This document shows positions 1 to 64,000 of a stretch of DNA of 64,000 nt, piece by piece (position 1 is the stretch's first letter; the number at the start of each line of letters is the position of its first letter). The notes below the pieces were generated by a model that was not told where the DNA came from, did no database searches, and was given only the letters and a program-made list of their open reading frames with translations. The stretch is from Parcubacteria group bacterium GW2011_GWA1_56_13 (GTDB lineage: Bacteria; Patescibacteriota; Minisyncoccia; Phycocordibacterales; Phycocordibacteraceae). The translations under genes were made by a program, and so were the position numbers. The stretch covers positions 24,830 to 88,829 of the forward strand of contig LCRY01000003.1 of NCBI GenBank assembly GCA_001004905.1. Direction: 5' to 3'.

Positions 1-38
1 TGCCCGAGGGAAGGGCGAGGGAATGGTACAGCGCGCTC

Positions 39-305
39 ATGGACTACGGCGCCCGTCTGAAGCGTTCCGGCAACTCGCACAATGCGCGAAGCAACGCCTA
101 TGCAAAGCAATCTAGGTTCGCCGGCTCCTTGCGTGAAGCGCGCGGTGCCATTTTGCGCGAGCTTTCCAAAGGAGCGTTGCCGCGCGCTCGTCTCTCCGGC
201 CTCCTCGGCGTCTCACGCCGCGCGCAAGCTACCCGGGCGCTTAAGGCGCTTCAATCGGAAGGGCTAGTGCGCGCGAAGAGAGGAACATTCTCGCTTGCGG
301 ATTAG
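39..305 (+). CDS. Uncertain ORF at window edge; possible helix-turn-helix segment (C-terminal part).
   Basis: Reads through from near the window start. Basic, HTH-like stretch ARGAILRELSKGALPRARLSGLLGVSRRAQATRALKALQSEGLV. No other support. Confidence 0.2.
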   Translation: MDYGARLKRSGNSHNARSNAYAKQSRFAGSLREARGAILRELSKGALPRARLSGLLGVSRRAQATRALKALQSEGLVRAKRGTFSLAD

Positions 306-406
306 CTCCGTCAGATAATTCGCGACAGATAAACGCGTAAAAGGAAATACTAACTGGCACTCGGCGACCGGAACGAGGAGGACAAGGTCGGAGTATCGAA
401 CGAGGA

Positions 407-1561
407 TCATCGAAAATCCTTTATAAGCAGCGTCGATGTCACGCCGGCACTGGCAATGAATCCGCCGGTGAGCGCGAAAAAGAGGGGATAATTTCCGAAG
501 AGGAGGATGATACTTGCGGCGACCGGTGCGACCAGGTTCGCCACGGGCCAAATGCCCCGGAAGACGCTTATCGAGTTGACGTCTTTTTCGCTCACGCGCC
601 GGAAGAAGTGCCCTTCCGTCATGCTTTCGACGAGCGCCGCTCCCGCGCGCGAGGTGACTAGCACCGCGAGGATGAGGATGAGCGGCGTGTTCTGTGTAAA
701 AAGGCTTATCGCCGCGAATGAAGCTCCGGCGAGAATGTAGCCGATGAACATCATCTCTTTGTCGCCGATTACCTTGTCGGCCAATATGCCCGCCGGGTAC
801 TCGATAAGCACGTACGGGACCAGCATGACGGCGAATATCCAGCCGAGGTCGCTCCAGGGAATGCCGATGATCTCGTGCAGATACAGTGGAGTATAGAAGG
901 GTGCCCATGAGAAAAAAAGATAGAGCAGAAAATGACCGAAGGTGACGGCCGCAAGGTCGCGGTCGCGCACCATACATTGCGCCGTATCTTTGACGTGCGA
1001 GAGGAGCGGCGGAGTTCCGGGGGGCAATTTCCGCGCGGCAAACAGAATGATGAACGGCACTGTGGCGGCCGCGGAGGCGATGAAGACGAGGTGATAAGCG
1101 TCACGCGACGCAAGGAGCGCTCCCATGAGAAGCGGGGCGGCGAGCGCCGCCACGTTCCACGCGGTCAGGAAAATGGTCCGTACGCGCCCCGTGACTCCTT
1201 CTTCGGCCACCGTCGCCTCCAAGAGCAGGTCGAGCTGGTATGCGAGGAACGGTCCAAGAGCGATAGCCATTGAAGCGAACACGGATACCGAGAGCGCATT
1301 TGGCACGGCGGCGAGCGCGAGCAGAGATAACATTTCGAGTATTGCGATGATGATGGCGAGTTGCTGCGCACCGTAGCGGGCAACGATGCGGGGGAGGAAG
1401 GGAAAGACGATGCATGAAACAAGTGCGCCGGCGGCGATGACCAATCCGGCGGACACCTCCGACATGAAGGAGAAAAGATAAGGCACAATGATGTAGGTAA
1501 GAGCTGTCGAAAAAAGCGCAAAGAAGAAATTTCCGAGCGACAGAACGACTCGCGGACGCAT
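407..1561 (-). CDS. MFS-type transporter (12-TM permease).
   Basis: About 380 aa of continuous hydrophobic helices, with G/P-rich loops typical of the major facilitator superfamily. Start refined to the internal Met MRPRVV; the ORF could extend to 1621. Confidence 0.65.
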   Translation of the reverse strand: MRPRVVLSLGNFFFALFSTALTYIIVPYLFSFMSEVSAGLVIAAGALVSCIVFPFLPRIVARYGAQQLAIIIAILEMLSLLALAAVPNALSVSVFASMAIALGPFLAYQLDLLLEATVAEEGVTGRVRTIFLTAWNVAALAAPLLMGALLASRDAYHLVFIASAAATVPFIILFAARKLPPGTPPLLSHVKDTAQCMVRDRDLAAVTFGHFLLYLFFSWAPFYTPLYLHEIIGIPWSDLGWIFAVMLVPYVLIEYPAGILADKVIGDKEMMFIGYILAGASFAAISLFTQNTPLILILAVLVTSRAGAALVESMTEGHFFRRVSEKDVNSISVFRGIWPVANLVAPVAASIILLFGNYPLFFALTGGFIASAGVTSTLLIKDFR

Positions 1562-1626
1562 AGTGTTTCGAGCATAGCACACAAAGAACGCGGCTCGCCT
1601 CAGGCGAGCCGCGTTCCGCAAAACGT

Positions 1627-3585
1627 CTACATCCCGATAAGAACCGGGATGACCATCGGCGCTTTATTGGTGCGGGCGAAGAGGAACCCCGCGATGACAT
1701 CGGTCAGGTTGTTCTTCACATAATCGAGGTCGATCGGGTTCATATTGCGCGTGGAATCCTCGATGGTCTTCTTGATGAGGACGCGCGCCTCATTGAGAAG
1801 ATTCTGCGACTCGCGCAGATAGATGAAACCGCGACTGATGATGTCGGGCGACTTGCGCAGTTTCCCGGTCTTGAGGGCGACGCTCGCGATAATGACGAAC
1901 ATACCGTCCTTGGCGAGCGACTGGCGGTCGCGAATGACGACTTCCTGTATGTCGCCGATCGTAAAGCCGTCAACGACCATCGGCGCGGAAGGCACTTTTT
2001 GCTTGTGCACGTTCATCCGCTCGCCGTTCTCAATGTCGATGACCGTGCCGTTGTCCGGCACGATGATGTTCTCCTTCGGAAAGCCCGACTGTTCGACGGC
2101 CTTCGCATGGCAGCGCAGCATTGAGTGGTAGCCGTACGCGGGCATGAAGAACGTAGCCCCGACTTGCTTGTTGATCCAGACCAGCTCGCCTGTGTTGCCA
2201 TGGCCGGTCGAATGGACGTCGCTTGAGCGGTAGTGGATGAGCGTCACACCGTGACGGTAAAGATTGTCCTTCAGTTTCTGCACGGCTATCTCATTACCGG
2301 GGATGACGGAAGAGGACAGCACGATGGTGTCACGCTCGTTCAGGGTAATGTTCTTATGCTGTTCGGTGGCGATGCGCATCAGCGCCGCGAATTCTTCGCC
2401 CTGCGCGCCGGTGGAGAGAATGACGATCTTGTCCGGCGGATAATTGCCGATGTCCTGCGCGGGGATGATCGTCTCCTTCTTTATCTTGAGAAGGCCGGTT
2501 TTTTCCGCGATCTCGAGGTTGTTCCGGATGGAACGACCTTCGGTGACGATTTTTTTCCCGAGTTTTTCCGCCGCTTCCATGATGTGGATCATGCGTTCGA
2601 ACTGTGACGCGAATGTCCCAATGATGAGGCGACCGGAGACCGTCTTAATGATCTCCTCGAGCGTCTGGATGACGCGCTTCTCGGGAATGGAGAAACCGTC
2701 CTTTTCCGCGTTCGTCGAGTCGGCGATGAAGAAAATGTTTTTATCTTTGCCGATGGTGCCCCACGTCTTTACTTCATGCTCGGCGGGTACGCCATCATCA
2801 TGGTCGAGCTTCAGGTCGCCGGTGATGACGACATTGCCCTGCGGAGTCTCGACCGAAACACCCATCGAGTCGGGGATAGAGTGCGTGACCGGGAAGAATT
2901 TGACCCGAGTGCTCCCGATGGTCACGGATTGGCCGACTTCGACGGTGTGTATCTCGGATTTAGGCACGTCCGGATATTCTTCTTGCCGTCGCTGGATCAT
3001 GATACCAGTGAGATTCTGCGTATAGAGCGGAGGCGTTCCGAATCGCGGCAGTGTGAAGGGAATGCCGCCGATGTGGTCGAGATGTCCGTGAGTGATGATG
3101 ACGCCTTTCACGCGGTCGGCGTTCTTCTCCAGATATTTCGTGTTGGGGAGGATGTAATCGACCCCCGGGGAGGTATCCTCGGAAACGAATTGGAAGCCGG
3201 CGTCAAAGACGAGAATGTCGCCGGTCGCGCCCACTTCGACTGCGGTCATGTTACGGCCGACCTCTTCGACGCCTCCGAGCGGGATGATGCGGACCGTCGT
3301 TGGTCCTGCCGGTTCCGGAAAATAATCGGCGGCGCGGGGAACTCGGTTCGACTGGCTCATGGGACGGCGCAGGATGCGCTGAATGCGGCGCGACGCGCCG
3401 CCGGGGCGGGATGTTCCCCTTCCTCCTCGGTTCGAATGGCGGCCGCCTGGTTGCGAGCGGCCTCGTTCAGGCAGACCGCGCTCGAAACGCCGCGGCCCCC
3501 CCGGCCGCGGTGCACGCGATGGCGCCGGACGCGTGTATCCCGGAGTCGGTGCTGGTGCTGGTGCTGGTGCTGGTGCTGGATTCAT
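1627..3585 (-). CDS. rnj: Ribonuclease J (metallo-beta-lactamase / beta-CASP) with an Arg/Gly/Pro-rich N-terminal extension.
   Basis: HGHLDHIGG metal-binding motif; beta-CASP and RNase J C-terminal regions; 652 aa. The N-terminal ~100 aa are low-complexity (PAPAPAPAPAPTPG..RGGRG..). Confidence 0.85.
   Translation of the reverse strand: MNPAPAPAPAPAPTPGYTRPAPSRAPRPGGPRRFERGLPERGRSQPGGRHSNRGGRGTSRPGGASRRIQRILRRPMSQSNRVPRAADYFPEPAGPTTVRIIPLGGVEEVGRNMTAVEVGATGDILVFDAGFQFVSEDTSPGVDYILPNTKYLEKNADRVKGVIITHGHLDHIGGIPFTLPRFGTPPLYTQNLTGIMIQRRQEEYPDVPKSEIHTVEVGQSVTIGSTRVKFFPVTHSIPDSMGVSVETPQGNVVITGDLKLDHDDGVPAEHEVKTWGTIGKDKNIFFIADSTNAEKDGFSIPEKRVIQTLEEIIKTVSGRLIIGTFASQFERMIHIMEAAEKLGKKIVTEGRSIRNNLEIAEKTGLLKIKKETIIPAQDIGNYPPDKIVILSTGAQGEEFAALMRIATEQHKNITLNERDTIVLSSSVIPGNEIAVQKLKDNLYRHGVTLIHYRSSDVHSTGHGNTGELVWINKQVGATFFMPAYGYHSMLRCHAKAVEQSGFPKENIIVPDNGTVIDIENGERMNVHKQKVPSAPMVVDGFTIGDIQEVVIRDRQSLAKDGMFVIIASVALKTGKLRKSPDIISRGFIYLRESQNLLNEARVLIKKTIEDSTRNMNPIDLDYVKNNLTDVIAGFLFARTNKAPMVIPVLIGM
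3548..3580. repeat. Hexanucleotide repeat (GGTGCT)x5.5, encoding (Pro-Ala)n at the rnj 5' end.
   Basis: ggtgctggtgctggtgctggtgctggtgctgg is seen directly. On the minus strand it reads CCA GCA repeats. Confidence 0.8.
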
Positions 3586-3645
3586 ACTGATTGGTTGGTT
3601 ACTGGGCTTGCGAAACGAATAAATGAAACCCGTACGAAAAATGGT

Positions 3646-5367
3646 TCAGCGGCTGCGGTTAGCGAAGAACGGCCACACAGCATCGGTCGAGCGATACCAG
3701 GATGCTGCGGTCGCAAAGCGGTCGGCGGGTACGATGATCTGCGGAAGAGTGACGCCGGAGAGATCTTTCGGCACTGCATACGTGAAATCCGGCGCGTAAA
3801 TGAACGCGGCGGGATACTCGGCGGCGATGATGTCCTCGATCTTTTGAAGATCGTTCGTCCGCTTCGCGTCATCGGTCGAACTGCGGACGTTCGCAAGCAG
3901 AGCATCGACGGTTTTGTTCGCGTACAGCGCGATATTCAAACCGGGGTCATTGCGCTCATGCGAATCCCAAAATGCATAGAGGTCCTGGTCGCGGCCGATG
4001 ACCATGCCATAGAGCAGCGCTTCGTATTTGCGCGGTCGGATGATGTTTTGCGAAAGGTCGCCCGATTCATAGAGCTCGATAGTGACGGGGATACCGAGTT
4101 TCTCCCAATCCGCCTTTACGGCGCTCGCGACGCTTTTGAGCTCAGGTACGTTCGAAGTGCGCAGGGTGATGCCGTCGAGGGTCTGTTTGATGCCCGTATT
4201 CTTCCAGACGCGGTCAGAGCCGTCGTACGTCCATCCTGCCGCTTCAAGTACGCCGGCTGCTGCCATCGTCGGGTTCTGAAGTGCCGGAACCGGCGCCTGT
4301 CGCACCGATCCTCCCGGCGGGACCGGTCCCATGATGGCGGTCGCATACCCGCCGAATATCGAATCAACGATCGCCCGCCGGTCGAGCGCGAGCGAGAGCG
4401 CCTTGCGCACTTCGCTCCGCGCGTACACCTGCTTCTCGCTCGGGTTCCAAAACACGCCGAAGACCCGCGCGTACGGAGCAGTCAGCGCCCCTTTGTATGC
4501 AACGTCATATGCGCTCTCGATGTCCCCCTTGATAAGCGCGTTCGTCAGGTCCCCCGCCCGCGAATAGAAGTTGAAGCGGATTCGGTCGAGATAGGGCCGG
4601 CCAAACACGTAATAGGGATTTGCGGCGAGCGTCACATTCTCGATAAGCCCGGAAATGCCGCGCGAAACGTCCGCAACCTTAAAGGGTCCCGCGCCCACCG
4701 GGTTTGCTTGCAGGGTAGAGAAGGGGAATTCCTCGTCCGAAAGGTTTCTCCAGAGCCTGGCGGGGAGGATCCCGAGGGTCGTGAGCCCGAGGAACGGCGC
4801 ATAGGGCTTTGTGAGCGTGAAGCGCACGGTGCGTTGGTCCACCGCGACGACCAGCACGCCGGACCAGTCGGCATACCTCGGGCTCTTGAGCGCAGGGTCC
4901 TGCGCTTTCTGCACCGTGAAGACAACATCATCGGCATCTACTGGCGTGCCGTCCGAGAATTTCGCATTCTCGCGCAGAACGAAGGTATAGCTCTTGCCGT
5001 CAGGCGACGCTTCGTAGCTTTCCGCGAGCACGGGGACGAGCTCTCCCGTCCCGGAGATACCCATGAGGCCCGCGTAGGTGAGCGACGAGAGGTCGCGGTC
5101 CGCGTCGCTGATGGCAAGCAATGGATTGATGAACCGCGGGCTTCCTATCTCGCCTTCGACCAAAGTCCCTCCATAGGTAGGCACTTCCACGAGAAGCGAC
5201 TGTTCGAGGGCGTAGAGGCCGGAAAGCGAAGCGATGCAGACAAGACCTGCCAGAAGATAAAAGAGCACACGGTCTCCCGAGGACAGAGAGCGCACATGAG
5301 CGCCCGCGCGCTCAAGCGCCGGTATGCTCCGCCAGCGCTTGAGTTTCTCGCGCGTCTCGTCGTTCAT
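3646..5367 (-). CDS. ABC transporter substrate-binding protein, family 5 (peptide/nickel type), N-terminally membrane-anchored.
   Basis: 573 aa. N-terminal TM helix, then a family-5 solute-binding-protein-like domain. The 3' end overlaps secG by 4 nt. Confidence 0.7.
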   Translation of the reverse strand: MNDETREKLKRWRSIPALERAGAHVRSLSSGDRVLFYLLAGLVCIASLSGLYALEQSLLVEVPTYGGTLVEGEIGSPRFINPLLAISDADRDLSSLTYAGLMGISGTGELVPVLAESYEASPDGKSYTFVLRENAKFSDGTPVDADDVVFTVQKAQDPALKSPRYADWSGVLVVAVDQRTVRFTLTKPYAPFLGLTTLGILPARLWRNLSDEEFPFSTLQANPVGAGPFKVADVSRGISGLIENVTLAANPYYVFGRPYLDRIRFNFYSRAGDLTNALIKGDIESAYDVAYKGALTAPYARVFGVFWNPSEKQVYARSEVRKALSLALDRRAIVDSIFGGYATAIMGPVPPGGSVRQAPVPALQNPTMAAAGVLEAAGWTYDGSDRVWKNTGIKQTLDGITLRTSNVPELKSVASAVKADWEKLGIPVTIELYESGDLSQNIIRPRKYEALLYGMVIGRDQDLYAFWDSHERNDPGLNIALYANKTVDALLANVRSSTDDAKRTNDLQKIEDIIAAEYPAAFIYAPDFTYAVPKDLSGVTLPQIIVPADRFATAASWYRSTDAVWPFFANRSR

Positions 5368-5603
5368 GACCCCGCAAGAAGGAAGTTCGCTATCGCAGCG
5401 AGTACGAGGAGCAGCGCGATAACGATGGTCGCGTTGAACAAAAATTTTTCGGCGCCTCTGCGCTTGTAAAACGTTGACGCGAAGTTATCGCCTCCGAAGG
5501 CTCCGCCGAGGGTCGCGCCGCGCTGCTGCAGCACGATGCCGACGATGAGGAGTATTGAGAGGATGATTTCCGCGTACGGCAGTGCCGATACGAGTGCCTC
5601 CAT
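5364..5603 (-). CDS. secG: Preprotein translocase subunit SecG.
   Basis: MEALVSALPYAEIILSILLIVGIVLQQRGATLGGAFGG..., a two-TM SecG signature. Start refined to the internal Met; cat at 5601-5603. Confidence 0.75.
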   Translation of the reverse strand: MEALVSALPYAEIILSILLIVGIVLQQRGATLGGAFGGDNFASTFYKRRGAEKFLFNATIVIALLLVLAAIANFLLAGS

Positions 5604-5706
5604 CTTGATTGGGATGGTACCACGGCGGGGGAATGGGGCGCAAGCCAGTGTGTAAAGAAAACAGAACGCCGCGAGGTTCCCCGCGGCGCCGGACTGATTC
5701 CTTGTG

Positions 5707-6138
5707 CTACTTTTTTGCAGACAGCGCTTCGGCCGGTGCGGCGACGGCGACCGGTTTGCCGATAGCGACCGGTTGGCCGTCGACCAGGGCGAAGTACTCT
5801 GACGGCGGGGCCGGCGCCTTGACGCGGATTGCAAGAAACTGCTTTTTCACGACCCCTTTCACGAGAAGAACCTGATCCCCCCCGTCCTCGGTGGACGAGA
5901 TGACCTGGTACGCCGTCCCTTCCTTGAGCCGTGCCGTGAACTCCTCGGCTGAATACGGAATACGCCCGTAGCCGAACCCGTTGGGACTGAAGATTGCAGT
6001 GCCGAATACCACCAGAGCGAATGCCGTCAATATCCAGGGGAGAATGGAACCCACCTCTTTTTTCCCGGAGAGAACAACGGCTACCACCGTGACAATGACA
6101 CCGATAATGAAAAGAAACGTGACGTCCAACATGCCCAT
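5707..6138 (-). CDS. Hypothetical membrane protein (2 TM plus an extracytoplasmic beta-rich domain).
   Basis: The N-terminal half is hydrophobic; the C-terminal half is an Ala/Pro-rich soluble domain. No family recognised. Confidence 0.4.
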   Translation of the reverse strand: MGMLDVTFLFIIGVIVTVVAVVLSGKKEVGSILPWILTAFALVVFGTAIFSPNGFGYGRIPYSAEEFTARLKEGTAYQVISSTEDGGDQVLLVKGVVKKQFLAIRVKAPAPPSEYFALVDGQPVAIGKPVAVAAPAEALSAKK

Positions 6139-6323
6139 CTCCTCGTATTGATTACCACGGCGTTTCCCGCCGTGAGGAACTTCGTTTTGAAGAACTTTTT
6201 TAAGAATAGCATTCTATTTATTGTGTGTCAAGTCCAACATAGTTGCACGGAGACGGAACTTTCTCTATACTCCCTTCACGTGTGAAGAGGGCGTGATTAT
6301 TCATCTTATTTACATAGGACACT

Positions 6324-6629
6324 ATGGCTAAAAAGCTTTCGCTTGTGCCGCTCGGGGACCGCGTGGTCGTGGCGCCCGCCGACAAAGAGGGCGAGAAGAA
6401 ACTCGCCTCCGGCATCATCATTCCCGAGACGGTGGACAAAGAGAAGCCGGCGAAGGGCGAGGTCATCGCCGTCGGCCCGGGCAAATACGAAGACGGCAAG
6501 CGCATCCCGCTCCAGGTCAAGGTCGGCGATACCGTGCTCTTCAGCAAGTATGGCTACGACGAAGTGAAGATCGAAGGGCAGGAGTACTACATCCTCTCGG
6601 AGTCCAGTATTTTAGGTATCGTTAAATAA
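6324..6629 (+). CDS. groES: Co-chaperonin GroES.
   Basis: [54 protein letters not shown]...; 101 aa, immediately upstream of groEL. Confidence 0.95.
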
Positions 6630-8273
<1,644 letters not shown>

Positions 8274-8310
8274 TTGGCCGGCCGCTCATAGCGGATAGCG
8301 TATAGAAAGA

Positions 8311-8338
8311 GAAAGGCCCTGTGATACGGGGCCTTTCT
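8311..8338 (+). terminator. Hairpin downstream of groEL (weak intrinsic terminator).
   Basis: gaaaggccc-tgtgatac-gggcctttc stem-loop. The U-tract is short. Confidence 0.4.
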
Positions 8339-8540
8339 CGTCGGCGCGCTGGTCAGGGAAGCGTGCCGAGCGTGTGCCGCACGATGAATTGTTGTTGTTG
8401 GAAAAGGAATGCGCCGAACCGGTGCCGAAGGGTCTCCCACACCCCCCGTGCGATTTCGGAAGGTATATCGCCGTCGTTGCTGCGGTCTTTTCCCATCGCC
8501 ATCTTCCTCTTTATCGCGGGAATGTCAATTCGGTTCGGAG

Positions 8541-9053
8541 CTACCAGGAACTGCACGCGGGCTCGCCGCTACAAAGCATCCACGACCAGGTCGGGCGCAC
8601 CGGATCATAAAATGGCTGCCCCACGGCGGGGTAGCTTTCGGGAGTACCGTGCACCAGGAGCTTGTAATTCGTACCGTCGGAATTGTACAGATAGCCGTTG
8701 CAGCTCCCCGGTGCGGCCGGGTCGGTCGGGAGTACGGATATATATTTCGGCGTCAGCCCCCTAATATAGGCCTCCGCACCGCTCGTCTGTCCATTGCCCG
8801 GACCGCAGGGGACAGTGCTTACTCCGCTCCACGCTCCCGGGTGCGGCAACGGATAGGACCCATTGTCGACGTAGTACATGACGATGGCCGTCCGCAACTG
8901 CACCATGTCCTGCACGCGCTTCGTGTCCCGGGCTTTTATCCGCGCTCCGTTGAGGGTCCCGACGACGATGCTCGAAAGTATGCCGATGATGGAGATGACG
9001 ATCAGCAATTCGACGAGCGTAAATCCCCGGGCGCGCCTGTGTGCGTTGGTCAT
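8541..9053 (-). CDS. Type IV pilin-like protein (orphan, outside the main pilus cluster).
   Basis: Prepilin leader MTNAHRRARG|FTLVELLIVISIIGILSSIVVG, with the class III signal peptide and N-terminal hydrophobic helix. Start refined to 9053. Confidence 0.7.
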   Translation of the reverse strand: MTNAHRRARGFTLVELLIVISIIGILSSIVVGTLNGARIKARDTKRVQDMVQLRTAIVMYYVDNGSYPLPHPGAWSGVSTVPCGPGNGQTSGAEAYIRGLTPKYISVLPTDPAAPGSCNGYLYNSDGTNYKLLVHGTPESYPAVGQPFYDPVRPTWSWMLCSGEPACSSW

Positions 9054-9057
9054 ATCG

Positions 9058-9399
9058 TCAGATCTTTTCCAGGCGGGGCGGCGCGTTTGGGGGGTAGAGT
9101 ATCTTCTGCCCCGGCGGCGCTTTGAAAGTGGCATTACCGCCGTTGCCAAAGAGCATCATTCCCATGACAATGGCCAGCACTGCGATGAACGCGATAAGCA
9201 CGTACGCTATCTGCTTCTCGTTCTTGAGAAGGCCGCCGGAATGCTGCAGTATCCACAGAGTCGCTTTCGACGGCTCCGCGTAGGACACCCGACTCGGCTG
9301 CTGCCATTGCTCCTCTTCAAACTGCACTTTTGGGGGTTCATTCAGCGGGTCCATGGGTGCGGGGGTCTCCTGATGCTTCAATGGTAGCACCCGCCGCAC
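9058..9399 (-). CDS. Hypothetical small single-TM protein, upstream of and co-oriented with the orphan pilin.
   Basis: 113 aa, one TM helix (IAYVLIAFIAVLAIVMGMMLF). No family recognised. Confidence 0.35.
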   Translation of the reverse strand: MRRVLPLKHQETPAPMDPLNEPPKVQFEEEQWQQPSRVSYAEPSKATLWILQHSGGLLKNEKQIAYVLIAFIAVLAIVMGMMLFGNGGNATFKAPPGQKILYPPNAPPRLEKI

Positions 9400-9447
9400 A
9401 TGCCGGAGGGCCCCCGGTGGAGAATCGGATGCTTCGCGGAAAGTTAT

Positions 9448-9567
9448 GCCGGCAAGGACGATGCGGCTTCCGCCGCCGCGCTCCTTCTTACCACCGAAGC
9501 GGCAGTCGCTGACATCCCGGAGTCGAAAAAGGAAGCACCCGCAGGAGAAATGGGGATGGACTACTGA
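9448..9567 (+). pseudogene. Truncated duplicate of the groEL 3' end (C-terminal ~39 codons).
   Basis: The gccggcaaggacgatgcgg...ttccgccgccgcgctccttcttaccaccgaagcggcagtcgctgaca segment is near-identical to groEL 8010-8030 plus 8166-8215. It reads [39 protein letters not shown] and is followed by its own terminator. Confidence 0.75.
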
Positions 9568-9576
9568 AAATAAAAA

Positions 9577-9600
9577 GCCCGTGCTCGCGGGGCTTTTGTT
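9577..9600 (+). terminator. Intrinsic terminator after the groEL fragment.
   Basis: gcccgtgctcgcggggc hairpin followed by ttttgtt. Confidence 0.55.
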
Positions 9601-9658
9601 CTGCAGCGAGATAAAAGAGAAAGCCCGCCGGAGCGAGCTGTCTCGCGCGGCGGACTCC

Positions 9659-9940
9659 TTAAGAAGATCCTTTCTTTCGCAATTCCTCCATCAGCAGCAA
9701 GAGACAGCCGGCAGTGAAGACACCGGGAACGATGTAGAAGAGGATAGTGAATCCCATCGCGGCGAACGCCATCTCCCTGTCGAAGCAGCCGCGCTCCAGG
9801 GCGTAGCAGGCCCTGCTCATCTCCAGGATGGCCGCATCTACTCGCGCGGTTCCCAGATACCCGAAAAGGAGCCAAAGCAACACGGCTCCTATGCATATCC
9901 CTGCCACGCTTACAACGACGGCGACCGTTTTCTTCGTCAT
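9659..9940 (-). CDS. Hypothetical membrane protein.
   Basis: Two or three TM helices. Start taken at MTKKTV; the ORF could extend to 10021. Confidence 0.35.
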   Translation of the reverse strand: MTKKTVAVVVSVAGICIGAVLLWLLFGYLGTARVDAAILEMSRACYALERGCFDREMAFAAMGFTILFYIVPGVFTAGCLLLLMEELRKKGSS

Positions 9941-10055
9941 GCGCCTTCCCCTTATCTGTCGTGAATGGCCATCCGGTAAGGATGGATCAAATTTCCTGGG
10001 TTGAGTGTAGAATACTATCAATCACTTGTCAAGTGGCCGCCGCTCACCATACCGC

Positions 10056-10775
10056 CTACGGCTGTTCGTTGTAGGAGACGACTTCCCAGCCGCGCGTGGG
10101 CGACAGTATCTTCCACGGGTGGAATTCGCAGGTGGTGATGCCCGCGTTATCGGATACGTTAAAGAAGGAGAGCTTCACGAAATCGGCGGAGTGAAGGCGT
10201 TCGCGGTAGAGCAGGTACGCGATGAGCATTTTGAGAAAATGGTGGTGGGTAACGACCACGGTCTCGCGCGTGCCCTGGCGAGCGAGCAGGGCGAGGCATT
10301 TGCGCGCCCGCTTTTTCAGGTCGATGAAATTTTCCTCGTCGGAAAAGCGGTAGTCGTCGCCGTGGTACGCGAGGTCCATCTGGTCAACGATACGGATGAC
10401 GTCGGGGTCGCGGGTCGGCTTGCCGACGATTTCCGACGGATTTCTGCGCTCCGCGAAGAGCGGGGAATAGATGATGGGAACATTCAGGTGTTTTTTGAGG
10501 ATATCCGCGGTCTCGCGTGCGCGGGGATACGTACTCGAGATGATGCGCTCTATGGGGAGGCGCTTGAGGACTTCGCCCACTTTCTCCGCCTGATGCCGGC
10601 CGTCCTCGGAAAGGCCTCCTTCCGGGCCTTGCCGGATGTGCTGCGCATTCAAGAGCGTCTCGCCGTGGCGGACGAAATAGAACCGCCGCGTTCGCATGAA
10701 AAAGAACAGGAGTGCGAGCGCGACGAGCGCCAACAGCGGCGAAAGGGCGGAGGCGAGCGCGGAGAGGGGGAGCAT
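10056..10775 (-). CDS. Histidine phosphatase family protein (PGAM/SixA-like) with an N-terminal TM anchor.
   Basis: RFYFVRHGETLLN (RHG catalytic motif), ...STYPRARETA..., and a conserved His near the C-terminus (VVVTHHHFL). Confidence 0.7.
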   Translation of the reverse strand: MLPLSALASALSPLLALVALALLFFFMRTRRFYFVRHGETLLNAQHIRQGPEGGLSEDGRHQAEKVGEVLKRLPIERIISSTYPRARETADILKKHLNVPIIYSPLFAERRNPSEIVGKPTRDPDVIRIVDQMDLAYHGDDYRFSDEENFIDLKKRARKCLALLARQGTRETVVVTHHHFLKMLIAYLLYRERLHSADFVKLSFFNVSDNAGITTCEFHPWKILSPTRGWEVVSYNEQP

Positions 10776-10885
10776 GACGCCCAGTATAGCCCGGCGGTGT
10801 CCGACTTGTTGAGGACCTGTCTGCCTCGTGCGGCGGCTGTTGATAAGGGTTCGCCGTCCCCCCGACCCCCTGTAGAATTACCCCT

Positions 10886-11272
10886 GTGACGGAACAGGCG
10901 AAAAAGGTAGCGCTGGTAGAGGACGATCCGCTCATGTCGGGGATTCTTGCCACACAGCTTATCAGCAAGCAGTTCCAGGTCATTTCCATGAACGATGGGA
11001 CAAAGGCGTTCGAGCGCATCAAGGCCGAACAGCCCGACATCGTGCTGCTCGATATCATTCTCCCCGGAGTGAGCGGCTTCGACATCCTGGACCAGCTGAA
11101 GCGCGACGAATCGACGAGAGCGATTCCCGTACTCGTTCTGTCGAACCTGGGAAGCAGGGAGGATATTCAGCGGGGCATCAGCCTGGGCGCGGAGGGCTAC
11201 CTGGTCAAGGCGAACAACATGGTCGAGGACATAGTAAAGAAGGTCGGTGCCATTCTGGACAAGCCCCATTAA
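10886..11272 (+). CDS. Single-domain response regulator (CheY-like receiver).
   Basis: VALVEDDP...DIVLLDIILPGVSGFDIL...AIPVLVLSN...GAEGYLVK, with the receiver Asp and Lys motifs. Paralog of the receiver at 25559-25969. Confidence 0.8.
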   Translation: MTEQAKKVALVEDDPLMSGILATQLISKQFQVISMNDGTKAFERIKAEQPDIVLLDIILPGVSGFDILDQLKRDESTRAIPVLVLSNLGSREDIQRGISLGAEGYLVKANNMVEDIVKKVGAILDKPH

Positions 11273-11291
11273 CAGCCGTTAACAGAAAAAT

Positions 11292-11849
11292 ATGAACCTC
11301 ACAAAATTCATCCCCGTCTCGCTCATGGTCGCCGCATTTGCGGCCGCGTGGGTGCTTATCGGGCAGTATTACAACCTCGCGCTTTGGGTCCCGTTCATCA
11401 GCTGGCCGCTGTATTTCGTTTACGATCCCGACGCAACGAAGCTGAAGCGCATCCCGAAAGAGATCGTCGGCTTGCTCGGCGGCATAGTGTTCGGTTACGT
11501 GACGCTCTGGCTCGCTCCGCAGATAGGCAACGTCTCGGGCGCCACGTGGGCCCTGCCGCTCACGGTGTTCCTCGTCGCGTTCACCATAGTGATGCTCGAA
11601 CTCACGAACCTCTTCGAGCTCGCGCCCGCGTACTTCTTCTCCTACGCCGGATACTTCGCGTACGTATTTGGCGGATTCGCCGGCGCGTATTCGCTCGGTA
11701 CGGCGTTCCAGGCCATGCTTCCGTACGGAGCGCTCATCCTGGTCGGCCTGGCGATCGGCCTCGTAACGGCATACCTGCGCCGGATCATATTGCAGGCGGA
11801 AGGACTCTACGGCTTCGCGCAGAGGACCGTGTTCGACAAGGAGATCTAG
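11292..11849 (+). CDS. Hypothetical polytopic membrane protein.
   Basis: 185 aa, 4-5 TM helices. No family recognised. Confidence 0.45.
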   Translation: MNLTKFIPVSLMVAAFAAAWVLIGQYYNLALWVPFISWPLYFVYDPDATKLKRIPKEIVGLLGGIVFGYVTLWLAPQIGNVSGATWALPLTVFLVAFTIVMLELTNLFELAPAYFFSYAGYFAYVFGGFAGAYSLGTAFQAMLPYGALILVGLAIGLVTAYLRRIILQAEGLYGFAQRTVFDKEI

Positions 11850-11852
11850 CGC

Positions 11853-13553
11853 TTACTTCGCGGGTATCTTCTCCGAAAATGGCGGGAGGCAGACCGTAAA
11901 GGTCGTCCCGCTATTTTCTTTTGACGCGAAGCGGATGGTGCCGTGGTGATGCTCGACGATGTGCTTCGCGATATAGAGACCGAGGCCCGAACCCTCCGTC
12001 TCCCGCAAGAGCGCGTTCTTGGCGCGGAAGAACTTGTTGAATATGAACGGCTGGTCGCTTTCGGGGATGCCGATGCCGGTGTCGCGAACGTCGAGGCACA
12101 GCACATCCGGTTCCGACCGGAACGCAAGCGTGACCGTTCCCCCTTTCGGCGTGTACCGGACCGCATTATCAACCAAATTCCCGACGGCTACGCCTATCTT
12201 CTCGCGGTCGGCGCCGATCGGGGGCAGCGCACGGTCCGGTTCGGCGAAATGGAGCGCGATGCCGCGGCGTTGCGCGTCCTGTGTGAAAAGGGAGACGGTC
12301 TCCCTGGCGAGTGCGACCGGGTCGATCGGCGCGAACTCGTAGCCGAACTGGCCCTCCTCGATGCGGGACGCGTCGAGCAAGTCATTGGTGAGGCGTATGA
12401 GGCGTTCGTTCGTCCTGGATGTTTCCTCCAGTATATCCTTTTGGGTCGGCGTGAGCGCCTGTTCCTTCGAGAGCGCTTCGAGCGCCCATTTGATGCCGGC
12501 GAGCGGGGTGCGCATCTGGTGCGAAGCGATGGTGAGAAAGTGGGATTTCAACTGCTCGACCTCCCGCTCGCGAGTGACGTCGTGGAGCACTTGCACCGTA
12601 CCGATTTTCGTCCCGGCTTCGTCCCGGACGGGGATGCGGGTCACCAAAAGAACGAGCCGGTGCGGACCCTCCGTGGTGTATTCCTTATCCTCGTAATCGG
12701 ATTGGGGAAGGCCGTATATGGCATAGAGATTCTTGTGGTAAACATCGGCTGTCGCAAACGATGCGGCAGGGTGCTTTCCGATGACGTCCTTCGCCTTGAG
12801 CCACAACAGCTCCTCGGCTCTCGGGTTGAAAAAGGTGATGGTGCCGTCGAGGTCGTACATGATGAGGCCGTCGTTCAAACTTTGCACGATGGAGTGTGTC
12901 TTGAGGCGTTCCGCGCCGAGCTCGTCGAAGATGCGGCTGTTCTCCACGGCGGTCGCGGCCTGATTCGCGACGATGCCCGCGACGGTCATCTCGAACGGTC
13001 CGAATTCGTGCACACTGTCGTAGTAAATGCACATGCCGCCTATCATGCGGTCTTTTATCTTAAGCGGCATGCACATGAGCCCGTGGTACCCCTGCTTTTT
13101 GACCGCGGGAAGCCATGAGCGCGGAAGGCGCGGGTCTTTCTGGACGTTCGAGGTCGCCCATATCTTGCCGTTTTGCATGGCCCGACCCACCCACGCGCTA
13201 CCCAGAGGCAGCGGGTCCTTCTTCGAGTGGTCGATGTACTGCTGCTGCATGCCGTACGCCGCGCGGATATACACACCCTTCTTGTCCGGAGTAAAATTCC
13301 AGAAATTCACGTACCGCGCGTGAGTGGCCTGGCCGACGCTCTTAGCGATACCTTCGAGAATGGTGTCGACGCGCTTTTCGATGGCGAGGGATTGGGAGCT
13401 TTTCGCGAGCGCGGTGAGCAGGCGCTGACGTCCCGCCTGCTCGGCGGGCGTCAGATTGCGCTTGGTATCCGTGAATACGCCGGGAGTAAGGGAAAACGTG
13501 CGATATTCTTTTTTTCGTTTTGCCGACGCCACTGCCGCAATAGTATCACGCAC
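11853..13553 (-). CDS. Sensor histidine kinase with GAF and PAS domains.
   Basis: HisKA H-box (FLTIASHQMRTPL), N, G1 and G2 boxes (DNAVRYT...DTGIGIP...GSGLGLYI) of the ATPase domain, preceded by GAF/PAS-like regions. Confidence 0.8.
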   Translation of the reverse strand: MRDTIAAVASAKRKKEYRTFSLTPGVFTDTKRNLTPAEQAGRQRLLTALAKSSQSLAIEKRVDTILEGIAKSVGQATHARYVNFWNFTPDKKGVYIRAAYGMQQQYIDHSKKDPLPLGSAWVGRAMQNGKIWATSNVQKDPRLPRSWLPAVKKQGYHGLMCMPLKIKDRMIGGMCIYYDSVHEFGPFEMTVAGIVANQAATAVENSRIFDELGAERLKTHSIVQSLNDGLIMYDLDGTITFFNPRAEELLWLKAKDVIGKHPAASFATADVYHKNLYAIYGLPQSDYEDKEYTTEGPHRLVLLVTRIPVRDEAGTKIGTVQVLHDVTREREVEQLKSHFLTIASHQMRTPLAGIKWALEALSKEQALTPTQKDILEETSRTNERLIRLTNDLLDASRIEEGQFGYEFAPIDPVALARETVSLFTQDAQRRGIALHFAEPDRALPPIGADREKIGVAVGNLVDNAVRYTPKGGTVTLAFRSEPDVLCLDVRDTGIGIPESDQPFIFNKFFRAKNALLRETEGSGLGLYIAKHIVEHHHGTIRFASKENSGTTFTVCLPPFSEKIPAK

Positions 13554-13647
13554 GTGTTTTACACAGGGGGCCCGCGTGCGGCCCGAAAACGGGTCATACT
13601 ATACGGAGCGGACCACCACCCCCGCTTTAACCATCTCATTCATCCGC

Positions 13648-13878
13648 ATGAAATTACATGCAATAGAGTTCATCCTCGTCATTGTCGGCGCCCTCAACTG
13701 GGGTCTCGTCGGCATCGGGGGCTTCCTGGGCGGCAACTGGAACGTCGTGAACCTCATCCTCGGCGGCTGGCCGCAGGTCGAGTGGATCGTCTACATCCTT
13801 GTCGGCCTCTCGGCCGTCGGCCTCATGTTTGGCCATAAAAAAGAGTGCCGTTCCTGCAACCCGTCGGGAATGATGTAA
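13648..13878 (+). CDS. DUF378-family small membrane protein.
   Basis: MKLHAIEFILVIVGALNWGLVGIGGFLGGNWNVVNLILGG...; start refined to the internal ATG at 13648. Confidence 0.55.
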   Translation: MKLHAIEFILVIVGALNWGLVGIGGFLGGNWNVVNLILGGWPQVEWIVYILVGLSAVGLMFGHKKECRSCNPSGMM

Positions 13879-14265
13879 GTGCGCGCCTCGCGCAGTTGAA
13901 GAACCGCCGACGCTTCGCGTCGGCGGTTTTTGTGTGCGGAGGGGGAGGGAACGCGATTACGCTTTCGAAACCTACAGTTTCAGTACACCTTGCGGATAGT
14001 TCGCTTCAGGAAATCGCGAACTATGCTCGCAAGGTCTTCGAATCCCCCACGTCCTGCCCCCGGCAGGACTCCCCCGCAGTTTCGCTGCGCTCGTTGCGGG
14101 GACGATACCCGGAACTTTGAACTAAAAACATGGCTCACATTCGAGAATCTTGATAAAAGTATACGCGAATTGAGAGCTATGTTCAAGCAACACCCTCAAT
14201 GGTTTGAGGTGCCTAAACCAAAGTCAGACAAGGGTAAAAACGTGGTTAATTATTCTGTTTGAACA

Positions 14266-14784
14266 TTACATCTGACTTTTTGCTTCCTCGTTCTTCTGTT
14301 TCGCTTTTCTCAAAATAGAAACTAATATCTTGGTATATTCTTTTATCCGTGTGTGCTCTTGATTGTCCACATTACGCATTACATCATCTAGAAAATCGTA
14401 TCTAATTTTCGTGAAATTTTCTATATAAACTTCTTTGTCGTCAGTAGTGATAATTTTATATTGGCTACCATCTTCGGTTATTTCCTTTACATCCAACTCT
14501 TCCAAGTTGGTTACGAGTGCTCCCTTTATTGTTGTTATATCGTGTCCTAACTCTCTTAACCTGTCATTGAGGGCTTTTTTATCGGAAAAACTGTTTAGCA
14601 TTACTACCCTGGATTTTAAAATAAGTTCAAAGTTATGGGATAACAAAATATAGAATGACCTTAGATAAGCTATGTCAGTCACATTATTCATTACTCTAGA
14701 TAAAGAATCTTCTATAAACGAAAGTCCTGTAGAAGCTACACTTGTGAGAGCATAAGCATATTTATGTTTTTCTAAGGGTGTCAT
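14266..14784 (-). CDS. Hypothetical protein encoded in the AT-rich islet.
   Basis: 172 aa, K/E/D-rich, with no recognisable family. Composition differs sharply from the flanking high-GC DNA. Confidence 0.45.
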   Translation of the reverse strand: MTPLEKHKYAYALTSVASTGLSFIEDSLSRVMNNVTDIAYLRSFYILLSHNFELILKSRVVMLNSFSDKKALNDRLRELGHDITTIKGALVTNLEELDVKEITEDGSQYKIITTDDKEVYIENFTKIRYDFLDDVMRNVDNQEHTRIKEYTKILVSILRKAKQKNEEAKSQM

Positions 14785-14789
14785 ATTTA

Positions 14790-16052
14790 TTAATTAATAT
14801 CCTTCCTAAACTGTTTTCCTTCGAAGTTTACCAGCTCGACCACTTTGTAGGCTTTCTGTCGTGCCCCATCGAGACTGCTCCCAGAAGCGCTAACTCCAAA
14901 TACTCTGCCGCCATTGGTTACAATCTTTCCATCTTCAGATTTTGTACCTGCATGAAAGACAACTACATCGTCAATATTTTCCGCTTTGGCGATACCGGTG
15001 ATTGGTAACCCCTTCGGATACTTCCCCGGATAACCTGGTGAAGCCAGTACGACGCAACAAGCTGACTTAGATTCCCATTCAATCTGGGTCGAAGATAATT
15101 TTCCTTCAACACAAGCCAGCAAAATCTCGACGAGATCAGTCTTGAGAATCCGCATGTAAGACTGAGTTTCCGGATCTCCAAAGCGGACATTAAACTCCAA
15201 TACCTTTGGTCCCTCTTTGGTGAGCATGATGCCAGGAAAGAGGACGCCTTTAAACGGTCGGCCCATTCTTTTGAGCTCTTGGAGAATCGGCATAACAATC
15301 TCTTGCTTTATTTGGTCCAAAACATTCTTAGAAACTCCTGGCACAGGTGCAATCGTCCCCATGCCACCCGTATTCGGCCCTTTGTCGTTGTCAAAAATTC
15401 TTTTGTGATCTTGCGCGGATGGGAACATGACCGCCGTCTCTCCATCACAGAAGGCGTGGGTTGAGATCTCTTCGCCTTGCAGAAATTCTTCGATAATTAC
15501 CGTCTCACCAGCAGCTCCAAAGGTCTTTTGAGTCATCATTTCTTCCAAAGCCTGTTCGGCTTCTTCTTGCGTTTGTGCAATAACCACGCCCTTACCCAAA
15601 GCAAGACCACAAGCTTTTATGACCAGAGGATATTCATGATCTCGTATATATTCCTTCGCTTTTTCTATATCAGTAAAAGTCTTAGACTTTGCCGTCGGGA
15701 TATTAAGACGCTCAAGCAAATCTTTAGCAAAAGATTTCGACCATTCTATTTCAGCAGCTTCTTTGGTTGGGCCGAAAACTTTTATCTTTTCGCCCTGAAG
15801 CGAATTCACAATACCTAACGCTAGGGCGTCATCAGGACCGACAACTACCAAGTTTATTTCTTTCTTTTTTACGCACTCAATAATGGCCTGATGGTCTGAA
15901 ATGTCGACCGATATATTTTCTCCCAACTCGGCAGTTCCTGGATTGCCAGGGGCAGTAAATATTTTCTTAACCCTTGGGGACTGCTTTAACTTCCACGCAA
16001 GAGCGTGTTCTCGTCCACCGGAACCAATGACTAAAATGTTCATATTTTTCAT
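14790..16052 (-). CDS. purD: Phosphoribosylamine--glycine ligase (GAR synthetase, ATP-grasp).
   Basis: MNILVIGSGGREHALAWKL...NTGGMGTIAPVP... Start refined to MKNMNIL (cat at 16050-16052). The upstream in-frame extension is antisense to the tRNA (the GFESLP motif). Confidence 0.9.
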   Translation of the reverse strand: MKNMNILVIGSGGREHALAWKLKQSPRVKKIFTAPGNPGTAELGENISVDISDHQAIIECVKKKEINLVVVGPDDALALGIVNSLQGEKIKVFGPTKEAAEIEWSKSFAKDLLERLNIPTAKSKTFTDIEKAKEYIRDHEYPLVIKACGLALGKGVVIAQTQEEAEQALEEMMTQKTFGAAGETVIIEEFLQGEEISTHAFCDGETAVMFPSAQDHKRIFDNDKGPNTGGMGTIAPVPGVSKNVLDQIKQEIVMPILQELKRMGRPFKGVLFPGIMLTKEGPKVLEFNVRFGDPETQSYMRILKTDLVEILLACVEGKLSSTQIEWESKSACCVVLASPGYPGKYPKGLPITGIAKAENIDDVVVFHAGTKSEDGKIVTNGGRVFGVSASGSSLDGARQKAYKVVELVNFEGKQFRKDIN

Positions 16053-16071
16053 AGGTTCAAAGTTGCCAATC

Positions 16072-16163
16072 TGGCGGAGGGGGAGGGATTCGAACCCTCG
16101 ATGCGGTTTTATCCGCATAGCGAGTTAGCAACCCGCCGCACTAGGCCTCTATGCGACCCCTCC
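16072..16163 (-). tRNA. tRNA-Ser (anticodon GCT), class II with a long variable arm.
   Basis: Hand-folded: acceptor GGAGGGG/CCCCTCC; D stem CGCA/TGCG; anticodon stem GCGGG/CTCGC with loop TTGCTAA; variable-arm hairpin ATGCGG-ATAA-AACCGCAT; T arm GAGGG-TTCGAAT-CCCTC; encoded CCA. Confidence 0.8.
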
Positions 16164-16263
16164 CTGCCTGCGCAGGCAGGCGTATGAAGAACCTTAGCAA
16201 ATTTTGTGGGAGACGGCGAATGAAAAACGGCGGCCCGCGCGTTGCGCGGGCCGGAGCCGGAAT

Positions 16264-16683
16264 TCAGCTTGTCTTTCGGAGTTTGGGAGGAACGACGCCG
16301 TAATCGGAGAGCGGTTTCAGTTCGCTGCACGGTCCGAAGGGATTTGCGACCGAAAGTTGGTTCGTTTCGAGCGCCCGTATCGTTGCTTGCCGGTTCATCC
16401 GGTAGAGCTCCTCGATGAACGATATATAGTACCTTTCGACGCTGTCGAGCGCGGCTCCTTGGACGCCAGCCGGTAGTCCGTTGGACTTGCGTATTGTACG
16501 TTTGCACTCTCCACGCAAATCCTGGATTATCTCGGTAAACGGGTAGTCCAGTCGCCGGGCGAGCTGGTCGTCGATGCTTCTGCCGAGATCGATTCGATTC
16601 CTGATGTCACGCACCGCGTTCAGCACTGCCCCGAAGAGCAGAGCAAGCAGGACACCGGCCAACACCAGCTTCCATGGTTCCAT
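16264..16683 (-). CDS. Hypothetical membrane-anchored protein.
   Basis: N-terminal TM helix (LVLAGVLLALLFGAVL) followed by a soluble domain. Confidence 0.4.
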   Translation of the reverse strand: MEPWKLVLAGVLLALLFGAVLNAVRDIRNRIDLGRSIDDQLARRLDYPFTEIIQDLRGECKRTIRKSNGLPAGVQGAALDSVERYYISFIEELYRMNRQATIRALETNQLSVANPFGPCSELKPLSDYGVVPPKLRKTS

Positions 16684-16754
16684 CTGGAACTCCTTCTCCT
16701 GTGGTTGTCGGAACGCTTCTGCCGCAATAATTTACCTATTTCCTAAAAAGTCAA

Positions 16755-16865
16755 CCCGCCGCACCAGGTCACGCGTCATTTTCTGCTGAAAATGCGCGCG
16801 ACCCCGCCTCGCTCCGTCGAGCTCCGGCCCTTCGAACCTCCGGTTCGAAGCTCTATGCGACCCCT
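16755..16865 (-). pseudogene. tRNA-Ser 5'-half-like fragment interrupted by a ~70-nt insert.
   Basis: On the minus strand it reads GGAGGGGTCGCATAGAG-[70 nt]-TGGTGCGGCGGGTTGAC. This matches the first ~35 nt of the tRNA-Ser at 16072-16163 (ctctatgcgacccctcc and caacccgccgcac are repeated). Confidence 0.45.
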
Positions 16866-17171
16866 CCGTATTACGCCACAGTATCAAATTTCGCGTTTAA
16901 GGGCGAGCCCGGAACGCTTGCCAAAAAAATTTCTGAGCGCTAGGTTAAGGGTAGGTCGTCTCTCACCTGCCGGTCGTCGGACATTCCTTATCCGTGGCCG
17001 GTAGAGGGCGCCTGTATGCCATCGCTCGCTCGCCCGGCGACATTGCCCCGCCGCAGAGTGTGGTAAAGCGATGGGACCTGCGGGGGTGCCCACAAAGCTT
17101 TCCCCGCACCTATGCCAAAGTCATGCCTCCGGCATGACTTTCTTTTTTACCATCCGAAGGGAGCGAGTTCA

Positions 17172-17201
17172 GAAAAAGCGCCTTTGACAGGCGCTTTTTG
17201 C
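17172..17201. terminator. Bidirectional intrinsic terminator.
   Basis: aaaaagcgcctttgacaggcgctttttg: a GC hairpin flanked by A- and T-tracts. Confidence 0.6.
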
Positions 17202-17218
17202 TGCCGGGATATGAACCA

Positions 17219-17884
17219 CTACGGAGTCGTAAACGTCGCGGGCATGGTCACCGATACATTCTGCGATGTATCCAAGGACGTAAGGTTGTAGTAGTACGTC
17301 TGGCGCGAGCCGAGTCCGCTCACGACGAGCGAATGGTTCAAGCCCGGCGAGGATTCGGCGAGCACGAAGCCGCTTGTTGTCGGCTCGGTCTTCGGCGCCG
17401 TCGCCTCCGACATAACCAACGCCCCGGTGCTCCAGTGCACTTTGCCGATCGCCGGTTCGTTCGTCGTCCAGGAGATAGTCGCAGTCGTCGGGTTCGTAGC
17501 GACCGCCACATTGCTCATCATCGGCGAGTCCACATCGATGGTCACCGCACCGCTATTGATGATGGCATTCAGTTTCGCGCGCGTGAGCGGTCCCACGCGT
17601 CCCACCGGCGGGAGATTATTTTGGAGCTGGAACTGAATGACGGCCATTCGGGTCAGGGGGCCATAGTAGCCGGTCACGAGCGCCGCGGGGTAGAGCGCAG
17701 GACTCGACGCAAGCAGGGTTTGAAGCGTCGAAACGTCCGTGCCGGTCGAACCGAAATCAAGCTGACGGGTGATCGGCATGAGCGTCGCCGCTTGTGCGCG
17801 CGGAAGCGCCATCGACACTAGTCCCACGGCAAACAGGAGGGCGAACACAGCACCGACGAACCAATACATAGTTCTCGTGTTCAT
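17219..17884 (-). CDS. Secreted protein with a peptidoglycan-binding domain and Ig/FN3-like beta-domains.
   Basis: Signal peptide (MYWFVGAVFALLFAVGLVSMALPRAQA). PG-binding-domain-1 motif LQTLLASSPALYPAALVTGYYGPLTRMAVIQFQ. Confidence 0.6.
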   Translation of the reverse strand: MNTRTMYWFVGAVFALLFAVGLVSMALPRAQAATLMPITRQLDFGSTGTDVSTLQTLLASSPALYPAALVTGYYGPLTRMAVIQFQLQNNLPPVGRVGPLTRAKLNAIINSGAVTIDVDSPMMSNVAVATNPTTATISWTTNEPAIGKVHWSTGALVMSEATAPKTEPTTSGFVLAESSPGLNHSLVVSGLGSRQTYYYNLTSLDTSQNVSVTMPATFTTP

Positions 17885-18164
17885 GGGATTCTTAATTGCC
17901 AATTACGGATAAGGAGGCCGTGGTGAGGCCTGTATGAAAGACGCTGTTGAGACACGGCGCTTACGGCCGCGCATCGGCCGGCGCCCAAGCACGTCGCGCC
18001 GGCACTCTTCATGAGGAAATCATGGTCGCAAAGCTATCCTTCGAAGGAGGGTTTTCGGCGCGTCTTGCGTCTATCAGCCCCAGTAAGAAACGATGAGGGA
18101 CACTCGTCTATATTATTGTGCAGTCCTAATTTTTATGTCCTATTATATGATGTACATGCCACAC

Positions 18165-18815
18165 ATGAAGTACGTATTCGTTCGCGTGGTAGTCGCGCTC
18201 TTAGGAGCGCCGCTGCTACTTGCGCCGGCAGTGGCGTACGCCGAGACGGCGCCGTCTTTGACCGCTGATGCCGGCATAGGCGTTTCGGCCACTGCCTCTG
18301 CGGCAAATGCGGAAGTTACCGTTTTCACGCGCGAGAACGTGCGGGCGCAGCCCGACGCGAACGGCAACAGCACATCGACCGCGGCGCGAGAAGCGGCATT
18401 CGGCACGGCGGTGTCCGCCGAAGCGAAGCTTCTGCGTACGCGCGCGGCGGCAATTCTCGACAGCGACGCGAAAGTATCCGCAGTCGGATTTTCCGCGCAG
18501 GAGGTCTCGCTTGAGTACCGCCAGCCGGCCAGACTGTTCGGATTCGTTCCCGTCCTCATACCGGTCGCGGTTACGGTAAACGCTTCCGGTACCGCGACGG
18601 TACGGTATCCGTGGTATCGATTCCTACTTGCCGGAGACGAAGCGGGCCTCGCGGTAAAAGCGCAGGCCGCGGTCGACAGGGAATTCGGTACAGCCGGCGT
18701 GGCCGCAGAGGCGGGCTTCTCGGCGGCTATGCAGGCGCGTCTCCTTGATTCGCTTCACGCGACGATGGAGAATGAGTTCGGGACAGAAGGGTCCGTGGAC
18801 GCTTCGTCCCAATAA
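18165..18815 (+). CDS. Hypothetical secreted Ala-rich protein.
   Basis: Signal peptide MKYVFVRVVVALLGAPLLLAPAVAYA. Start refined to ATG 18165. Confidence 0.4.
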   Translation: MKYVFVRVVVALLGAPLLLAPAVAYAETAPSLTADAGIGVSATASAANAEVTVFTRENVRAQPDANGNSTSTAAREAAFGTAVSAEAKLLRTRAAAILDSDAKVSAVGFSAQEVSLEYRQPARLFGFVPVLIPVAVTVNASGTATVRYPWYRFLLAGDEAGLAVKAQAAVDREFGTAGVAAEAGFSAAMQARLLDSLHATMENEFGTEGSVDASSQ

Positions 18816-18876
18816 TTATTCTGTGGGCACCTCTCTCACATTGGAGCGTCGCACATTGGGGGATGCGCGAGCACGC

Positions 18877-19422
18877 GTGTCGCATGAGCCCGTTCCTCAT
18901 GAGAACGAATTCATCGGCGCGTTCGACGTGCACGCCGATGCGCTCTTTCGCCACGCCTATTTCCGCATTTCGAACCGCGAACGCGCGCTTGATCTCACCC
19001 AGGAGACCTTCATCAAGGCGTGGGAATATGTGCGCGGCGGCGACGAGATACGCCACTGGAAAAGTTTTCTCTACCGCGTTCTGAACAACCTCATCATTGA
19101 CGAATACCGCCGCAAGAAGGAACAGTCGCTTGACGCGCTCTTCGCGGACGACCCCGTGCGCGCGGAGGAGTCCATCGCGGTCGATGGTCGCGGCGAGATG
19201 GAAGACCGGCTCGACGAGGAACTGCTTCTCGCGCAGATGCGGTCGCTCATACTCGCCCTGCCCGAACGTCACCGGACCGTGCTCACTCTGCGCTACATCG
19301 ACGGTTTCTCGCTCGGAGAGATCGCGCGGACGCTCGGAACCTCGGAAAACGTCATATCGGTGCGCGTTCACCGGGCCACCGCGCGCCTGAGGAAGCTTTG
19401 CAATCAACTGAATACCCTATGA
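18877..19422 (+). CDS. ECF-type RNA polymerase sigma factor (sigma-70 family, regions 2 and 4).
   Basis: Region 2 (FRHAYFRISNRERALDLTQETFIKAWE). Region 4 HTH (LPERHRTVLTLRYIDGFSLGEIARTLGTSENVISVRVHRATARLR). Start probably the GTG at 18877; the ORF is open from 18745. Confidence 0.7.
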   Translation: MSHEPVPHENEFIGAFDVHADALFRHAYFRISNRERALDLTQETFIKAWEYVRGGDEIRHWKSFLYRVLNNLIIDEYRRKKEQSLDALFADDPVRAEESIAVDGRGEMEDRLDEELLLAQMRSLILALPERHRTVLTLRYIDGFSLGEIARTLGTSENVISVRVHRATARLRKLCNQLNTL

Positions 19423-20435
19423 AATCCCGCCCCGCATTTGAAGAATTGATAGCGCGCGCCGGAGCGCGGATAGAACTTTCGGCTTCCGAGCGGGAGAAGA
19501 TGCGTTTCGTACTGCGCGAGTATGCGGCGTTCAGGCCGCGGAGGGCGGCACAAGCTCTCCCCGGCTACTGGGCGGCCATCACCGAACGTATCGAATACCT
19601 GGGCCGGCGCGTTCCGGCGTTCGCGCTCGGCGCGCTTGCGCTCATGCTTGTCTCCGGAGGCGTCGCGGCCGCCGCCGAAGGAACACTTCCCGGCGACCTC
19701 TTGTATCCGATCAAGGTCGCCATACTCGAACCGGCGCGGACATCTCTTACGTTCTCGGCGGCTGCGAAGGCCTCGTGGCAAAGGACACTCGCCGAACGTC
19801 GGCTCTCCGAAGCCGCCACGCTCGCCAAGCAGGGGGCCTTGAGCCCGAACATAGAACAAGTCCTCCTTGCGGGATTTGAACGCAGTGCCGGCGCGGCCGA
19901 CGCATCGCTTCGGGAAAGCGGGTACACCGCAAGCACGACCGATGTTTCCACGGCGGATTTCGCGGCACGCCTGTCGGCGTACGAGAGCATTTTCAGGGAG
20001 ATAGACACGACAGATGAGCGGAGCACGACCGGCGCTCTTGAGAGCGCCATACACGCGCAACTCGAACGCTCTGCGAGCACGACCGCCGCCCTCGAAGATG
20101 ATGCGAACGTCACGCATCTGAAAAAAGCGGCGGACGAAGCACTCGACGCGTCGGCGAATTTCCTCGGCTCAATAAACCGGTCGCTTACCGCCTCCACGTC
20201 GGCGCGCGCGCAAAAAGCGTTCGAAGACGCGCAGGAATTTGCGGCGCACGGGGACGAGCTCCTGAAGAAGAACGATGCAAAAGGGGCGTCGAAGGCATTT
20301 CGGACGTCGCTTGATGCGGCGGCGCGTCTCGAAGTGCTCACGCGCGCGGCCGCGACGCTCAATATAGACGCGTTCGCCGCGACGACGTCCCGCAGCGTTC
20401 CCCATACGGAAGATTCCGCATCGGAAGAGGACTAG
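19419..20435 (+). CDS. Putative anti-sigma factor-like membrane protein (DUF5667-like), 4-nt overlap with the sigma gene.
   Basis: ATGA start/stop overlap with the ECF sigma gene. Cytoplasmic N-terminus, a single TM helix (AFALGALALMLVSGGVAAAA), and a long alpha-helical extracytoplasmic domain. Confidence 0.5.
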   Translation: MKSRPAFEELIARAGARIELSASEREKMRFVLREYAAFRPRRAAQALPGYWAAITERIEYLGRRVPAFALGALALMLVSGGVAAAAEGTLPGDLLYPIKVAILEPARTSLTFSAAAKASWQRTLAERRLSEAATLAKQGALSPNIEQVLLAGFERSAGAADASLRESGYTASTTDVSTADFAARLSAYESIFREIDTTDERSTTGALESAIHAQLERSASTTAALEDDANVTHLKKAADEALDASANFLGSINRSLTASTSARAQKAFEDAQEFAAHGDELLKKNDAKGASKAFRTSLDAAARLEVLTRAAATLNIDAFAATTSRSVPHTEDSASEED

Positions 20436-21052
20436 TGTGCGAGGGCGAGCGGAAGGATATTGTTCGCGCCGGCCTCTCGAAGCGCGTCAATGGCGGCTTG
20501 AAGCGTCGCGCCGGTGGTAACGACGTCGTCGATGACGATGTAAAGGCGCGCGGGCGCGGCGGCGCCCGCGCGGAACGCCTCGCGCATATTTTCCTCCCGC
20601 GCGGCGCGTGGCAGCGATACCTGTGACGCCGTCTCGCGAACGCGCTCAAGAAGCGATGGAAGAACCGCGCCACCCCATTTTTCGCCGAGCTCCGCCATCG
20701 CGCCGTTCACTATTTCCTCCACCTGATTGAAGCCGCGCTCGAAACGCCGCTTTTTACCAAGCGGAACCGGCACGAGCGCGGGCCCCGCGCGTCCGTACGG
20801 CACATCGGCTTCCCGCACGTAGTCGGCGAGCGCGCTGGAGAGCAGACGCAATGCGCGCTCACTGCCGTGATACTTCGCCTCATGAATGACCGCCCGCACC
20901 CGTGCGTCGGAGAACGGGAAAAGCGCAACCGTGCCCGGGCGCGTCATCGGCACGAGGCGCGGCGAAAGAAGCGAGAAAAAAGCATCGTCGGAAAAGTCCC
21001 GGAGCGCGACCTCGTCCACACGCGGCGGGAACAGGAAGTCAAGAAAACGCAT
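20432..21052 (-). CDS. comFC: ComF family protein (ComFC-like phosphoribosyltransferase-domain competence protein).
   Basis: PRTase motif LYIVIDDVVTTGATL at the C-terminus; ComFC-like N-terminal region; 206 aa. Confidence 0.7.
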   Translation of the reverse strand: MRFLDFLFPPRVDEVALRDFSDDAFFSLLSPRLVPMTRPGTVALFPFSDARVRAVIHEAKYHGSERALRLLSSALADYVREADVPYGRAGPALVPVPLGKKRRFERGFNQVEEIVNGAMAELGEKWGGAVLPSLLERVRETASQVSLPRAAREENMREAFRAGAAAPARLYIVIDDVVTTGATLQAAIDALREAGANNILPLALAH

Positions 21053-21066
21053 GGTATCATTCTCTC

Positions 21067-22149
21067 ATGTCGCTCCTCGATTCTCTCTTCGGGAAGAAGG
21101 AAAAGAGCGTGCTGGGCGTGGATATTGGCTCCTCGTCGCTAAAAGTCGTGCAGCTGCGCAAGGAAAAAGGGAAGGCGGTGCTCGAAACATACGGCGAACT
21201 CGCACTCGGTCCGTACGGAGGAAGCGAGGTGGGGCAGGCGACGAACCTTTCCGCCGAACAGATCACCGAAACGCTGAAAGACCTTCTGCGCGAGGCGAAA
21301 GTAACGACGAAAAATTGCGCCGTCTCCATACCGTTCGCCCGGTCGCTCCTCACCCTCGTCGAATTGCCGTACCGCGCCGACCCGAAAGAACAAAAAACCG
21401 TCATCGAACTTGAAGCGCGCAAGTATATCCCGGTGCCCATGAGCGAAGTACAGCTCGATTGGTTCATCGTTCCAAGCGCGGGTTCGCCCACCGAGAAGGC
21501 GAGTGCTTCCGCGGGGAAAACCGTCGAGGTACTCCTCGTCGCGGTCCATAACGACGAGATATCCCTTCTGCAGAAAGTGATAGACGGCGCAGAACTCCAC
21601 TCCACGTTCTATGAAATAGAGATCTTCAGCACCATACGGGCGGTGGTAGACGAGCCGGTCAAACCGGTCATGGTCATCGACGTCGGGGCGGCTTCCACGA
21701 AGGCCTACGTCATCGAACACGGGGTCGTGGCACTCTCGCATTCGATAGCGACCGGAAGCCAGGACATCACGCGCGCCATCGCCATTTCCGGCAATTTCTC
21801 CATTGCACAGGCCGAGGCGCTGAAGAAGAAGGAGGGTCTCGCCGGGGACGACACGCTCGGCTCGCCGGAGCTTGTGTTCTCGCGCATTTTCTCGGAGGTG
21901 CGCCGCGTGCTCATACAGTATGAGACGGCGCATCAGAAATCGGTTACTTCCATCATATTCACCGGCGGCGGCGGGGTCACCAAGGAGCTCGGCATATACG
22001 CGAAAAAGACCTTCTCCATCGATGTGCGCATCGCGGACCCGTTCCTAAAGACGGAAGCGCCCGCGTTCATGCGGCCGGTGCTGGAGGGGATCGGCCCCGA
22101 ATTCGCGGTGGCCGTCGGTCTCGCGCTCCGCAAGCTCGGAGAAACGTAA
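21067..22149 (+). CDS. pilM: Type IV pilus assembly protein PilM (actin-like ATPase fold).
   Basis: VLGVDIGSSSLKVVQL...; 360 aa. Start refined to MSLLDSLFGKKEK at 21067. Confidence 0.85.
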   Translation: MSLLDSLFGKKEKSVLGVDIGSSSLKVVQLRKEKGKAVLETYGELALGPYGGSEVGQATNLSAEQITETLKDLLREAKVTTKNCAVSIPFARSLLTLVELPYRADPKEQKTVIELEARKYIPVPMSEVQLDWFIVPSAGSPTEKASASAGKTVEVLLVAVHNDEISLLQKVIDGAELHSTFYEIEIFSTIRAVVDEPVKPVMVIDVGAASTKAYVIEHGVVALSHSIATGSQDITRAIAISGNFSIAQAEALKKKEGLAGDDTLGSPELVFSRIFSEVRRVLIQYETAHQKSVTSIIFTGGGGVTKELGIYAKKTFSIDVRIADPFLKTEAPAFMRPVLEGIGPEFAVAVGLALRKLGET

Positions 22150-22212
22150 TCCTTCCACTTTTACACAGGCGTCGCACCCCTTCCTTGCGGAAGTGTCGTA
22201 TACTGAACGGAA

Positions 22213-22794
22213 ATGGCTCTTCCTCCGACCATACCGACGTCGTTCGTTCCCCATCCGACCGGAGCGGCTCCGCGCAGGTTCCGCGCAGACCTCACCGGCG
22301 CGTTCGATTTTTTCGCTTACGGCGTTCTCGGCTTCGTTTTCATACTCGCGCTCGGAGTTTTTCTCTACGGGCGCGTCCTTGCCGCGGATAAACTCGCAAA
22401 AGACGCGAAGGTCAGCGCCGCGTTGACATCGATAGACCTGGAGACGGTTGATGATTTCGTGCGGCTGCGCGACCGTTTGACGTCCGGCCAGGTCCTGCTT
22501 GAGAAGCACATGGCGTTCTCGACGCTCTTCGCGGCGCTCGAGAAGCTCCTGCCCGCCACCGTCCGTTTCACTTCGCTCCGCCTCTCGATCGACTCGAGCG
22601 GTGCCACAAGCATGGAGGGTTCCGGCGTTGCGAAAAGCTTCAATGCGCTTGCCGCCACCTCCGCCGCGTTCGCGCAGGATGGCCGCATCAAAGATGCCAT
22701 CTTTTCCAACATAACCGTCAACGCGAAGGACAGTTCCGTCAGCTTCACGCTTTCCGCCATGCTCGAGCCGGACATCACCGCCTTCACGCCATGA
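22213..22794 (+). CDS. pilN: PilN-like pilus assembly protein (bitopic).
   Basis: One N-terminal TM helix (FFAYGVLGFVFILALGVFLYG) and a periplasmic coiled-coil/ferredoxin-like domain. Position directly after pilM. Confidence 0.55.
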   Translation: MALPPTIPTSFVPHPTGAAPRRFRADLTGAFDFFAYGVLGFVFILALGVFLYGRVLAADKLAKDAKVSAALTSIDLETVDDFVRLRDRLTSGQVLLEKHMAFSTLFAALEKLLPATVRFTSLRLSIDSSGATSMEGSGVAKSFNALAATSAAFAQDGRIKDAIFSNITVNAKDSSVSFTLSAMLEPDITAFTP

Positions 22795-23354
22795 ACAGTC
22801 ACCTCCTCCCCATCCTCGCGCTCATGATCGCCGTCGGCATCTTCTTCGTCTACGTACATCCGACCTGGTCCGGTTCCATAGCGCTCACCAAGCAGGCCAT
22901 CGCGACCGACGTTCAGGCACTCGCCGCCGCGGACGAATACAAGGCGAACCAAAATGCGCTCGCCGCCGCGCGGGACGCCATTGATCCGGCGAATCTCGAG
23001 CGCCTGAAGATCTTTCTTCCCGATTCGGTGGATAATGTCGGGCTCATTCTCAACATCAATGCGCTTGCGGCGCGCTCGGGACTTTCTCTCTCGAACATTG
23101 ACGTCGCGAAAGGCAGTTCGATGGGCAACAGCGAGACATCCGGCGCGGCCGCCCTGCCGACCGACGAGGCGAACCCGGTCGGCTCGATCGATCTTTCGCT
23201 CTCCGCAGTCGGCTCCTACGCGGCGCTACAGGCATTTCTCGCCGGCCTCGAAAAAAGCGCCCGTCTCCTCGATATCCGCGACATCACGGTCAAAGGCTCC
23301 GACACGGGCGTCTACAACTACCAGATGACCGTACGCCTCTATTGGCTGCGCTAA
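22791..23354 (+). CDS. pilO: PilO-like pilus assembly protein (bitopic).
   Basis: N-terminal TM helix (LLPILALMIAVGIFFVYV) then a coiled-coil. 4-nt overlap with pilN. Confidence 0.5.
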   Translation: MNSHLLPILALMIAVGIFFVYVHPTWSGSIALTKQAIATDVQALAAADEYKANQNALAAARDAIDPANLERLKIFLPDSVDNVGLILNINALAARSGLSLSNIDVAKGSSMGNSETSGAAALPTDEANPVGSIDLSLSAVGSYAALQAFLAGLEKSARLLDIRDITVKGSDTGVYNYQMTVRLYWLR

Positions 23355-23364
23355 TGACATTACG

Positions 23365-23664
23365 ATGAAATCAAACACCATCACTCTCATCGTCCTGACA
23401 CTCCTTGCCGCCGCGGCCGCGTACTGGTTCTTCTTTTCCGGGTCCGGCAACGAACCGCCCCTGACGGTCGCAATCTCCACCGAGAGCGAGGCCCAGGCGC
23501 GATTTCAGGCGTTGGCGAGCGAACTCCAGCCCCTTACGTTCGATACGGGCATTTTCTCCGAAGCGCGTTTCTTGGCGCTCGTGGATATCACGACTCCCGT
23601 CACACCCGAAACGGCGGGGCGCCTTGATCCCTTTGCTCCCGTTCCCGGCGTCAGCGCAAAATGA
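23365..23664 (+). CDS. Small secreted/anchored protein, possibly PilP-like.
   Basis: 99 aa with an N-terminal hydrophobic segment; context between pilO and pilB only. Confidence 0.3.
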   Translation: MKSNTITLIVLTLLAAAAAYWFFFSGSGNEPPLTVAISTESEAQARFQALASELQPLTFDTGIFSEARFLALVDITTPVTPETAGRLDPFAPVPGVSAK

Positions 23665-23667
23665 GTA

Positions 23668-25446
23668 ATGAACCTTCTCGGACTACTCGTCGATAAAGGC
23701 CTTCTCCCAGTAAAGGAACGTGCCGCGGTCGAGGCGGAAGTCGCGAAGAACCGCCCGCTTGCCGACGTGCTCGCCGAACACAATGTGTCGCTCACGGACG
23801 CCCTTGCCGAAGCGGGGAAGGCGTACGGGCTTCCCGTCCGCACCCTCGGCGATCCGCCCGCCGATGAAGCCGTCTTCCAGTACATCCCGATCGACTCCGC
23901 GCGCCACTACGGATTCGTGCCGCTCGCCATGGCCGATGGAGCGCTTGAGATCGGCATAACCGACCCGGACAACATAGAGGCGCTCGACGCGCTCCAATTC
24001 ATCTCGGGGAAGATAGGCATTCCGTACAAGATATTCCTCATCACGGAACAGGATTTCGACCGCGTTATCGATACGTACCAGAACATCTCCGGGGAGATCG
24101 GCAGAGCGCTCTCCGAATACGATACGACCGCCAAGCCCCCGGTCGCGCAGGGCGCGCCGCCCTCTCCCGATGCGGGTGGGCCGCTCTCCGAGGAGGAGGC
24201 GCTGAACCTGGCCGGCTCACGCGAGAGCCTGAAGGAGGATGCGCCGGTGACGAAGATCGTTTCCACGATACTGCGCTACGCCATCGACGGACGCTCGTCC
24301 GACGTTCATATTGAGCCATCGCCGACGAAAACGCGCGTCCGCTTCCGTATGGACGGCGACCTGCACACATCACTTGAATTGCCGACGAAAGTGCACGAGG
24401 CGGTCGTCGCACGCATCAAGATCCTCGCGAAGCTGCGTCTCGATGAGAAGCGCAAGCCGCAGGACGGGCGCTTTTCGGCGACGGTGGAGAATCGGCGCAT
24501 CGATTTCCGCGTCTCGACATTCCCGACCGAATACGGCGAAAAGGTCGTGATGCGCATCCTCGACCGCTCCGATGCGACGGCGACGCTTACCTCGATCGGG
24601 TTGTCGAACACACAGCTCGCGGCGATCCGCGACATGATGAAAGTCCCGTACGGCATCATCCTCATCGCGGGACCGACCGGTTCGGGCAAGTCCACGACCC
24701 TCTTCGCCATGCTTTCCGAGACCGATCGCGAAACCGAAAACGTCGTATCGCTCGAAGATCCGGTCGAATACGAGATCCCGGGTGTCGCGCAGAGTCAGGT
24801 ACGGCCGGAGATCGACTACACATTCGCCAACGGACTCCGTTCCATCCTGCGGCAGGACCCGGACGTCATCATGGTCGGCGAGATACGCGACAAGGAGACG
24901 GCCGTGCTCGCGGTACAGGCCGCGCTCACCGGCCACCTCGTGTTTTCTACCATCCACACCAATACCGCGGTGGGAGCGATCCCGCGCCTCATTGACATGG
25001 GGGTTGACCCGTTCCTCATCGCGCCGACCCTCATCTCCGTCATCGGACAGCGCCTCGTGCGCAAGCTCTGTCCCGGCGCGGGAAAAGCGTTCCCGGCCAA
25101 GGACAGCATCAAAGTATTTTTGGAGCGGCAATTCGCCGATCTGCCATCCGAATACCGCAAGACGCTGCCCGTCTTTAAGGAGTTCTATCATGCGGCTCCG
25201 ACGGCCGAGTGTCCGAACGGCACGCGCGGTCGTACGGGCGTTTTCGAGATCTTGCGCATGAACAAAAGCCTCGAACAAGTCGTGCTTAAAGAACCGGTCG
25301 AGGAGAACATCTACGCCGCCGCCCGCGCGGGTGGCATGCTCACCATGCGCGAAGATGCGATCGTGAAAGCGCTTCGGGGTGAGATACCCTTCGAGGAGGT
25401 CAACACGCTCGGCGGGGAACTTTTCCCCGAAGGGGACGTCGCCTGA
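23668..25446 (+). CDS. pilB: Type IV pilus assembly ATPase PilB (GspE family).
   Basis: Walker A GPTGSGKST; Asp box; His box (VGEIRDKETAVLAVQAALTGHLVFSTIHTN); N-terminal GSPII domain. Confidence 0.9.
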   Translation: MNLLGLLVDKGLLPVKERAAVEAEVAKNRPLADVLAEHNVSLTDALAEAGKAYGLPVRTLGDPPADEAVFQYIPIDSARHYGFVPLAMADGALEIGITDPDNIEALDALQFISGKIGIPYKIFLITEQDFDRVIDTYQNISGEIGRALSEYDTTAKPPVAQGAPPSPDAGGPLSEEEALNLAGSRESLKEDAPVTKIVSTILRYAIDGRSSDVHIEPSPTKTRVRFRMDGDLHTSLELPTKVHEAVVARIKILAKLRLDEKRKPQDGRFSATVENRRIDFRVSTFPTEYGEKVVMRILDRSDATATLTSIGLSNTQLAAIRDMMKVPYGIILIAGPTGSGKSTTLFAMLSETDRETENVVSLEDPVEYEIPGVAQSQVRPEIDYTFANGLRSILRQDPDVIMVGEIRDKETAVLAVQAALTGHLVFSTIHTNTAVGAIPRLIDMGVDPFLIAPTLISVIGQRLVRKLCPGAGKAFPAKDSIKVFLERQFADLPSEYRKTLPVFKEFYHAAPTAECPNGTRGRTGVFEILRMNKSLEQVVLKEPVEENIYAAARAGGMLTMREDAIVKALRGEIPFEEVNTLGGELFPEGDVA

Positions 25447-25558
25447 CCCCGTGAGATACATAATCCCGATTTTTCATCGAATCCCCGTTATTGTCTTTTC
25501 CCCATGTGGGCGCCGCACGCGGTAACGCAAAGGTATCTCACGAGGTATACTTTTTACG

Positions 25559-25969
25559 ATGGCTTACCGCGTCTATCTCGTTGATGATGACCGATTCTTA
25601 CTCGACCTGTACGCGATCAAATTCCGCGATGCCGGTCATGAGGTAGCCGTATTCAGCGGCGGCGAGGACCTTCTTGCCGCGCTCCGAAAGGAAAGCGCGC
25701 CGGTTCCCGACGTCATTCTGCTTGACCTCATCATGCCGGGGATAAGCGGTTTTGAAACACTTGAAACGATACGGAAGGAGCGTCTCGCGAAGGGTACGAA
25801 GATAGTCATTCTTTCCAATCAGGGCCAGGACTCCGATATCGAGAAAGCGAAACAGCTTCAGGCCGACGGCTACATCATCAAGGCGTCCGCGATCCCTTCC
25901 GAAGTATTTGCCGAGACCCTGCGCACTATCGAGGGAGGTCGTTCCGCCGCTACCGGGGGAATATCATGA
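25559..25969 (+). CDS. Single-domain response regulator (CheY/PilH-like) embedded between pilB and pilT.
   Basis: VYLVDDD...DVILLDLIMPGISGFETL...KIVILSNQ...ADGYIIK. Overlaps the pilT start by 4 nt. Confidence 0.8.
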   Translation: MAYRVYLVDDDRFLLDLYAIKFRDAGHEVAVFSGGEDLLAALRKESAPVPDVILLDLIMPGISGFETLETIRKERLAKGTKIVILSNQGQDSDIEKAKQLQADGYIIKASAIPSEVFAETLRTIEGGRSAATGGIS

Positions 25970-27027
25970 TCGCCGATAAGCGCCTCGGAGAACTTCTGGA
26001 TATCGTCGTCAAAGAAGGCGCTTCCGATGTTCATATTTCCGCCGCCGGTCCGCCGGTCCTGCGCGTGGCGGGCACGCTCATTCCCGTCGCGAAACATCCG
26101 GCGTTTTCGAACGAGGACACCGAAGCGATGCTGAAAAGCATCGTCCCCGAAGAGCGCTGGAATTCGTTCCGGGCGAACCAGACCATTGACCTGTCCTATG
26201 CGCATAAAGCGGATGCGCGCTTCCGCGTTAACGGTTACCGCGCGCAGGGGTCGGTCTCGCTCTCGCTCCGGCTCATCCCGCATGCGATCCAGACGTTCAC
26301 CGAACTGAACCTTCCTCCCGTGCTTGAGGTATTCACCCAACGCGAACAGGGGTTCTTCCTCTGCGTGGGGCCGGTGGGGCAGGGCAAATCCACGACGCTC
26401 GCCGCCATGATCAACCGCATCAACGACTCGCGGGCAGAGCACATCCTCACTATCGAGGATCCGATAGAATATCTCTTTCCGCAGAAGAAATCCCTTATCC
26501 ACCAACGCGAAGTCCACATCGACACGCCCGATTTCCATACTGCGCTCCAAAGCGCGTTCCGCGAAGACGTCGATGTCATCATGGTCGGCGAGATGCGTGA
26601 TTACGAGACCATTTCTTCGGCGGTAACCGCCGCCGAGACCGGTCACCTCGTCTTCTCGACGCTTCACACAAATAACGCCGCGCAGACCATCGACCGCATC
26701 ATTGACATGTTCCCCGCCGAACAGCAAGGTCAGGTGCGCGTACAGCTCGCCGGCTCCCTGGTCGGCATCTTCTCCCAGCGGCTCATCCCGCGCGTCTCGG
26801 GCGGACTCATTCCCGCGTATGAGCTTCTGATCAACAACAATGCGGTCGGCACCTTGATACGCGACGCACGTACGCACGAGATCAGTGCCATCGTCCAAAC
26901 CTCGTCGGAGGAGGGCATGATCGACATGGACCGTTCGCTCGCCGACCTCGTACACCGAGGGGAAGTGACGGTCGAGCACGCCTACGAGCATTCGATGGAT
27001 CCGAAGACCTTCGAGCGCTATCTCTAA
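25966..27027 (+). CDS. pilT: Twitching-motility / pilus retraction ATPase PilT.
   Basis: GPVGQGKSTT Walker A; Asp and His boxes (IMVGEMRDYETISSAVTAAETGHLVFSTLHTN); 353 aa. Confidence 0.9.
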   Translation: MIADKRLGELLDIVVKEGASDVHISAAGPPVLRVAGTLIPVAKHPAFSNEDTEAMLKSIVPEERWNSFRANQTIDLSYAHKADARFRVNGYRAQGSVSLSLRLIPHAIQTFTELNLPPVLEVFTQREQGFFLCVGPVGQGKSTTLAAMINRINDSRAEHILTIEDPIEYLFPQKKSLIHQREVHIDTPDFHTALQSAFREDVDVIMVGEMRDYETISSAVTAAETGHLVFSTLHTNNAAQTIDRIIDMFPAEQQGQVRVQLAGSLVGIFSQRLIPRVSGGLIPAYELLINNNAVGTLIRDARTHEISAIVQTSSEEGMIDMDRSLADLVHRGEVTVEHAYEHSMDPKTFERYL

Positions 27028-27029
27028 AT

Positions 27030-28235
27030 ATGTTATTTAAATACCACGCGATCGACCAAGACGGGCACGAAAGGGACGGGACCATCGAAGCCCCCTCGCA
27101 GGAGGTCGCCGTATCCGCGCTCCAACGCCGCAGTCTGATCATCTCGAAAATTGAATCCGCTGAAAAAACGTCGCTCCTTGAATCCAACTTGTCGTTCTTC
27201 GACCGGGTGAGCAACAAGGACGTTGTCATTCTTTCGCGACAGATAGCGACTCTTTTTGAAGCGCAGGTGCCCGCGCTCCGTGTCTTCCGCCTTCTCGCGA
27301 GCGAGGTCGATAACAAAAAGCTCGCCACCGTCCTCTCGCAGGTCGGAGATGACCTCCAGGGAGGAAGTCCCATCAGCAAGGCGCTCTCGCGCCACCCCAC
27401 GATTTTTACCGTGTTCTATGTGAACATGGTGCGGGCCGGGGAAGAGTCGGGGAGATTGTCGGAGACATTCGTCTATCTCGCCGATTATCTCGACCGCTCC
27501 TATGACATTTTGAGCAAAGCCGAGAACGCGCTCATCTACCCGATGTTCGTCATCGCCACATTCTTCGGCGTTATGGCGCTCATGCTTACGCTGGTTATCC
27601 CGAAGATCAGCGCCATTCTCGTTGACTCCGGTCAGGCGGTGCCGATCTACACCAAAATCGTCATCGGTTTCTCCAACCTGCTCGTCAATTACGGCGTCTT
27701 CCTTCTCATCGCGCTTGTGGCCGGCGGCTTTTATCTCCGACAGCTCGGGAAGACCGAACGCGGGAAACTGATCATGGACAGTTTAAAACTCTCGATCCCC
27801 TATGTCGGCGACCTCTATAAAAAACTCTATCTCGCTCGCATGGCGGACAATCTCTCCACCATGCTCCTGTCCGGCATCCCGGTCGTCGAGGCCATCGATA
27901 TCACGGGTTCGGTCGTCGGCAATGCCGCATACGAGATGGTGCTTACCGAGACGGGCAAGGATGTCAAAGGCGGTTCCTCCATCTCGGGCGCTCTTGGGAA
28001 ACACCCGGAGATACCGGGAATCATGGTCGCGATGACGAAGGTGGGCGAGGAATCGGGCGAGCTCGGCAAGATACTCACGACGCTCGCGAAGTTCTACAGC
28101 CGCGAGGTGACGAACGCCGTAGACACGCTGGTCGGGCTCATAGAGCCGATCATGATCGTCCTCCTCGGTCTCGGTGTCGGCACGCTTCTCGCCGCCGTCC
28201 TCCTGCCTATCTATAATCTTGCGGGCTCCATATAA
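27030..28235 (+). CDS. pilC: Type IV pilus inner-membrane platform protein PilC (GspF family).
   Basis: Two tandem GspF repeats, each with a cytoplasmic domain and TM helices; 401 aa. Confidence 0.85.
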   Translation: MLFKYHAIDQDGHERDGTIEAPSQEVAVSALQRRSLIISKIESAEKTSLLESNLSFFDRVSNKDVVILSRQIATLFEAQVPALRVFRLLASEVDNKKLATVLSQVGDDLQGGSPISKALSRHPTIFTVFYVNMVRAGEESGRLSETFVYLADYLDRSYDILSKAENALIYPMFVIATFFGVMALMLTLVIPKISAILVDSGQAVPIYTKIVIGFSNLLVNYGVFLLIALVAGGFYLRQLGKTERGKLIMDSLKLSIPYVGDLYKKLYLARMADNLSTMLLSGIPVVEAIDITGSVVGNAAYEMVLTETGKDVKGGSSISGALGKHPEIPGIMVAMTKVGEESGELGKILTTLAKFYSREVTNAVDTLVGLIEPIMIVLLGLGVGTLLAAVLLPIYNLAGSI

Positions 28236-28311
28236 GGGACTATCCACACCTTGCTTCCTTAGGGAGCGCTCTAGGCGCTATAATCCAGCTATTAGCCGCA
28301 TACAACATACC

Positions 28312-28773
28312 ATGTACAAAAATCGTTCCCAGGCCCTCATCCTGAGCTCGTCGCGGGGCTTCACCCTTATCGAATTGCTCGTCGTCATCGCAATCATCGG
28401 CATACTTTCGGCGGTCGTGCTCGCGTCTCTCAACACCGCTCGCTCAAAGGGCAACGATGCCGCCATCCAGTCGGATCTTTCAACCATCCAGACGCAGGCG
28501 GAGATCTTCTACGGCGGCGCTGGCGGCAACACCTACACGGGGGTCTGTGCGGAATCGACCGTTGCAAAGGCGATCGCGGCCGCCGAAGTCGCGAACGGCA
28601 GCGGCACCGTCGTATGCAACGTGGCCGCCAACGGCACCGCGTATGCGGTCTCGTCGGGCCTGCAGGCGGGCATAACGATAGGGGGCGCAACCAACATGTA
28701 CTGGTGCGTGGATAGCACGGGTAATGCGAAGTCCCACGCTTCGGCGCTTGGAGCGGCGACGGCTTGTCCGTAA
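28312..28773 (+). CDS. pilA: Type IV pilin (major pilin candidate).
   Basis: Leader MYKNRSQALILSSSRG|FTLIELLVVIAIIGILSAVVLASLNTAR. Start refined to ATG 28312. Confidence 0.8.
   Translation: MYKNRSQALILSSSRGFTLIELLVVIAIIGILSAVVLASLNTARSKGNDAAIQSDLSTIQTQAEIFYGGAGGNTYTGVCAESTVAKAIAAAEVANGSGTVVCNVAANGTAYAVSSGLQAGITIGGATNMYWCVDSTGNAKSHASALGAATACP
28356..28453 (+). repeat. About 95-bp identical DNA segment shared by the two tandem pilin genes (copy 1).
   Basis: cttcacccttatcgaattgctcgtcgtcatcgcaatcatcggcatactttcggcggtcgtgctcgcgtctctcaacaccgctcgctcaaaggg is identical to 28895-28992. Confidence 0.85.
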
Positions 28774-28796
28774 TCTACGTCTCACACCGGAGAATT

Positions 28797-29330
28797 ATGA
28801 AAAGATATAACAAACTCGCGTGGCACGGACGCGGTGCCTATAACCTCTTCGAGGTTCGGGCGTCCGAAGCGTCCATAAGACATGGCTTCGGTGCGGGCTT
28901 CACCCTTATCGAATTGCTCGTCGTCATCGCAATCATCGGCATACTTTCGGCGGTCGTGCTCGCGTCTCTCAACACCGCTCGCTCAAAGGGTCAGGATGCG
29001 GCGATACAGTCCGACCTGGACGGTGTCCGGACACAAGCCCAACTCTACTTCAGCGACAACGGAAATGCCTACGGTACGAACATCGCGGTTGAGAGCGACT
29101 GTGCGGCGACCGACAATCTCTTCAGCGATCCCACTATCGCGAACCAGGTCAGTGCGGCCGATGCGGCAAACGGGAATACGCTCGGTATCACCTGCAACGT
29201 GAGCGCTGGCGGTACCGCCTACGCAGTATCCGCAGCGCTTGTCGCGAGCGCAGGCTCCTACTACTGCATTGATAGTACGGGCGTCGGCACCACCACTACG
29301 ACCGCGCTTGGCACGAACACGAGCTGCTAG
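28797..29330 (+). CDS. Type IV pilin paralog with an unusually long leader.
   Basis: ...HGFGAG|FTLIELLVVIAIIGILSAVVLASLNTARSKGQD. A 35-aa leader if it starts at ATG 28797; the C-terminal region diverges from pilin 1. Confidence 0.7.
   Translation: MKRYNKLAWHGRGAYNLFEVRASEASIRHGFGAGFTLIELLVVIAIIGILSAVVLASLNTARSKGQDAAIQSDLDGVRTQAQLYFSDNGNAYGTNIAVESDCAATDNLFSDPTIANQVSAADAANGNTLGITCNVSAGGTAYAVSAALVASAGSYYCIDSTGVGTTTTTALGTNTSC
28895..28992 (+). repeat. About 95-bp identical DNA segment shared by the two tandem pilin genes (copy 2).
   Basis: Identical to 28356-28453. Confidence 0.85.
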
Positions 29331-29414
29331 CAGGATTCTTCTCCGAAAGCGGCCTCGTTGAGAACGGCGTAGCCGTCATCTCGCGAGGCCGCTTCGCGTT
29401 ATACTGAAAACCGC

Positions 29415-30176
29415 ATGCAATTCCTCCTCGCTTTTTCGTTTTTTGCGCTCGGCGCGATCGTCGCAAGTTTTGTCGGCGTGCTTGTCGAACGGCTTTATAC
29501 GGGACAAGGATTCCTGTCGGGACGCTCCCGCTGCAACGCGTGCAACACGCCACTTACGCCCCTCGCGCTCGTGCCGGTCATTTCCTACGTCGCGCTTCAA
29601 GGAAGGGCGCACTGCTGCGGTGCCCGCCTCCCGCTGCGCGCCCCTCTGACCGAAGCCCTGCTCGGCGTTCTTTTCGTCGGTGCATATGCGGATCTCGGCC
29701 TTTCGTTCGCGCTTCTCTATTTCCTTATCTCCCTTTCAGCGCTGCTCGGCCTCGTGCTGTATGACCTCTCTCATCAAATATTGCCGCCCTCGCTTCTCAT
29801 AATTTTTATCGCGGCGAGTGTCGCGATGCGCTACGCCCTTTCGCCTTCGCTCGCGACCTTTTCCTCCTCCTGCATCACTGCCGCGCTGATCGCGCTTGCA
29901 CTCGCGCTCATACATTTCTTTTCACGCGGACGCGCCATGGGCTTTGCGGACGCGCCGCTCGCCTTCGGTCTCGCGCTTCTCGCCGGCCCGACCGCGCTCA
30001 CCGGCTTTGTTTTTTCATTCTGGATCGGCGCCGGTATCGGGATAGGTCTGTTGTTCACCAGGCCTCGTGGCTCTAGAATGGGAGTTGAGGTGCCGTTCGC
30101 TCCTTTCTTGGCCGCCGGCTTCCTTCTCGCTTACTTCACCCAATGGAACCTTTTCGCTTTCATCGCGATTCCGTAA
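29415..30176 (+). CDS. pilD: Prepilin peptidase PilD (A24 family) with an N-terminal zinc-binding CxxC...CxxC.
   Basis: RCNACNT...HCCGARL tetracysteine, plus the polytopic peptidase A24 core (LGLVLYDLSHQILP...). Confidence 0.85.
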   Translation: MQFLLAFSFFALGAIVASFVGVLVERLYTGQGFLSGRSRCNACNTPLTPLALVPVISYVALQGRAHCCGARLPLRAPLTEALLGVLFVGAYADLGLSFALLYFLISLSALLGLVLYDLSHQILPPSLLIIFIAASVAMRYALSPSLATFSSSCITAALIALALALIHFFSRGRAMGFADAPLAFGLALLAGPTALTGFVFSFWIGAGIGIGLLFTRPRGSRMGVEVPFAPFLAAGFLLAYFTQWNLFAFIAIP

Positions 30177-30910
30177 CAGCCGGAGGGTTCACCCCGTTAG
30201 ATAACGGTCCGGAAAGGGCGATACATATTCAGTGTCCACACTATCTAACGGGGTTCACGCTCGTGGAGCTCATGGTCGTGATTTCCATTATGGCGGTCAT
30301 TACGGCGATCGTGCTCACGAGCCAAAGTTCTTTCAACAAGACGCTCGTACTCGCGAATACCGCATATGACATCGCGCTCTCGCTCCGGTCCGCCGAAACG
30401 TACGGTATCGGCAGCCGCGCGATAACGGGCGGCGCGGTGAATGCCGGATACGGCATTCATTTTGAGAGGGGAAATACGGGTTCCTACGTACTGTTCGCCG
30501 ATATCTCTCCCGGTCCAGCGGCTTCAGGCTGCCACGGATTACCCGCCGGAGGCGCGACTGCTCCGGATGCGCAACCGGGGAATTGCGTATATACAAGCGG
30601 ATCGGACGCGTTGGTACGGACCTATATGCTCGGGAACGGCATAACCATAAAAGATTTTTGCGCATATTCCTCCGGTGCCTGGTCGTGCATGAGGGGGGGG
30701 CTGTCTTCGCTTGATATCGTGTTTGCGCGCCCGAATCCGGATCCTTTCATGAGCAAAGACGGTGCATATTCCCGGCCGTTCCCCGTTACCGCAGCATGCC
30801 TCACCGTCGCCTCCCCGGGCGCGCCCGACGGACCGTTCCGTTTCATTTCCATCGCGCAATCGGGGGCAATCACCGCCAACGCCGCCTCGGACCCTTCCTC
30901 ATGTCATTAA
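30143..30910 (+). CDS. Minor pilin / pseudopilin (FimT/GspH-like).
   Basis: Prepilin motif TG|FTLVELMVVISIMAVITAIVLTS. Start uncertain: the only in-frame ATG gives a 34-aa leader and a 34-nt overlap with pilD. Confidence 0.55.
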   Translation: MEPFRFHRDSVTAGGFTPLDNGPERAIHIQCPHYLTGFTLVELMVVISIMAVITAIVLTSQSSFNKTLVLANTAYDIALSLRSAETYGIGSRAITGGAVNAGYGIHFERGNTGSYVLFADISPGPAASGCHGLPAGGATAPDAQPGNCVYTSGSDALVRTYMLGNGITIKDFCAYSSGAWSCMRGGLSSLDIVFARPNPDPFMSKDGAYSRPFPVTAACLTVASPGAPDGPFRFISIAQSGAITANAASDPSSCH

Positions 30911-30987
30911 CCACCATGAACTACCATCGAGGATACACCCAGCACCAAAGCTTCGTTAAGAATGTTGGTGGCGTTCGAACGACAAAA

Positions 30988-31488
30988 ATGCTGTCAAGGC
31001 GTGGCTTTGGTGCTGGGTACACGCTCATCGAACTTGTCGTAGCGGTCGGGCTTTTTGCCCTCATCATGACGCTCGCTTCGGGAGCGTACCTCGTAATGAT
31101 AGGGGTCAATCAGCAATCCCAGGGCATCGCGACCGGCATCAATAATCTCTCCTTCGCGCTTGAGACCATGACACGCGCCATCCGCACGGGAACGAATTAT
31201 TCCTGCGGCGGCGGGGACTGCACCGGCGGCACGAACTTCTCGGTCCTGAACGCAAGCGGCGCAACGATGACCTATCTCCTTTCCGGAGGCGTGATAACCC
31301 AAAATGGCGTCGCACTCACCGATTCGTCGGTGCAAATTTCATCGCTCAAATTTTACGCATCGGGTACGGCGGGAAGCGATTCTCAACAGCCCCGCGTCAC
31401 CATTGTTGTGTCCGGCACGGTCCCCGGGAAAGCCCCCCAGCAATTTACCGTCGAGACCGGCGCGACGATGCGCGGCTCCGACATATGA
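30988..31488 (+). CDS. Minor pilin.
   Basis: MLSRRGFGAG|YTLIELVVAVGLFALIMTLASGAY. Start refined to ATG 30988; the ORF is open from 30796. Confidence 0.6.
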   Translation: MLSRRGFGAGYTLIELVVAVGLFALIMTLASGAYLVMIGVNQQSQGIATGINNLSFALETMTRAIRTGTNYSCGGGDCTGGTNFSVLNASGATMTYLLSGGVITQNGVALTDSSVQISSLKFYASGTAGSDSQQPRVTIVVSGTVPGKAPQQFTVETGATMRGSDI

Positions 31489-32048
31489 CCATGAAAATGT
31501 CCACGGGCTTCACCCTTATAGAAACGATGGTCGCCGTGACTATTATTACGCTTGCGGTTGCAGGACCTCTCTTTGCGGCGAACCGCGCGTTCGTTGCCGC
31601 GCGCATCGCCCGCGATCAGCTGACCGCATCGCACCTCGCGCAAGAAGGCATCGAATACGTGCGCGCGATGCGCGATAACGAATATCTCGCCGCATATCGG
31701 GCGGGCGGTCCGAACATCTCGAGTACGGCATGGGATAATTTTATCGCGGGCATAGAGTCCGTCTGCCTCAGTCCATCGCGCTGCACGCTTGACCCGGTGC
31801 TGCGCGCGATGGGATACGGCGCGGGTTTCGCGGTCGCACCGTACTCAGGCAATGCGCCACTGTATCTGGCGAACGGTCTGTATACGCAACAGAACCTTGC
31901 GGGCGGTGTACGAACGGTCTTCACCCGAACCATTGAGGTCTCCCGCGTATCGGCCAGCGACGAGCGTATCGTTTCGATGACGTCGTGGAACTATCACGGC
32001 ACCGCATATTCGGTGACGACGACTGCTCACCTTTCCCCATGGCAATGA
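31485..32048 (+). CDS. Minor pilin (PilV/GspI-like).
   Basis: MTMKMSTG|FTLIETMVAVTIITLAVAGPLFAANRAF. 4-nt overlap with the upstream gene. Confidence 0.6.
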   Translation: MTMKMSTGFTLIETMVAVTIITLAVAGPLFAANRAFVAARIARDQLTASHLAQEGIEYVRAMRDNEYLAAYRAGGPNISSTAWDNFIAGIESVCLSPSRCTLDPVLRAMGYGAGFAVAPYSGNAPLYLANGLYTQQNLAGGVRTVFTRTIEVSRVSASDERIVSMTSWNYHGTAYSVTTTAHLSPWQ

Positions 32049-32527
32049 AACAGACACGCCGCGGATTCGCGCTCCTCATCGCCGTCATATTCATGTCGGT
32101 CATGCTCGCGTTCGGCCTCGCACTCGGTTCGCTTGCGTATAAGCAGCAAGTCCTCGCGTCCACGGCCATCCAGTCGCAGTACGCATTCTACGCTGCGGAT
32201 GCTGGCCTCGAATGCGCTCTCTACGCCGATCAGCAGCAGGGACTCTTTGCCTATACGTCCGACATGTCCGCACCCGCCCCGTCCCTGGTCTGCGACGGCG
32301 CTTCGGCCATCTCGGCAAGCGTCCTTTCGCACACAGGGTCGCAGTGGGTCATTTTCAATCGCCTCTCCCTCGATACGAACAAACGATGCGTGGATGTGAC
32401 CGTCTATAAACGGAAAAACACGGGGACGAACTATCTCTTTTCGCAGGGATATGACGTGTCGTGCGCTACCGTCGCCGCCCCGAATGGAGCGCATTTCGTG
32501 TCGCGCGGCCTCAGTGCAGACTACTGA
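32039..32527 (+). CDS. Minor pilin (PilX/GspK-like).
   Basis: MAMKQTRRG|FALLIAVIFMSVMLAFGLALG. Start refined to ATG 32039. Confidence 0.55.
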   Translation: MAMKQTRRGFALLIAVIFMSVMLAFGLALGSLAYKQQVLASTAIQSQYAFYAADAGLECALYADQQQGLFAYTSDMSAPAPSLVCDGASAISASVLSHTGSQWVIFNRLSLDTNKRCVDVTVYKRKNTGTNYLFSQGYDVSCATVAAPNGAHFVSRGLSADY

Positions 32528-34534
<2,007 letters not shown>

Positions 34535-34539
34535 AGTTC

Positions 34540-35733
34540 ATGCGCATACTTTCAAACGATTATCTTTCCAGTGTCCCTGGTTCAGGAATTAATGTGAAAG
34601 GCGGCCCGGCTAGGTTCGCCGCTGATTTTTCCACCGTCGCTATTTCACAAGGGCATGAATGGATAGGACTCTTACATAATCCGGAATCCGGCGAATATCA
34701 AGAGCGTGCCGTCGCTGGGGGAAAGCGATTTTTTTCAATTAATGCACCGTCCGTTACCATTGAAGGTTTACGCGAATTGCGCGAACCCTTGGCGCCAGAA
34801 GCATATTTGGCCGAAGACATTAATTCCGTAAAAGACCTCTTCAAAGAACTGCGGGGAGACGTCCTATTCTTAAACGGTTTTTCGGCGTACGCGTGGCTTT
34901 TGTTTGCTGCCGCCCGTGAAATCGGACTGCCCGTCGTTATACAGCACGCCGGAATTTTCAGTCGAGAAGTGGAAGAATATGCTGATTTATTCACCCGAGC
35001 AGGCAGGGAACTGTGCTTTGCTATGGAAAAAGACGCAGCGGAATATGCTGCAGCAAATATTTTTCTGAACGAATTCAGCAAAAAAGCGTTTGAGCGAATC
35101 GTGCAAACCCGCACGGTCTCCAATCCCCACATCATCCCGCTGCCTCATCCGGGCTGGCCGTTTGAGGACGCGGCAGGGCCAAAAAAGAGAAAAGAGCGAG
35201 TACTGGGCGTCGTCGCAAGGTGGGACCGTATTAAAAATCATGAAGCGATTTTGGCATTAGCTGAAACGCTGCGAGAGACGAACGTGCCGTGGCGCATCAG
35301 AAGCGTCACCTCTATACCCGACACGGCGGTACATACAGAATTCAAGTCCCGCTATCGGAATTGCATTGAGATCGTGCCGCCTATGAGCCATACCGCACTA
35401 ATGGATTTTTACCAGTCAGTTGACGTAATCATCCTCCCTTCACACTTTGATGTTTCGCCGACCGTCGTCATGGAGGCGGCTTCTCTCGGTGTGCCGACGC
35501 TGATCTCTCCGAACGTCGGTTGGGTAAGCGAATACGAGCATTGCGGCATGGAGGAGTGGATTGCCGATTTCAGTCGGCCGCACGATGTCGTTCGTCGCCT
35601 CGAAAAACATTTTATCCGTACGGAATGGCCAGAAACAAAACGATTTGCAGAATATATAAAAAAATGTCATGATCCTGCAATAGTATACAGATCATATTTA
35701 ACCCTTCTCAAGGGAACTTCTATCGCAACATAA
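34540..35733 (+). CDS. Glycosyltransferase, GT4-like (GT-B fold).
   Basis: C-terminal donor-binding region (DVIILPSHFDVSPTVVMEAASLGVPTLIS, the E-x7-E-like motif). Confidence 0.6.
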   Translation: MRILSNDYLSSVPGSGINVKGGPARFAADFSTVAISQGHEWIGLLHNPESGEYQERAVAGGKRFFSINAPSVTIEGLRELREPLAPEAYLAEDINSVKDLFKELRGDVLFLNGFSAYAWLLFAAAREIGLPVVIQHAGIFSREVEEYADLFTRAGRELCFAMEKDAAEYAAANIFLNEFSKKAFERIVQTRTVSNPHIIPLPHPGWPFEDAAGPKKRKERVLGVVARWDRIKNHEAILALAETLRETNVPWRIRSVTSIPDTAVHTEFKSRYRNCIEIVPPMSHTALMDFYQSVDVIILPSHFDVSPTVVMEAASLGVPTLISPNVGWVSEYEHCGMEEWIADFSRPHDVVRRLEKHFIRTEWPETKRFAEYIKKCHDPAIVYRSYLTLLKGTSIAT

Positions 35734-35738
35734 TATTC

Positions 35739-36821
35739 ATGCGCGTTGCCCAACTCGCTCCTAGCTATCATTCCGTTTCTCCGCTCTTCAATAAAGCGAT
35801 TTATTCGCACATTGCATGGCTTGCGAACGGCCTCGTCGATCTCGGACATGACGTTCACCTTTTTGCCTCAAGCGATTCAGAAACAAAGGCGGTATTGCAC
35901 GGCGTGAGCGAATCCTTATCGAAACTCAATCTCCCCGAGGATATCGCCCGTTACTACATGTTGCTCACCATATCCTCTTGTTATGCATACGCGCGCACCT
36001 CATCCGACATCATTCACTCCCATTTCAATCTCCTCTCTTCGTTCGTTTCTCAGATCAGCGATGTGCCGACGGTTACCTCGGTGCACAGCCCCATTACCGA
36101 CAGGACCCGCCCTCTGTTGGAGCACTTCAAGAATGAGCGCTACATTTCTTTTTCTCTAGCCCAGCGAAAACAGATGCCGAATCTGAACTGGTATGCAAAT
36201 ATATACCACGGTGTTGATACGGCGCTGTTCGCGTTTAACCCAGACCCGGAAGAGTATCTGCTGTATCTCGGCAGAGTGACGGAAGAAAAAGGCATTCATT
36301 TCGCTATTGAAGCCGCGAAGGTCACAGGAATGCCGCTCTATATTGTCGGTGCCAGTTATCCCGCAGAAGGGTATTGGCAAAAGCATGTCGAACCGCACAT
36401 CGACGGCCGTATGATCAGATTTTTAGGCGAAGCGTCGTTTGAAAGAAAAATTCCTCTTTTTCAGAATGCAAAAGCTCTCCTTTTTCCGACGCAGGCAGAT
36501 GAAGTATTCGGGTATTCGATGATAGAAGCGATGTCGTGCGGTACGCCAGTCATCGGCTTTGCCAACGGCTCCGTTGCGGAGATTGTCAAACACGGCATTG
36601 CCGGTTTTGTGGTTAATGATGTGGAAGAAATGGTAGAGGCCATTAAACATTTAGATGAGATCGACAGAATGAAAGTGCGCAAACGCGCAGAAATATATTT
36701 CAGCGTGGAAAAAATGGTTTCCGGATATGAGAAAGTCTATAAACGCGTTTTGGACGACGAGACCTTCTTGCAGCGTAAGCGTGACGAGAACGCGAACATG
36801 TCGTCCGATTCCCTAAAATGA
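35739..36821 (+). CDS. Glycosyltransferase family 4.
   Basis: LGRVTEEKGIHFAIEA...FPTQADEVFGYSMIEAMSCGTPVIGFANGSVAEIV, the canonical GT4 C-terminal domain. Confidence 0.75.
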   Translation: MRVAQLAPSYHSVSPLFNKAIYSHIAWLANGLVDLGHDVHLFASSDSETKAVLHGVSESLSKLNLPEDIARYYMLLTISSCYAYARTSSDIIHSHFNLLSSFVSQISDVPTVTSVHSPITDRTRPLLEHFKNERYISFSLAQRKQMPNLNWYANIYHGVDTALFAFNPDPEEYLLYLGRVTEEKGIHFAIEAAKVTGMPLYIVGASYPAEGYWQKHVEPHIDGRMIRFLGEASFERKIPLFQNAKALLFPTQADEVFGYSMIEAMSCGTPVIGFANGSVAEIVKHGIAGFVVNDVEEMVEAIKHLDEIDRMKVRKRAEIYFSVEKMVSGYEKVYKRVLDDETFLQRKRDENANMSSDSLK

Positions 36822-36849
36822 GGACCGAGTTTTTTGCTATAGTTTCCCT

Positions 36850-37140
36850 ATGGCAACAAAAAACGATGTGAAGAAGCTTGCGGCGCTCGCGCGCATCAGC
36901 GTCGAGGACGCGTCACTGGAGAAATTCACGGGCGAATTTGACGCCATACTGGCGTACATCGGCCAGCTGGAGAAGCTCAAGCTGCCGAAAGGAAAGCAAA
37001 CGAAACCCGCATTGCGTAACGCCATGCGGGAAGACGGTGAGCCGCATGCGGCACGCGCGTATACCGAAAAACTCGTCAAACAATTTCCCGCGCAGGAAGG
37101 CGACGCCCTTTCGGTGAAGCAGATACTTTCTCATGACTAG
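36850..37140 (+). CDS. gatC: Glu/Asp-tRNA amidotransferase subunit C.
   Basis: 96 aa; (V)KKLAALARISVEDASLEKFTGEFDAILAYIGQLEKL; immediately upstream of gatA. Confidence 0.8.
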   Translation: MATKNDVKKLAALARISVEDASLEKFTGEFDAILAYIGQLEKLKLPKGKQTKPALRNAMREDGEPHAARAYTEKLVKQFPAQEGDALSVKQILSHD

Positions 37141-37230
37141 GAATGGACTTCGGCTGCGTCCGCAATACGGAAATCGGCCGCGCTCCGGGCCGCTAGGCCA
37201 AGTCCTACGACCGATTTCCGTATCGCGGAC

Positions 37231-38652
37231 TTGCCTATGAAAAAACCGAATGAGATGACCATCGTTGAAGCAGCCCGCGCGCTGCGCGCGCGCTCCTTTT
37301 CGGTCCGAGAGCTCTGGGACGCGTGCATTGAGGCGATACGAGCAAGAGATGGGGAGTTGCATGCGTTCCTTGAGGTCTTCGACGCCGATGAGCGGGCGAT
37401 AGCCGCCGCACAGGCGCGCATTGAAGCGGAAGGCGATTCAGCGCCGCTTCTCTGCGGCATCCCGCTTGCCGTAAAAGACAATATTTTGATAGAAGGGAAG
37501 GTAGCTAGCGCGGCATCGCGGATGCTTGCGAACTACCGCGCGACCTACGATGCGACGGTCGTGCGAAAATTGAAAGAGGCGGGAGCGTTGTTTTTGGGGC
37601 GGACCAATATGGACGAATTCGCGATGGGTTCTTCGACCGAACATTCGGCCTTCGGCCCGACGAAAAATCCGCGCGGCCTTTCCCGGGTTCCCGGCGGTTC
37701 TTCCGGCGGCTCCGCCGCCGCTGTGGCTGCAGACCTCTGCGTCGCCGCCCTCGGCAGCGATACGGGCGGCTCTATTCGCCAGCCGGCGGCGTACTGCGGC
37801 GTCGCCGGCCTGAAGCCTACCTACGGCGCGGTCTCGCGCTCGGGGCTCATCGCACTCGGGTCCTCTCTTGACCAGATAGGCCCGCTTGCAAAATCGGTCG
37901 AAGACGCTCGCATTCTGCATGACGCTATCCGCGGCAAGGACCCGCTTGATTCCACGACTATTCCTGACGGGTTGTATCCGCAAAGAACGGTCCCGAACAC
38001 ATTCCGCATCGGCATACCCGATTTTGTGAACAGAACGCTCCTGCATTCGGACCAGCCACTTGGCATGCTCGCCAAGAAATTGACGGACGACGGCCACACG
38101 CTGGTAGACGTCGCGCTCCCGACGAACCAATACGCGCTTGCCATCTATTACATCATTATGCCGGCGGAGGCCTCGACCAACCTTGCGCGCCTCGATGGCA
38201 TCCGCTACGGCTGTGCCGCGCGCGGAAAGACCTTGCTTGACGACTACGTCCTTTCGCGGACGGAGGGTTTCGGCGAAGAGGTGCGCCGGCGCATCCTGCT
38301 CGGCACCTTCGTTCTTTCCTCCGGCTATATAGACGCCTATTATCACAAGGCGCAGGCCGCACGCTCGCTTTTGCGCACGGAATATGAGAAGGCGTTTGAA
38401 AAAGTCGATGTCATCATGACCCCGACGGCGCTTTCCGCCGCGTTCGCGTTCGGCGAAAAGAAAGACCCGCTCTCCATGTACCTGGAAGATCTTTTTACCG
38501 TGACCGCAAACCTGACCGGCATGCCGGCCATTTCTCTCCCAATCGGTGGAGGCGGACAGCTTCCCGTCGGCGTACATTTCACGGCGCCGCACCAGGCCGA
38601 GAATCTGCTATTCGGCATCGGTGAAGCAGTGGGGAAGGCGCAAGGCGCATAG
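37231..38652 (+). CDS. gatA: Glu/Asp-tRNA amidotransferase subunit A (amidase signature family).
   Basis: GGSSGGSAAAVAA...GSDTGGSIRQPAAYCGVAGLKPTYG amidase signature. Confidence 0.92.
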   Translation: MPMKKPNEMTIVEAARALRARSFSVRELWDACIEAIRARDGELHAFLEVFDADERAIAAAQARIEAEGDSAPLLCGIPLAVKDNILIEGKVASAASRMLANYRATYDATVVRKLKEAGALFLGRTNMDEFAMGSSTEHSAFGPTKNPRGLSRVPGGSSGGSAAAVAADLCVAALGSDTGGSIRQPAAYCGVAGLKPTYGAVSRSGLIALGSSLDQIGPLAKSVEDARILHDAIRGKDPLDSTTIPDGLYPQRTVPNTFRIGIPDFVNRTLLHSDQPLGMLAKKLTDDGHTLVDVALPTNQYALAIYYIIMPAEASTNLARLDGIRYGCAARGKTLLDDYVLSRTEGFGEEVRRRILLGTFVLSSGYIDAYYHKAQAARSLLRTEYEKAFEKVDVIMTPTALSAAFAFGEKKDPLSMYLEDLFTVTANLTGMPAISLPIGGGGQLPVGVHFTAPHQAENLLFGIGEAVGKAQGA

Positions 38653-38676
38653 TATTTTTCGTTTATACTAGGAGCG

Positions 38677-39246
38677 ATGGCTCCCCAGCAGGCAAATATC
38701 GAATATTTCTTCCGCCTCCTGTACGAATGGATATACGGAACGCACGGGGCAAATTATGAGGAGTTGCGCGTACTCGCCTCGCACATTTGGCTTTGGATCA
38801 TCGCTGTCGGCTACCTGCTCTCGGTCATTGCGCTCGTTTTCATCGTCTACACGACCGTGCGGCTGTTCGAATTACGCAAGCGAGAGGACGCATACTATGG
38901 CACGCTCGTTTCTCCGCCGGAGAGCGGGGGAGAAAACCCGCGATGGAAGCACATCGAGTCGCTCGCCAACAGCCAGAGCGCAAGCGAGTGGCGCGAGGCG
39001 ATCATCGAGGCCGACATCATGCTCGACGACATCCTGGCGCGGCAGGGATATGTGGGTGCCGGCGTAGGGGAGAAGCTGAAGGCCGTCGAGCCCTCCGACA
39101 TGGGCACGCTTCAGGATGCCTGGGAGGCGCACAAGGTGCGCAACCAGATCGCGCACGAGGGTTCGGCCTTCAAGCTTTCCGACTCGCTCACCCACCGCAC
39201 TATTGCGCGCTACGCGGCCGTGTTCCGCGAACTGAAGGCAATCTAG
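38677..39246 (+). CDS. Hypothetical membrane protein.
   Basis: One or two TM helices (IWLWIIAVGYLLSVIALVFIVY), then a soluble helical domain. Confidence 0.4.
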   Translation: MAPQQANIEYFFRLLYEWIYGTHGANYEELRVLASHIWLWIIAVGYLLSVIALVFIVYTTVRLFELRKREDAYYGTLVSPPESGGENPRWKHIESLANSQSASEWREAIIEADIMLDDILARQGYVGAGVGEKLKAVEPSDMGTLQDAWEAHKVRNQIAHEGSAFKLSDSLTHRTIARYAAVFRELKAI

Positions 39247-39358
39247 CCAATTGCACATTAGGAGAGTAAGATATACGTAGCGGGGTAGAGGAGAGCCGTG
39301 TCCTACGGGCGGGAGGGCAAGTGTGCAAACCAACTGCGAAAAGAGTAAACTAGTACAC

Positions 39359-39429
39359 AGCGGGGTAGAGGAGAGGTACCTCGGGAGGCTCATAACCTCC
39401 AGACGCCGGTTCGATTCCGGCCCCCGCAA
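39359..39429 (+). tRNA. tRNA with anticodon CAT (Met, or Ile2 if lysidinylated).
   Basis: Hand-folded: D stem GAGG/CCTC; anticodon stem GGAGG/CCTCC with loop CTCATAA; T arm GCCGG-TTCGATT-CCGGC; acceptor AGCGGGG/CCCCGCA (an A1.A72 mismatch). No encoded CCA. Confidence 0.7.
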
Positions 39430-39442
39430 CACGATTGGAAAT

Positions 39443-39470
39443 GGCGCCGTGAGGCGCCTTTTCCTTTTCT
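39443..39470 (+). terminator. Intrinsic terminator directly after the tRNA.
   Basis: ggcgcc-gtga-ggcgcc hairpin followed by ttttccttttc. Confidence 0.6.
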
Positions 39471-39473
39471 TGT

Positions 39474-39705
39474 TGCGGGGGAGCGAAGCGCCTGCGCGCT
39501 TCGCGTCCGGAATCGAATGCCGGAACATGTTTCAGTCGGCAGACTGAAACGGTGAGGCTGTGCCCAGACCTCGGCGAGCGACGGCGAGCCGAGAGTCGAG
39601 GGAGATAAGTCGTAATCGACGGTCCGGCCCCCGCAACACGGTTGTGACGCCAGGAACCAGTACCGACAGGGGTCAAACCCAGTACAGTACCGGCCCCCTC
39701 GGTCA
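39474..39705 (+). ncRNA. Unassigned structured-RNA candidate between two terminators.
   Basis: No plausible ORF: the only long frame is antisense and carries tRNA-antisense GIEPAS motifs. It starts at a 5' GCGGGGG. At 39626-39632 there is a CCCCCGC complementary to it, inside an 18-nt 3' segment (tccggcccccgcaacacg) that duplicates the tRNA 3' end. T-arm-like hairpins are present. It ends just before the terminator at 39709-39743. Confidence 0.25.
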
Positions 39706-39708
39706 CCA

Positions 39709-39743
39709 GAAAAAGCGCCTACATGCTAGAGGCGCTTTTTCTG
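39709..39743. terminator. Bidirectional intrinsic terminator.
   Basis: aaaaagcgcctacatgctagaggcgctttttctg. Confidence 0.65.
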
Positions 39744-39893
39744 TTATGCAGCAAACGCAACATATTTCCAGTTCGATTCCGACTCTCGTATTCGCCGCAC
39801 CTTCGTGTCGCAATCACAGAAATCCGGTTCAATAGTTCCGTCCCCCTCTGGGGGGCGGGAATGCTCGACTCGCGCTATACTGCGGACAAATAC

Positions 39894-40436
39894 ATGACCC
39901 TCCACTTCATCACAGGTAACAAAAACAAGCTCGCAGAAATGCGGACGATGCTTGGGAGTGTCGAGCAACTTGATATTGAACTGCCGGAGATTCAGGAGAT
40001 CGATGCGCACGAAGTTATCAAAGCGAAACTCAAAGCAGCTACTCAGCACCATACGGGCGCACTTATTGTCGAAGACACTTCGCTTTCCCTCGACGCCCTT
40101 AACGGTCTCCCAGGACCACTTGTTAAGTGGTTTTTAAAAACGATTGGGAATGACGGTCTTTTTAAGATTGCGGAAGCTTTTGGTAACTATGGTGCTGAAG
40201 CGAAGACTATTATTGGCTATACCTCTGGCGACGGAGCAATCCAATTCTTTGAGGGGTCAGTCAGGGGTACGATAGTCGCTCCTCGGGGTGATACTGTCTT
40301 TGGCTGGGACCCGATCTTTCGGCCTGAAGGAAAAGATAAAACCTACGCTGAACTATTTGATGCAGATGAGGCCGAGAAGAATTCAATAAGCATGCGCAGA
40401 CTCGCCGCCGAGAAATTAAAGGCACATTTATCATGA
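39894..40436 (+). CDS. rdgB: Non-canonical purine NTP pyrophosphatase (RdgB/Ham1 family).
   Basis: LHFITGNKNKLAEM...EDTSLSLDALNGLPG...FGWDPIF; start refined to ATG 39894. Confidence 0.85.
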   Translation: MTLHFITGNKNKLAEMRTMLGSVEQLDIELPEIQEIDAHEVIKAKLKAATQHHTGALIVEDTSLSLDALNGLPGPLVKWFLKTIGNDGLFKIAEAFGNYGAEAKTIIGYTSGDGAIQFFEGSVRGTIVAPRGDTVFGWDPIFRPEGKDKTYAELFDADEAEKNSISMRRLAAEKLKAHLS

Positions 40437-40846
40437 CGGACTATTCCAAGTTCCTGGTCAAAGAATATAAACACTGGCTGGTGAACGTTCACGAGAACCA
40501 GGGCTATCTCGGCAGATGCATAGTGTGGTGTAAGCGGGAAGATGCTCTCGACTTGGCCGATGCAACTAAAGATGAACAGAAGGAACTCATAACTATCATT
40601 GGCGAACTGCGAGAAGCGACGAAACGAGTGTTTCAAGCCGACTGGTTCAACTACGCTTTCTTAGGTAACGAAACGCGACATCTCCATGGCCATTTCATTC
40701 CGCGTTATTCATCGCAGCGAACATTTGAAGGAGTAACTTTTACAGACGAGCGTTGGGGTCATAACTATCGAACAAATCACGAGTTTGCTACCCCTCCTGG
40801 CGTATGGGAGGCAGTACGGCTACGGCTGAAAGAGGAGCTTGGCTAA
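40433..40846 (+). CDS. HIT-family hydrolase (histidine triad).
   Basis: HLHGHFIP histidine triad; 137 aa; 4-nt overlap with rdgB. Confidence 0.75.
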   Translation: MTDYSKFLVKEYKHWLVNVHENQGYLGRCIVWCKREDALDLADATKDEQKELITIIGELREATKRVFQADWFNYAFLGNETRHLHGHFIPRYSSQRTFEGVTFTDERWGHNYRTNHEFATPPGVWEAVRLRLKEELG

Positions 40847-41927
40847 AAATATGGAGGGACAAATAGGTCGACAAGCAACCGCAGCGATTAAAAACAAAGT
40901 GTTTCCGGGATGCGTGGTTGGCGTCGTGAGGAAATCTGGCGAGCGCCTCGTGCTCCCCTTCGGGAGATTCACTTACGAGCATGATTCTTGGAGCGTCGAG
41001 GAGAACACAATGTACGATATTGCCTCAATCACAAAATCCATTCCCACGGCCAGTCTCGCCTTGATGTTGATTGATCAGGGGGAGCTTAAGCTGACGGATA
41101 AGCTTATCGACCACGTTCCGGAATTCAATAACTCTGATCGTGAAAATGTGCTTATCAAGCACCTTCTCACCTACACACTTGATGGCTACAAATTGGCGAC
41201 TGCTCTCGATGGCGGAAAATTCGACATCAATAAAGATAAGACTGCGACGCAACTGCTGAATATTCTGCTTACGCATGATTTTGAAAAGCGTCCTGGAACA
41301 GTATTTAATTACACGAACATTCCTGCCGCCCTCCTCGGGCTGGTAGTGGAGCGAATTTATGGGAAGACTCTGGATGTGCTTGCCGATGAGCATTTCTTTG
41401 TCCCACTAGGAATGACTCGGAGCACGTTTTATCCCGAAAAGTTCCCGACCGAGGACATACCGCCTACAGAAATAGATAGCTGGCGCGGAGAAGTGCGCGG
41501 CGTGGTGCATGATGAGAGTGCTTACATAGCCAAACGCGATGGCAGGATCGTTGGTCACGCAGGCCTCTTCTCTACCGCCGGCGACATTCTTACTTTTCTT
41601 GAAATGCTCCTCAATGGAGGGATCTTCAATGGGAAGACATTCTTTTCAGAAGAAATTCTCCAGCAGATGGAGACGAATCAGATCCCAGAACTTAATAACT
41701 TTACCGGACTCGGCTGGGAATTAAACCAACCGCGCTACATGGGAAAGTACTGCGGCGAACATACGTTCGGCAAAACTGGCTTTACGGGGACGCTCTGTGT
41801 TGCTGATCGCCAGGAGGAGGTTGCATATGTGATTCTTTCCAATCGTGTTTATCCGAAACGAACAAAAGATTCTGCAGCGATCAACGCTTTTCGAGCGGCT
41901 GTAGGCGAAATTGTATTGGCTTCATGA
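40839..41927 (+). CDS. Serine hydrolase, beta-lactamase / PBP-like family.
   Basis: SxxK active-site motif (SITKS); overall class-C-like fold length (362 aa). Confidence 0.75.
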   Translation: MAKNMEGQIGRQATAAIKNKVFPGCVVGVVRKSGERLVLPFGRFTYEHDSWSVEENTMYDIASITKSIPTASLALMLIDQGELKLTDKLIDHVPEFNNSDRENVLIKHLLTYTLDGYKLATALDGGKFDINKDKTATQLLNILLTHDFEKRPGTVFNYTNIPAALLGLVVERIYGKTLDVLADEHFFVPLGMTRSTFYPEKFPTEDIPPTEIDSWRGEVRGVVHDESAYIAKRDGRIVGHAGLFSTAGDILTFLEMLLNGGIFNGKTFFSEEILQQMETNQIPELNNFTGLGWELNQPRYMGKYCGEHTFGKTGFTGTLCVADRQEEVAYVILSNRVYPKRTKDSAAINAFRAAVGEIVLAS

Positions 41928-42045
41928 CGAGGGCCGGAATCGAACTACGGCGCGCAAGGTAAAAAATGGGGGCGGGAATCGAACTTGAGCATCTAGGCCG
42001 TAGAAAGTCCAATTCATTTCGGGCGCCCCCAACACGTTGTAGCGA
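41928..42045 (-). other. Two degenerate tRNA 3'-end-like motifs (T-loop plus acceptor) that do not fold into full tRNAs.
   Basis: ggaatcgaac occurs twice on the plus strand; this is the antisense of GTTCGATTCC. One copy pairs GGGGGCG...CGCCCCC but lacks a complete T stem. Confidence 0.3.
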
Positions 42046-42064
42046 AACGAAAGGGTCTATACTT

Positions 42065-42808
42065 ATGCGTATGCAGGTCCAGAAGGTGATCGAGCAGCTT
42101 GGCTACACCCGCGACGAAGCGAAGGTCTATCTTGCTGCCCTGGGACTTGGCGAAAGCCATGTTTCCGATATCGCCCAGAAGGTCCGGCGGCCGCCAAGCA
42201 GCGTTCAGGTCATCATCAACAAGCTCCACAAGGACGGTTTGATGAATTTTTATGTCCGCAAGCGCTATAAATACTGGGTTGCCGAGAACCCGACACGCCT
42301 CATCGCGCGGCTTCGCGAACGCGAGGATTCGGTGCGCTCCGTGATGCCGCAGCTCGAGGCGCTCCAGCATGAGCGGGAGCAAAAGCCGCGCATCAAGATA
42401 TTCGAAGGAGTTGACGAGATACGGCTCCTGTATGACGACATGCTTGAGACGAAGACGCATATCCTCGCCATCATTCCCTGGGACGATTGGATACGCCTCC
42501 TCGGCCGCGGCTTCATGGAGGATTTCATAGAGAAGCGGGTCAAGCATTATCTGCACATCCGGCTTCTTATACCGAACACCGCGGTGGCGGCGGAACTCCG
42601 GTCGCGCGATGCGAGCGAACTGCGCGAGACGCGGTACGTGCCGGACGACGCGCCCATCCGGACAACGGTGCTCTTGTACGGCGCGAAGGCCGCCGTCGTG
42701 TCGCTTAACAGAAAACTGCCGACGGCGGTCCTGATCGAGGACGCCGACGTGCACGAAACACTCTCGGTATTTTTCGAGGAATTATGGGCTCGGAGCGCGG
42801 CCGCGTGA
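42065..42808 (+). CDS. TrmB-family transcriptional regulator.
   Basis: N-terminal winged HTH (LGYTRDEAKVYLAALGLGESHVSDIAQKVRRPPSSVQVIINKLHKDGLM) plus a C-terminal TrmB-like domain. Start refined to ATG 42065. Confidence 0.65.
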   Translation: MRMQVQKVIEQLGYTRDEAKVYLAALGLGESHVSDIAQKVRRPPSSVQVIINKLHKDGLMNFYVRKRYKYWVAENPTRLIARLREREDSVRSVMPQLEALQHEREQKPRIKIFEGVDEIRLLYDDMLETKTHILAIIPWDDWIRLLGRGFMEDFIEKRVKHYLHIRLLIPNTAVAAELRSRDASELRETRYVPDDAPIRTTVLLYGAKAAVVSLNRKLPTAVLIEDADVHETLSVFFEELWARSAAA

Positions 42809-42853
42809 ATCGAAGCGGCCGGCGACAAGATTTTTGCTGTCGTCGGCGCCGCA

Positions 42854-42884
42854 AAGCGCCCAGCATCTGCCTAGGCGCTTTTCG
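42854..42884 (+). terminator. Intrinsic terminator after the regulator gene.
   Basis: aagcgcccagcatctgcctaggcgcttttc. Confidence 0.5.
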
Positions 42885-43166
42885 GCGAAGTGCAATGCAC
42901 CCCTTTTTGTAGTGACAGTGGGCAGCATCAGGCGAGAATGATGATAGTTCGTTCTCACCAGAAACGTCCTTGCCGTATACCAGGTCCGCTTACAGATGTG
43001 GATGGGAATCCGCTCTACAGGACCACCTTACAACATAAAGGATCCGTCTTCTTCGAAGAACGAACGGGGCAAGCAAGAAGGTCCCGCCATGTGCGGGGCC
43101 TTCTGCGAAAAGGTAGCGGGACCTTATCTCCGCTTTTATTATTAACAGCGTTAATGTATAACAATT

Positions 43167-43349
43167 ATGTGGCAAGATTACGTAAATGCATTGCTCGGGC
43201 TCTGCGTCTTTGCGGTCGCTTTTCTCGGGCTCACGGGCGCAACCCTTAGTTGGACGCTTGGCATTCTCGGCGCAGCAATTCTGGTTCTCGGTTTGTGGGG
43301 CGCAAGCAGGACATCGTCTGCATCGGAATTTGAGCACAAGCATGCCTAG
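43167..43349 (+). CDS. Possible small two-TM membrane protein.
   Basis: 60 aa, two hydrophobic helices. Weak support. Confidence 0.25.
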   Translation: MWQDYVNALLGLCVFAVAFLGLTGATLSWTLGILGAAILVLGLWGASRTSSASEFEHKHA

Positions 43350-43383
43350 TTTCCGGCATTACCAGCCCTAACACGAAACTACT

Positions 43384-43803
43384 ATGCCCATCATCAAGTG
43401 GGAGCCGCTCAGCGAATTGGACCGCCTTTTTGAGGGGCGTCCGTACATCTCAATGTTCCCGAAACTGGGATGGGACCTCGCCATTGACCTCTACGAAGAG
43501 GACGGCACTGTGGTCGCAAAGATGAATTTGCCGGGCGTGAAGAGCGAAGAACTCGACATCGCCATCGATGAAGATTCGCTCAGCGTCTCCGGGAGCCGCG
43601 AAGAGGAGGAGGAAACAGAAAAAAAGGACTACTACAGCAAGGAAATCCGTCGGGGGTCGTTTTCGCGCTCCGTGAGTTTGCCGAAGCCGGTCAACGCGTC
43701 AGGAGCCGAAGCGGAGTATGCCGACGGCATCCTCACCATCACCATGCCGATCCTGGAGGGGAAGCAGAGGGAAACCGTGCGGGTAAGGGTCGCCGCGAAG
43801 TAG
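43384..43803 (+). CDS. Small heat-shock protein (Hsp20 / alpha-crystallin family).
   Basis: Alpha-crystallin-domain hallmarks: DLYEEDGTVVAKMNLPGV...GILTITMP. Confidence 0.9.
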   Translation: MPIIKWEPLSELDRLFEGRPYISMFPKLGWDLAIDLYEEDGTVVAKMNLPGVKSEELDIAIDEDSLSVSGSREEEEETEKKDYYSKEIRRGSFSRSVSLPKPVNASGAEAEYADGILTITMPILEGKQRETVRVRVAAK

Positions 43804-43962
43804 ATACGATCATGGGGAAGCGAGATTTTCTTGATTGGAAACGCATCCTGCGCGAGCAGGACCGTCTCACGCGCCCGCCGCGGCTTGAGGGGAAAGTGAA
43901 GAATGCGATGATGAACCCGGTCCGTAAGAAAAAGAAACAGGGATTCCGAGCAATAGTCGCTC

Positions 43963-44610
43963 ATGAAAACCGACAACAGATCGCCTCTGCATTTTGAAGA
44001 TCGCCGTGACGCGGGCGTGCGGCTTGCCAAAGCGCTCGCGCGATACGACAGCGAAGACGCGGTGATTTACGCTTTGCCGCGCGGAGGCGCGGTGCTCGGG
44101 GCCGAAGTGGCAAAACAGCTGGAACTCCCGCTTGCACTCGTCATTCCGCGCAAGATCGGCCACCCCGAAAATCCCGAGTACGCCGTCTGCGCCGTAACCG
44201 AGGAAGGAGAGCTCGTCTGCAACGAGGAGGAGTCGAGCAAGCTTGACCCGAAATGGCTCAAAGCGGCGGCGAAGCGCGGACAAAACGAGGCGAAGCGCCG
44301 GCGCGCCGCCTACGGCGGCGCGCGCCTCTCCGCTACCGGCAAGCTCGCGATAATCGTCGACGACGGTATCGCGACCGGCCTCACCATGCGCGCGGCTATT
44401 CGCTCGCTCCGCCGCGAGCTGCCGAGCGAGGTCGTCGCAGCCGCCCCCATCGCTCCGCGCGAAGTCGCCGAGTATCTGCGGGGAGAGGCGGATGATGTCG
44501 TGGTCCTTGACGACACCGAACCCTTCCTTGGCGCCATCGGGGCTTATTACAAATCCTTTCCTCAAGTGACCGACGAGGAAGTTATCAGGATTATGAAAGC
44601 GGCAGTATGA
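43963..44610 (+). CDS. Phosphoribosyltransferase-domain protein.
   Basis: PRPP-binding motif LAIIVDDGIATGLTM; 215 aa. Confidence 0.7.
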   Translation: MKTDNRSPLHFEDRRDAGVRLAKALARYDSEDAVIYALPRGGAVLGAEVAKQLELPLALVIPRKIGHPENPEYAVCAVTEEGELVCNEEESSKLDPKWLKAAAKRGQNEAKRRRAAYGGARLSATGKLAIIVDDGIATGLTMRAAIRSLRRELPSEVVAAAPIAPREVAEYLRGEADDVVVLDDTEPFLGAIGAYYKSFPQVTDEEVIRIMKAAV

Positions 44611-44891
44611 CTCGTAAACCTGTGAAACGCTGGTCGGCGAAAGTAACGCGCGAGAGCGCCGCGCTCTCGCTCATGCCGGGCATATTCACCTGGGACGATC
44701 CGAAGAAGATCGCGCGTTCGCTCAAGCGTTCGGCCGAAATGAGCCGCGCTCGGAAAGGGTCGTCGCGGCAAATCGCGATGTCCATGCTTACCTTCTACGT
44801 CAATCGCGCGGGCGCGAATCTCACCGCGAGACAGAAGCGCATTCTCGGGCGGGCGAAGCGAGAACTGCGCAAGCTTTCCACGCACGTATGA
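44607..44891 (+). CDS. DUF3175-family protein.
   Basis: TWDDPKKIARSLKRSAE...SMLTFYVNRAGANL pattern; 94 aa, basic. Confidence 0.55.
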   Translation: MTRKPVKRWSAKVTRESAALSLMPGIFTWDDPKKIARSLKRSAEMSRARKGSSRQIAMSMLTFYVNRAGANLTARQKRILGRAKRELRKLSTHV

Positions 44892-45081
44892 AAAGGCGCA
44901 TGGCAACAGAACGGCTCACACTCGTCGCGGCAAATCGCGTGTCCTTGGAGGAAGGGCTTGCCATACCGGAAGAGGTTGACGTGCCGCTCCGGCTCAAAGA
45001 CCGCACGGAAAAACCGACACGTCCGCCCGGCAAAATCCGCGCCGGGGCAAAAGAAGGATACCGGCACTTGCACCGGAAATA

Positions 45082-46062
45082 ATGCAACGGATCATGCGGT
45101 TGCTTCTTATTGGAGACGTGATGCTCGGAAGAGGCGTGAACGAACGGCTCTCCGCCGCGCCGCCGGAGCGCCCGTGGGGCAATACGCTTGCGCTCATTCG
45201 GGAAGCCGACGTCCGCATCTGCAATCTCGAATGCGTGCTGTCGGACGGCGGCGCTCCCGCCCGGAAAGAATTCACGTTCCGCTCCGATGCCAAGAATGTC
45301 GAGGTTCTCAAGACGGCGGGGATCAATCTTGTTTCGCTCGCCAATAATCATTCGCTTGACTATGGCACCGAAGCGCTCGCCGACACGCTCGGAATCCTCG
45401 ATTTTGCCGGCATCGCGCATGCCGGCGCGGGCGGGGACTCTGCGGAAGCGCAGGCGCTCGCGCAAGTCCGTCTCGACGGAGCGTCGACCGGCATGCTCTC
45501 GGCGACCGACAGCGAGCCCGGATGGGAGGCGCGCGCGGACAAGCCCGGGACCTGGTTCGTCCCCATCTCGCTCGATGAACCGCGCGCGCAACGACTCCTT
45601 GCCCGCGTGCGGGCGGGCAAGCGCGAGGTCGACGCGCTCATCGTCTCGCTCCACTGGGGAGCGAACCGGGGATGCCGCCCCGAGGCCAGGCATCGCGAAT
45701 TCGCGCACGCGCTCGTCGACGCCGGGGCCGATATCGTGTTCGGGCACTCGAGCCATGTGTTCCGGGGCGTCGAGCTATATGCGGGCCGCCTCATCATTTT
45801 CGGCGCCGGTGATTTCATCGACGACTATGCCGTGGACGAGGCCGAACGCAATGACGAGTCGTTCGTCTTCAGCGCGGAAATGGGCGACGGGCTCGTGGCG
45901 CGCGTCCGCCTCTACCCGGTCGTCATAGAAGAGCTCGCGACGCGGCTCGCGGAAGCATCGCGCGCCAGGCCAGTCGCGGCGCGCATGGAGACGCTCTGCC
46001 GCGAATTGGGGACGGCGACGGAATGGATCGAGCGGGAAGGGGCGCTCGAGGTGCGGTTCTGA
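45082..46062 (+). CDS. CapA-family metallophosphatase (PGA_cap).
   Basis: LLLIGDVMLGR...CNLECVLS...VSLANNHSLDYG...HWG, the CapA/YwtB motifs. Confidence 0.8.
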   Translation: MQRIMRLLLIGDVMLGRGVNERLSAAPPERPWGNTLALIREADVRICNLECVLSDGGAPARKEFTFRSDAKNVEVLKTAGINLVSLANNHSLDYGTEALADTLGILDFAGIAHAGAGGDSAEAQALAQVRLDGASTGMLSATDSEPGWEARADKPGTWFVPISLDEPRAQRLLARVRAGKREVDALIVSLHWGANRGCRPEARHREFAHALVDAGADIVFGHSSHVFRGVELYAGRLIIFGAGDFIDDYAVDEAERNDESFVFSAEMGDGLVARVRLYPVVIEELATRLAEASRARPVAARMETLCRELGTATEWIEREGALEVRF

Positions 46063-46079
46063 ATCACAGGAGTGCACAT

Positions 46080-46481
46080 ATGCCGTACACGTTCAAAGCG
46101 CATGTCGCCGATGTCCGGATGCAGGTTTCGGGCAGGACGCTTCGCGCTGTTTTTAAGGACGCGCTCGCCGGCATGACCGCGCTCGCGAAGCCGCGCTCGC
46201 CAGGCGCGCGCGTTACGCGCGACATCGCGCTCTCGGCTCCGGATGCGACCGCGCTCCTTATCGATTTTCTCAACGAGGCGCTCGTACTCATGCTCACGCG
46301 GCGCGAGGCATACTCCGCGGTCGTATTCGAACACCTCGGCGAGCGCGGGCTTGTCGCGCGGCTCGCGGGGAAGAGTGTCGAAGGATTTGGCGAAGATATC
46401 AAGGCGGTGACGTATCATGAAGCCGCGCTCGCGCGCGCCCCTTCCGGCTTCTGGCAGACGACCATCATCTTTGACGTATAA
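46080..46481 (+). CDS. Archease (RtcB activator).
   Basis: MPYTFKAHVADVRMQVSGRTLRAVFKDALAGM...; 133 aa. Start refined to ATG 46080. Confidence 0.8.
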   Translation: MPYTFKAHVADVRMQVSGRTLRAVFKDALAGMTALAKPRSPGARVTRDIALSAPDATALLIDFLNEALVLMLTRREAYSAVVFEHLGERGLVARLAGKSVEGFGEDIKAVTYHEAALARAPSGFWQTTIIFDV

Positions 46482-46487
46482 ATCGCC

Positions 46488-47048
46488 ATGAAGGAAACAA
46501 AAAAACCGCCGCGCCGCGTCTTCGTCGGCATCAAAATGCCGGACGAGGTCGCTCGCGCGCTCGTCAAGCTCCAAGCGCGGCTTGGAGGTCTGCCGGTGAA
46601 GCTCATCCCGAAGGAAGACCTCCATCTGACTCTGGCGCCGCCCTGGCAGGAGACGATGGTCATTCGCGCTTCGCAGAATCTGCGCAAATTGCTCGCTAAC
46701 GTGCCGATGTTCACGCTCACGCTGCGGACGCTTTCATACGGCCCGGACCGGTGGCGCCCACGCCTTGTGTGGGCGACGTGCTCCGACACCGAACCCGTCG
46801 TCGCCTTCAAGAAGAAGCTTCTCAAAGCGTTCGGCGTGCGCGAGCATGTACCTTTCACCCCGCACGTGACCGTCGCGCGTTTCGAGCTCCAGGACGAGAC
46901 TGCGCCGCTCCGCATCCCACTCGATATCCCGCTCGATATTTCCCTATCGGTTGAGCGGGTGCAGATGTTCGAATCGCCGCACGAGGGCGGGAGCGGCTAC
47001 AAGGTTCTCTACGACTTCCATCTTTCCTTCGATGGCCTGCCCCACTAA
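46488..47048 (+). CDS. 2H phosphoesterase (LigT/ThpR-like RNA 2',3'-cyclic phosphodiesterase).
   Basis: Two H-x-T-x motifs (HLTLAPP and HVTVARF) at the expected spacing. Confidence 0.7.
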   Translation: MKETKKPPRRVFVGIKMPDEVARALVKLQARLGGLPVKLIPKEDLHLTLAPPWQETMVIRASQNLRKLLANVPMFTLTLRTLSYGPDRWRPRLVWATCSDTEPVVAFKKKLLKAFGVREHVPFTPHVTVARFELQDETAPLRIPLDIPLDISLSVERVQMFESPHEGGSGYKVLYDFHLSFDGLPH

Positions 47049-47054
47049 ATCTCC

Positions 47055-48455
47055 GTGGACATCGCACGCCTTCAGAAGATCGAGGACTACCTGTGGGAGA
47101 TACCGCAGGATTTTCGAGGCGATATGCGCGTGCCAGCGCGCATTTTCGCGACGGAGCGGCTGCCCCGCGACATCGCCAGCGACCGCTCTCTTGAGCAGCT
47201 CATGAACGTCGCGGCGCTCCCCGGCATCAGAGAGTACGCGCTCGCCATGCCGGATGTGCACGAAGGGTACGGGTTCCCGGTCGGCGGCGTTGCCGCTTTT
47301 GGTCTTGAGGACGGCATTATCTCGCCCGGTGGCATCGGCTATGACATAAACTGCGGCGTGCGGCTTCTCCTGTCCGGCCTGCGGAAGGAGGTTGTTGCGG
47401 CGCATACGCATAATCTCGCGCGTACGATATTCGCAGAAGTGCCGTCCGGCACAGGCCGCGGCGGAACGCTTTCGCTTAAGGATGAGGAACTCGACCTCGT
47501 GCTTGCACGCGGTGCGAAGCGCATGGCCGAACTTGGGTATGCGGAGGATGACGATCTCGCGCACATCGAGTCAGGCGGCGTTTTACCCGGCGCCGATCCT
47601 GCCGCCATATCCGTTCACGCGAAATCACGCGGACGCGACCAGCTCGGCACCATCGGGGCGGGGAATCACTTTGTCGAGGTTGGTTTTGTTGACGAAGTTT
47701 TTGATGCAAAAATGGCACACCGCATGGGTATCGCGCTCGGGCAGGTCACGGTGCTCATTCATACAGGCTCGAGAGGGCTCGGACACCAGGTCGCCACCGA
47801 TCACATCCGCGCCATGGTCCGCGCGATGCCGAAGTATCACATTACGCTCCCCGACCGTGAACTCGCCTGCGCGCCCTTTAAGTCGCCGGAAGGGCAGGCG
47901 TATTTCTCCGCGATGAACGCCGCCGGAAACTTCGCGTGGGCGAATCGGCAACTCATCACCGCTCGTGTGCGACGTGCATGGCAGGCGGTGTTCGGAGCGG
48001 GTGAGAAACTCTCCGTCCTATATGACGTCGCGCACAACATCGCGAAGATTGAGTCATACGAAATTGACGGGAAGGTCGAGGGTCTGCTCGTGCATCGCAA
48101 GGGCGCAACGCGCGCGTTTCCCGGTCAGCCGGTCTTGATCCCCGGCTCTATGGGCACTGCCTCTTACGTTCTTGTCGGAGAGAAGAAATCGCTTGCGACG
48201 AGCTTCGGGTCAAGCTGTCATGGGGCTGGCAGAGCGATGTCACGCACGAAGGCTCGGGCGCGGATAGGAGCCAAACAACTTCGCGCCGAACTCGAAGCGC
48301 AGGGCATTGCGATCGCCGCCGGCTCGCGCCGCGGATTCACCGAGGAGGCACCGTTTGCGTACAAAGACATTGATGCGGTCGTGAGCGTTATCCACGACGC
48401 CGGCATTGCGAGCCGCGTCGCGCGGCTGCGGCCGCTCGCGGTCATGAAGGGATAG
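47055..48455 (+). CDS. rtcB: RNA-splicing ligase RtcB.
   Basis: GIGYDINCGVRL; C-terminal CHGAGR; metal-binding His residues; 466 aa. Confidence 0.92.
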   Translation: MDIARLQKIEDYLWEIPQDFRGDMRVPARIFATERLPRDIASDRSLEQLMNVAALPGIREYALAMPDVHEGYGFPVGGVAAFGLEDGIISPGGIGYDINCGVRLLLSGLRKEVVAAHTHNLARTIFAEVPSGTGRGGTLSLKDEELDLVLARGAKRMAELGYAEDDDLAHIESGGVLPGADPAAISVHAKSRGRDQLGTIGAGNHFVEVGFVDEVFDAKMAHRMGIALGQVTVLIHTGSRGLGHQVATDHIRAMVRAMPKYHITLPDRELACAPFKSPEGQAYFSAMNAAGNFAWANRQLITARVRRAWQAVFGAGEKLSVLYDVAHNIAKIESYEIDGKVEGLLVHRKGATRAFPGQPVLIPGSMGTASYVLVGEKKSLATSFGSSCHGAGRAMSRTKARARIGAKQLRAELEAQGIAIAAGSRRGFTEEAPFAYKDIDAVVSVIHDAGIASRVARLRPLAVMKG

Positions 48456-48523
48456 TCGGGCGGAATGTGTGCGTTCTGGCCCCGATGTGCTGAGGCGGCG
48501 GTTGCGGCGATGGAGACGATGCT

Positions 48524-49297
48524 ATGATGAAACGTATGGAAACTACACCGCTGAAGCAGATTATGGACCTTACCGGGAAGACAGCTATCATTACGGGCGG
48601 CGCGATGGGCATCGGATACGGCATTTCCTACCGGCTCGCGGAAGCGGGTGCGGCGGCGGATGCCGCGGCCGCAAAGCTTTCGGAAAAAGGATGGAAGGCA
48701 ATGGCCGTCGCGGTCAATGTGGCGGACGCTCCTCAGGTAGAGCACATGGCCGCCTCCGCTGTCGGAGCGTACGGTTCCATCGACATTCTCGTAAACAATG
48801 CGGGTATTTACCCGAACGTGCCGGTGATGCGATTATCCCCCGAGGAGTTCGACAAGATCATTTCCATAAACCTCAAGGGCGTTTATCTGTGTACCAAAGC
48901 CGCCGCCGCACACATGCTCAAGCAGGGCAAGGGCGGCAAGATCATCAATATTACTTCCATCGACGCCATCCACCCTTCAATGGTCGGCCTTGCCACCTAC
49001 GATGCTTCGAAACACGGCGTCTGGGGCTTCACCAAAAATGCGGCGCTCGAGCTCGCGCCCCATAAGATATGGGTGAACGCCATTGCGCCCGGCGGTATCC
49101 ACACTCCCGGCACCGGCGCGGGTTCGATGACCAAGGAAGCTGAGGAGGCCATGAAGCCATTCATGGAAAAAATCCCGATGAAACGGATGGGAGAACCCGA
49201 CGACATCGGCAAAGTCGCGCTTTTCCTCGCCTCCGACCTCTCAAGCTACATGACCGGCAGCCAGGTCGTCGTGGATGGCGGCGTGCTGCTTGCGTAA
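48524..49297 (+). CDS. SDR-family oxidoreductase (FabG-like).
   Basis: TGGAMGIGYG dinucleotide motif; NNAG; YxxxK catalytic pair (YDASKHG). Confidence 0.85.
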   Translation: MMKRMETTPLKQIMDLTGKTAIITGGAMGIGYGISYRLAEAGAAADAAAAKLSEKGWKAMAVAVNVADAPQVEHMAASAVGAYGSIDILVNNAGIYPNVPVMRLSPEEFDKIISINLKGVYLCTKAAAAHMLKQGKGGKIINITSIDAIHPSMVGLATYDASKHGVWGFTKNAALELAPHKIWVNAIAPGGIHTPGTGAGSMTKEAEEAMKPFMEKIPMKRMGEPDDIGKVALFLASDLSSYMTGSQVVVDGGVLLA

Positions 49298-49300
49298 CCG

Positions 49301-49924
49301 TTAGCGTTTGATTTTTCGGCGGAACGGCACGAACGCAAATCCCGGGAATTTCTGGACGCTGAAAGAGCCGTCAGCGTTTTTTATCTCGAGAAAAAGGGCG
49401 CCATCCTTTGGATAGACCATCCGGCCCCCGCTCGCCAGTTGCGCACGCCACTCTCCAGGCACTTCCACAAGCGATGCGGCCGCGATGATGCGGTCAAATG
49501 GCGCCCTGTCGCTATAACCGCTCTCTGCGCTCTCGCACAGCATTTCGGCGCGGTGCATGAGCGCGGGATATTTCGCGATGTTTTGTTTCCCGAACGCGCA
49601 TAACTCCGGCACGATCTCGAATGCGTAGATACGCCCCCGAGGCCCGACGAGCTTGGCCAGAAGCGCGGTCGCCCAGCACGAGCCATAGCCGACCTCAAGC
49701 ACGCGGTTTCCGCTTTGTGCCTGCAATCGTTCGAGCATGTACACGACCGTATACGGTTGGGAAATAGTTTGCCCGAAACCGATCGGCAAGGCAGTATCTT
49801 TATATGCATAGGCGCGGACATTTTCCGGAACGAAATCGGCGCGGTCAACCGTGGCGAGCGCTTGTGTGATCGGCGGAGAGCGCAGAACGCCGCTTTTTTC
49901 AAGCTCGGCAATGAGTTCATCCAT
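49301..49924 (-). CDS. pcm: Protein-L-isoaspartate O-methyltransferase.
   Basis: TISQPYTVVYMLE; SAM motif VLEVGYGSCW; 207 aa. Confidence 0.85.
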   Translation of the reverse strand: MDELIAELEKSGVLRSPPITQALATVDRADFVPENVRAYAYKDTALPIGFGQTISQPYTVVYMLERLQAQSGNRVLEVGYGSCWATALLAKLVGPRGRIYAFEIVPELCAFGKQNIAKYPALMHRAEMLCESAESGYSDRAPFDRIIAAASLVEVPGEWRAQLASGGRMVYPKDGALFLEIKNADGSFSVQKFPGFAFVPFRRKIKR

Positions 49925-49995
49925 GGAAGTAACTATAACTCCAGACGGTGAGCACAGTGCTTGCGTAATACCCCCAGGGGGTATACCATACGTCC

Positions 49996-50271
49996 ATGGA
50001 GAACAGCAAAGACCTGAGCAAGAAGAAACTCGTGCGCCGACTTCGGATAATCGAAGGGCAGGTGCGCGGGCTTGCCGCGATGATAGACAAGGGCGTCTAC
50101 TGCATTGACGTCATCGCGCAGACCTCGGCAGTGAAGCAGGGGCTCTCGAAAGTAGAGGATCTTCTTCTTGAAAATCATCTCCGGGGGTGCGTGCATGAAC
50201 AAATGACTTCCGGGCAGACGGGGAAAGCCGTAGAAGAAGTGCTGAAAGCGTATACACTGAAGAGAAAATAA
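49996..50271 (+). CDS. csoR: CsoR/RcnR-family metal-sensing transcriptional repressor.
   Basis: LVRRLRIIEGQVRGLAAMIDKGVYCIDVIAQTSAVKQGL...HLRGC, the C-H-C metal-ligand pattern. Immediately upstream of copA. Confidence 0.8.
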   Translation: MENSKDLSKKKLVRRLRIIEGQVRGLAAMIDKGVYCIDVIAQTSAVKQGLSKVEDLLLENHLRGCVHEQMTSGQTGKAVEEVLKAYTLKRK

Positions 50272-50273
50272 AG

Positions 50274-52820
50274 ATGCAGACGAAAACCTACAAGGTAGAG
50301 GGAATGCATTGCGCCAGCTGTGTCGCAGTCATAGAGCGCGTGCTCGGGAAAACCTCCGGTGTGCGTTCCGCCGCGGCAAATGCTGCCGCCGGAACCGTAA
50401 AGATAGAGTTTGACCCGCATGTTGTTTCCGAAGCGGACCTGGCGAAAGCCGTTGGTTCCGTCGGTTATCGCCTCGTCGTGCCCGACTATGCGCCCCGCAC
50501 GGCAAGCGCGGGCACGTTGGAGACCGTTTCAATGAAAGTGCTGGGCATGGACTCTCCCCATTGCGCGATGGTCGTTGACGGTGCATTGAAGAAACTGCCC
50601 GGCGTCAAGCAGACGGACTTAGACTTCGCGAATCAGCGGGCGAAAGTCGCTTTCGATCCGTCGCTGGTGCGGGTACAGCGCATATTCGACGTCATTCTCG
50701 ACGCCGGGTATAAACCGATAGCCGAGGAAGGCAAAGTGGAAGACCTGCTCGACCACGAGAAGGCCGAACGGAAAAAGCAATTGCGGGTCCTCACCACGAA
50801 GCTCGTTGTCGGCGGCATACTTGCCGTGCTCATATTCCTCGGCAGTTTTCCAGAATGGTTCTCGTTCGTGCCCGGCATTCTTGCCGACCGATGGGTGCTT
50901 CTTGTACTTACCACCCCGGTGCAATTCTGGGTCGGTTCCCAGTTCTACAGCGGCCTGCGGCTCCTCGTGAAGTACCGCACCGCCGATATGAACACGCTCA
51001 TCGCCATCGGCACGCTCGCGGCATACTTCTACAGCGCCGCCGTCACGGCCATCCCGTCGTATTTTGCGCAGGGAGGGCTCACGCCGGCGATCTATTTCGA
51101 TACATCCGCCATCATCATCGTGCTCATCCTGCTGGGGAAATACTTTGAAGCCCTCATGAAGGGGCGGGCCTCGGAAGCGATACAGAAGCTCATCGGGCTT
51201 CAGCCAAAAACCGCGAAGATAGTGCGGGAGGGGAAAGAAGTCGAGGTATCCATTGCGGACGTGCGCGTCGGGGATTTGGTGGTCGTGCGGCCCGGAGAGC
51301 GGATCCCGGTTGACGGCGCGATAACGGAAGGGGAATCCGAAATAGACGAATCAATGATCACTGGGGAATCAATGCCGGTCCATAAAAAAATCGGCAGCTC
51401 GGTCATCGGGAGTACGATAAACAAATACGGAACGTTCACGTTCAGGGCGACGAAGGTCGGCGCGGATACGGTGCTCTCGCGCATCATAAAAATGGTGGAG
51501 GATGCACAGGGTTCCAAAGCGCCTATACAGCGGCTTGCGGACTTCGTTTCCTCCTATTTCGTTCCCGCGGTCTTTGTCGTTGCGGTTCTTACCTTCGCGG
51601 CATGGTATTTCTTCAGCCCGGTTCCGAGTGTTACCTTCGCGCTGGTTAATTTCGTCGCCGTGCTCATTATTGCGTGCCCGTGCGCGCTCGGTCTCGCGAC
51701 CCCGATGGCCATCATGGTCGCGTCAGGAAACGCCGCCGGCAGGGGCATGCTGGTGAAGGACGCCGCTTCCCTTGAGATCGCCAACAAGATAAACGCGGTC
51801 ATCCTGGATAAAACGGGCACGCTCACGCAAGGGAAACCGCAATTGACCGACATTGTGGCGTTCGGCAACGGAAGCCAAACGGAGGTGCTCACCTTCGCCG
51901 TTTCCCTGGAACAGCGCTCCGAACACCCGCTCGCACAGGCAGTCTTGCAGTACGCGGCGAGCGTGGACCAGAGATCGTCGCACCCGCTCGATGCCGCGAT
52001 AGCGGCGGAAGCGAAGAGAGAGAAGATGCAGCCGTATGCGCTTGAGAATTTTGAGGCCATTCCGGGCAAAGGACTGCGGGGTACCTTGCGGGTCGGCCCC
52101 GCCTCCTCGCACATCGAGGCGTACCTCGGGAACCGGGCGCTTTTGGCGCATCTCGGCATTGCGCTTGCATCGTATGAAAGCGATATCCAGAAGCTGGAAC
52201 ACCAAGGGAAGACCGTTATGATTCTTGTCGCAGGCAAAAAGGTCATGGGCGCGCTTGCCATCGCCGACGTGCTGAAAGAAGAGTCCTTCCAGGTCGTACG
52301 CGCCCTTAAGGGGCAGGGTATCGAGGTTTGGATGCTTACCGGCGATAATGAACGCACTGCGCGGGCAATCGCGGAGCAGGCCGGTATAGATAATGTCATG
52401 AGCGAGGTTTTGCCGGAACAGAAGTCCCAGAAAGTGCGCGAACTACAGAACCAAGGGAAGATCGTAGCGATGGTCGGCGACGGCATCAATGACGCGCCCG
52501 CGCTCACTCAGGCGCATATCGGCATCGCGATGGGGGAAGGCACGGACATCGCGATGGAATCGGCGAACGTGACGCTCATGCGCGGTGACCTGCGGCTCAT
52601 CCCGGAGATCATCACGCTTTCAAAGCGCACGATGGTCATCATCAAGCAGAACTTGTTCTGGGCGTTCTTCTATAACATCGCGTTCATTCCGGTGGCCGCC
52701 GGGGCCTTGTATCCGTTCTTCGGCATCCTGCTGAATCCCATCTTCGCGGGTGTTGCGATGGCGTTCTCCAGCATTTCAGTCGTAGGAAACTCACTTCGCC
52801 TAAGGACAAGTGTGCTATGA
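50274..52820 (+). CDS. copA: Copper-translocating P1B-type ATPase with two N-terminal heavy-metal-associated domains.
   Basis: GMHCASC (HMA1). A degenerate HMA2 (GMDSPHC). CPC in TM6; DKTGTLT; GDGINDAP; 848 aa. Confidence 0.95.
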   Translation: MQTKTYKVEGMHCASCVAVIERVLGKTSGVRSAAANAAAGTVKIEFDPHVVSEADLAKAVGSVGYRLVVPDYAPRTASAGTLETVSMKVLGMDSPHCAMVVDGALKKLPGVKQTDLDFANQRAKVAFDPSLVRVQRIFDVILDAGYKPIAEEGKVEDLLDHEKAERKKQLRVLTTKLVVGGILAVLIFLGSFPEWFSFVPGILADRWVLLVLTTPVQFWVGSQFYSGLRLLVKYRTADMNTLIAIGTLAAYFYSAAVTAIPSYFAQGGLTPAIYFDTSAIIIVLILLGKYFEALMKGRASEAIQKLIGLQPKTAKIVREGKEVEVSIADVRVGDLVVVRPGERIPVDGAITEGESEIDESMITGESMPVHKKIGSSVIGSTINKYGTFTFRATKVGADTVLSRIIKMVEDAQGSKAPIQRLADFVSSYFVPAVFVVAVLTFAAWYFFSPVPSVTFALVNFVAVLIIACPCALGLATPMAIMVASGNAAGRGMLVKDAASLEIANKINAVILDKTGTLTQGKPQLTDIVAFGNGSQTEVLTFAVSLEQRSEHPLAQAVLQYAASVDQRSSHPLDAAIAAEAKREKMQPYALENFEAIPGKGLRGTLRVGPASSHIEAYLGNRALLAHLGIALASYESDIQKLEHQGKTVMILVAGKKVMGALAIADVLKEESFQVVRALKGQGIEVWMLTGDNERTARAIAEQAGIDNVMSEVLPEQKSQKVRELQNQGKIVAMVGDGINDAPALTQAHIGIAMGEGTDIAMESANVTLMRGDLRLIPEIITLSKRTMVIIKQNLFWAFFYNIAFIPVAAGALYPFFGILLNPIFAGVAMAFSSISVVGNSLRLRTSVL

Positions 52821-53242
52821 TGAAGGCCATGGTTCCTCTTCCGGCAAAAATTATAGCGCCATTCGTTCTCCTGTCATTTTTGACGCTGGCATTCTTCGGT
52901 TTCACCGGCATGTCGTACGGCTCCAACGGACAGATGCAAGGGGACTGCCCGTTTTCCGCGGTGGGAACGTCGCTGTGCCCCCCGAGCGCCCTGCCGGGCG
53001 CGCTACACCATCTCTCCGCATACCAGTCGTTCTTGAACGTGCCGGTGGGTTCCGCGTTCGCCGCGCTCATCATCGGACTGCTCCTCATCGCCTTCGGCCT
53101 TTTGGCATACCGCATCCAGCCGCGCATACTCCCTGTTTCCGCGCGCGGCGCATACTGCACTCACGATCCCCCGGTCTCAGCCCGCACGTGGAAACTGACG
53201 CGCTGGCTCTCTCTTCTTGAGAACAGTCCCGCTCCGCTCTAA
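52817..53242 (+). CDS. Hypothetical membrane protein overlapping the copA stop.
   Basis: Two TM helices flank a Cys/Pro-containing loop (GDCPFSAVGTSLCPPS). 4-nt overlap with copA. Confidence 0.35.
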   Translation: MMKAMVPLPAKIIAPFVLLSFLTLAFFGFTGMSYGSNGQMQGDCPFSAVGTSLCPPSALPGALHHLSAYQSFLNVPVGSAFAALIIGLLLIAFGLLAYRIQPRILPVSARGAYCTHDPPVSARTWKLTRWLSLLENSPAPL

Positions 53243-53339
53243 GAGCACTTAGGAGGCGATCCGCTTTTTGAGTGCTCCCGCTCGCGCCCGTTCGCGAGTC
53301 GTTTGATGTGCGTTCTATAAAACCCCTAATCTCATCACC

Positions 53340-53849
53340 ATGAAATCAATCAGCATCATCTCCATTGTGCTCGTCATCCTCCTCGGGCTTTTCCTATGGG
53401 GATACGGCGGCAGCAAAGGGACCACAGCGTCAGTTCAGGGAGTCACCCAAACGCCCGCATCGGCAAGCGAGCTCACCGCGGCGGAAACCCTCTACGACTT
53501 CGGCACTATCTCAATGAAAGACGGCAATGTCACGAAGGACTTCACGGTGGAAAACACAACCAGCAAAGATATCGTGCTTTCCACGGTGGTCACGTCATGC
53601 ATGTGCACCACCGCGTACGTCGTCGGACCGGATGAGAAAACGAAAGGACCGTTCGGTATGCCGGGCATGGGCTATACGCCTCCGGTAAATGAGGTCATGA
53701 AATCGGGAGAAACTCGGACGGTTCGCGTCGTCTATGACCCGAACGCGCACGGGCCTGCGGGCGTCGGCCGGATCGACCGGTTCGTCACGATCACCGACGC
53801 TACGGGAGGCACTCTAGAACTTGAGGTGAAGGCGCTTGTAACTCCGTAG
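53340..53849 (+). CDS. DUF1573-domain secreted protein.
   Basis: Signal/anchor, then ...TSCMCTT... matching the DUF1573 conserved Cys-x-Cys region. Confidence 0.55.
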   Translation: MKSISIISIVLVILLGLFLWGYGGSKGTTASVQGVTQTPASASELTAAETLYDFGTISMKDGNVTKDFTVENTTSKDIVLSTVVTSCMCTTAYVVGPDEKTKGPFGMPGMGYTPPVNEVMKSGETRTVRVVYDPNAHGPAGVGRIDRFVTITDATGGTLELEVKALVTP

Positions 53850-53871
53850 TCGTGGCGCATCCCATTGAACC

Positions 53872-54651
53872 ATGAAGCGTCTTCTCATTATCGCCGGCAT
53901 CGTCGGGGCGTTCATTCTTGCGGTTATCGCACTGAAATTCAGTCCCGTGACAGCATCACTCATGTGGAATATGAGCCAGGGCGGAGCATGGCTCCTGCCC
54001 CTGGTACTCGTGTCATCGCTTCTCGACAGCGTGCACCCGTGCTCGTTCTCCATCCTGCTCATCACCATCGCGTTCCTCTTCGGTTTGCAGATGACGCGAA
54101 AAAAGATACTGCAGCTGGGGGGCCTGTATATCGCAGGCATCTTCGCAGCGTACCTCCTCATCGGGCTCGGCATCCTGAAGGTGCTGCACCTCTTCAATAC
54201 GCCGCATTTTATGGGGAAGCTCGGCGCGGCGCTTCTCATCATATTCGGCGTCATCAATCTGCTGAACCGGTTCTTCCCGAATATGCCCATTAAACTCGTT
54301 CTGCCCTCCGTGGCCCATCGCCCGATGGCGGCGCTACTCGAGAAAACGTCCGCTGTCGCCGCGTTCGGACTCGGTGCTCTGGTCGGCATCTGCCAGTTCC
54401 CCTGCATGGGCGGCCCGTACCTCATGGTCATCGGCCTCCTGCACGACCAGGTCACATACCTCGCGGGATTCTGGTATCTTTTCCTCTACAATCTCGTCCT
54501 CATCGTTCCGCTCGCGCTCGTCCTGTGGGTCGCGGCGGACAAACTGATGGTGGAAAAGATGCAGGAATGGAAGCTTGCGCACATCGGGCGGGTGCGTCTC
54601 ATCGCAGGCATCGCGATGATACTTATCGGCGTGCTTATCCTCGTCATCTAA
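53872..54651 (+). CDS. ccdA: CcdA/DsbD-like transmembrane thiol-disulfide electron transporter.
   Basis: Six TM helices with one Cys in TM1 (VHPCSF) and one in TM4 (FPCMGGPY), the CcdA arrangement. Confidence 0.6.
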   Translation: MKRLLIIAGIVGAFILAVIALKFSPVTASLMWNMSQGGAWLLPLVLVSSLLDSVHPCSFSILLITIAFLFGLQMTRKKILQLGGLYIAGIFAAYLLIGLGILKVLHLFNTPHFMGKLGAALLIIFGVINLLNRFFPNMPIKLVLPSVAHRPMAALLEKTSAVAAFGLGALVGICQFPCMGGPYLMVIGLLHDQVTYLAGFWYLFLYNLVLIVPLALVLWVAADKLMVEKMQEWKLAHIGRVRLIAGIAMILIGVLILVI

Positions 54652-54655
54652 GCCC

Positions 54656-55090
54656 ATGATCATTCTCGCCACTCTCATCTCGATTCTTGGTGTTACCGCG
54701 CTTGTGTGGCTTGCGAGCCGGTTCCTCCCGCTTACCGTGTGCCCGATCTGCGCGGGTGTATTTCTCACCTGGGTGGGGCTCCTCGTCGCATACCTCTTGG
54801 ACTACCCGATCCCGCAACTTATTCCCGCACTCCTTATGGGCGGATCGGTGGTCGGCGTCACCTCCCTTATGGAGAAGAGATTCACCGGTCCGGCGGGCAC
54901 GCTCCTTACATGGAAGACGTTCTTCATTGTGGCGGGATTCCTCGCTGCATACGCCGTCCTCGAGCGGCTTTGGGGCGTGTTCGTCGGCGCGGCCGCGTTC
55001 CTCATCGTGATATCGTTCGTATTGCTCATGTCCTCGAACCGTGCGGGCGCGGCCGTCGATATCGAGAAACAAATGAAGGATTGCTGCTAG
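54656..55090 (+). CDS. Four-TM membrane protein with a CPIC motif and a C-terminal CC (possible DsbB/VKOR-like oxidoreductase).
   Basis: TVCPICAGV at the edge of TM1-2; terminal KDCC. No firm family assignment. Confidence 0.4.
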   Translation: MIILATLISILGVTALVWLASRFLPLTVCPICAGVFLTWVGLLVAYLLDYPIPQLIPALLMGGSVVGVTSLMEKRFTGPAGTLLTWKTFFIVAGFLAAYAVLERLWGVFVGAAAFLIVISFVLLMSSNRAGAAVDIEKQMKDCC

Positions 55091-55100
55091 CCAACTCGCT

Positions 55101-55994
55101 ATGGAAACCTCATCACACACGCTAGCGGACACCATTCGGCACTATTCCACGCCGCTTAGCATCATTGCCGCCGGCGCGCTCGTCGCGATGGCGATACAGT
55201 ACGCGCCGCCGCCGGGCAGTACGGCGCCGGCGCAAGCGACCGAACTGGAAGAGTCGGTTTTGCCGCCTGCGGGAGTAGTATTGCCAATCACTTGGGGCGA
55301 TCTCGGGGCGCGATTGGCGGAAGTTGGCGCGATCGATGTGGCGAAATTGGAAGCGCTGTATAAGGAGCGCGGAGGATTCTCGTCCGAGTACCGGAAATTA
55401 CTGGAGAAAAACGCAAACGATGCCATCGTCATCACGAGCTGGAACGCGGGATATCTCCTCAACCTTTTCTGGGCGCTCGGACTTGCGAATAAAAATCCGA
55501 TCCTGGAAGACGCTTCGGAAATGCTGAATCCGGTCTATGAAGGCGCTGGCAATTTCGCGTCAACGGGCGGTTGGACGCTCGCGAACGGCAGTGCGATGAG
55601 CCACTACAACATGCACGCGCTCGTGCTGCTTACCGCAGAACAGCAGGCGCTCGTTGACCGCGTGTCGCGCAACATCTTCCGGCCCTGTTGCGGCAATTCG
55701 ACGCACTTCCCGGACTGCAACCACGGCATGGCCATGCTCGGTCTTCTCGAGCTCATGGCGTCGCAGGGCGTGAGCGAAGAGGACATGTACAAGATGGCAC
55801 TCGCGGTGAATTCCTACTGGTTCCCAGATACGTACCTCACCATCGCAAGGTATATGCAACAGCGGAATGTCGCCTGGAAAGACGTCTCGCCGAAGGACGT
55901 GCTCGGCGCGAAGTATTCAAGCGCTTCCGGTTTCGCGAATATCTCCTCGCAAGTAACAGGATCGCCGCAGGGCGGCGGGGGATGTTCGGCATAA
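55101..55994 (+). CDS. Hypothetical membrane-anchored Cys-rich protein (possible metal-binding).
   Basis: N-terminal TM helix; central PCCGNSTHFPDCNHG motif; terminal GGGGCS. Confidence 0.4.
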   Translation: METSSHTLADTIRHYSTPLSIIAAGALVAMAIQYAPPPGSTAPAQATELEESVLPPAGVVLPITWGDLGARLAEVGAIDVAKLEALYKERGGFSSEYRKLLEKNANDAIVITSWNAGYLLNLFWALGLANKNPILEDASEMLNPVYEGAGNFASTGGWTLANGSAMSHYNMHALVLLTAEQQALVDRVSRNIFRPCCGNSTHFPDCNHGMAMLGLLELMASQGVSEEDMYKMALAVNSYWFPDTYLTIARYMQQRNVAWKDVSPKDVLGAKYSSASGFANISSQVTGSPQGGGGCSA

Positions 55995-56393
55995 CCAGGT
56001 TCGTCCGTAATGGGCCGGGTACGGTATATACTAAAGGAGTTAATAACCAACGCTATGATCAACACACAACACCTTCTGAAAGTAACGGCAGTGTGGGTAA
56101 GTATCGTGGACATCATCTGTTTCGCGGGAGTGGCACTGTTCCCGAACATCCGGCCGGCATTCATGCTGTATGGGCTTCATACCACGACCAGCTTGGGCGA
56201 GAATGTCATGACACTCACGACATTCGTTTCCGGTCTCGTGATATGGAACGTCATCGCATTTCTTGCGGTTGGATTGTTCGCTTATTTGTTCAATCGAATG
56301 CACGCTTAACGTCGCCGGAGTGGCAATAGATAACATTCCCTTCGGTCTGTGCGGGTCCGGTGTGTGGTGCCTGAACGAATGCCGAAAACGACT

Positions 56394-57086
56394 ATGCAAT
56401 ACATTTGGCTCGTGTGGAGCTTGGCGCTTATCGCAATTTGGCTCGTTATTTACGCTCTGCTCGACACGCAGGAGAGAAAGAGAGAAATGCTTATTGTCAG
56501 CATATGGACGGCGCTTCTCGGCGTCACGGAACCGTTTTTCGTCCCGCTGTATTGGGCGCCGCCGTCATTGTTCGATCTTGCCCTGCGAACCGGGTTCGAT
56601 ATTGAAAGTTTTCTTTTTTCCTTCGGCATAGGGGGGATTGCGGTCGTCCTCTATGGCATGTTTTTTAGGAATCGTTGCGCTCCCGTATCGGCGAACGAGC
56701 GTCACCGGTCCCGTCACCGCTACCATTGGTGGGCTATCGTATCATCTCCGGTCATTTTCATCGTTCTGTTTTTTGCGACCGCGCTGAATCCGATCTATTC
56801 GGCGATAATCGCTATGACGGTGGGGGGTGTTGCCGCATTGCGCTGCCGACCGGACTTAAAAAAGAAAATGGCAACAAGCGCTCTTTTGTTTTTAGGGCTC
56901 TATTTCGTTTATTTTCAGGTGCTCATCATTCTTTCACCCGGGTATGTCGAACGGGTCTGGAACATGGAAGCCCTTTCAGGCGTCCTGATCGCGGGAATAC
57001 CTCTTGAAGAGCTTCTATTCGCGGTCAGCTTCGGCTTTTTCTGGTCAAGCATTTACGAACACATCGCGTGGAAGAAGTTAAATTAG
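56394..57086 (+). CDS. Lycopene-cyclase-domain-like membrane protein (CrtYcd-type repeat).
   Basis: Two internal repeats, each ending in a P-x-E-E-like charged motif within TM helices (IPLEELLFAVSFGFF). Start ambiguous; ATG at 56394. Confidence 0.45.
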   Translation: MQYIWLVWSLALIAIWLVIYALLDTQERKREMLIVSIWTALLGVTEPFFVPLYWAPPSLFDLALRTGFDIESFLFSFGIGGIAVVLYGMFFRNRCAPVSANERHRSRHRYHWWAIVSSPVIFIVLFFATALNPIYSAIIAMTVGGVAALRCRPDLKKKMATSALLFLGLYFVYFQVLIILSPGYVERVWNMEALSGVLIAGIPLEELLFAVSFGFFWSSIYEHIAWKKLN

Positions 57087-57138
57087 CGGGTGTATAATCA
57101 TCGTACAGTAGTCGCATTATCGGTAACCAAAAACTAAC

Positions 57139-57279
57139 ATGATGGGATACGGGACAACATATGGGTATGGCTCAATGATGGCAGGGTTCGGCTCGTTCGG
57201 ACTCATCACATGGCTCGTCATCCTCGTCGACCTCGTTTTGGTCGGCATCTGGCTCTGGCAGCAGATAACAAAGAAGTAG
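57139..57279 (+). CDS. Small ORF (46 aa) encoding a GYG-repeat N-terminus plus a single TM helix.
   Basis: MMGYGTTYGYGSMMAGFGSFGLITWLVILVDLVLVGIWLWQQITKK. Below the ORF-track cutoff; lies in an intergenic gap. Confidence 0.3.
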   Translation: MMGYGTTYGYGSMMAGFGSFGLITWLVILVDLVLVGIWLWQQITKK

Positions 57280-57295
57280 GACAGGTTCCGGGCGG

Positions 57296-58300
57296 CTACG
57301 AGACGATATTCGTCGGGGAGCCCGCCTCGAATTTCCGTATATTGTCCACGGTGGCGTCGAGGATGCGCTCGACGGCTTCTGTTGTGTTGAATGCCGTGTG
57401 CGGCGTCACGATGACGCGCGGATGCCGGATAAGATAGTGATTCTCAAGCGCCAGTTTCAGTCCCTCCTTGTTCGGGTGGGGAGCCGTGAGAAGCGCCGTT
57501 TCATCGGAAAGCGTTCCTTCTTCCTCAAGCACGTCCAATCCTGCGCCGGCGAGCGTGCCATTCTGAAGCGCGTCAATCAAGGCCTGCGTTTCCACCACTG
57601 CGCCGCGCGATGTATTGATGAGATACGCTCCTTTCTTCAGGAAATCGACATTTTCCCGATTGATGAGGTGGTGCGTGTGTTTGTTGTAGGGGACATGCAG
57701 GGAAACGATATCGGATGCCGCCAAGAGCTCGGGGAGCTCCGCATAGGAAAAGGCGTGTGTCCGGGCGAGCTCGTCATCGCGGCGCACGTCGAATCCGAGG
57801 ACATTCATTCCGAAGCCGTTCGCCATGCGGATGGCGTGGATACCGATGTGGCCGCAGCCGACGATACCGATCGTTTTTCCCGCGAGATCAAAGCCGCGCA
57901 GATTGTCATGCGAAAAAGTGCCGGTCTCGCGCACGCGCTCGTCGGCGTCGATGACCCGCCGGGAAAGCGCGAGGAGGAGCGCGAAGGCGAATTCAGCAAC
58001 GGTGTGCTCGCCGTAATACGGGACATTCGCCACCACAACGCCTCGTGCAGCGGCCGCCTTAAGATCAATATGGTCAAACCCCGTTGAGCGGGTCGCGATG
58101 AGTTTCAGTCCCGGGAACCGCTTGAGCTCGTCCGCACCGATGCGCGACTCGATGAACGTGCACAAAACCTCCGTATCTGCGTCCGACAGGTCCTTGAATG
58201 TAGCAAGGGGACCCGCATGAAAGAAGATGTCTTCATTCGGAAGCTTCGCGCGCACATACGACTCCTCCCACAGTTCTCCCGAGAAATAACGGATTTTCAT
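57296..58300 (-). CDS. D-isomer-specific 2-hydroxyacid dehydrogenase (NAD-dependent).
   Basis: GxGxxG NAD motif (IGIVGCGHIGIH); catalytic R/E/H triad region; 334 aa. Confidence 0.88.
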   Translation of the reverse strand: MKIRYFSGELWEESYVRAKLPNEDIFFHAGPLATFKDLSDADTEVLCTFIESRIGADELKRFPGLKLIATRSTGFDHIDLKAAAARGVVVANVPYYGEHTVAEFAFALLLALSRRVIDADERVRETGTFSHDNLRGFDLAGKTIGIVGCGHIGIHAIRMANGFGMNVLGFDVRRDDELARTHAFSYAELPELLAASDIVSLHVPYNKHTHHLINRENVDFLKKGAYLINTSRGAVVETQALIDALQNGTLAGAGLDVLEEEGTLSDETALLTAPHPNKEGLKLALENHYLIRHPRVIVTPHTAFNTTEAVERILDATVDNIRKFEAGSPTNIVS

Positions 58301-58319
58301 GCGGCAACCGGGACCGGCG

Positions 58320-58931
58320 TCAGAATCGTTGCGAATAAAACTTCCGTTTCAGATACGGTCTCACGTAGCGGTCGAGACCCCAATGACCGGCGACGCGCCG
58401 GGCACTCATGAGGGCGAGCGCGAGTACCATGAGCGTAGGATTGACGCTTACCGTGCCGGCGAGCAGGAAGTTGAGATTCATGAAGAAGCCGAAGAAGGCG
58501 GCGGTGCCGACAAAGAGCCCGGCAAGAAGCCCGAGGCCGACAAGCACTTCGCCGACGGCGATGGCGTTCGACCAAGAAACGAGGTGGGGAAGTACGGCAC
58601 CCTTCAAAAACGCGGCGTACCACATTTGGACATCAGGGTGGCATGCCGCCCCCGGCTGACAGAATTCCGCCGTCTTGCGGAGCGCCCCCTGGATAAAGCC
58701 GTTCATCGCGGCCCCGGCGCCGCTGCCGAACCATGCCGGATTGGTCACTTTTTCCCATCCGGCGATGAGCCACTCGTAGCCGACATAGAGGCGCACGAGG
58801 AACCAGAACGGAGCGCTTTTCGCGCTGGCGAGGAAAAAATGAGAGAACCGCGACTGCTCTAATGTGTAGTTGGGCATGCTGTTATAGTAGGGCAGATGGA
58901 AAAAAGCGAAAGCGGCGCCTGGGGAATACAT
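58320..58931 (-). CDS. DoxX-family membrane protein.
   Basis: Four TM helices with DoxX-like W/G-rich segments (YVGYEWLIAGWEK). Confidence 0.55.
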   Translation of the reverse strand: MYSPGAAFAFFHLPYYNSMPNYTLEQSRFSHFFLASAKSAPFWFLVRLYVGYEWLIAGWEKVTNPAWFGSGAGAAMNGFIQGALRKTAEFCQPGAACHPDVQMWYAAFLKGAVLPHLVSWSNAIAVGEVLVGLGLLAGLFVGTAAFFGFFMNLNFLLAGTVSVNPTLMVLALALMSARRVAGHWGLDRYVRPYLKRKFYSQRF

Positions 58932-58961
58932 ACCCTCGAGTCATGTATCGACCGCACCACG

Positions 58962-60431
58962 ATGTATCGGCTGGTGCTGTATTATGTGCTCGCATTATTC
59001 GCTTCGGCAGTGATTTTCAGCACCGTCGGCGCCTTGCCGTACGCGCCAGCAGAGCTTCTGTGGTCGGCGGGAGTATTCCTGGCAGCGTCATGGCTCGCGA
59101 ATATGTGTTTCGCGCGGATATGCAGGGCGGTGACCAATGCGGAATCCGTCTATATCACGGCGCTCATTCTGGCGCTCATCGTGACGCCGACGACTTTCTC
59201 CGATATAACCGGTTCCTCCGTGCTTGCCGTCATCGCGGTGTTGGCGATGGCGTCCAAATATGTTCTCGCGATAGGGAAGAAGCACCTGTTCAACCCTGCG
59301 GCAGCTGCGGTGGTGATATCGGGATTTGTTTTCGGCCTACCGGCGAGCTGGTGGGCCGCAGAGCACCCCGTCCTCCTTCCATTCATTATCGTGGGCGGCC
59401 TCCTCATTGTGCGCAAATTGCGGACGTACGACCTCGTGCTTGCTTTCGCCACCGCTGCTCTCGCAGTTACCGCGCTTCTGTCATCCGATCTTCTTGCTGA
59501 AGTCCGGGCGTTATTCCTCGAGTCGGCATTTTTTTATTTCGGGTTCGTTATGCTTACGGAACCGCTGACCATGCCGCCGACGCGCGCGCTTCGCATAGGG
59601 TACGGCGCGCTGGTCGGCGCGTTTTTCGTCCCGGTCGCGCACATCGGTTCGTTCTATTTTTCTCCCGAACTGGCGCTTGTCACGGGCAACTTGTTTTCGT
59701 ATATCGTGAGTCCGAAAGGTCGGTACATGCTTTCCTTCATCGGACGTCGTCCGCTTGCGAGCGGCATACACGAGTATCTTTTCCGAAGCGACCGGCCTTT
59801 GCGTTTCCGGGCGGGACAATACCTTGAATGGACGATCCGCACGCTGCAATCCGACGCGCGCGGGAACCGCCGCTTCTTCACCATCGCGTCGGCACCCGAG
59901 GACGAGACGCTTGCGCTCGGCGTGCGTTTTTATGAAAGGCCGAGTGCGTTCAAACGAGCACTGGCGAAACTCCTCGCAGGAGCGGTGGTTTCAACTTCTT
60001 CGCCTGCAGGCGATTTTACGATGCCCAAGGACACGCAGCGGAAACTCGCCCTCATCGCAGGCGGTATCGGCGTTACGCCTTTCGCCAGTATGGCGAGGCA
60101 CTGCATCGCCGCGAGCGAACGGCGGGATGCAGTATTGCTGTACGCCAGCCGGACCTCGGCGGAGGTCGCCTATCAGGACGTTTTCGCGCGCGCTGCAGGG
60201 CTCGGCTGGCGCGCGGTCTACGCGGTTTCAGAAGAGGTGCCGGCTTCTTCTGGCGTGCGTACAGGGACCATAGATGCGGCGTTCATCAAAAGGGAAGTTG
60301 CCGATTACCATGAGCGGATTTTTTATATTTCAGGCCCGCCCGGGATGGTTGATGGCATCAAGCGTATTCTCCGTGGTCTCGGCATATCGCGTTTCTCCAT
60401 AAAAACCGACTTCTTCCCGGGCCTTGTCTAG
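58962..60431 (+). CDS. Fusion of a polytopic membrane domain with a ferredoxin-NADP-reductase-type FAD/NAD(P)-binding domain.
   Basis: C-terminal RFFTIAS (the RxYS-type FAD motif) and GGIGVTPF (NAD motif). N-terminal ~230 aa with 6-7 TM helices. Start could instead be at 58896. Confidence 0.65.
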   Translation: MYRLVLYYVLALFASAVIFSTVGALPYAPAELLWSAGVFLAASWLANMCFARICRAVTNAESVYITALILALIVTPTTFSDITGSSVLAVIAVLAMASKYVLAIGKKHLFNPAAAAVVISGFVFGLPASWWAAEHPVLLPFIIVGGLLIVRKLRTYDLVLAFATAALAVTALLSSDLLAEVRALFLESAFFYFGFVMLTEPLTMPPTRALRIGYGALVGAFFVPVAHIGSFYFSPELALVTGNLFSYIVSPKGRYMLSFIGRRPLASGIHEYLFRSDRPLRFRAGQYLEWTIRTLQSDARGNRRFFTIASAPEDETLALGVRFYERPSAFKRALAKLLAGAVVSTSSPAGDFTMPKDTQRKLALIAGGIGVTPFASMARHCIAASERRDAVLLYASRTSAEVAYQDVFARAAGLGWRAVYAVSEEVPASSGVRTGTIDAAFIKREVADYHERIFYISGPPGMVDGIKRILRGLGISRFSIKTDFFPGLV

Positions 60432-60499
60432 CATTGTCTCGAAGGGATGGTTTTGTTACTGTCTTTGTATCGCTGGCGGTGTGTAGGCATACGTCAGCG

Positions 60500-60646
60500 G
60501 CGTTCGGAGAAAATGCTTACACGAGGACGTGCAGTCATTTTTCCTCGCTCGCTGGCGTAAGCGTTGATTGCACGCTTTCGTTCAGCTCGCTCGGAGAACA
60601 TGCGTGTGCGAAGACGCATCCGCATATTTCCTCGCTCGCTGGCGTA
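60500..60646 (+). repeat. Tandem ~86-87-bp duplication of the tRNA upstream region plus the first ~10 nt of the tRNA.
   Basis: tcggagaaaatgc...ttcctcgctcgctggcgtaag (60504-60561) is repeated as tcggagaacatgc...ttcctcgctcgctggcgtagc (60591-60646). The second copy continues into the tRNA. Confidence 0.65.
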
Positions 60647-60711
60647 GCTCAGGTAGTTAGAGCATGGCATTCATAAAGCCAAGGTCGAAGGTGCAAGTCC
60701 TTCCGCCAGCA
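60638..60711 (+). tRNA. tRNA-Met-like (anticodon CAT) with an atypical T-loop; possibly degenerate.
   Basis: Acceptor GCTGGCG/CGCCAGC pairs perfectly; D stem GCTC/GAGC; anticodon loop TTCATAA with a 31.39 A.A mismatch; T stem GAAGG/CCTTC with loop TGCAAGT (G at position 54). No CCA. Confidence 0.55.
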
Positions 60712-60796
60712 CTTGAATTCAATGGGAAACTTACAAACTTGAACGTTTGTGTGGATGAACAATGGTTATAGTAATATCCTGTCATAAACTGTGTAG

Positions 60797-61483
60797 ATGC
60801 CCATACGCCGTGAACTAGATCAGGATTTTTTTAAGAAATGGTCGCCGCAAATGGCGTACGTGTTAGGATTTTTTGCGGCTGACGACTCCATGCTAAAGAA
60901 TCGTCGGGGTAGCCATTACATTGAATTCACGGTTACCGATAAAAGTGTCTTAGAACAGATACGGGAAGCAATCGGTTCGACGAATCGTATAGCAGAGCGG
61001 AAGCGGATTAGTAAACAAAAAGCAGTGTATCGCTTACAAATTGGCAGCAAAGAATGGTTTAAGGACTTGTCGTGTCTCGGTTTTATGCAAAACAAAAGTA
61101 AAAGACTTGCGTTGCCTGTTATACCCGCAAAATATTTTGGAGATTTTGTACGCGGATATTTCGACGGAGATGGGTGTGTGTATTTCAATCGCCTGAAATA
61201 TGCGGACCGCAAAAATCCTCGCTGGATACTAATGACACTTTTCACTAGCGGATGCCAATTATTTCTCAATTCACTTTGGACCGAACTCAAGATTCGAGGC
61301 ATCCACGGCGGTTCATTAAAGCGCAAAACACGTGGCTTTGAGCTTTGTTTCAGCCATAAAGACAGCGTTGCGCTCTACCGCGTCATGTATCATACTGGAA
61401 AAGCGCCTGAATTATGGCTGCCTCGTAAGCGGAGAAAGATCGAGGAAGCGATTCGGCAGTTAAATCTTGCGGTCGTGGTGTAG
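60797..61483 (+). CDS. LAGLIDADG homing endonuclease (double-motif, single-chain type).
   Basis: Two LAGLIDADG-type motifs: LGFFAADDS and RGYFDGDGCVY. 228 aa, AT-richer than the host. The last 15 nt overlap tRNA-Asp. Confidence 0.85.
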   Translation: MPIRRELDQDFFKKWSPQMAYVLGFFAADDSMLKNRRGSHYIEFTVTDKSVLEQIREAIGSTNRIAERKRISKQKAVYRLQIGSKEWFKDLSCLGFMQNKSKRLALPVIPAKYFGDFVRGYFDGDGCVYFNRLKYADRKNPRWILMTLFTSGCQLFLNSLWTELKIRGIHGGSLKRKTRGFELCFSHKDSVALYRVMYHTGKAPELWLPRKRRKIEEAIRQLNLAVVV

Positions 61484-61543
61484 CCTGGTTAACACGTCTC
61501 CCTGTCACGGAGAAGATCGTGGGTTCAAATCCCATCGACCGCG
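61469..61543 (+). tRNA. tRNA-Asp (anticodon GTC).
   Basis: Acceptor GCGGTCG/CGACCGC; D stem GTGT/ACAC; anticodon stem TCTCC/GGAGA with loop CTGTCAC; T arm GTGGG-TTCAAAT-CCCAT; discriminator G. No CCA. Confidence 0.75.
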
Positions 61544-61686
61544 CAATCAGCGAAATCCGGGGAACGGCCTATTTTGTGTTATGAGCGGGTTTCGACTCCT
61601 GACCAAGCCCGTCCCTCGCGCAAATAACCGTAGATTGGTTCAAAAATGGCTGTCCATAGGGCAGTCATTTTTGTTATAGTTGACGT

Positions 61687-62268
61687 ATGAAAGGAGGACC
61701 CGAGGGACCAAAAAATAATACTGACAGGGTGCCGGAGCCAAGATTTCCTCAAAGAGCTGAAGAGATAGGGCGAATGTTTGCCGTAGATCAAGACATGCGG
61801 GGGAAAAGTCTTCAGGATGATTCTGTTTGGGATGAGGAAGTCGATAGCAAAAATACCGAGGCAATGAAGCAGATTGTCGCAGAGATTGGATGGCCGACTG
61901 TATCTAAAGTTGGCAAGGAGGCATCTCACGCCGCTTGGCTCTTGGTTCAGCATGCAGATCATGATCCAAAGTTTCAACAAGAGTGCCTCGCTCTGATGAA
62001 GCAGGAATCAGAGAGTGAAGTAAGCCCTGTCGATATTGCTTATCTCGAAGATCGAATACGAGTCAATACAGGTCAGGGTCAGGTATACGGAACGCAATTT
62101 CATGAGACGAGAGATGGGGAAGGCAACATTGTCCAATATGGACCCCGACCAATAGAAGATCCAGAACATATCGACGAAAGGCGGGCGAAAGTAGGCCTTC
62201 AACCACATGCCGAGTATTTAAGATCTCTCACAGAAAAGTATTATCCTCATCTGTTAAAGAAGGAATAA
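61687..62268 (+). CDS. Hypothetical protein in an AT-richer segment.
   Basis: 193 aa, acidic. No family recognised with confidence. Confidence 0.45.
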   Translation: MKGGPEGPKNNTDRVPEPRFPQRAEEIGRMFAVDQDMRGKSLQDDSVWDEEVDSKNTEAMKQIVAEIGWPTVSKVGKEASHAAWLLVQHADHDPKFQQECLALMKQESESEVSPVDIAYLEDRIRVNTGQGQVYGTQFHETRDGEGNIVQYGPRPIEDPEHIDERRAKVGLQPHAEYLRSLTEKYYPHLLKKE

Positions 62269-62344
62269 GAATCACATCTTTCTGACTCTCCCGTATCTTA
62301 GTTCCAACAGCGTCCACAAGATTGCGCAAAACAAGAAAGTCGGA

Positions 62345-62557
62345 TCAACCCCGATCCCTTAGGAGGCCACGCAGACCGTAGAGCAGGATCGAAAACCAGA
62401 TCAAAAACGAGCCAAGACCTACGACAAAGAACGTGGCTGCTATTTTGAAATATATTTCTGAAGGGGGGTGAGGACCCCAGATAAAGGAGAGGACCAAGCT
62501 TGCGCACCCTGCGAGACAGATGAAGAATATGCGTACAGTTAGCCGCTCCAACATACT
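62345..62557 (-). CDS. Possible small two-TM membrane protein.
   Basis: Hydrophobic helices (IFFICLAGCASLVLSFIW; FFVVGLGSFLIWFSILLYGL). Start uncertain. Confidence 0.3.
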   Translation of the reverse strand, partial: SMLERLTVRIFFICLAGCASLVLSFIWGPHPPSEIYFKIAATFFVVGLGSFLIWFSILLYGLRGLLRDRG

Positions 62558-62638
62558 ACCGGTAACTCCCGTTCCCCTTGAGAGGTTGCTTGTCCTGCGT
62601 ACAAGCAGTCCCGATCTCGTCAACAAGAGAGTGTGCAA

Positions 62639-63010
62639 TCAAGAACGGCCGTACCGGTCCTCGAGGCGTTTGACGTCGTTCTCATCGAAGTTGCCGAATG
62701 CTATTTCAAGGCACGCAAGCCCGTCAGGGCCGCCGGTAATGCGATGCGCACAGCGCCGCGGGGTAAAGAAGGCATCGCCTGCCTTCGCGTGGGTGTCCTT
62801 TTCTCCGATGCGAATGACGCCCGAACCCTGCAAAACGCGCCAGAATTCGTCGCGGTGGTCGTGGGTCTGTAAACTGAAGGATTCCCCGGCACGGACCGTG
62901 ACTATTTTTACAGTCGTTTTCTCATTCAGCGTGAAGCGTTCAAAATTGCCCCACGGGCGCTCCTCCTTCTCATAATGCGCGAGGCCTTCCATATGGCGAT
63001 AAGTATACAT
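62639..63010 (-). CDS. Cupin-domain protein (mannose-6-phosphate isomerase type II C-terminal-like).
   Basis: E-RPWG-F motif (EERPWGNFERF); cupin metal/His motif (SLQTHDHRDEFWRVLQGSG); ...ENDVKRLEDRYGR C-terminal tail typical of ManC C-terminal cupins. Confidence 0.6.
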   Translation of the reverse strand: MYTYRHMEGLAHYEKEERPWGNFERFTLNEKTTVKIVTVRAGESFSLQTHDHRDEFWRVLQGSGVIRIGEKDTHAKAGDAFFTPRRCAHRITGGPDGLACLEIAFGNFDENDVKRLEDRYGRS

Positions 63011-63118
63011 ATTTTTATTGAAAGTAGCGGAGTTATCCGCTACTATGCGCGAGTGCGATAGGTCCGAGCACATTCAGCAGTTGAATGTTCGAGCGAACGA
63101 TCGCGGACAATCACGTTA

Positions 63119-63194
63119 GCCGAGATAGCTCAGTTGGTAGAGCACGTCCATGGTAAGGACGAGGTCGTCGGTTCAATCCCGACTCTCGGCTCCA
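63119..63194 (+). tRNA. tRNA-Thr (anticodon GGT).
   Basis: GCCGAGATAGCTCAGTTGGTAGAGCACGTCCATGGTAAGGACGAGGTCGTCGGTTCAATCCCGACTCTCGGCTCCA. All four stems pair canonically; encoded CCA. Confidence 0.85.
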
Positions 63195-64000
63195 GTTTCA
63201 AAGTCAGGTCAGTTTCGCCGTCAGAAAATTTCGCGGCGCGGAGCGCCGCATAGGGGGAATGCGCATTTCCGCGCGCTTCGCGCGCGTGAGGGAGGTTCAG
63301 AAATACAAAATCCGAAAATTTTTGGAGGGAGGATTCAAGACGCGAAGCGTCCGAAATCCAATTCCTGACAGGTTCAACCCACGCGGCAGGGGCTCGTTCG
63401 AGACGGACGATTTGTTCCTCAATCGTCTTACGCTCGCTCATTAGCGAACGACGGCGGGACAAGTACTCTTCGCGCTCCAAATCCTCGGCGACATACAAGT
63501 CCGTTAGCCGAGCGTGCGTGCGGGAGATTGCCGCAGCCTTCTCCCGCAGATCTTGAACGGCCTCTGCCGCCGTTTTAGAGGCGTCAGTAGCATCTCTATC
63601 TATCAGTGCAGACAGTGGCGATACCCATTCTTTAGGCATAGCGTACTCGCCGAGAAGCGCCGAAAGTTGCGAATCCAATAATTCGCTTCGTATCGGCGCT
63701 TCGGTACATTTAACCGCTTTAGATTTCCGCGTACAGCGGTAATAGGTATAGAGGTGAATATTGCCGTTCTTTTGGTGTTTCTCTTTCTTCTCGGCCGTGA
63801 TGCTCATACCGCAGGAGCAACGGAGTAAGCCGCAATACGGGCTCGGATCATCCTTGATGTCCGGCACGCGACCGCGACTGTGCAGAACGATATTCGCCTT
63901 ATCAAAAAATTCCTTTGAAACGATAAGTTCGTGTTTCCCCTCGTACACTTCGCCCGCGTAGCGGAAGTGGCCGTAGTAGAACGGGTTTTGGAGATAGAAC
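63130..64000 (-). CDS. Large serine recombinase (partial; recombinase and zinc-ribbon domains plus coiled-coil; catalytic N-terminus lies beyond the window end).
   Basis: Zinc beta-ribbon YCGLLRCSCG...YYRCTRK and recombinase-domain segment HELIVSKEFFDKANIVL. The open frame runs to the window edge. The C-terminal tail is read antisense through tRNA-Thr. Confidence 0.7.
   Translation of the reverse strand, partial: FYLQNPFYYGHFRYAGEVYEGKHELIVSKEFFDKANIVLHSRGRVPDIKDDPSPYCGLLRCSCGMSITAEKKEKHQKNGNIHLYTYYRCTRKSKAVKCTEAPIRSELLDSQLSALLGEYAMPKEWVSPLSALIDRDATDASKTAAEAVQDLREKAAAISRTHARLTDLYVAEDLEREEYLSRRRSLMSERKTIEEQIVRLERAPAAWVEPVRNWISDASRLESSLQKFSDFVFLNLPHAREARGNAHSPYAALRAAKFSDGETDLTLKLEPRVGIEPTTSSLPWTCSTN

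What the first reader, a model, noticed from the sequence alone, without database searches (positions are those of the whole stretch)
8278..9600. Orphan pilin cassette inserted at the groEL 3' end and flanked by a duplicated groEL tail
About 1.2 kb downstream of the groEL stop there is a second, truncated copy of the last ~39 codons of groEL at 9448-9567. It is near-identical at DNA level, carries a small internal deletion, and has its own terminator. Between the two copies lie two minus-strand genes: a type IV pilin (8541-9053) and a small single-TM protein (9058-9399). A duplicated target segment flanking foreign cargo is the footprint of an insertion or recombination event that regenerated the groEL 3' end. 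This would be a pilin gene mobilised as a cassette, separate from the main pilus locus.
Basis: seen in the sequence. Interest (0 to 1): 0.7.

Follow-up and report, generated by a model that had tools for sequence, protein, structure and literature searches.

The report
Recombination scar duplicating the groEL tail
A Kaiserbacteria genome carries a leftover second copy of the end of its groEL chaperonin gene beside a pilin gene pair; this is best read as the scar of a one-sided recombination that stacked two versions of the same locus, not as a mobile pilin cassette.

Summary
groEL (6639-8273) is followed 1.2 kb downstream by a 122-nt groEL remnant (9446-9567) with its own terminator. A pilin gene and a small membrane-protein gene lie between the copies.

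The remnant is a mosaic. Its first 70 nt are identical to groEL 8008-8029 plus 8168-8215, with 138 nt (46 codons) missing. Its last 54 nt are only 72% identical, mostly through synonymous changes, so it is a different functional groEL tail.

More distant relatives have groEL followed directly by the His_Phos gene. Two closer lineages (L087; L109/L110/L111) already carry the pilin pair at this same site, directly abutting His_Phos, with no remnant, second terminator or ORF 9659-9940. The duplication therefore does not mark the pilin insertion.

The junction is a 6-8 nt microhomology (GCCGGC). It joins the His_Phos terminus of the pilin-bearing arrangement to an internal groEL site.

Best explanation: homology-facilitated illegitimate recombination stacked two alternative versions of the groEL-to-His_Phos interval. 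Two later deletions followed.

There is no integrase, inverted repeat, tRNA or phage link. This is a known kind of scar, of modest interest.

The parts
6324..6629 (+). groES (Cpn10)
   Evidence: Pfam Cpn10, E = 2e-29. Syntenic in all 80 related loci.
6639..8273 (+). Full-length groEL (544 aa). Segments 8008-8029 and 8168-8273 are the ones repeated downstream.
   Evidence: Pfam Cpn60_TCP1, E = 1e-70. Repeats shown.
8216..8273 (+). The working groEL tail (..[19 protein letters not shown]). It belongs to the pilin-bearing version of the locus. The inferred homologous crossover or haplotype boundary lies just upstream, around 8200-8215.
   Evidence: Against the remnant there are 0/70 mismatches upstream of 8215 and 15/54 plus 2 codon indels downstream (Fisher p about 1e-6). 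The end of the tail plus its downstream region (8261-8500) is 86% identical to L109, which has the pilin-bearing arrangement.
8309..8339 (.). Terminator 1: a strong two-way hairpin after the working groEL.
   Evidence: 14-nt arms (I8). MFE -32.8 kcal/mol, z -6.6 on the plus strand and z -5.4 on the minus strand. It matches the hairpin after groEL in L109/L111.
8353..8496 (-). 3' remnant (47 codons) of 'geneY', a 194-210 aa gene of unknown function. In L054, L109 and L111 geneY lies intact just after the groEL terminator.
   Evidence: tblastn of L054 geneY residues 179-206 against window 8442-8359: 61% identity, E = 6e-7. The L087 flank matches the geneY N-terminus at E = 6e-9. L111 carries an intact 194-aa copy. 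No Pfam family.
8492..8500 (.). Junction of a 509-nt deletion that removed the 5' two-thirds of geneY and the hairpin downstream of the pilin gene. The deletion lies between imperfect repeats CCCnTCGCC.
   Evidence: The L087 alignment starts at 8492 and the L109 geneY-side alignment ends at 8500. The three sequences are shown side by side.
8541..9053 (-). Type IV pilin gene (170 aa), with leader MTNAHRRARG followed by FTLVELL.
   Evidence: Pfam N_methyl, E = 4e-9. 453 relatives found in Patescibacteria metagenomes, the closest outside this species at 73-79% identity.
9058..9354 (-). Small single-TM protein (98 aa), the conserved upstream partner of this pilin.
   Evidence: The same gene pair is found in L087, L088-L099, L109-L111 and L019. 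Alignment A3 shows invariant motifs S.G..K.E.Q..Y, a TM segment, and AP.G.K..YP...PPRL. No Pfam family.
9443..9453 (.). The illegitimate junction, TTATGCCGGC. It matches the stop codon and last codons of His_Phos in the pilin-bearing arrangement (L087: TTACGCCGGC|TGTTCG). It also overlaps groEL 8008-8015 (ATGCCGGC), giving a 6-8 nt microhomology.
   Evidence: Side-by-side junction sequences. The L087 alignment ends at 9453 and resumes at 10059.
9446..9567 (+). groEL 3' remnant: 22 nt (equal to 8008-8029), a 138-nt in-frame gap, then 100 nt (48 identical nt followed by a diverged tail ..IPESKKEAPAGEMGMDY*).
   Evidence: Of the 11 changed codons in the tail, 7 are synonymous or stop-to-stop.
9574..9595 (.). 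Terminator 2: a weaker hairpin plus T-run of the AAAAAGCCCCGCG..CGGGGCTTTTG type found after groEL in related species that lack the pilin pair.
   Evidence: -14.5 kcal/mol. Comparable terminators in L007, L034 and L054.
9659..9940 (-). ORF 'p93' (93 aa, predicted membrane protein). It has no relatives and is part of the 605-nt segment specific to this genome.
   Evidence: The only hit among 5.8 billion proteins is itself. It is absent from all related loci. All 15 contigs that carry it show the same arrangement.
10056..10775 (-). His_Phos (histidine phosphatase) gene, the ancestral convergent neighbour of groEL.
   Evidence: Pfam His_Phos_1, E = 1e-30. It lies 6-100 nt from the groEL stop in at least 15 related species.

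Best explanation
The locus is a tandem fusion of two alternative versions of the interval between the groEL 3' end and His_Phos.

Version D, seen in L087 and L109-L111, reads: groEL tail(D), terminator 1, geneY, pilin, small gene, His_Phos. Version R, the ancestral type, reads: groEL tail(R), terminator 2, (p93), His_Phos.

Most likely sequence of events:
1. A linear DNA fragment of version D entered a cell carrying version R.
2. The fragment paired homologously within groEL, and the exchange resolved near position 8200-8215.
3. Its other end stopped within the last codons of the donor's His_Phos and had no homologous partner. It was joined illegitimately at the microhomology GCCGGC to groEL position 8010-8015 of the recipient.

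The resulting groEL is recipient sequence up to about 8215 and donor sequence in its last 58 nt. It is followed by the donor's terminator, geneY, the pilin gene and the small gene. After those come the recipient's own groEL sequence from codon 460 onward, its terminator, p93 and His_Phos.

This is the product expected of homology-facilitated illegitimate recombination (HFIR), as known from natural transformation. Two later deletions removed 138 nt inside the now useless groEL remnant and 509 nt of geneY. The geneY deletion lies between short repeats. The remnant is a pseudogene fragment with no function of its own.

Shown directly: the repeat, its mosaic structure, the junction sequences, and the arrangements in relatives. 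Inferred: the direction of transfer, the crossover position, and DNA uptake as the route.
For: 1. The repeat is real and reproducible across independent assemblies.
2. The identity pattern is mosaic: 0/70 mismatches, then 15/54 plus two in-frame codon indels (Fisher p about 1e-6). Related species are at most 81% identical in this DNA. The identical part is therefore a same-genome duplicate, while the tail is a different allele.
3. In the diverged tail, 7 of 11 changed codons are synonymous or stop-to-stop, and both indels are whole codons. Both tails therefore evolved as working groEL ends, rather than one decaying after a simple duplication.
4. The junction shows a 6-8 nt microhomology. groEL reads CAATGCCGGC|AAGG, the window reads GTTATGCCGGC|AAGG, and L087 reads GTTACGCCGGC|TGTTCG, where that sequence is the His_Phos ..NEQPA-stop terminus.
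5. L087 (95.3% identity over 8492-9453) and L109/L110/L111 (91.5% in the flank) carry the pilin pair directly against His_Phos, without window positions 9454-10058.
6. Terminator 1 and the geneY remnant are orthologous to the region downstream of groEL in L109 (86% identity; local alignment score 55 against about 16-22 for the other comparisons). Terminator 2 resembles the terminators of species without the pilin pair.
7. There is weak phylogenetic incongruence. L087 is closest to the window in the pilin pair, yet has 4/33 mismatches in the His_Phos end, where L111 has 0/31.
8. [quoted passage not shown] It has been invoked for orphan 3' remnants at T6SS and Rhs loci (PMC5361080).
Against: - No genome with the postulated intact version R (groEL ending ..EAPAGEMGMDY, terminator 2, p93, His_Phos) was found. 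p93 and that tail occur only in this arrangement.
- The groEL genes of the L087 and L109 lineages could not be recovered: L087 has none and L109 has 13 nt. The crossover near 8215 is therefore inferred only from comparing the two copies within this genome.
- L109, the closest lineage by flank identity, already has the pilin pair. A gain in the common ancestor followed by a reverse-direction event is about as parsimonious on the tree.
- The 138-nt deletion has no microhomology and needs a separate event.
- The incongruence in the His_Phos end rests on about 30 nt.
- Natural transformation has not been demonstrated for this organism.
Confidence: 0.6

Rival explanations
1. Same mechanism, opposite direction. 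The genome's ancestor already had the pilin-bearing arrangement, as in L087 and L109. A fragment from a strain without the pilin pair (groEL tail, terminator 2, p93, His_Phos) then came in. It was anchored homologously in His_Phos and joined illegitimately at GCCGGC just past the His_Phos stop.
For: The two closest lineages both have the pilin pair without the remnant. On the tree this suggests that the 605-nt segment is the newcomer. The junction microhomology fits this direction equally well.
Against: An incoming groEL fragment from another lineage should differ from the resident groEL along its whole length. Instead, the first 70 nt are identical and only the tail differs. Rescuing this model needs either a same-species donor whose sequence diverges only from about 8215 onward, or later gene conversion on both sides of the 138-nt gap.
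Confidence: 0.2
2. A mobile pilin cassette, either an integrative element or a circular intermediate, inserted site-specifically into the groEL 3' end. It carried a replacement 3' end, so the two groEL tails are attL/attR-like target duplications.
For: Direct repeats of a gene's 3' end flank two genes absent from that site in more distant relatives. The pilin pair does sit at unrelated sites in other Patescibacteria.
Against: - The interval has no integrase, recombinase or transposase. There are no terminal inverted repeats, no tRNA, no GC shift and no viral relatives.
- Sister lineages carry the same pilin pair at the same site with no repeat.
- The right-hand repeat is followed by 490 nt found only in this genome, and its left end coincides with a relic of the His_Phos terminus.
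- The repeats are not equivalent att sites. One lies inside groEL, with 138 extra nt.
Confidence: 0.05
3. A purely within-genome event. A replication template switch or slippage copied pieces of the genome's own groEL 3' end to the site downstream of the pilin pair, and the copy then decayed.
For: The 70 identical nt come in two blocks from non-adjacent groEL positions, which resembles serial template switching. Microhomology is present at the junction.
Against: - Decay of a fresh copy cannot give 0/70 followed by 15/54 mismatches.
- It also does not explain an excess of synonymous changes, whole-codon indels and a conserved stop position.
- Terminator 2 and p93 are not copies of anything else in the window.
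Confidence: 0.08
4. Assembly or binning artefact: two strain variants collapsed into one contig.
For: Some contigs break at the repeat (L114 ends inside the remnant), as expected for repeated sequence.
Against: The identical arrangement spans both copies in contigs from four sources and several assemblers. One is a 1312-nt contig seen in 6 samples that runs from inside the groEL tail into the remnant.
Confidence: 0.02

Closest known systems
Homology-facilitated illegitimate recombination (HFIR) products, described in Streptococcus pneumoniae, Acinetobacter baylyi and Pseudomonas stutzeri (definition in PMC3240628; primary papers cited there and in PMC5361080)
   Same: There is one homologous anchor (here within groEL) and one illegitimate junction at a few bases of microhomology (here GCCGGC). 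The result is a net insertion of DNA that has no partner in the recipient.
   Different: - This case is inferred from a natural metagenome-assembled genome, not produced experimentally.
- The illegitimate joint lies upstream of the end of the anchor region, so part of the anchor gene is duplicated rather than recipient DNA deleted.
- The host is an uncultivated Kaiserbacteria (CPR) bacterium for which transformation has not been shown.
Orphan 3' gene remnants and displaced downstream genes at T6SS effector-immunity, Rhs and CDI loci (PMC5361080)
   Same: A new module arrives with its own version of the 3' end of a conserved gene. The old 3' end, together with its downstream gene, is pushed further along and kept as an orphan.
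   Different: - The conserved gene here is a housekeeping chaperonin, not a polymorphic toxin.
- There is a single displacement, not an array.
- The displaced piece (groEL tail plus p93) has no evident selective value, unlike retained immunity genes.
Integrative elements that regenerate the 3' end of their target gene (phages and islands at tRNA, tmRNA or protein-gene 3' ends)
   Same: A duplicated 3' gene segment lies on either side of the extra genes, and the target gene stays intact.
   Different: - There is no integrase and no equivalent att repeats.
- Sister lineages carry the cargo at the same site without the repeat.
- The junction is a microhomology with a neighbouring gene's terminus, not a recombinase core site.
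Silent pilin cassettes (pilS) used for antigenic variation in Neisseria (from my own knowledge)
   Same: A pilin gene lies away from the main pilus machinery locus.
   Different: The pilin here is complete, with its own leader peptide and a conserved partner gene. No partial, promoterless pilin copies were seen. The repeated DNA is groEL, not pilin.

Membership tests
HFIR-type recombination product | A homologous anchor at one end of the inserted DNA | tested here: inconclusive
   The two groEL copies are identical up to 8215 and diverged after it, which fits an exchange inside groEL.
HFIR-type recombination product | An illegitimate junction at a short microhomology (a few bases) at the other end | tested here: met
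   GCCGGC (6 nt, or 7 of 8 with the flanking A) is shared by groEL 8008-8015, window 9446-9453 and the His_Phos terminus in L087.
HFIR-type recombination product | The inserted DNA is absent from the recipient-type locus | tested here: met
   At least 15 related species have groEL directly next to His_Phos, without geneY, pilin or the small gene. The exact recipient-type genome was not found.
HFIR-type recombination product | Arises from linear DNA taken up by natural transformation | not testable with these tools
   There is only circumstantial evidence: the window encodes a type IV pilus machinery (PilM, PilB, PilT, PilC, prepilin peptidase).
Site-specific integrative element or cassette | A recombinase (integrase or transposase) in or next to the cargo | tested here: not met
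   The ORFs between 8274 and 10055 are a pilin, the small TM protein, the geneY remnant, the groEL remnant and p93. None has a recombinase domain.
Site-specific integrative element or cassette | Equivalent direct repeats (att or target-site duplication) bounding the cargo wherever the cargo occurs | tested here: not met
   L087 and L109-L111 carry the cargo at the same site with no repeat. Elsewhere the pair is flanked by unrelated genes. No inverted repeats flank it.
Type IV pilin (class III signal peptide) | N-terminal methylation motif: Gly at -1, Phe at +1, Glu at +5, then a hydrophobic helix | tested here: met
   The sequence reads RARG|FTLVELLIVISIIGILSSIV. Pfam N_methyl, E = 4e-9, above the curated cut-off.
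GroEL (Cpn60) applied to the second copy | A full equatorial, intermediate and apical domain architecture of about 540 aa | tested here: not met
   The copy covers 40 codons only: groEL codons 457-464 plus the last 33. It has no Pfam hit. It is a gene fragment.

The most novel reading that the evidence does not exclude
The scar is a natural footprint of transformation-type, one-ended recombination between lineages of an uncultivated CPR bacterium. Under this reading it exchanged a surface pilin module at a variable spot next to an essential gene. That would be direct genomic evidence that Kaiserbacteria take up and integrate foreign DNA in the wild. The displaced terminator 2 would then also uncouple the pilin pair from read-through transcription out of His_Phos.
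Probability: 0.3. Interest if true: 0.5.

Novelty: new member of a known kind. Interest (0 to 1): 0.3.

Why it matters
The finding gives a well-resolved natural example of how one-sided recombination leaves a duplicated gene tail next to newly placed genes. It occurs in a group of bacteria (CPR/Patescibacteria) that cannot yet be grown and whose means of gene exchange are largely inferred.

It also serves as a caution. A repeated gene end flanking 'cargo' does not by itself indicate a mobile element. Here the closest relatives show that the cargo was already at the site and that the repeat belongs to a separate event.

It does not reveal a new kind of genetic system.

Tried and rejected
- Mobile-element reading: I looked for recombinases, inverted repeats, tRNA targets, a GC shift, Rfam RNAs, phage protein families and viral contigs. 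All were negative.
- Search for closer groEL relatives: nothing lies between 92% and 100% protein identity. None of the 17 GroEL sequences fetched (12 from the query's 126-member cluster plus the five top hits) ends in the remnant's tail.
- Search for the postulated pilin-less parent through p93: p93 has no relatives, and every contig carrying it shows the window's arrangement.
- Metagenome scan with the pilin: it gave only short contigs at 79% identity or less, with no groEL or His_Phos context.
- My first 'groELtail' query was in the wrong frame, and its hits were ignored. A first codon comparison was also out of frame and was redone.
- I considered that L087 derives from the window type by a deletion between CGGC repeats. 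I rejected this because the independent L109-L111 lineage has the same remnant-free junction, and because L087 keeps the geneY 5' end that the window lacks.
- I considered a Campbell-type insertion of a circle. It predicts that the identical 70 nt come from two different lineages, which fits less well than linear HFIR unless donor and recipient were the same species.
Full report
**What is in the sequence**

The window comes from a Kaiserbacteria (Patescibacteria/CPR) genome. The same sequence occurs in GCA_003531405.1. Identical proteins are filed under the Rifle groundwater genomes GW2011_GWA1_56_13 and GW2011_GWB1_57_6.

The annotated features in order are:
- groES at 6324-6629 and groEL at 6639-8273 (Pfam).
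- A strong two-way terminator hairpin at 8309-8339.
- On the minus strand, a type IV pilin gene at 8541-9053, with a canonical G|FTLVE leader.
- Upstream of the pilin, a 98-aa single-TM protein gene at 9058-9354.
- A groEL fragment at 9446-9567.

The fragment consists of 22 nt identical to groEL 8008-8029, followed directly by 100 nt that correspond to 8168-8273. Both exact blocks occur exactly twice in the window and never in shuffles. A weaker hairpin plus T-run follows at 9574-9595. Beyond it lie a 93-codon minus-strand ORF (9659-9940) and the convergent histidine-phosphatase gene (10056-10775).

The arrangement is 100% identical in contigs from four independent sources, including contigs that run from one copy into the other. 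It is therefore not an assembly artefact. GC content across the interval matches the surroundings.

**The repeat is a mosaic**

The first 70 nt of the copy (22 + 48) have no mismatch to groEL. The remaining 54 aligned nt have 15 mismatches and two whole-codon indels (Fisher p about 1e-6). In that diverged tail, 7 of the 11 changed codons are synonymous or stop-to-stop, and the stop codon sits at the equivalent place.

This is how two working versions of the same gene end differ from each other. It is not how a fresh copy decays. groEL DNA of the nearest other species is at most 81% identical here. The 70 identical bases are therefore a duplicate made within this genome, or from a near-identical one, while the tail is a different allele. 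The 138 nt (46 codons) missing between the two blocks are an in-frame deletion without microhomology.

**What relatives show**

Eighty groEL loci from related species were fetched. In at least 15 of them, with GroEL 77-92% identical, the groEL stop lies 6-100 nt from the stop of the convergent His_Phos gene, with one terminator between. None has the pilin, the small gene, the remnant or the 93-codon ORF at this site.

Three closer sequences change the picture.

L087 is 95.3% identical to window 8492-9453. In it, the pilin pair runs straight into the His_Phos stop, and window 9454-10058 (605 nt: most of the remnant, terminator 2 and the 93-codon ORF) is absent.

L109, L110 and L111 are 91.5% identical to the window across DUF1097, the response regulator and His_Phos. 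Their order is: groEL end, terminator, a 194-aa gene ('geneY'), pilin, small gene, His_Phos. They too have no remnant.

Window 8261-8500 is 86% identical to the corresponding L109 stretch. The 47-codon ORF at 8353-8496 is the 3' end of geneY. geneY is intact in L111, and in L054 it lies immediately after the groEL terminator.

Compared with these lineages, the window differs in two ways:
- It has lost 509 nt of geneY, between imperfect repeats CCCnTCGCC at 8492-8500.
- It has gained 605 nt to the right of the pilin pair.

The groEL repeat therefore does not bound the pilin pair as cargo.

**The junction**

The four relevant sequences line up as follows:
- groEL: CAATGCCGGC|AAGGACG
- window at 9443: GTTATGCCGGC|AAGGACG
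- L087: GTTACGCCGGC|TGTTCG, where this is the His_Phos ..NEQPA-stop terminus
- the window's own His_Phos end: CCTACGGC|TGTTCG

The sequence to the left of 9453 is thus continuous with the pilin-bearing arrangement, right up to the last codons of its His_Phos. The sequence to the right is groEL from position 8016 on. The two are joined at a 6-8 nt microhomology.

**Most likely mechanism**

Two alternative versions of the groEL-to-His_Phos interval have been stacked in tandem by one illegitimate joint plus ordinary homologous exchange. This is the outcome defined for homology-facilitated illegitimate recombination (HFIR; PMC3240628).

In the reading I favour, incoming DNA of the pilin-bearing version paired within groEL and the exchange resolved near 8200-8215. 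Its free end was joined at GCCGGC to groEL position 8010-8015 of a recipient that had the ancestral, pilin-less version. One event then accounts for four observations:
- the duplication itself;
- the 100% identity upstream of 8215, where both copies are recipient sequence;
- the allele-like divergence downstream, where donor sequence faces recipient sequence;
- the position of terminator 2 and the 93-codon ORF next to His_Phos.

Terminator 1 and its spacer are clearly orthologous to L109. Terminator 2 resembles the terminators of pilin-less species.

One weak additional point supports this direction. L087 is the closest sequence in the pilin pair, yet it has 4/33 mismatches in the His_Phos end, where L111 has 0/31.

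The deletions in the remnant and in geneY are later decay.

**Rival explanations**

*Opposite direction.* A pilin-less fragment may have entered a pilin-bearing genome. This is favoured by tree parsimony, because both closest lineages carry the pair. It then needs a same-species donor or later gene conversion to explain the 70 identical bases. I give it 0.2.

*Mobile cassette with att-like duplication.* This is contradicted by the absence of any recombinase, inverted repeats, tRNA or viral link. It is also contradicted by the repeat-free sister loci. I give it 0.05.

*Within-genome template switching followed by decay.* This does not fit the mosaic or the synonymous pattern. I give it 0.08.

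*Assembly artefact.* This is excluded in practice (0.02).

**The pilin pair itself**

The pilin and its small partner form a conserved two-gene unit in many Patescibacteria. Pilin identity is 73-79% and partner identity 38-53%. The partner has an invariant C-terminal AP.G.K..YP...PPRL motif.

The unit sits in unrelated neighbourhoods in other genomes:
- between a ClpB-like gene and RNase Y in L088;
- next to the ATP synthase operon in L092;
- on the far side of His_Phos in L019.

Over long time spans the pair does change place, but nothing marks it as a self-mobile element. It lies 12 kb from the main pilus machinery locus of this window, which spans 20.9-32 kb and includes PilM, PilB, PilT, PilC, several pilins and a prepilin peptidase.

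**Comparison with known systems, and verdict**

The scar works like experimental HFIR products. It also resembles the orphan 3' remnants and displaced downstream genes described at T6SS, Rhs and CDI loci (PMC5361080). It differs in involving a housekeeping chaperonin, a single displacement and a CPR host.

It is a new example of a known kind of recombination scar, not a new system. The interest is modest. The value lies in the clean junction anatomy, in the hint that transformation-like recombination operates in an uncultivated lineage, and in the caution that a duplicated gene tail beside 'cargo' need not mean a mobile element.

What remains unproven is the direction of transfer and the existence of the pilin-less parent. 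Neither it nor the groEL of the sister lineages could be recovered.

Noticed in passing
window 8353-8496 (-); L054 2154-2786 (-); L111 1114-1698 (+): A 194-210 aa gene of unknown function ('geneY', no Pfam or PHROG family) lies directly after the groEL terminator in some relatives. In the window it is reduced to its last 47 codons by a 509-nt deletion between CCCnTCGCC repeats. The ATG of the leftover ORF was created at the deletion junction.
   Followed up: partly
window 9659-9940 (-): A 93-codon ORF predicting a small membrane protein has no relative among 5.8 billion proteins and none in 80 related loci. It may be a lineage-specific gene or non-coding DNA that happens to be open.
   Followed up: partly
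window 9058-9354 (-); alignment A3: The small single-TM protein is a conserved upstream partner of this pilin type across Patescibacteria. It has an invariant cytoplasmic motif S.G..K.E.Q..Y, a TM helix, and a C-terminal AP.G.K..YP...PPRL motif. It belongs to no Pfam family, and its role in pilus biology is unknown.
   Followed up: partly
window 20902-32048: This is the main type IV pilus locus. It holds PilM (20902-22149), a PilB-like ATPase (23668-25446), a PilT-like ATPase (25966-27027), PilC (27030-28235), several pilin-like genes (about 28350-29330 and 30143-32048) and a prepilin peptidase (29415-30176).
   Followed up: partly
L019 7693-9482: In this related species the pilin and small-protein pair lies on the other side of His_Phos (order: groEL, His_Phos, pilin, small gene), next to a PilM-like gene. 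The pair's position varies around this neighbourhood within the clade.
   Followed up: no
window 9574-9595 compared with L007, L034 and L054 downstream of groEL: Terminator 2 has an imperfect stem (GCCCGTG..CGCGGGGC; -14.5 kcal/mol), whereas the homologous hairpins after groEL in relatives are perfect. This fits relaxed selection on the displaced terminator.
   Followed up: partly
L002 about 3460-4250 (GCA_003531405.1), corresponding to window about 5364-6138: In the NCBI assembly the SecG-like gene and the neighbouring 141-aa gene are called as one 261-aa product. The SecG match is split by a 1-nt shift there, whereas other assemblies keep two genes. This is probably an indel or a sequencing error.
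   Followed up: no
L109 3102-3712: The geneY copy in L109 matches in two frames and is called as 148 aa, whereas L111 has an intact 194-aa version. This suggests a frameshift or an assembly error in L109.
   Followed up: no

What the first reader, a model, noticed from the sequence alone, without database searches (positions are those of the whole stretch)
14100..16163. AT-rich islet abutting tRNA-Ser that carries a solitary purD and an unknown 172-aa protein
Base composition falls sharply from >60% GC to roughly 35-40% GC over ~14100-16070. The islet ends exactly at the 3' end of tRNA-Ser(GCT) (16072-16163, minus strand), a classic integration site. It encodes a full-length phosphoribosylamine-glycine ligase (purD) with no other pur genes nearby, plus a K/E-rich 172-aa protein (14266-14784) with no recognisable family that could be, for example, an Abi-like or accessory factor. 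No integrase remains, which suggests an old or decayed insertion. A lone purD in what looks like a reduced genome is metabolically odd and worth explaining, for instance as a moonlighting or salvage role or as recent acquisition.
Basis: partly seen in the sequence, partly recalled or inferred. Interest (0 to 1): 0.6.

Follow-up and report, generated by a model that had tools for sequence, protein, structure and literature searches.

The report
Foreign purD cassette at tRNA-Ser
A 2-kb AT-rich piece of foreign DNA carrying a purine-synthesis gene (purD) and an unknown 172-aa protein has been spliced into the end of a serine tRNA gene of a Kaiserbacteria (CPR) genome. The same building blocks recur behind tRNA genes in many other CPR bacteria without any integrase, which points to an undescribed way these tiny bacteria swap genes.

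Summary
tRNA-Ser(GCT) (16072-16163, minus) is followed on the same strand by purD (14790-16052, GC 0.45) and a 172-aa ORF (14266-14784, GC 0.33, the lowest in the window), in a genome of GC 0.58.

The islet is modular. It consists of a conserved trailer, purD, the 172-aa gene "F", and a ~170-nt end element "E" (14092-14261) that ends in a tRNA-Ser-like ...CGTCCCCGC. These are followed by 145 nt of GC-rich DNA and an exact 15-nt copy of the tRNA 3' end (13936-13950) next to the native terminator.

Each module recurs elsewhere in Patescibacteria:
- tRNA-Ser|trailer|purD|(F, DUF5677 or nothing)|E occurs in two other GC-rich genomes.
- guaA-F-E lies in a four-E array behind tRNA-Ser in Giovannonibacteria.
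- F is the last gene of AT-rich, tRNA-anchored, co-oriented islets in 18 of 27 informative loci (background 13%), often beside restriction or Shedu genes.

No integrase and no other pur gene were found among about 51 of the window's 70 long ORFs.

Best reading: site-specific insertion and accretion of integrase-less cargo at a tRNA gene, resembling tycheposon-type island growth but with new hallmark modules. F has no known family, with only a weak HEPN-like fold. E is unexplained. Whether purD is a metabolic orphan cannot be decided from 64 kb.

The parts
16072..16163 (-). tRNA-Ser(GCT), intact. It anchors the islet. It encodes CCA, whereas 3 of the 4 other tRNAs of the window and its own remnant do not.
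   Evidence: ARAGORN; Rfam 51.3 bits; tRNA 3' ends
16044..16071 (-). Conserved 'trailer' GATTGGCAACTTTGAACCTATGAAAAAT between the tRNA 3' end and purD. There is no terminator or promoter-like site in it. Its TTTGAACC is the inverted copy of the T-loop GGTTCGAA (7 of 8 in the window).
   Evidence: Alignment A2. The same trailer follows tRNA-Ser in L001, L004, L015, L065-L067 and L072, and follows E1 in L004. Inverted-repeat geometry. Promoter/terminator scan.
14790..16052 (-). purD (phosphoribosylamine-glycine ligase), full length, GC 0.447, GC3 0.425. This is the cargo gene.
   Evidence: Pfam; PDB sequence search; homologues; composition
14266..14784 (-). Gene F: a 172-aa protein of an uncharacterised Patescibacteria family, GC 0.331. 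It starts 5 nt after purD. NCBI annotated it as only 111 aa.
   Evidence: 95 homologues at 40-85% identity plus the identical 111-aa NCBI product; 127 representatives; AF2 model pLDDT 90.8; no family
14092..14261 (-). Element E: a ~170-nt conserved end module, always in the orientation of the tRNA and cassette genes. It ends ...GTTCAAAGTTCCGGGTATCGTCCCCGC at 14096. On the + strand (14095-14262) it carries a 55-codon reading frame without a conserved start.
   Evidence: blastn; alignment; nhmmer; codon-position test; 136 database ORFs
13951..14095 (.). 145-nt GC-rich piece (0.57-0.63) between E and the tRNA remnant, inside the repeat-bounded unit. I interpret it as flanking DNA carried over from a GC-rich donor. 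It contains a hairpin at 14051-14067 and a T-loop/acceptor-like string at 14037-14058 on the + strand.
   Evidence: Composition; sequence; repeats; no match in any fetched locus
13936..13950 (-). Remnant of the tRNA-Ser 3' end (TCCCTCCCCCTCCGC, 15 of 15). It is followed by CACAAAAACC and the terminator, with no CCA. This is the displaced native tRNA end (attR-like).
13899..13931 (.). Hairpin terminator shared by the convergent DUF378 gene (13640-13878, +) and, before the insertion, the tRNA.
   Evidence: Inverted repeat I5; sequence; DUF378
16749..16867 (-). Fragment of the 5' half of the same tRNA-Ser (17/17 and 16/17 nt blocks split by 82 nt), upstream of the intact gene. This is a second recombination scar at this tRNA.

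Best explanation
The islet is horizontally acquired cargo that was spliced by site-specific recombination into the 3' end of tRNA-Ser(GCT).

The incoming DNA supplied the present CCA end plus a conserved trailer, then purD, gene F and the end element E, together with 145 nt of a previous GC-rich host. The native tRNA end was pushed 2.1 kb downstream, where 15 nt of it survive next to the native terminator.

The recombinase is not in the islet. It acted in trans or was on a part that left again. This is how tRNA-seeded islands grow by accretion.

The recombination site is the stretch between two inverted arms. The left arm is the T-loop GGTTCGAA, or its mimic GGTTCAAAGT at the end of E. The right arm is TTTGAACC in the trailer. 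The tRNA acceptor end CCGCCA lies between them.

purD and F have no promoter or terminator of their own. They are probably read from the tRNA promoter and released by tRNA 3' processing (inferred).

purD is a normal GAR synthetase that circulates with its trailer among Paceibacteria. F is a separate module that marks the distal end of such islets. Its most likely role is a defence or addiction factor, possibly a HEPN-like nuclease (about 0.3).
For: 1. Foreign composition: F has z -5.4 and purD z -2.9, with GC3 of 0.32 and 0.43 against 0.67 for the host.

2. An exact 15-nt repeat of the tRNA 3' end bounds the unit. The remnant lacks CCA, as do 3 of the 4 other tRNAs, while the working tRNA has CCA plus the trailer.

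3. The same architecture, tRNA-Ser|trailer|purD|...|E followed by DNA of higher GC, occurs in two other GC-rich genomes. In L065, E abuts a hairpin like the native one here, with purD GC 0.44 against host 0.60. In L072, DUF5677 replaces F.

4. The five trailer-linked purD genes are 76-84% identical to each other whether the host is GC 0.39 or 0.60. Their ranking disagrees with the neighbouring PilM: for L065, purD 81% and PilM 44%; for L067, 79% and 65%.

5. In L004 a 47-nt direct repeat (tRNA end plus trailer, first 26 nt identical) brackets a first cassette. Four E copies separate successive gene sets that include guaA-F.

6. There is a 13-nt perfect inverted repeat around the junction of E and the trailer. 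The same geometry, with the T-loop as left arm, is seen at real tRNA-Ser genes.

7. F has a same-strand tRNA within 4.1 kb upstream in 18 of 27 informative unique loci, against a 13% background (p = 2.5e-10), and never an opposite-strand one. The AT-rich stretch runs from the tRNA end to the end of F.

8. The published model of tRNA-seeded additive islands describes exactly such leftovers, including flanking DNA from other hosts (bioRxiv 10.1101/2020.12.28.424599).

9. The window has three more AT-rich, co-oriented stretches right behind tRNAs.
Against: - No recombinase was found in the islet, in the scanned window ORFs, or within 6 kb in the related loci whose gene tables were read. The one exception is a serine recombinase 3 kb from purD in L071.
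- Only the window shows a long repeat of the tRNA end. In 15 other F loci the best match is at chance level; one (L015) has a 9-nt match that is rare in its controls but lies in the variable arm, not at the tRNA 3' end.
- purD behind tRNA-Ser beside PRTase/pilM is syntenic in at least four genomes, including one without the trailer (L069). This also fits vertical descent.
- The 25-28 nt between the inverted arms is long for a tyrosine-recombinase core.
- Neither E nor F was found on viral contigs, and no excised or empty form has been seen.
- The PilM comparison rests on one marker.
Confidence: 0.62

Rival explanations
1. purD is native and vertically inherited at this locus as an old tRNA-Ser/purD operon of Paceibacteria. 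Only F plus E are a recent insertion downstream of it. The low GC of purD has another cause.
For: The order PRTase/pilM - tRNA-Ser(GCT) - purD is shared by the window, L065, L067 and L069/L070, with purD identity from 61 to 81%. F and E occur without purD in more than 60 loci, and purD occurs without F. F is much more AT-rich than purD.
Against: - purD GC3 is 0.43 against 0.67 +/- 0.10 for the host, and 0.36 in L065, whose host is also GC 0.60. A resident gene should have ameliorated.
- The 15-nt remnant and the CCA/no-CCA difference place purD inside the inserted unit.
- The same trailer precedes guaA and other genes in other phyla.
- purD identities do not follow PilM identities.
Confidence: 0.2
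2. Allelic replacement by homologous recombination. A foreign tRNA-Ser/purD region from another Paceibacterium replaced the resident one, using the conserved tRNA and flanks as anchors, with no site-specific recombinase involved.
For: The position is conserved. The cluster of purD alleles is tight and star-like (76-84%) across hosts. No integrase was found. A 145-nt GC-rich stretch of apparently foreign flank is present.
Against: - Double-crossover replacement does not create a direct repeat of the tRNA end or leave the native end behind.
- 15 nt is too short for RecA-type exchange (established knowledge).
- The 47-nt att-like repeats and four serial E copies in L004 indicate additive insertion.
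Confidence: 0.1
3. Assembly or binning chimera: an AT-rich fragment from another organism joined to a GC-rich contig at a conserved tRNA.
For: The composition breaks sharply at a conserved sequence (the tRNA), and the source is a metagenome assembly.
Against: - Both junctions lie inside one contig, with host genes on both sides.
- The same AT-rich tRNA-Ser/purD/E arrangement in GC-rich flanks is seen in two independent assemblies (L065 from NCBI, L072 from Logan).
- The remnant plus native terminator give a coherent insertion scar.
Confidence: 0.02

Closest known systems
tRNA-seeded additive genomic islands and tycheposons of Prochlorococcus (Hackl et al., bioRxiv 10.1101/2020.12.28.424599)
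   Same: A streamlined genome. Islands start at the 3' side of full-length tRNA genes. Partial tRNA copies are present. Cargo covers metabolism and defence. Leftover material, including flanking DNA from other hosts, accretes next to the tRNA, and most of it lacks an integrase.
   Different: No tycheposon hallmark is seen here or in any related locus: no tyrosine recombinase and no replication module. The units are 1-3 genes long. They carry their own conserved boundary modules (trailer, E) and a recurrent terminal gene (F). The host is Patescibacteria.
Classical tRNA-integrating genomic islands and prophages (P4-type integrases; Williams 2002, cited from memory and)
   Same: Insertion at the tRNA 3' end, regeneration of an intact tRNA, a direct repeat of the tRNA end at the far boundary, and atypical composition.
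   Different: No integrase, only 2.1 kb, no phage or conjugation genes. The repeat is only 15 nt. The site seems to extend about 25 nt beyond the tRNA into a conserved trailer.
Integron gene cassettes (attI/attC, IntI)
   Same: Promoterless, co-oriented ORFs in series. Each set ends in a conserved ~170-nt element (four in a row in L004). Expression is presumably from one upstream promoter. There is no recombinase inside the cassettes.
   Different: No IntI was found. E does not fold like attC (z -1.9 as DNA) and evolves like coding DNA. The array starts at a tRNA gene, not at attI.
SSV-type archaeal integration, in which attP lies inside the integrase gene and integration splits the gene (from memory)
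   Same: A reading frame (X, inside E) that is cut off exactly at a tRNA-like core sequence at the edge of the integrated DNA.
   Different: X has no similarity to integrases. No N-terminal partner and no intact version exists among 5.8e9 proteins. The fragment is the C-terminal 55 aa only.
HEPN-domain nucleases / Abi-type defence effectors
   Same: F is a small, mostly helical protein. Its top Foldseek PDB hits are HEPN proteins (4nqf, 2hsb). It often sits beside restriction enzymes and Shedu.
   Different: The matches are weak (E 0.3, TM 0.41-0.47). The R-x6-H of close homologues is not conserved across the family, whose invariant residues are H81 and R128. No HEPN profile matches.

Membership tests
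Integrase-mediated tRNA-targeting genomic island | Inserted at the 3' end of a tRNA gene, which stays intact | tested here: met
   The tRNA-Ser is intact (51.3 bits) and the AT-rich DNA starts at its 3' end
Integrase-mediated tRNA-targeting genomic island | Direct repeat of the tRNA 3' segment at the distal boundary | tested here: met
   15/15 nt at 13936-13950 and 16074-16088. This is shorter than the usual ~40 nt.
Integrase-mediated tRNA-targeting genomic island | Site-specific integrase encoded in the island | tested here: not met
   The island has only purD and F. No recombinase family appeared among about 51 of the window's 70 long ORFs
Tycheposon | Lineage-specific tyrosine (or large serine) recombinase facing inward at one end, plus an optional replication module | tested here: not met
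   None here or in the related loci whose gene tables were read
Tycheposon | Cargo for adaptation or phage interference next to a tRNA, with partial tRNAs | tested here: met
   purD as cargo; F loci with restriction and Shedu genes; partial tRNA copies
Integron cassette array | IntI integrase with attI at the head of the array | tested here: not met
   Arrays start at tRNA-Ser. No integrase lies within 6 kb in L004-L006
Integron cassette array | attC: an imperfect palindrome that folds as a single-strand hairpin at the end of each cassette | tested here: not met
   E folds no better than shuffles (z -1.9 as DNA, -1.4 as RNA) and shows a codon-position pattern. Only the E/trailer junction has a 13-nt inverted repeat
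Integron cassette array | Serial, co-oriented, promoterless ORFs separated by the recombination element | tested here: met
   Four E copies at 4233-4401, 6526-6695, 8502-8603 and 9357-9475 in L004, all co-oriented with the genes
PurD / GAR synthetase (EC 6.3.4.13) | GARS_N, GARS_A (ATP-grasp) and GARS_C domains, full length | tested here: met
   134, 272 and 111 bits, all above the Pfam cut-offs. End-to-end alignment to 11 solved PurD sequences
PurD / GAR synthetase (EC 6.3.4.13) | Works within a de novo purine pathway (purF upstream, purN/purT downstream) | not testable with these tools
   Only 64 kb of the genome is available and it holds no other pur gene. The literature reports complete modules in 32% of CPR MAGs
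HEPN nuclease | Conserved R-x4-6-H motif at the start of the last helix | tested here: not met
   R137-x6-H144 is present in close homologues but is not conserved across 72 representatives. The invariant residues are H81 and R128
HEPN nuclease | Four-helix up-down HEPN fold | tested here: inconclusive
SSV-type partitioned integrase | The split ORF is an integrase, and both halves flank the element | tested here: not met
   X has no integrase similarity and no N-terminal half anywhere

The most novel reading that the evidence does not exclude
Patescibacteria possess an integron-like gene-exchange system. Small promoterless cassettes (nucleotide-metabolism genes such as purD and guaA, and defence genes) are inserted one after another at tRNA genes by a still unidentified recombinase. 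That recombinase recognises the T-loop/trailer inverted repeat. Element E carries the tRNA-end mimic that regenerates the site, and the tRNA promoter drives expression. The uncharacterised family F, always the last gene of such islets, could be part of that machinery rather than cargo.
Probability: 0.15. Interest if true: 0.85.

Novelty: new variant of a known kind. Interest (0 to 1): 0.6.

Why it matters
CPR/Patescibacteria have tiny genomes, depend on hosts for nucleotides, and carry few recognisable mobile elements, so how they gain genes is poorly understood.

This locus shows that core metabolic genes (purD here, guaA elsewhere) and defence genes travel as very small, integrase-less units. 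These units land behind tRNA genes and carry conserved boundary sequences.

If the trailer/E site and its recombinase can be identified, they would explain much of the AT-rich variable DNA in these genomes and offer a handle for genetic tools in uncultivated lineages.

The work also defines two widespread uncharacterised sequence families. F has at least 127 clusters at 50% identity, and E/X has at least 136 ORFs.

Finally, it warns that metabolic reconstructions of CPR MAGs may count recently imported, mobile pathway genes.

Tried and rejected
- purD and F as a conserved gene pair: rejected. tblastn of purD found it in none of 64 F loci.
- F as a known family: no hit in Pfam (1 plus 72 members), PADLOC, PHROGs or PDB sequence profiles. 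Foldseek against PDB gives only weak HEPN hits and against BFVD gives nothing.
- F related to the DUF5677 protein that replaces it in L072: hhalign probability 0.1.
- F as a tyrosine or serine recombinase or a HUH enzyme: considered from the conserved R/H/Y residues. Rejected because no recombinase fold appears among the Foldseek hits and the order of secondary-structure elements does not fit (inference).
- Long repeats of the tRNA end behind F in 16 other loci: all but one at chance level.
- Cassette presence/absence between L004 and L005: they are collinear, and the difference lay only in gene calling.
- E as a structured RNA or attC: z -1.4 and -1.9, and no Rfam hit.
- E as the end of a longer protein: no ORF longer than 97 aa among the 120 hits listed, and the N-termini are unrelated. 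AF2 gives a single helix. The weak MUG113 and HARP similarities are not significant.
- E or F on viral contigs: none.
- The 145-nt GC-rich piece in other loci: no match.
- Literature on purD in Patescibacteria or on integrons in CPR: nothing specific.
Full report
**Observation.** The composition drop is real and sharp. 100-nt windows go from 0.59-0.63 just left of 14100 to 0.28-0.41 across 14100-14850 and 0.36-0.52 across purD, then return to 0.57-0.61 at 16050 (1-kb profile). ARAGORN and Rfam place tRNA-Ser(GCT) at 16072-16163 on the minus strand. On the same strand, purD follows after 19 nt (14790-16052; the listed ORF to 16118 overlaps the tRNA). Five nt later comes a 172-aa ORF, here called F (14266-14784). 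purD has all three GARS domains and aligns end to end with solved PurD proteins. F matches no Pfam, PADLOC or PHROG family. Against 55 other ORFs of the window (GC 0.576 +/- 0.045, GC3 0.668 +/- 0.095), F (0.331 and 0.318) is the most deviant ORF and purD (0.447 and 0.425) the third.

**Organism.** Identical proteins identify the window as a 63.8-kb contig of a Candidatus Kaiserbacteria MAG, a member of the CPR/Patescibacteria.

**Boundaries and scars.** GCGGAGGGGGAGGGA occurs at 13936-13950 and at 16074-16088, and these are the only two matches in the window even with two mismatches allowed. Read on the minus strand, the remnant continues CACAAAAACC into the hairpin terminator of the convergent DUF378 gene and has no CCA. 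The working tRNA continues CCA-GATTGGCAACTTTGAACC. Three of the four other tRNAs of the window also lack an encoded CCA. I read this as follows: the native tRNA-Ser ended at the remnant, and the present CCA end came in with the insert.

The repeat-bounded unit (13951-16073) holds four things beyond the tRNA end:
- the trailer;
- purD and F;
- a 170-nt AT-rich element E (14092-14261);
- 145 nt of GC-rich DNA (13951-14095) that matches nothing fetched.

A second scar lies upstream of the tRNA. It is a copy of the tRNA's 5' half (17/17 and 16/17 nt) interrupted by 82 nt, at 16749-16867.

**purD elsewhere.** purD is not a one-off. Its best homologues (54-84% identity over nearly the full length among the 120 listed) carry Patescibacteria names wherever a source names them, with one exception. 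Seven homologue places were inspected, and in none is another purine-pathway gene adjacent; the one contig without DNA carries a second GARS_A/GARS_C paralogue about 1 kb downstream.

In the four closest loci with DNA, a tRNA-Ser gene sits immediately upstream on the same strand. These are L065, L067 and L072 with anticodon GCT and L066 with GGA. The 20-30 nt between the tRNA and the start codon are conserved. L065 and L067 have GC 0.60 flanks and L072's flank rises to 0.52-0.61 beyond E; purD has GC 0.44 in L065 and L072 and 0.52 in L067. In L065 a truncated E follows the purD stop and abuts a hairpin like the native one here. In L072 the order is purD, a DUF5677 protein, E, then DNA of higher GC.

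**Synteny and incongruence.** The window shares the neighbourhood pilM / PRTase / tRNA-Ser / purD with L065, L067 and the Zambryskibacteria locus L069. The position is therefore recurrent or old. The alleles, however, do not behave as residents. The five trailer-linked purD genes are 76-84% identical to each other whether the host has GC 0.39 or 0.60. Their ranking also contradicts the neighbouring PilM: for L065, purD 81% and PilM 44%; for L067, 79% and 65%.

**Gene F.** F has 95 homologues at 40-85% identity, plus an identical 111-aa NCBI product, and 127 representative clusters at 50% identity. Nearly all are 160-200 aa, and all named ones are Patescibacteria of several classes. It was found in only 12 of 185,579 species genomes and on no viral contig.

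It is never next to purD elsewhere. In 64 loci its GC is 0.28-0.42 whatever the host (0.30-0.57). The gene in front of it is highly variable and often also AT-rich. The neighbours include:
- a Shedu SduA (E 1e-158) and a type I S subunit;
- type II restriction enzymes in four loci;
- a type IIG enzyme;
- guaA, proteases and small membrane proteins.

Most striking is the tRNA link. In 18 of 27 informative unique loci a tRNA gene (Ser, Ala, Lys, Val, Leu, Gln, Ile, Thr or Trp) lies within 4.1 kb upstream. It is always on the same strand, against a 13% background in the same loci (p = 2.5e-10). Where the contrast allows, the AT-rich stretch runs from the tRNA 3' end exactly to the end of F (L002 0.53/0.33/0.52; also L008, L018, L030, L015). 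F is thus the terminal gene of tRNA-anchored islets.

Its AF2 model is confident (pLDDT 90.8): helical, with a three-stranded insert. The only fold hints are weak HEPN matches. The R-x6-H of close homologues is not conserved in the wider family, whose invariant residues are H81 and R128. I cannot assign a function. By association, a defence or addiction role is the best guess.

**Element E and the site.** E recurs in the same orientation in several places:
- behind F in L001, L004, L019 and L073/74;
- behind purD or DUF5677 in L065 and L072;
- four times in series in the Giovannonibacteria locus L004;
- twice in L025.

All copies end in GGTTCAAAGTYCCGGGCATCGTCCCCGCCAG, and similarity between copies stops there. 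This end shares C(C/T)CCGCCAG and a T-loop-like GGTTCAAA with tRNA-Ser 3' ends, but it is not a tRNA by the covariance model.

In L004 the tRNA-Ser end plus trailer is repeated as a 47-nt direct repeat at the end of E1, with the first 26 nt identical. This repeat brackets a first gene set, and guaA-F-E2 follows. The junction of E1 and the trailer forms a perfect 13-nt inverted repeat with 28 nt between the arms. At real tRNA-Ser genes the T-loop and the trailer form the same geometry, with 9 nt in L067 and 8 nt in L001. Two inverted arms around the break point are what a recombinase core site looks like. An RNA hairpin that links tRNA processing to translation of the first gene is an alternative I cannot exclude.

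**The frame inside E.** E is odd in one respect. Its differences between copies fall 15/20/42% on the codon positions of a + strand frame. That 55-aa frame is conserved at 60-93% in 136 database ORFs. Yet conservation begins abruptly at the tRNA-like end, there is no conserved start, no ORF longer than 97 aa appears among the 120 listed, and the predicted structure is a single helix. This remains unexplained.

**Mechanism.** The simplest account of all this is additive, site-specific insertion at the tRNA gene by a recombinase supplied in trans. Later arrivals insert next to the tRNA, and earlier ones are pushed distally. This is the model proposed for tRNA-seeded islands of Prochlorococcus, which explicitly predicts integrase-less leftovers and flanking DNA from other hosts.

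*Shown:* foreign composition, the scar, the recurrent modules, the serial arrays and the tRNA association.

*Inferred:* the recombinase, the exact crossover, and co-transcription from the tRNA promoter. For the last point, no terminator lies between the tRNA, purD and F, and a strong terminator sits upstream of the tRNA.

*Against the model:* no recombinase in the window, no long repeats at other F loci, and no excised or empty form observed.

**Metabolic question.** The 64 kb hold no other pur gene. However, complete de novo purine modules are reported for about a third of CPR MAGs (PMC11608272). The orphan status of purD is therefore undecided.

**The pattern is not unique in this window.** AT-rich, co-oriented genes also follow tRNA-Met 39359 (Ham1, HIT, beta-lactamase fold), tRNA-Met 60638 (a LAGLIDADG ORF) and tRNA-Asp 61469 (DUF6624).

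**Verdict.** This is a real, non-artefactual foreign islet at a tRNA gene, and in kind a tRNA-seeded genomic islet. It is a new variant because of its minimal size, its lack of any mobility gene, and its conserved, previously undescribed modules (trailer, F, E) that are spread across Patescibacteria.

Noticed in passing
window 16749-16867 (minus), with ORF 16264-16683 and terminator 16253-16231: A copy of the 5' half of tRNA-Ser(GCT): 17/17 nt of the 5' end and 16/17 nt up to the anticodon stem, split by an 82-nt insert. It lies 600 nt upstream of the intact tRNA, and a 139-aa GC-rich ORF of unknown family sits between them. It looks like a scar of a second event at the anticodon-loop sublocation.
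   Followed up: partly
window 39359-41927: tRNA-Met is followed on the same strand by an AT-rich (GC 0.485) trio: Ham1/ITPase, a HIT hydrolase and a beta-lactamase-fold protein. This is another tRNA-anchored islet with nucleotide-housekeeping cargo.
   Followed up: partly
window 60638-62268: tRNA-Met is followed by an AT-rich LAGLIDADG_3 ORF (60797-61483, GC 0.448), then tRNA-Asp and an AT-rich DUF6624 ORF (61687-62268). There is no rRNA gene nearby (Rfam scan), so this is a free-standing homing-endonuclease-like gene between tRNAs.
   Followed up: no
window 34540-36821: Two adjacent glycosyltransferase genes have GC 0.49 in a GC 0.60 neighbourhood, with no tRNA next to them. This is probably a replaceable surface-polysaccharide islet.
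   Followed up: no
window 46023-48455: An archease - LigT (2'-5' RNA ligase family) - RtcB cluster, which is an RNA/tRNA repair module. It is of interest if F or other islet genes are tRNA-directed nucleases.
   Followed up: no
window 14037-14058 (+ strand): TTCGAATCCCCCACGTCCTGCC inside the 145-nt GC-rich piece resembles the T-loop plus acceptor 3' strand of a tRNA in the opposite orientation. It overlaps a hairpin at 14051-14067.
   Followed up: no
L004 (Giovannonibacteria MFIE01000023) 2231-9475: A serial array behind tRNA-Ser(GGA): S51 peptidase / His_Phos_1 / 208 aa | E1 | guaA, F | E2 | ... dCMP deaminase | E3 | 163 aa | E4. A 47-nt direct repeat of tRNA end plus trailer lies at 2313-2359 and 4392-4438.
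   Followed up: yes
JGI contig of P0099 (purD 84% identical; no DNA available): A second protein with GARS_A and GARS_C but no GARS_N (444 aa) lies 1 kb downstream of purD, after a SET-domain gene. It is a purD paralogue of unknown role.
   Followed up: no
window 14266-14784 versus NCBI product P0056: The public annotation calls only the C-terminal 111 aa of gene F. All homologues conserve the full 172 aa, including the N-terminal 60 residues.
   Followed up: yes
L071 9623-10942: A large serine recombinase (Resolvase, Recombinase, Zn_ribbon_recom) lies 3.3 kb downstream of a purD that has no adjacent tRNA-Ser or trailer. It is the only recombinase seen near any purD or F locus.
   Followed up: no

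What the first reader, a model, noticed from the sequence alone, without database searches (positions are those of the whole stretch)
20432..32527. Complete secretin-less type IV pilus / competence locus with an embedded CheY-like regulator and an adjacent ECF sigma / anti-sigma pair
Gene order is comFC(-), then pilM, pilN, pilO, small ORF, pilB, a receiver-only response regulator, pilT, pilC, two pilins, pilD and four minor pilins. No pilQ secretin is present anywhere in the window. This fits a monoderm or CPR-type DNA-uptake/adhesion pilus. The single-domain receiver lies between the extension ATPase pilB and the retraction ATPase pilT, overlapping pilT by 4 nt, and has a paralog at 10886-11272 next to a GAF-PAS histidine kinase. 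That placement suggests phospho-control of extension versus retraction. Immediately upstream at 18877-20435 is an ECF sigma gene translationally coupled (ATGA overlap) to a membrane anti-sigma-like protein, which could couple envelope signals to competence. Several minor pilins have unusually long leaders (34-35 aa).
Basis: partly seen in the sequence, partly recalled or inferred. Interest (0 to 1): 0.6.

Follow-up and report, generated by a model that had tools for sequence, protein, structure and literature searches.

The report
CPR pilus locus with embedded receiver
This is the standard secretin-less type IV pilus gene cluster of a groundwater Candidatus Kaiserbacteria (CPR) bacterium; its one apparently undescribed feature is a phosphorylatable CheY-like receiver gene kept between the extension and retraction motor genes across this bacterial group.

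Summary
Window 20432-32527 encodes ComF(-), PilM, PilN, PilO, a 99-aa membrane protein, PilB, a receiver-only response regulator (REC), PilT, PilC, two PilA paralogs, PilD and four minor pilins. No secretin is present in the window.

The source is a groundwater Candidatus Kaiserbacteria (Patescibacteria/CPR). Secretin-less, co-localised pilus genes are already published for CPR (PMC6744442), so the core locus is known.

The REC is the part worth attention.
- It lies between pilB and pilT in 19 of 29 Patescibacteria loci found through PilT, and in none of 17 non-CPR pilB-pilT pairs.
- In the reverse test, 77 of the 80 closest metagenomic REC relatives sit in that same slot.
- All five phospho-chemistry residues are conserved in 91-92 of 92 members.
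- No histidine kinase lies in any related Patescibacteria locus.
- A conserved TATACT box 7 nt before its ATG makes it the first gene of a REC-pilT-pilC unit.

The most likely role is phospho-dependent control of the pilus motors by an unlinked kinase. That role is inferred, not shown.

The proposed ECF sigma link has no synteny or motif support. The long pilin leaders are specific to this window. Overall this is a known kind of system with one conserved, unannotated regulatory variant, of moderate interest.

The parts
18877..19422 (+). ECF-type sigma factor. The ORF opens at 18745; the probable start is GTG 18877. It is a neighbour, not shown to belong to the pilus system.
   Evidence: Sigma70_r2, r4_2 and ECF hits. 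TIGR02937 89.8 bits, above the 42.9 cutoff. Not syntenic with the pilus locus in relatives.
19419..20435 (+). DUF5667 membrane protein with anti-sigma-like topology. Its ATG overlaps the sigma stop codon (ATGA).
   Evidence: PF18915 E=3e-12. ATGA read at 19419-19422. One hydrophobic segment read in the translation.
20432..21052 (-). ComF-family phosphoribosyltransferase-like protein, divergent from pilM. The two start codons are 14 nt apart.
   Evidence: TIGR00201 E=2.4e-21, 76.6 bits, below the trusted cutoff. Divergent comF-pilM pairing is seen in many Patescibacteria loci. Sequence read.
21067..22149 (+). PilM, the actin-like cytoplasmic platform protein. TATCAT lies 6 nt upstream of the ATG.
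   Evidence: PF11104 E=7e-40. TIGR01175 156 bits, above the 133 cutoff. Start context.
22199..22204 (+). TATACT -10 box, 8 nt before the pilN ATG. Predicted promoter of pilN-pilO-small ORF-pilB.
   Evidence: Conserved upstream of pilN in L081, L082, L002, L003 and L008.
22213..22794 (+). PilN
   Evidence: PF05137 25.1 bits, above GA 22.8.
22791..23354 (+). PilO (GspM-like). It overlaps pilN by ATGA.
   Evidence: PF04350 24 bits, above GA 22, and PF10741 27.2 bits. Junction read.
23365..23664 (+). Conserved 99-aa bitopic membrane protein with a C-terminal GRxNPFxP motif, sitting in the gene slot that PilP/HofP occupies elsewhere.
   Evidence: A small ORF in this slot was recovered by iterative search (jackhmmer, inclusion E 0.01) in 23 of the 24 Patescibacteria loci that hold the region upstream of pilB. 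P89 and F90 are invariant. No Pfam or PDB hit. E. coli HofP has MRDPFKPP directly after its N-terminal hydrophobic segment.
23668..25446 (+). PilB extension ATPase (MshEN plus T2SSE)
   Evidence: PF00437 E=2e-116 and PF05157 E=1e-16. TIGR02538 469 bits, below the equivalog cutoff.
25546..25551 (+). TATACT -10 box, 7 nt before the REC ATG. Predicted leaderless or short-leader promoter of REC-pilT-pilC.
   Evidence: TATACT or TATAAT is conserved in that position in L001, L002, L003, L008 and L081-L083. It is absent before pilB, pilT and pilC.
25559..25969 (+). Stand-alone receiver (CheY-like) response regulator, specific to the pilB-pilT slot of Patescibacteria.
   Evidence: PF00072 E=4e-21. Present in 19 of 29 Patescibacteria loci. 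77 of 80 of its closest metagenome relatives lie between pilB and pilT. D10, D11, D56, S/T86 and K108 are conserved in 91-92 of 92 members.
25966..27027 (+). PilT retraction ATPase. Its start overlaps the REC stop by 4 nt.
   Evidence: TIGR01420 423.6 bits, above the 319 cutoff. Junction read.
27030..28235 (+). PilC platform protein
   Evidence: PF00482 E=2e-53, two repeats. GspF and PilC models hit.
28240..28276 (+). pilA1 promoter region: a conserved TATCCACA (DnaA-box-like) element and a TATAAT box at 28271, followed by a leader of about 35 nt.
   Evidence: (alignment with six relatives).
28312..28773 (+). PilA1 major-type pilin, 16-aa leader, cleavage G|FTLIELL
   Evidence: N_methyl E=7e-9. 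TIGR02532 hit. Starts examined.
28797..29330 (+). PilA2, a tandem pilin paralog. The leader is 34 aa if ATG 28797 is used; there is no closer canonical start.
   Evidence: N_methyl E=2e-6..
29400..29405 (+). TATACT -10 box, 9 nt before the pilD ATG. Predicted promoter of pilD and the minor pilins (and possibly ligA).
   Evidence: TATACT or TATGAT is conserved there in L001, L081, L082, L008 and L005.
29415..30176 (+). PilD prepilin peptidase
   Evidence: PF06750 E=2e-21 and PF01478 E=7e-7.
30143..30910 (+). Minor pilin 1 (weakly GspH-like), 37-aa leader, G|FTLVELM
   Evidence: N_methyl 23.1 bits, above GA. TIGR01708 E=5e-7 over the N-terminus only..
30988..31488 (+). Minor pilin 2 (weakly GspJ-like), 10-aa leader from ATG 30988, G|YTLIELV
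   Evidence: N_methyl 18.7 bits, below GA. TIGR01711 E=5e-4. Starts.
31485..32048 (+). Minor pilin 3 (weakly PilV/GspI-like), 8-aa leader, G|FTLIETM
   Evidence: N_methyl 25.1 bits. TIGR02523 E=8e-5.
32039..32527 (+). Minor pilin 4 (PilX/GspK-like, lacking Glu5), about 9-aa leader, G|FALLIAV
   Evidence: PilX_N 17.5 bits, below GA. Orthologs occupy the same slot in relatives. Sequence read.
32534..34534 (+). NAD-dependent DNA ligase LigA, 6 nt after the last minor pilin. This is a conserved downstream neighbour.
   Evidence: Pfam hits. ligA follows the pilin genes in 15 genome loci, L001 to L034.
10886..11272 (+). Second stand-alone receiver, a generic relative that lacks the pilus-REC signature residues.
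   Evidence: PF00072 E=1e-22. 30% identity to the pilus REC.
11853..13553 (-). GAF-PAS-HisKA-HATPase histidine kinase, the only kinase in the window and a candidate phosphodonor.
   Evidence: Pfam hits. No homolog in any Patescibacteria pilus locus.

Best explanation
Shown: the region is the conserved type IVa-like pilus gene cluster of a groundwater Candidatus Kaiserbacteria (Patescibacteria/CPR) cell.

Inferred from the known roles of these families:
- PilM, PilN, PilO and a small GRxNPF membrane protein form the membrane alignment complex around the PilC platform.
- PilB polymerises the pilus from PilD-processed PilA1/PilA2, primed by a four-member minor-pilin tip set.
- PilT retracts the pilus.
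- No secretin is needed because there is no outer membrane.

Shown: a stand-alone receiver is a lineage-specific, vertically kept component. It is encoded between pilB and pilT and is translationally coupled to pilT. Its position as first gene of a REC-pilT-pilC transcription unit is predicted from a conserved -10 box.

Inferred: the receiver is phosphorylated on Asp56 by a kinase encoded elsewhere. The candidate in this window is the GAF-PAS kinase at 11853-13553. In one phosphorylation state the receiver binds a motor ATPase, most likely PilT and alternatively PilB, and shifts the balance between extension and retraction. The pilus serves host-cell attachment, twitching and/or DNA capture.
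For: Family assignments.

Taxon and habitat.

Locus architecture: it is shared by genome loci L001-L034 and metagenome loci L081-L160.

REC linkage:
- 19 of 29 Patescibacteria loci have the REC between pilB and pilT, against 0 of 17 non-CPR pilB-pilT pairs.
- 77 of the 80 nearest REC relatives sit in the slot.
- REC-negative loci are scattered single tips inside the REC-positive PilT clade, which fits an old gain followed by losses.

REC chemistry: D10 is conserved in 91/92, D11, D56, S/T86 and K108 in 92/92, and the Tyr105 switch residue in 86/92. Family-specific F13, Y18, N87 and P113 are invariant or nearly so.

Expression: the REC stop overlaps the pilT start by 4 nt. TATACT-N7-ATG is conserved before the REC in relatives but is absent before pilB, pilT and pilC.

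Precedent: the single-domain regulator EmvR binds PilB and represses its ATPase, and it takes input from a kinase that also serves another regulator (PMC11973254). A tandem-receiver regulator, DrdR, is reported to modulate swarming by controlling PilB/PilT activity in Xanthomonas campestris (PMC13507683, title as listed). PilG and PilH are discussed in PMC11656802.

Secretin: CPR pilus clusters are reported to lack PilQ (PMC6744442).
Against: - No interaction, phosphotransfer or phenotype data exist for any member of this REC family.
- No kinase is linked to the REC in any of the Patescibacteria loci or in the three out-of-context relatives, so the phosphodonor is a guess.
- No PilT or PilB alignment column separates REC-positive from REC-negative loci. 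The target is therefore not identified by sequence.
- About a third of related loci work without the REC, so it is dispensable for pilus assembly.
- Absence of a secretin was tested only in this 64-kb window.
- The small protein has no HMM or PDB support for any known family.
Confidence: 0.6

Rival explanations
1. The receiver is a phosphate sink or side branch of a two-component pathway. It modulates phosphate flux from the lone kinase to the other receiver (10886-11272), does not touch the pilus motors, and sits in the locus only for co-expression.
For: PilH of the Pil-Chp system is discussed as a possible phosphate sink (PMC11656802). The window holds two receiver-only proteins, one kinase and no DNA-binding regulator. 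No REC-correlated residues were found in PilB or PilT.
Against: A sink has no reason to be held in the pilB-pilT slot in 77 of 80 relatives and translationally coupled to pilT. The family has invariant non-catalytic residues (F13, Y18, N87, P113), which suggests a conserved partner surface.
Confidence: 0.18
2. The receiver is a phosphorylation-independent structural cofactor of the motor or platform, comparable to the degenerate REC domain of FimX, used for localisation or assembly.
For: [quoted passage not shown] No kinase is linked to the REC in any locus.
Against: All five phospho-chemistry residues are conserved in 91-92 of 92 members across 25-79% overall identity. That pattern is expected only if phosphorylation is used.
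Confidence: 0.08
3. One reading: the adjacent ECF sigma / anti-sigma pair senses envelope stress and drives transcription of comF and the pilus operons.
For: The pair ends where the comF coding region ends: its stop codon at 20433-20435 lies within the 3' end of convergent comF at 20432. It is a bona fide ECF sigma with a translationally coupled membrane protein.
Against: The pair is not adjacent to the locus in relatives. ECF-type -35/-10 motifs are at chance level, and none lies upstream of pilM, comF, pilN, REC or pilD. Those genes instead carry housekeeping-like TATACT boxes. The pair is convergent with comF, not upstream of it.
Confidence: 0.07
4. The cluster is primarily a DNA-uptake (competence) pilus rather than an attachment or motility pilus.
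For: A divergent ComF-family gene and a downstream ligA are conserved neighbours. CPR pili are proposed to work with ComEC in DNA uptake (PMC6744442; PMC11809585).
Against: No ComEC, ComEA or DprA is in the window. In cultured Saccharibacteria, pili are reported to drive host binding and twitching (PMC11623550; PMC9894109). The two functions are not exclusive.
Confidence: 0.35

Closest known systems
CPR/Patescibacteria type IV pilus clusters (Meheust et al. 2019, PMC6744442; Nanosynbacter lyticus TM7x T4P locus 1, PMC11623550)
   Same: PilB, PilT, PilC, PilM, PilN, PilO, PilD and several pilins are co-localised. No PilQ is present. There is a link to competence genes.
   Different: Neither paper mentions a response regulator in the cluster; text searches for 'response regulator', 'CheY' and 'receiver' returned nothing. 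Here a receiver lies between pilB and pilT and is conserved in many Parcubacteria/Paceibacterota-type loci.
PilG/PilH of the Pseudomonas aeruginosa Pil-Chp system
   Same: They are stand-alone CheY-like receivers that control type IV pilus extension and retraction behaviour.
   Different: They are fed by the CheA-type kinase ChpA and the PilJ chemoreceptor, and they are encoded in the pilGHIJK-chpA cluster. No CheA, CheW or MCP is in this window, the only kinase is a HisKA type, and no PilG/PilH-specific model matches.
EmvR of Xanthomonas oryzae (PMC11973254) and DrdR of X. campestris (PMC13507683)
   Same: They are orphan receiver-only regulators. EmvR binds PilB and represses its ATPase, and it is phosphorylated by a kinase that also serves another regulator ('one-to-two').
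   Different: They come from diderm proteobacteria and are not encoded between pilB and pilT. No sequence relationship beyond the REC superfamily was tested.
PilP / HofP of secretin-containing systems
   Same: The window's 99-aa protein occupies the gene slot after pilO. It is membrane-anchored with an outside-facing tail and carries an R-x-(D/N)-P-F-x-P motif like the MRDPFKPP of E. coli HofP. [quoted passage not shown]
   Different: It has no beta-domain, which is the PilQ-binding part. The motif is C-terminal rather than N-terminal. There is no HMM or PDB similarity. The resemblance rests on a 5-6 residue motif and one verified comparator.

Membership tests
Type IVa-like pilus machinery | Extension ATPase PilB (T2SSE with an N-terminal MshEN/T2SSE_N domain) | tested here: met
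   PF00437 E=2e-116 and PF05157 E=1e-16.
Type IVa-like pilus machinery | Dedicated retraction ATPase PilT | tested here: met
   TIGR01420 423.6 bits, above the 319.1 cutoff.
Type IVa-like pilus machinery | PilC platform, PilM/PilN/PilO alignment proteins and PilD peptidase | tested here: met
   All pass their Pfam gathering scores, PilN and PilO only narrowly. PilM also passes TIGR01175.
Type IVa-like pilus machinery | Pilins with a class III signal (G|F/Y-x-x-x-E) and a set of minor pilins | tested here: met
   N_methyl hits for five of six. Cleavage motifs read directly. The sixth lacks Glu5, as in PilX/GspK-type proteins.
Type IVa-like pilus machinery | Outer-membrane secretin PilQ (diderm systems only) | tested here: not met
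   No secretin among the ORFs scanned in the window. The whole genome was not testable. CPR are reported to lack PilQ (PMC6744442).
Receiver (REC/CheY-like) superfamily, phosphorylatable | Acidic pocket DD, phospho-acceptor Asp, Ser/Thr and Lys | tested here: met
   D10, D11, D56, S86 and K108 in the window protein. Conserved in 91-92 of 92 orthologs.
PilG/PilH (Pil-Chp) regulators | Encoded with, and fed by, a CheA-type kinase ChpA plus a PilJ/CheW module | tested here: not met
   No CheA, CheW or MCP domains in the window. tblastn with the window's HisKA-type kinase found no homolog in any related Patescibacteria locus; a CheA-type query was not run. The best NCBIfam hits are generic and all below cutoffs.
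ECF sigma / anti-sigma control of the pilus locus | Conserved adjacency, or an ECF-type promoter upstream of the pil genes | tested here: not met
   No conserved adjacency. Motif count is at chance and none is upstream of the pil genes.
ComF (ComFC) family | PRTase-like domain with ComF signature; N-terminal Cys4 zinc finger | tested here: inconclusive
   TIGR00201 E=2.4e-21 but only 76.6 bits against a 233.6 cutoff, covering model positions 45-189. No Cys residues in the N-terminal 50 residues.
PilP/HofP | Lipoprotein or anchored protein with a PilNO-binding unstructured region and a C-terminal beta-domain that binds PilQ | tested here: not met
   No PilP or HofP HMM hit at E<=5 in 19 members. 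The protein is too short for a beta-domain. Only the RxPF-type motif and the gene slot are shared.

The most novel reading that the evidence does not exclude
The pilB-REC-pilT arrangement defines a Patescibacteria-specific phospho-switch. An orphan receiver, made in fixed ratio with PilT, would be the main device by which these ultra-small episymbionts decide between pilus extension and retraction, and hence host capture or DNA uptake, in response to a single unlinked sensor kinase. In parallel, the small GRxNPF protein would be a minimal PilP that kept the PilNO-binding peptide and lost the secretin-binding domain.
Probability: 0.35. Interest if true: 0.6.

Novelty: new variant of a known kind. 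Interest (0 to 1): 0.4.

Why it matters
Type IV pili are thought to be central to how CPR bacteria find and hold their hosts and take up DNA. How these tiny cells, which have few signalling proteins, regulate the pilus is unknown.

This work identifies a receiver with three relevant properties. It is almost always encoded between the two pilus motors. It keeps perfect phospho-acceptor chemistry. It is annotated only generically in public databases. That makes it a concrete and cheap target for biochemistry: purified REC, PilB, PilT and the candidate kinase. It also supplies a marker for comparative genomics of pilus control in Patescibacteria.

The core locus itself adds nothing new beyond another example.

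Tried and rejected
- The generic sigma-70 promoter and intrinsic terminator scan of 18-35 kb showed no enrichment: 5 sites against 5.1 expected, and 17 against 17.4.
- The ECF-type motif scan was at chance level.
- Rfam found only five tRNAs and no riboswitch in the locus.
- The small ORF had no family in Pfam at E<=5 over 19 members, and only transmembrane-driven noise against PDB sequences.
- A search for the RxNPF motif in small ORFs of the non-CPR loci gave nothing useful, because those loci lack pilMNO.
- The attempt to find the REC's target by contrasting PilT and PilB columns between REC-positive and REC-negative loci gave no discriminating column.
- No kinase lies near the REC in any related Patescibacteria locus, nor next to the three out-of-context relatives, which neighbour restriction-modification genes, a protease, or pilin plus ligA.
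It was not pursued, because the fold is not in doubt.
- Text searches of the literature found no description of a receiver in CPR pilus loci. This is absence in the held library only.
- The 287-aa plus-strand ORF 10026-10889 upstream of the second receiver was rejected as spurious. The opposite strand encodes a His_Phos_1 protein.

Full report
**Observation.**
- ComF-family gene, 20432-21052, minus strand.
- PilM. The ORF opens at 20902. The real start is probably ATG 21067, because the PilM_2 match begins at ORF residue 72.
- PilN, 22213-22794, and PilO, 22791-23354.
- A 99-aa ORF, 23365-23664.
- PilB, 23668-25446.
- A receiver-only response regulator (REC), 25559-25969.
- PilT, 25966-27027, and PilC, 27030-28235.
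- Two tandem PilA paralogs, then PilD, 29415-30176.
- Four minor pilins, ending at 32527. LigA starts 6 nt later.

PilN and PilO pass their Pfam gathering scores only narrowly. Two of the four minor pilins fall below the N_methyl threshold, but they show the class III cleavage motif on direct reading and have orthologs in the same slots in relatives. The REC stop and the pilT start share ATGA. The sigma and DUF5667 genes share ATGA at 19419-19422. Public gene calls on contigs that carry the identical REC protein give the same protein lengths.

**Origin.** PilT is 85% identical to that of a Candidatus Kaiserbacteria groundwater MAG, and the next 30 or so hits are Patescibacteria. The identical REC protein occurs on 13 contigs. 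Those shown come from groundwater metagenome assemblies and from NCBI MAG GCA_003531405.1.

**Secretin.** Pfam hits were found for 32 ORFs outside the locus and none is a secretin. These include all non-spurious ORFs of about 280 aa or more. The rest of the genome could not be searched. Meheust et al. 2019 reported that CPR pilus components co-localise and that PilQ is not found (PMC6744442). A secretin-less pilus cluster in a CPR genome is thus already known.

**Synteny.** tblastn of the window's proteins against 80 genome loci found through PilT shows a shared order in Patescibacteria loci L001-L034. The order is comF(-) | pilM pilN pilO small-ORF pilB [REC] pilT pilC pilA(1-4 copies) pilD minor pilins ligA. 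The 80 metagenome loci found through the REC show the same. The divergent comF and the downstream ligA are conserved neighbours. The ECF sigma / DUF5667 pair is not conserved. L002 has 4.5 kb upstream of comF with no sigma. L008 has only a 31%-identical sigma hit 3 kb away on the other strand.

**The receiver: linkage.** Among Patescibacteria loci holding both ATPase genes, 19 of 29 have a receiver gene between pilB and pilT. In nine, pilB abuts pilT, and one has a pilin-like ORF in the gap. None of 17 non-CPR pilB-pilT pairs has a receiver there.

The reverse test used an alignment of 17 such receivers to scan metagenome contigs. Of the 80 best relatives (36-82% identity), 77 are flanked by pilB upstream and/or pilT downstream, as far as contig length allows. 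The three exceptions lie next to restriction-modification genes, a protease, or a pilin plus ligA. A neighbour-joining tree of PilT places the REC-negative loci as scattered single tips within the REC-positive Patescibacteria clade. This fits an old acquisition followed by repeated loss, but the tree is rough.

**The receiver: chemistry.** In 92 members (25-79% identical to the window protein), the acidic pocket (D10 91/92, D11 92/92), the phospho-acceptor D56 (92/92), S/T86 (92/92) and K108 (92/92) are conserved. So is the aromatic switch residue Y105 (86/92). Family-specific F13, Y18, N87 and P113 are invariant or nearly so. The second receiver in the window (10886-11272) is only 30% identical and lacks those signature residues.

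**The receiver: annotation.** No equivalog model matches the REC, and the nearest solved structures are generic receivers. A database search found 1951 clusters at E<=1e-20. The best 120 are all single-domain proteins of 129-146 aa, named only 'response regulator', 'CheY-like' or 'hypothetical', from Kaiserbacteria, Wildermuthbacteria, Minisyncoccota and Parcubacteria.

**The receiver: kinase.** No histidine kinase is encoded in any of the Patescibacteria loci. The only kinase in the window is the GAF-PAS-HisKA kinase at 11853-13553. It lies 12 kb away, convergent with a DUF1097 gene that follows the second receiver.

**Transcription signals.** The generic promoter and terminator scan is at chance. 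However, the hexamer TATACT occurs 15 times in the window on both strands. In at least eight cases it lies 7-12 nt upstream of an ATG that opens a substantial ORF. Six of these have family support: pilN 22213, REC 25559, pilD 29415, a His_Phos_1 gene at 10775(-), Ham1 at 39894 and a TrmB-like gene at 42071. Two more open ORFs without a family hit, at 38677 and 62992(-). The box (TATACT, TATAAT or TATGAT) is conserved before pilN, REC and pilD in the close relatives, but is absent before pilB, pilT and pilC. This suggests leaderless or very short-leader transcripts and the following units:
- pilM
- pilN-pilO-small ORF-pilB
- REC-pilT-pilC
- pilA1, with its own TATAAT and a leader of about 35 nt
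- pilA2
- pilD and the minor pilins, possibly including ligA

These units are inferred from sequence. They were not mapped experimentally.

**ECF idea.** GGAAC-N15-18-CGTC occurs 6 times against 4.1 expected, and none lies upstream of pilM or comF. The comF and pilM start codons are only 14 nt apart. Taken with the lack of synteny, nothing ties the sigma pair to the pilus.

**Leaders.** In close relatives, leaders are 7-9 aa for the PilA-type pilins (for example MYKNRSRG|F) and 9-23 aa for minor pilin 1. In the window the values are as follows.
- PilA1: 16 aa.
- PilA2: 34 aa from its only nearby canonical start, ATG 28797.
- Minor pilin 1: 37 aa from its only start.
- Minor pilin 2: 10 aa from ATG 30988. 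It reaches 34 aa only if an upstream ATG is chosen.
- The last two minor pilins: 8-9 aa.

A promoter-like TATAAC at 28838 lies downstream of ATG 28797, so the real PilA2 start is uncertain. The long leaders are window-specific and unexplained.

**Small ORF.** An iterative search found a bitopic protein of 92-155 aa between pilO and pilB in 23 of the 24 Patescibacteria loci that hold the region upstream of pilB. Its only invariant part is a C-terminal G-R-x-(N/D)-P-F motif. It has no Pfam or PDB match. E. coli HofP, the PilP-slot protein of hofMNOPQ, carries MRDPFKPP directly after its N-terminal hydrophobic segment. [quoted passage not shown] A minimal PilP that lost the secretin-binding domain is an attractive reading. 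It rests on a short motif and a single comparator, so it is a lead and not a finding.

**Mechanism.** The identity and completeness of the pilus machine are shown, as are the specific conserved linkage of the REC to the motor genes and its intact phospho-chemistry. The rest is inferred: that the REC is phosphorylated by an unlinked kinase, and that it acts directly on PilT or PilB. Its coupling to pilT and its position at the head of the pilT-pilC unit favour PilT or the platform as the partner.

Precedents exist. EmvR binds PilB and represses its ATPase, and it shares a kinase with another regulator (PMC11973254). DrdR is a tandem-receiver regulator reported to act through PilB/PilT activity (PMC13507683). 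PilG and PilH are reviewed in PMC11656802.

Contrasting PilT and PilB sequences from REC-positive and REC-negative loci gave no discriminating column, so the target remains open. The rival readings are a phosphate sink, a phosphorylation-independent cofactor, and ECF control. They are less consistent with the positional conservation, with the conserved catalytic residues, and with the synteny and motif data, respectively.

**Comparison and novelty.** The locus is an ordinary member of the CPR pilus clusters described by Meheust et al. and studied in Saccharibacteria (PMC11623550, PMC9894109). Those papers, and the others searched, do not mention a regulator inside the cluster. The REC is not a PilG/PilH-type member, because no CheA-type module is present. 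It works, at most, like EmvR or PilG/PilH.

I rate the whole as a new variant of a known kind. A specialist would find the core unsurprising. The conserved orphan receiver is a useful and testable handle on pilus regulation in CPR bacteria.

Noticed in passing
window 22199, 25546, 29400, 38664, 39876, 42058 (+); 10788, 63007 (-): TATACT lies 7-12 nt before the ATG of an ORF in at least 8 of its 15 occurrences. Six of those ORFs have family support and two have none. This suggests that leaderless or very short-leader mRNAs are common in this Kaiserbacteria genome. It also corrects several ORF starts, for example Ham1 at 39894 and the TrmB-like gene at 42071.
   Followed up: partly
window 23365-23664; alignment A1 (L001-L034): A small bitopic protein with an invariant C-terminal GRxNPF motif lies between pilO and pilB in nearly all Patescibacteria loci. 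The motif resembles MRDPFKPP of E. coli HofP. It may be a minimal PilP without the secretin-binding domain.
   Followed up: partly
window 28240-28248; L001, L002, L003, L008, L081, L082 upstream of pilA: A conserved TATCCACA element, one mismatch from the DnaA-box consensus TTATCCACA, lies about 29 nt upstream of the pilA -10 box in the window and six relatives. Matches with at most one mismatch occur 14 times in the window against 6.4 expected, and 0 of 100 shuffles reach 14.
   Followed up: partly
window 32534-34534 and the matching positions in L001, L003, L006-L008, L011, L018, L020, L021, L024, L026, L029, L031, L033, L034: The NAD-dependent DNA ligase gene follows the last minor pilin gene in many Patescibacteria loci, with a 6-nt gap in the window, so it is probably co-transcribed. 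Whether this is functional (DNA uptake) or just frozen synteny is unknown.
   Followed up: no
window 28312-28360, 28797-28898, 30143-30253: The leader peptides of PilA1, PilA2 and minor pilin 1 carry insertions relative to close relatives (16, 34 and 37 aa against 7-9 aa, or 9-23 aa for minor pilin 1). A promoter-like TATAAC at 28838 lies downstream of the only canonical PilA2 start, so PilA2 may use a non-canonical start or may be decaying.
   Followed up: partly
window 14001-16000, 40001-42000, 60001-64000: G+C drops to 0.42, 0.49 and 0.50-0.52 against a background of about 0.59. The first island holds purD and a tRNA-Ser. The last holds three tRNA genes and an ORF with a recombinase zinc-ribbon domain (63130-63948) that overlaps tRNA-Thr, so it may be an integrated element.
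   Followed up: no
L081 about 6465-6500; L002 about 11060-11085 (pilT-pilC intergenic): Two close relatives carry tandem AAATATTT repeats between pilT and pilC, where the window has only a 2-nt gap.
   Followed up: no
window 10026-10889 (+) versus 10056-10775 (-): The long plus-strand ORF upstream of the second receiver is spurious. The minus strand encodes a His_Phos_1 phosphatase-family protein with its own TATACT-N7-ATG, divergent from the receiver gene.
   Followed up: yes
window 23668-25446 (PilB C-terminal region): On reading, PilB keeps only two Cys residues (LCPGAG and ECPNG) where many PilB/GspE ATPases have a CxxC...CxxC zinc site. The comparison with other PilB/GspE proteins is from memory.
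   Followed up: no
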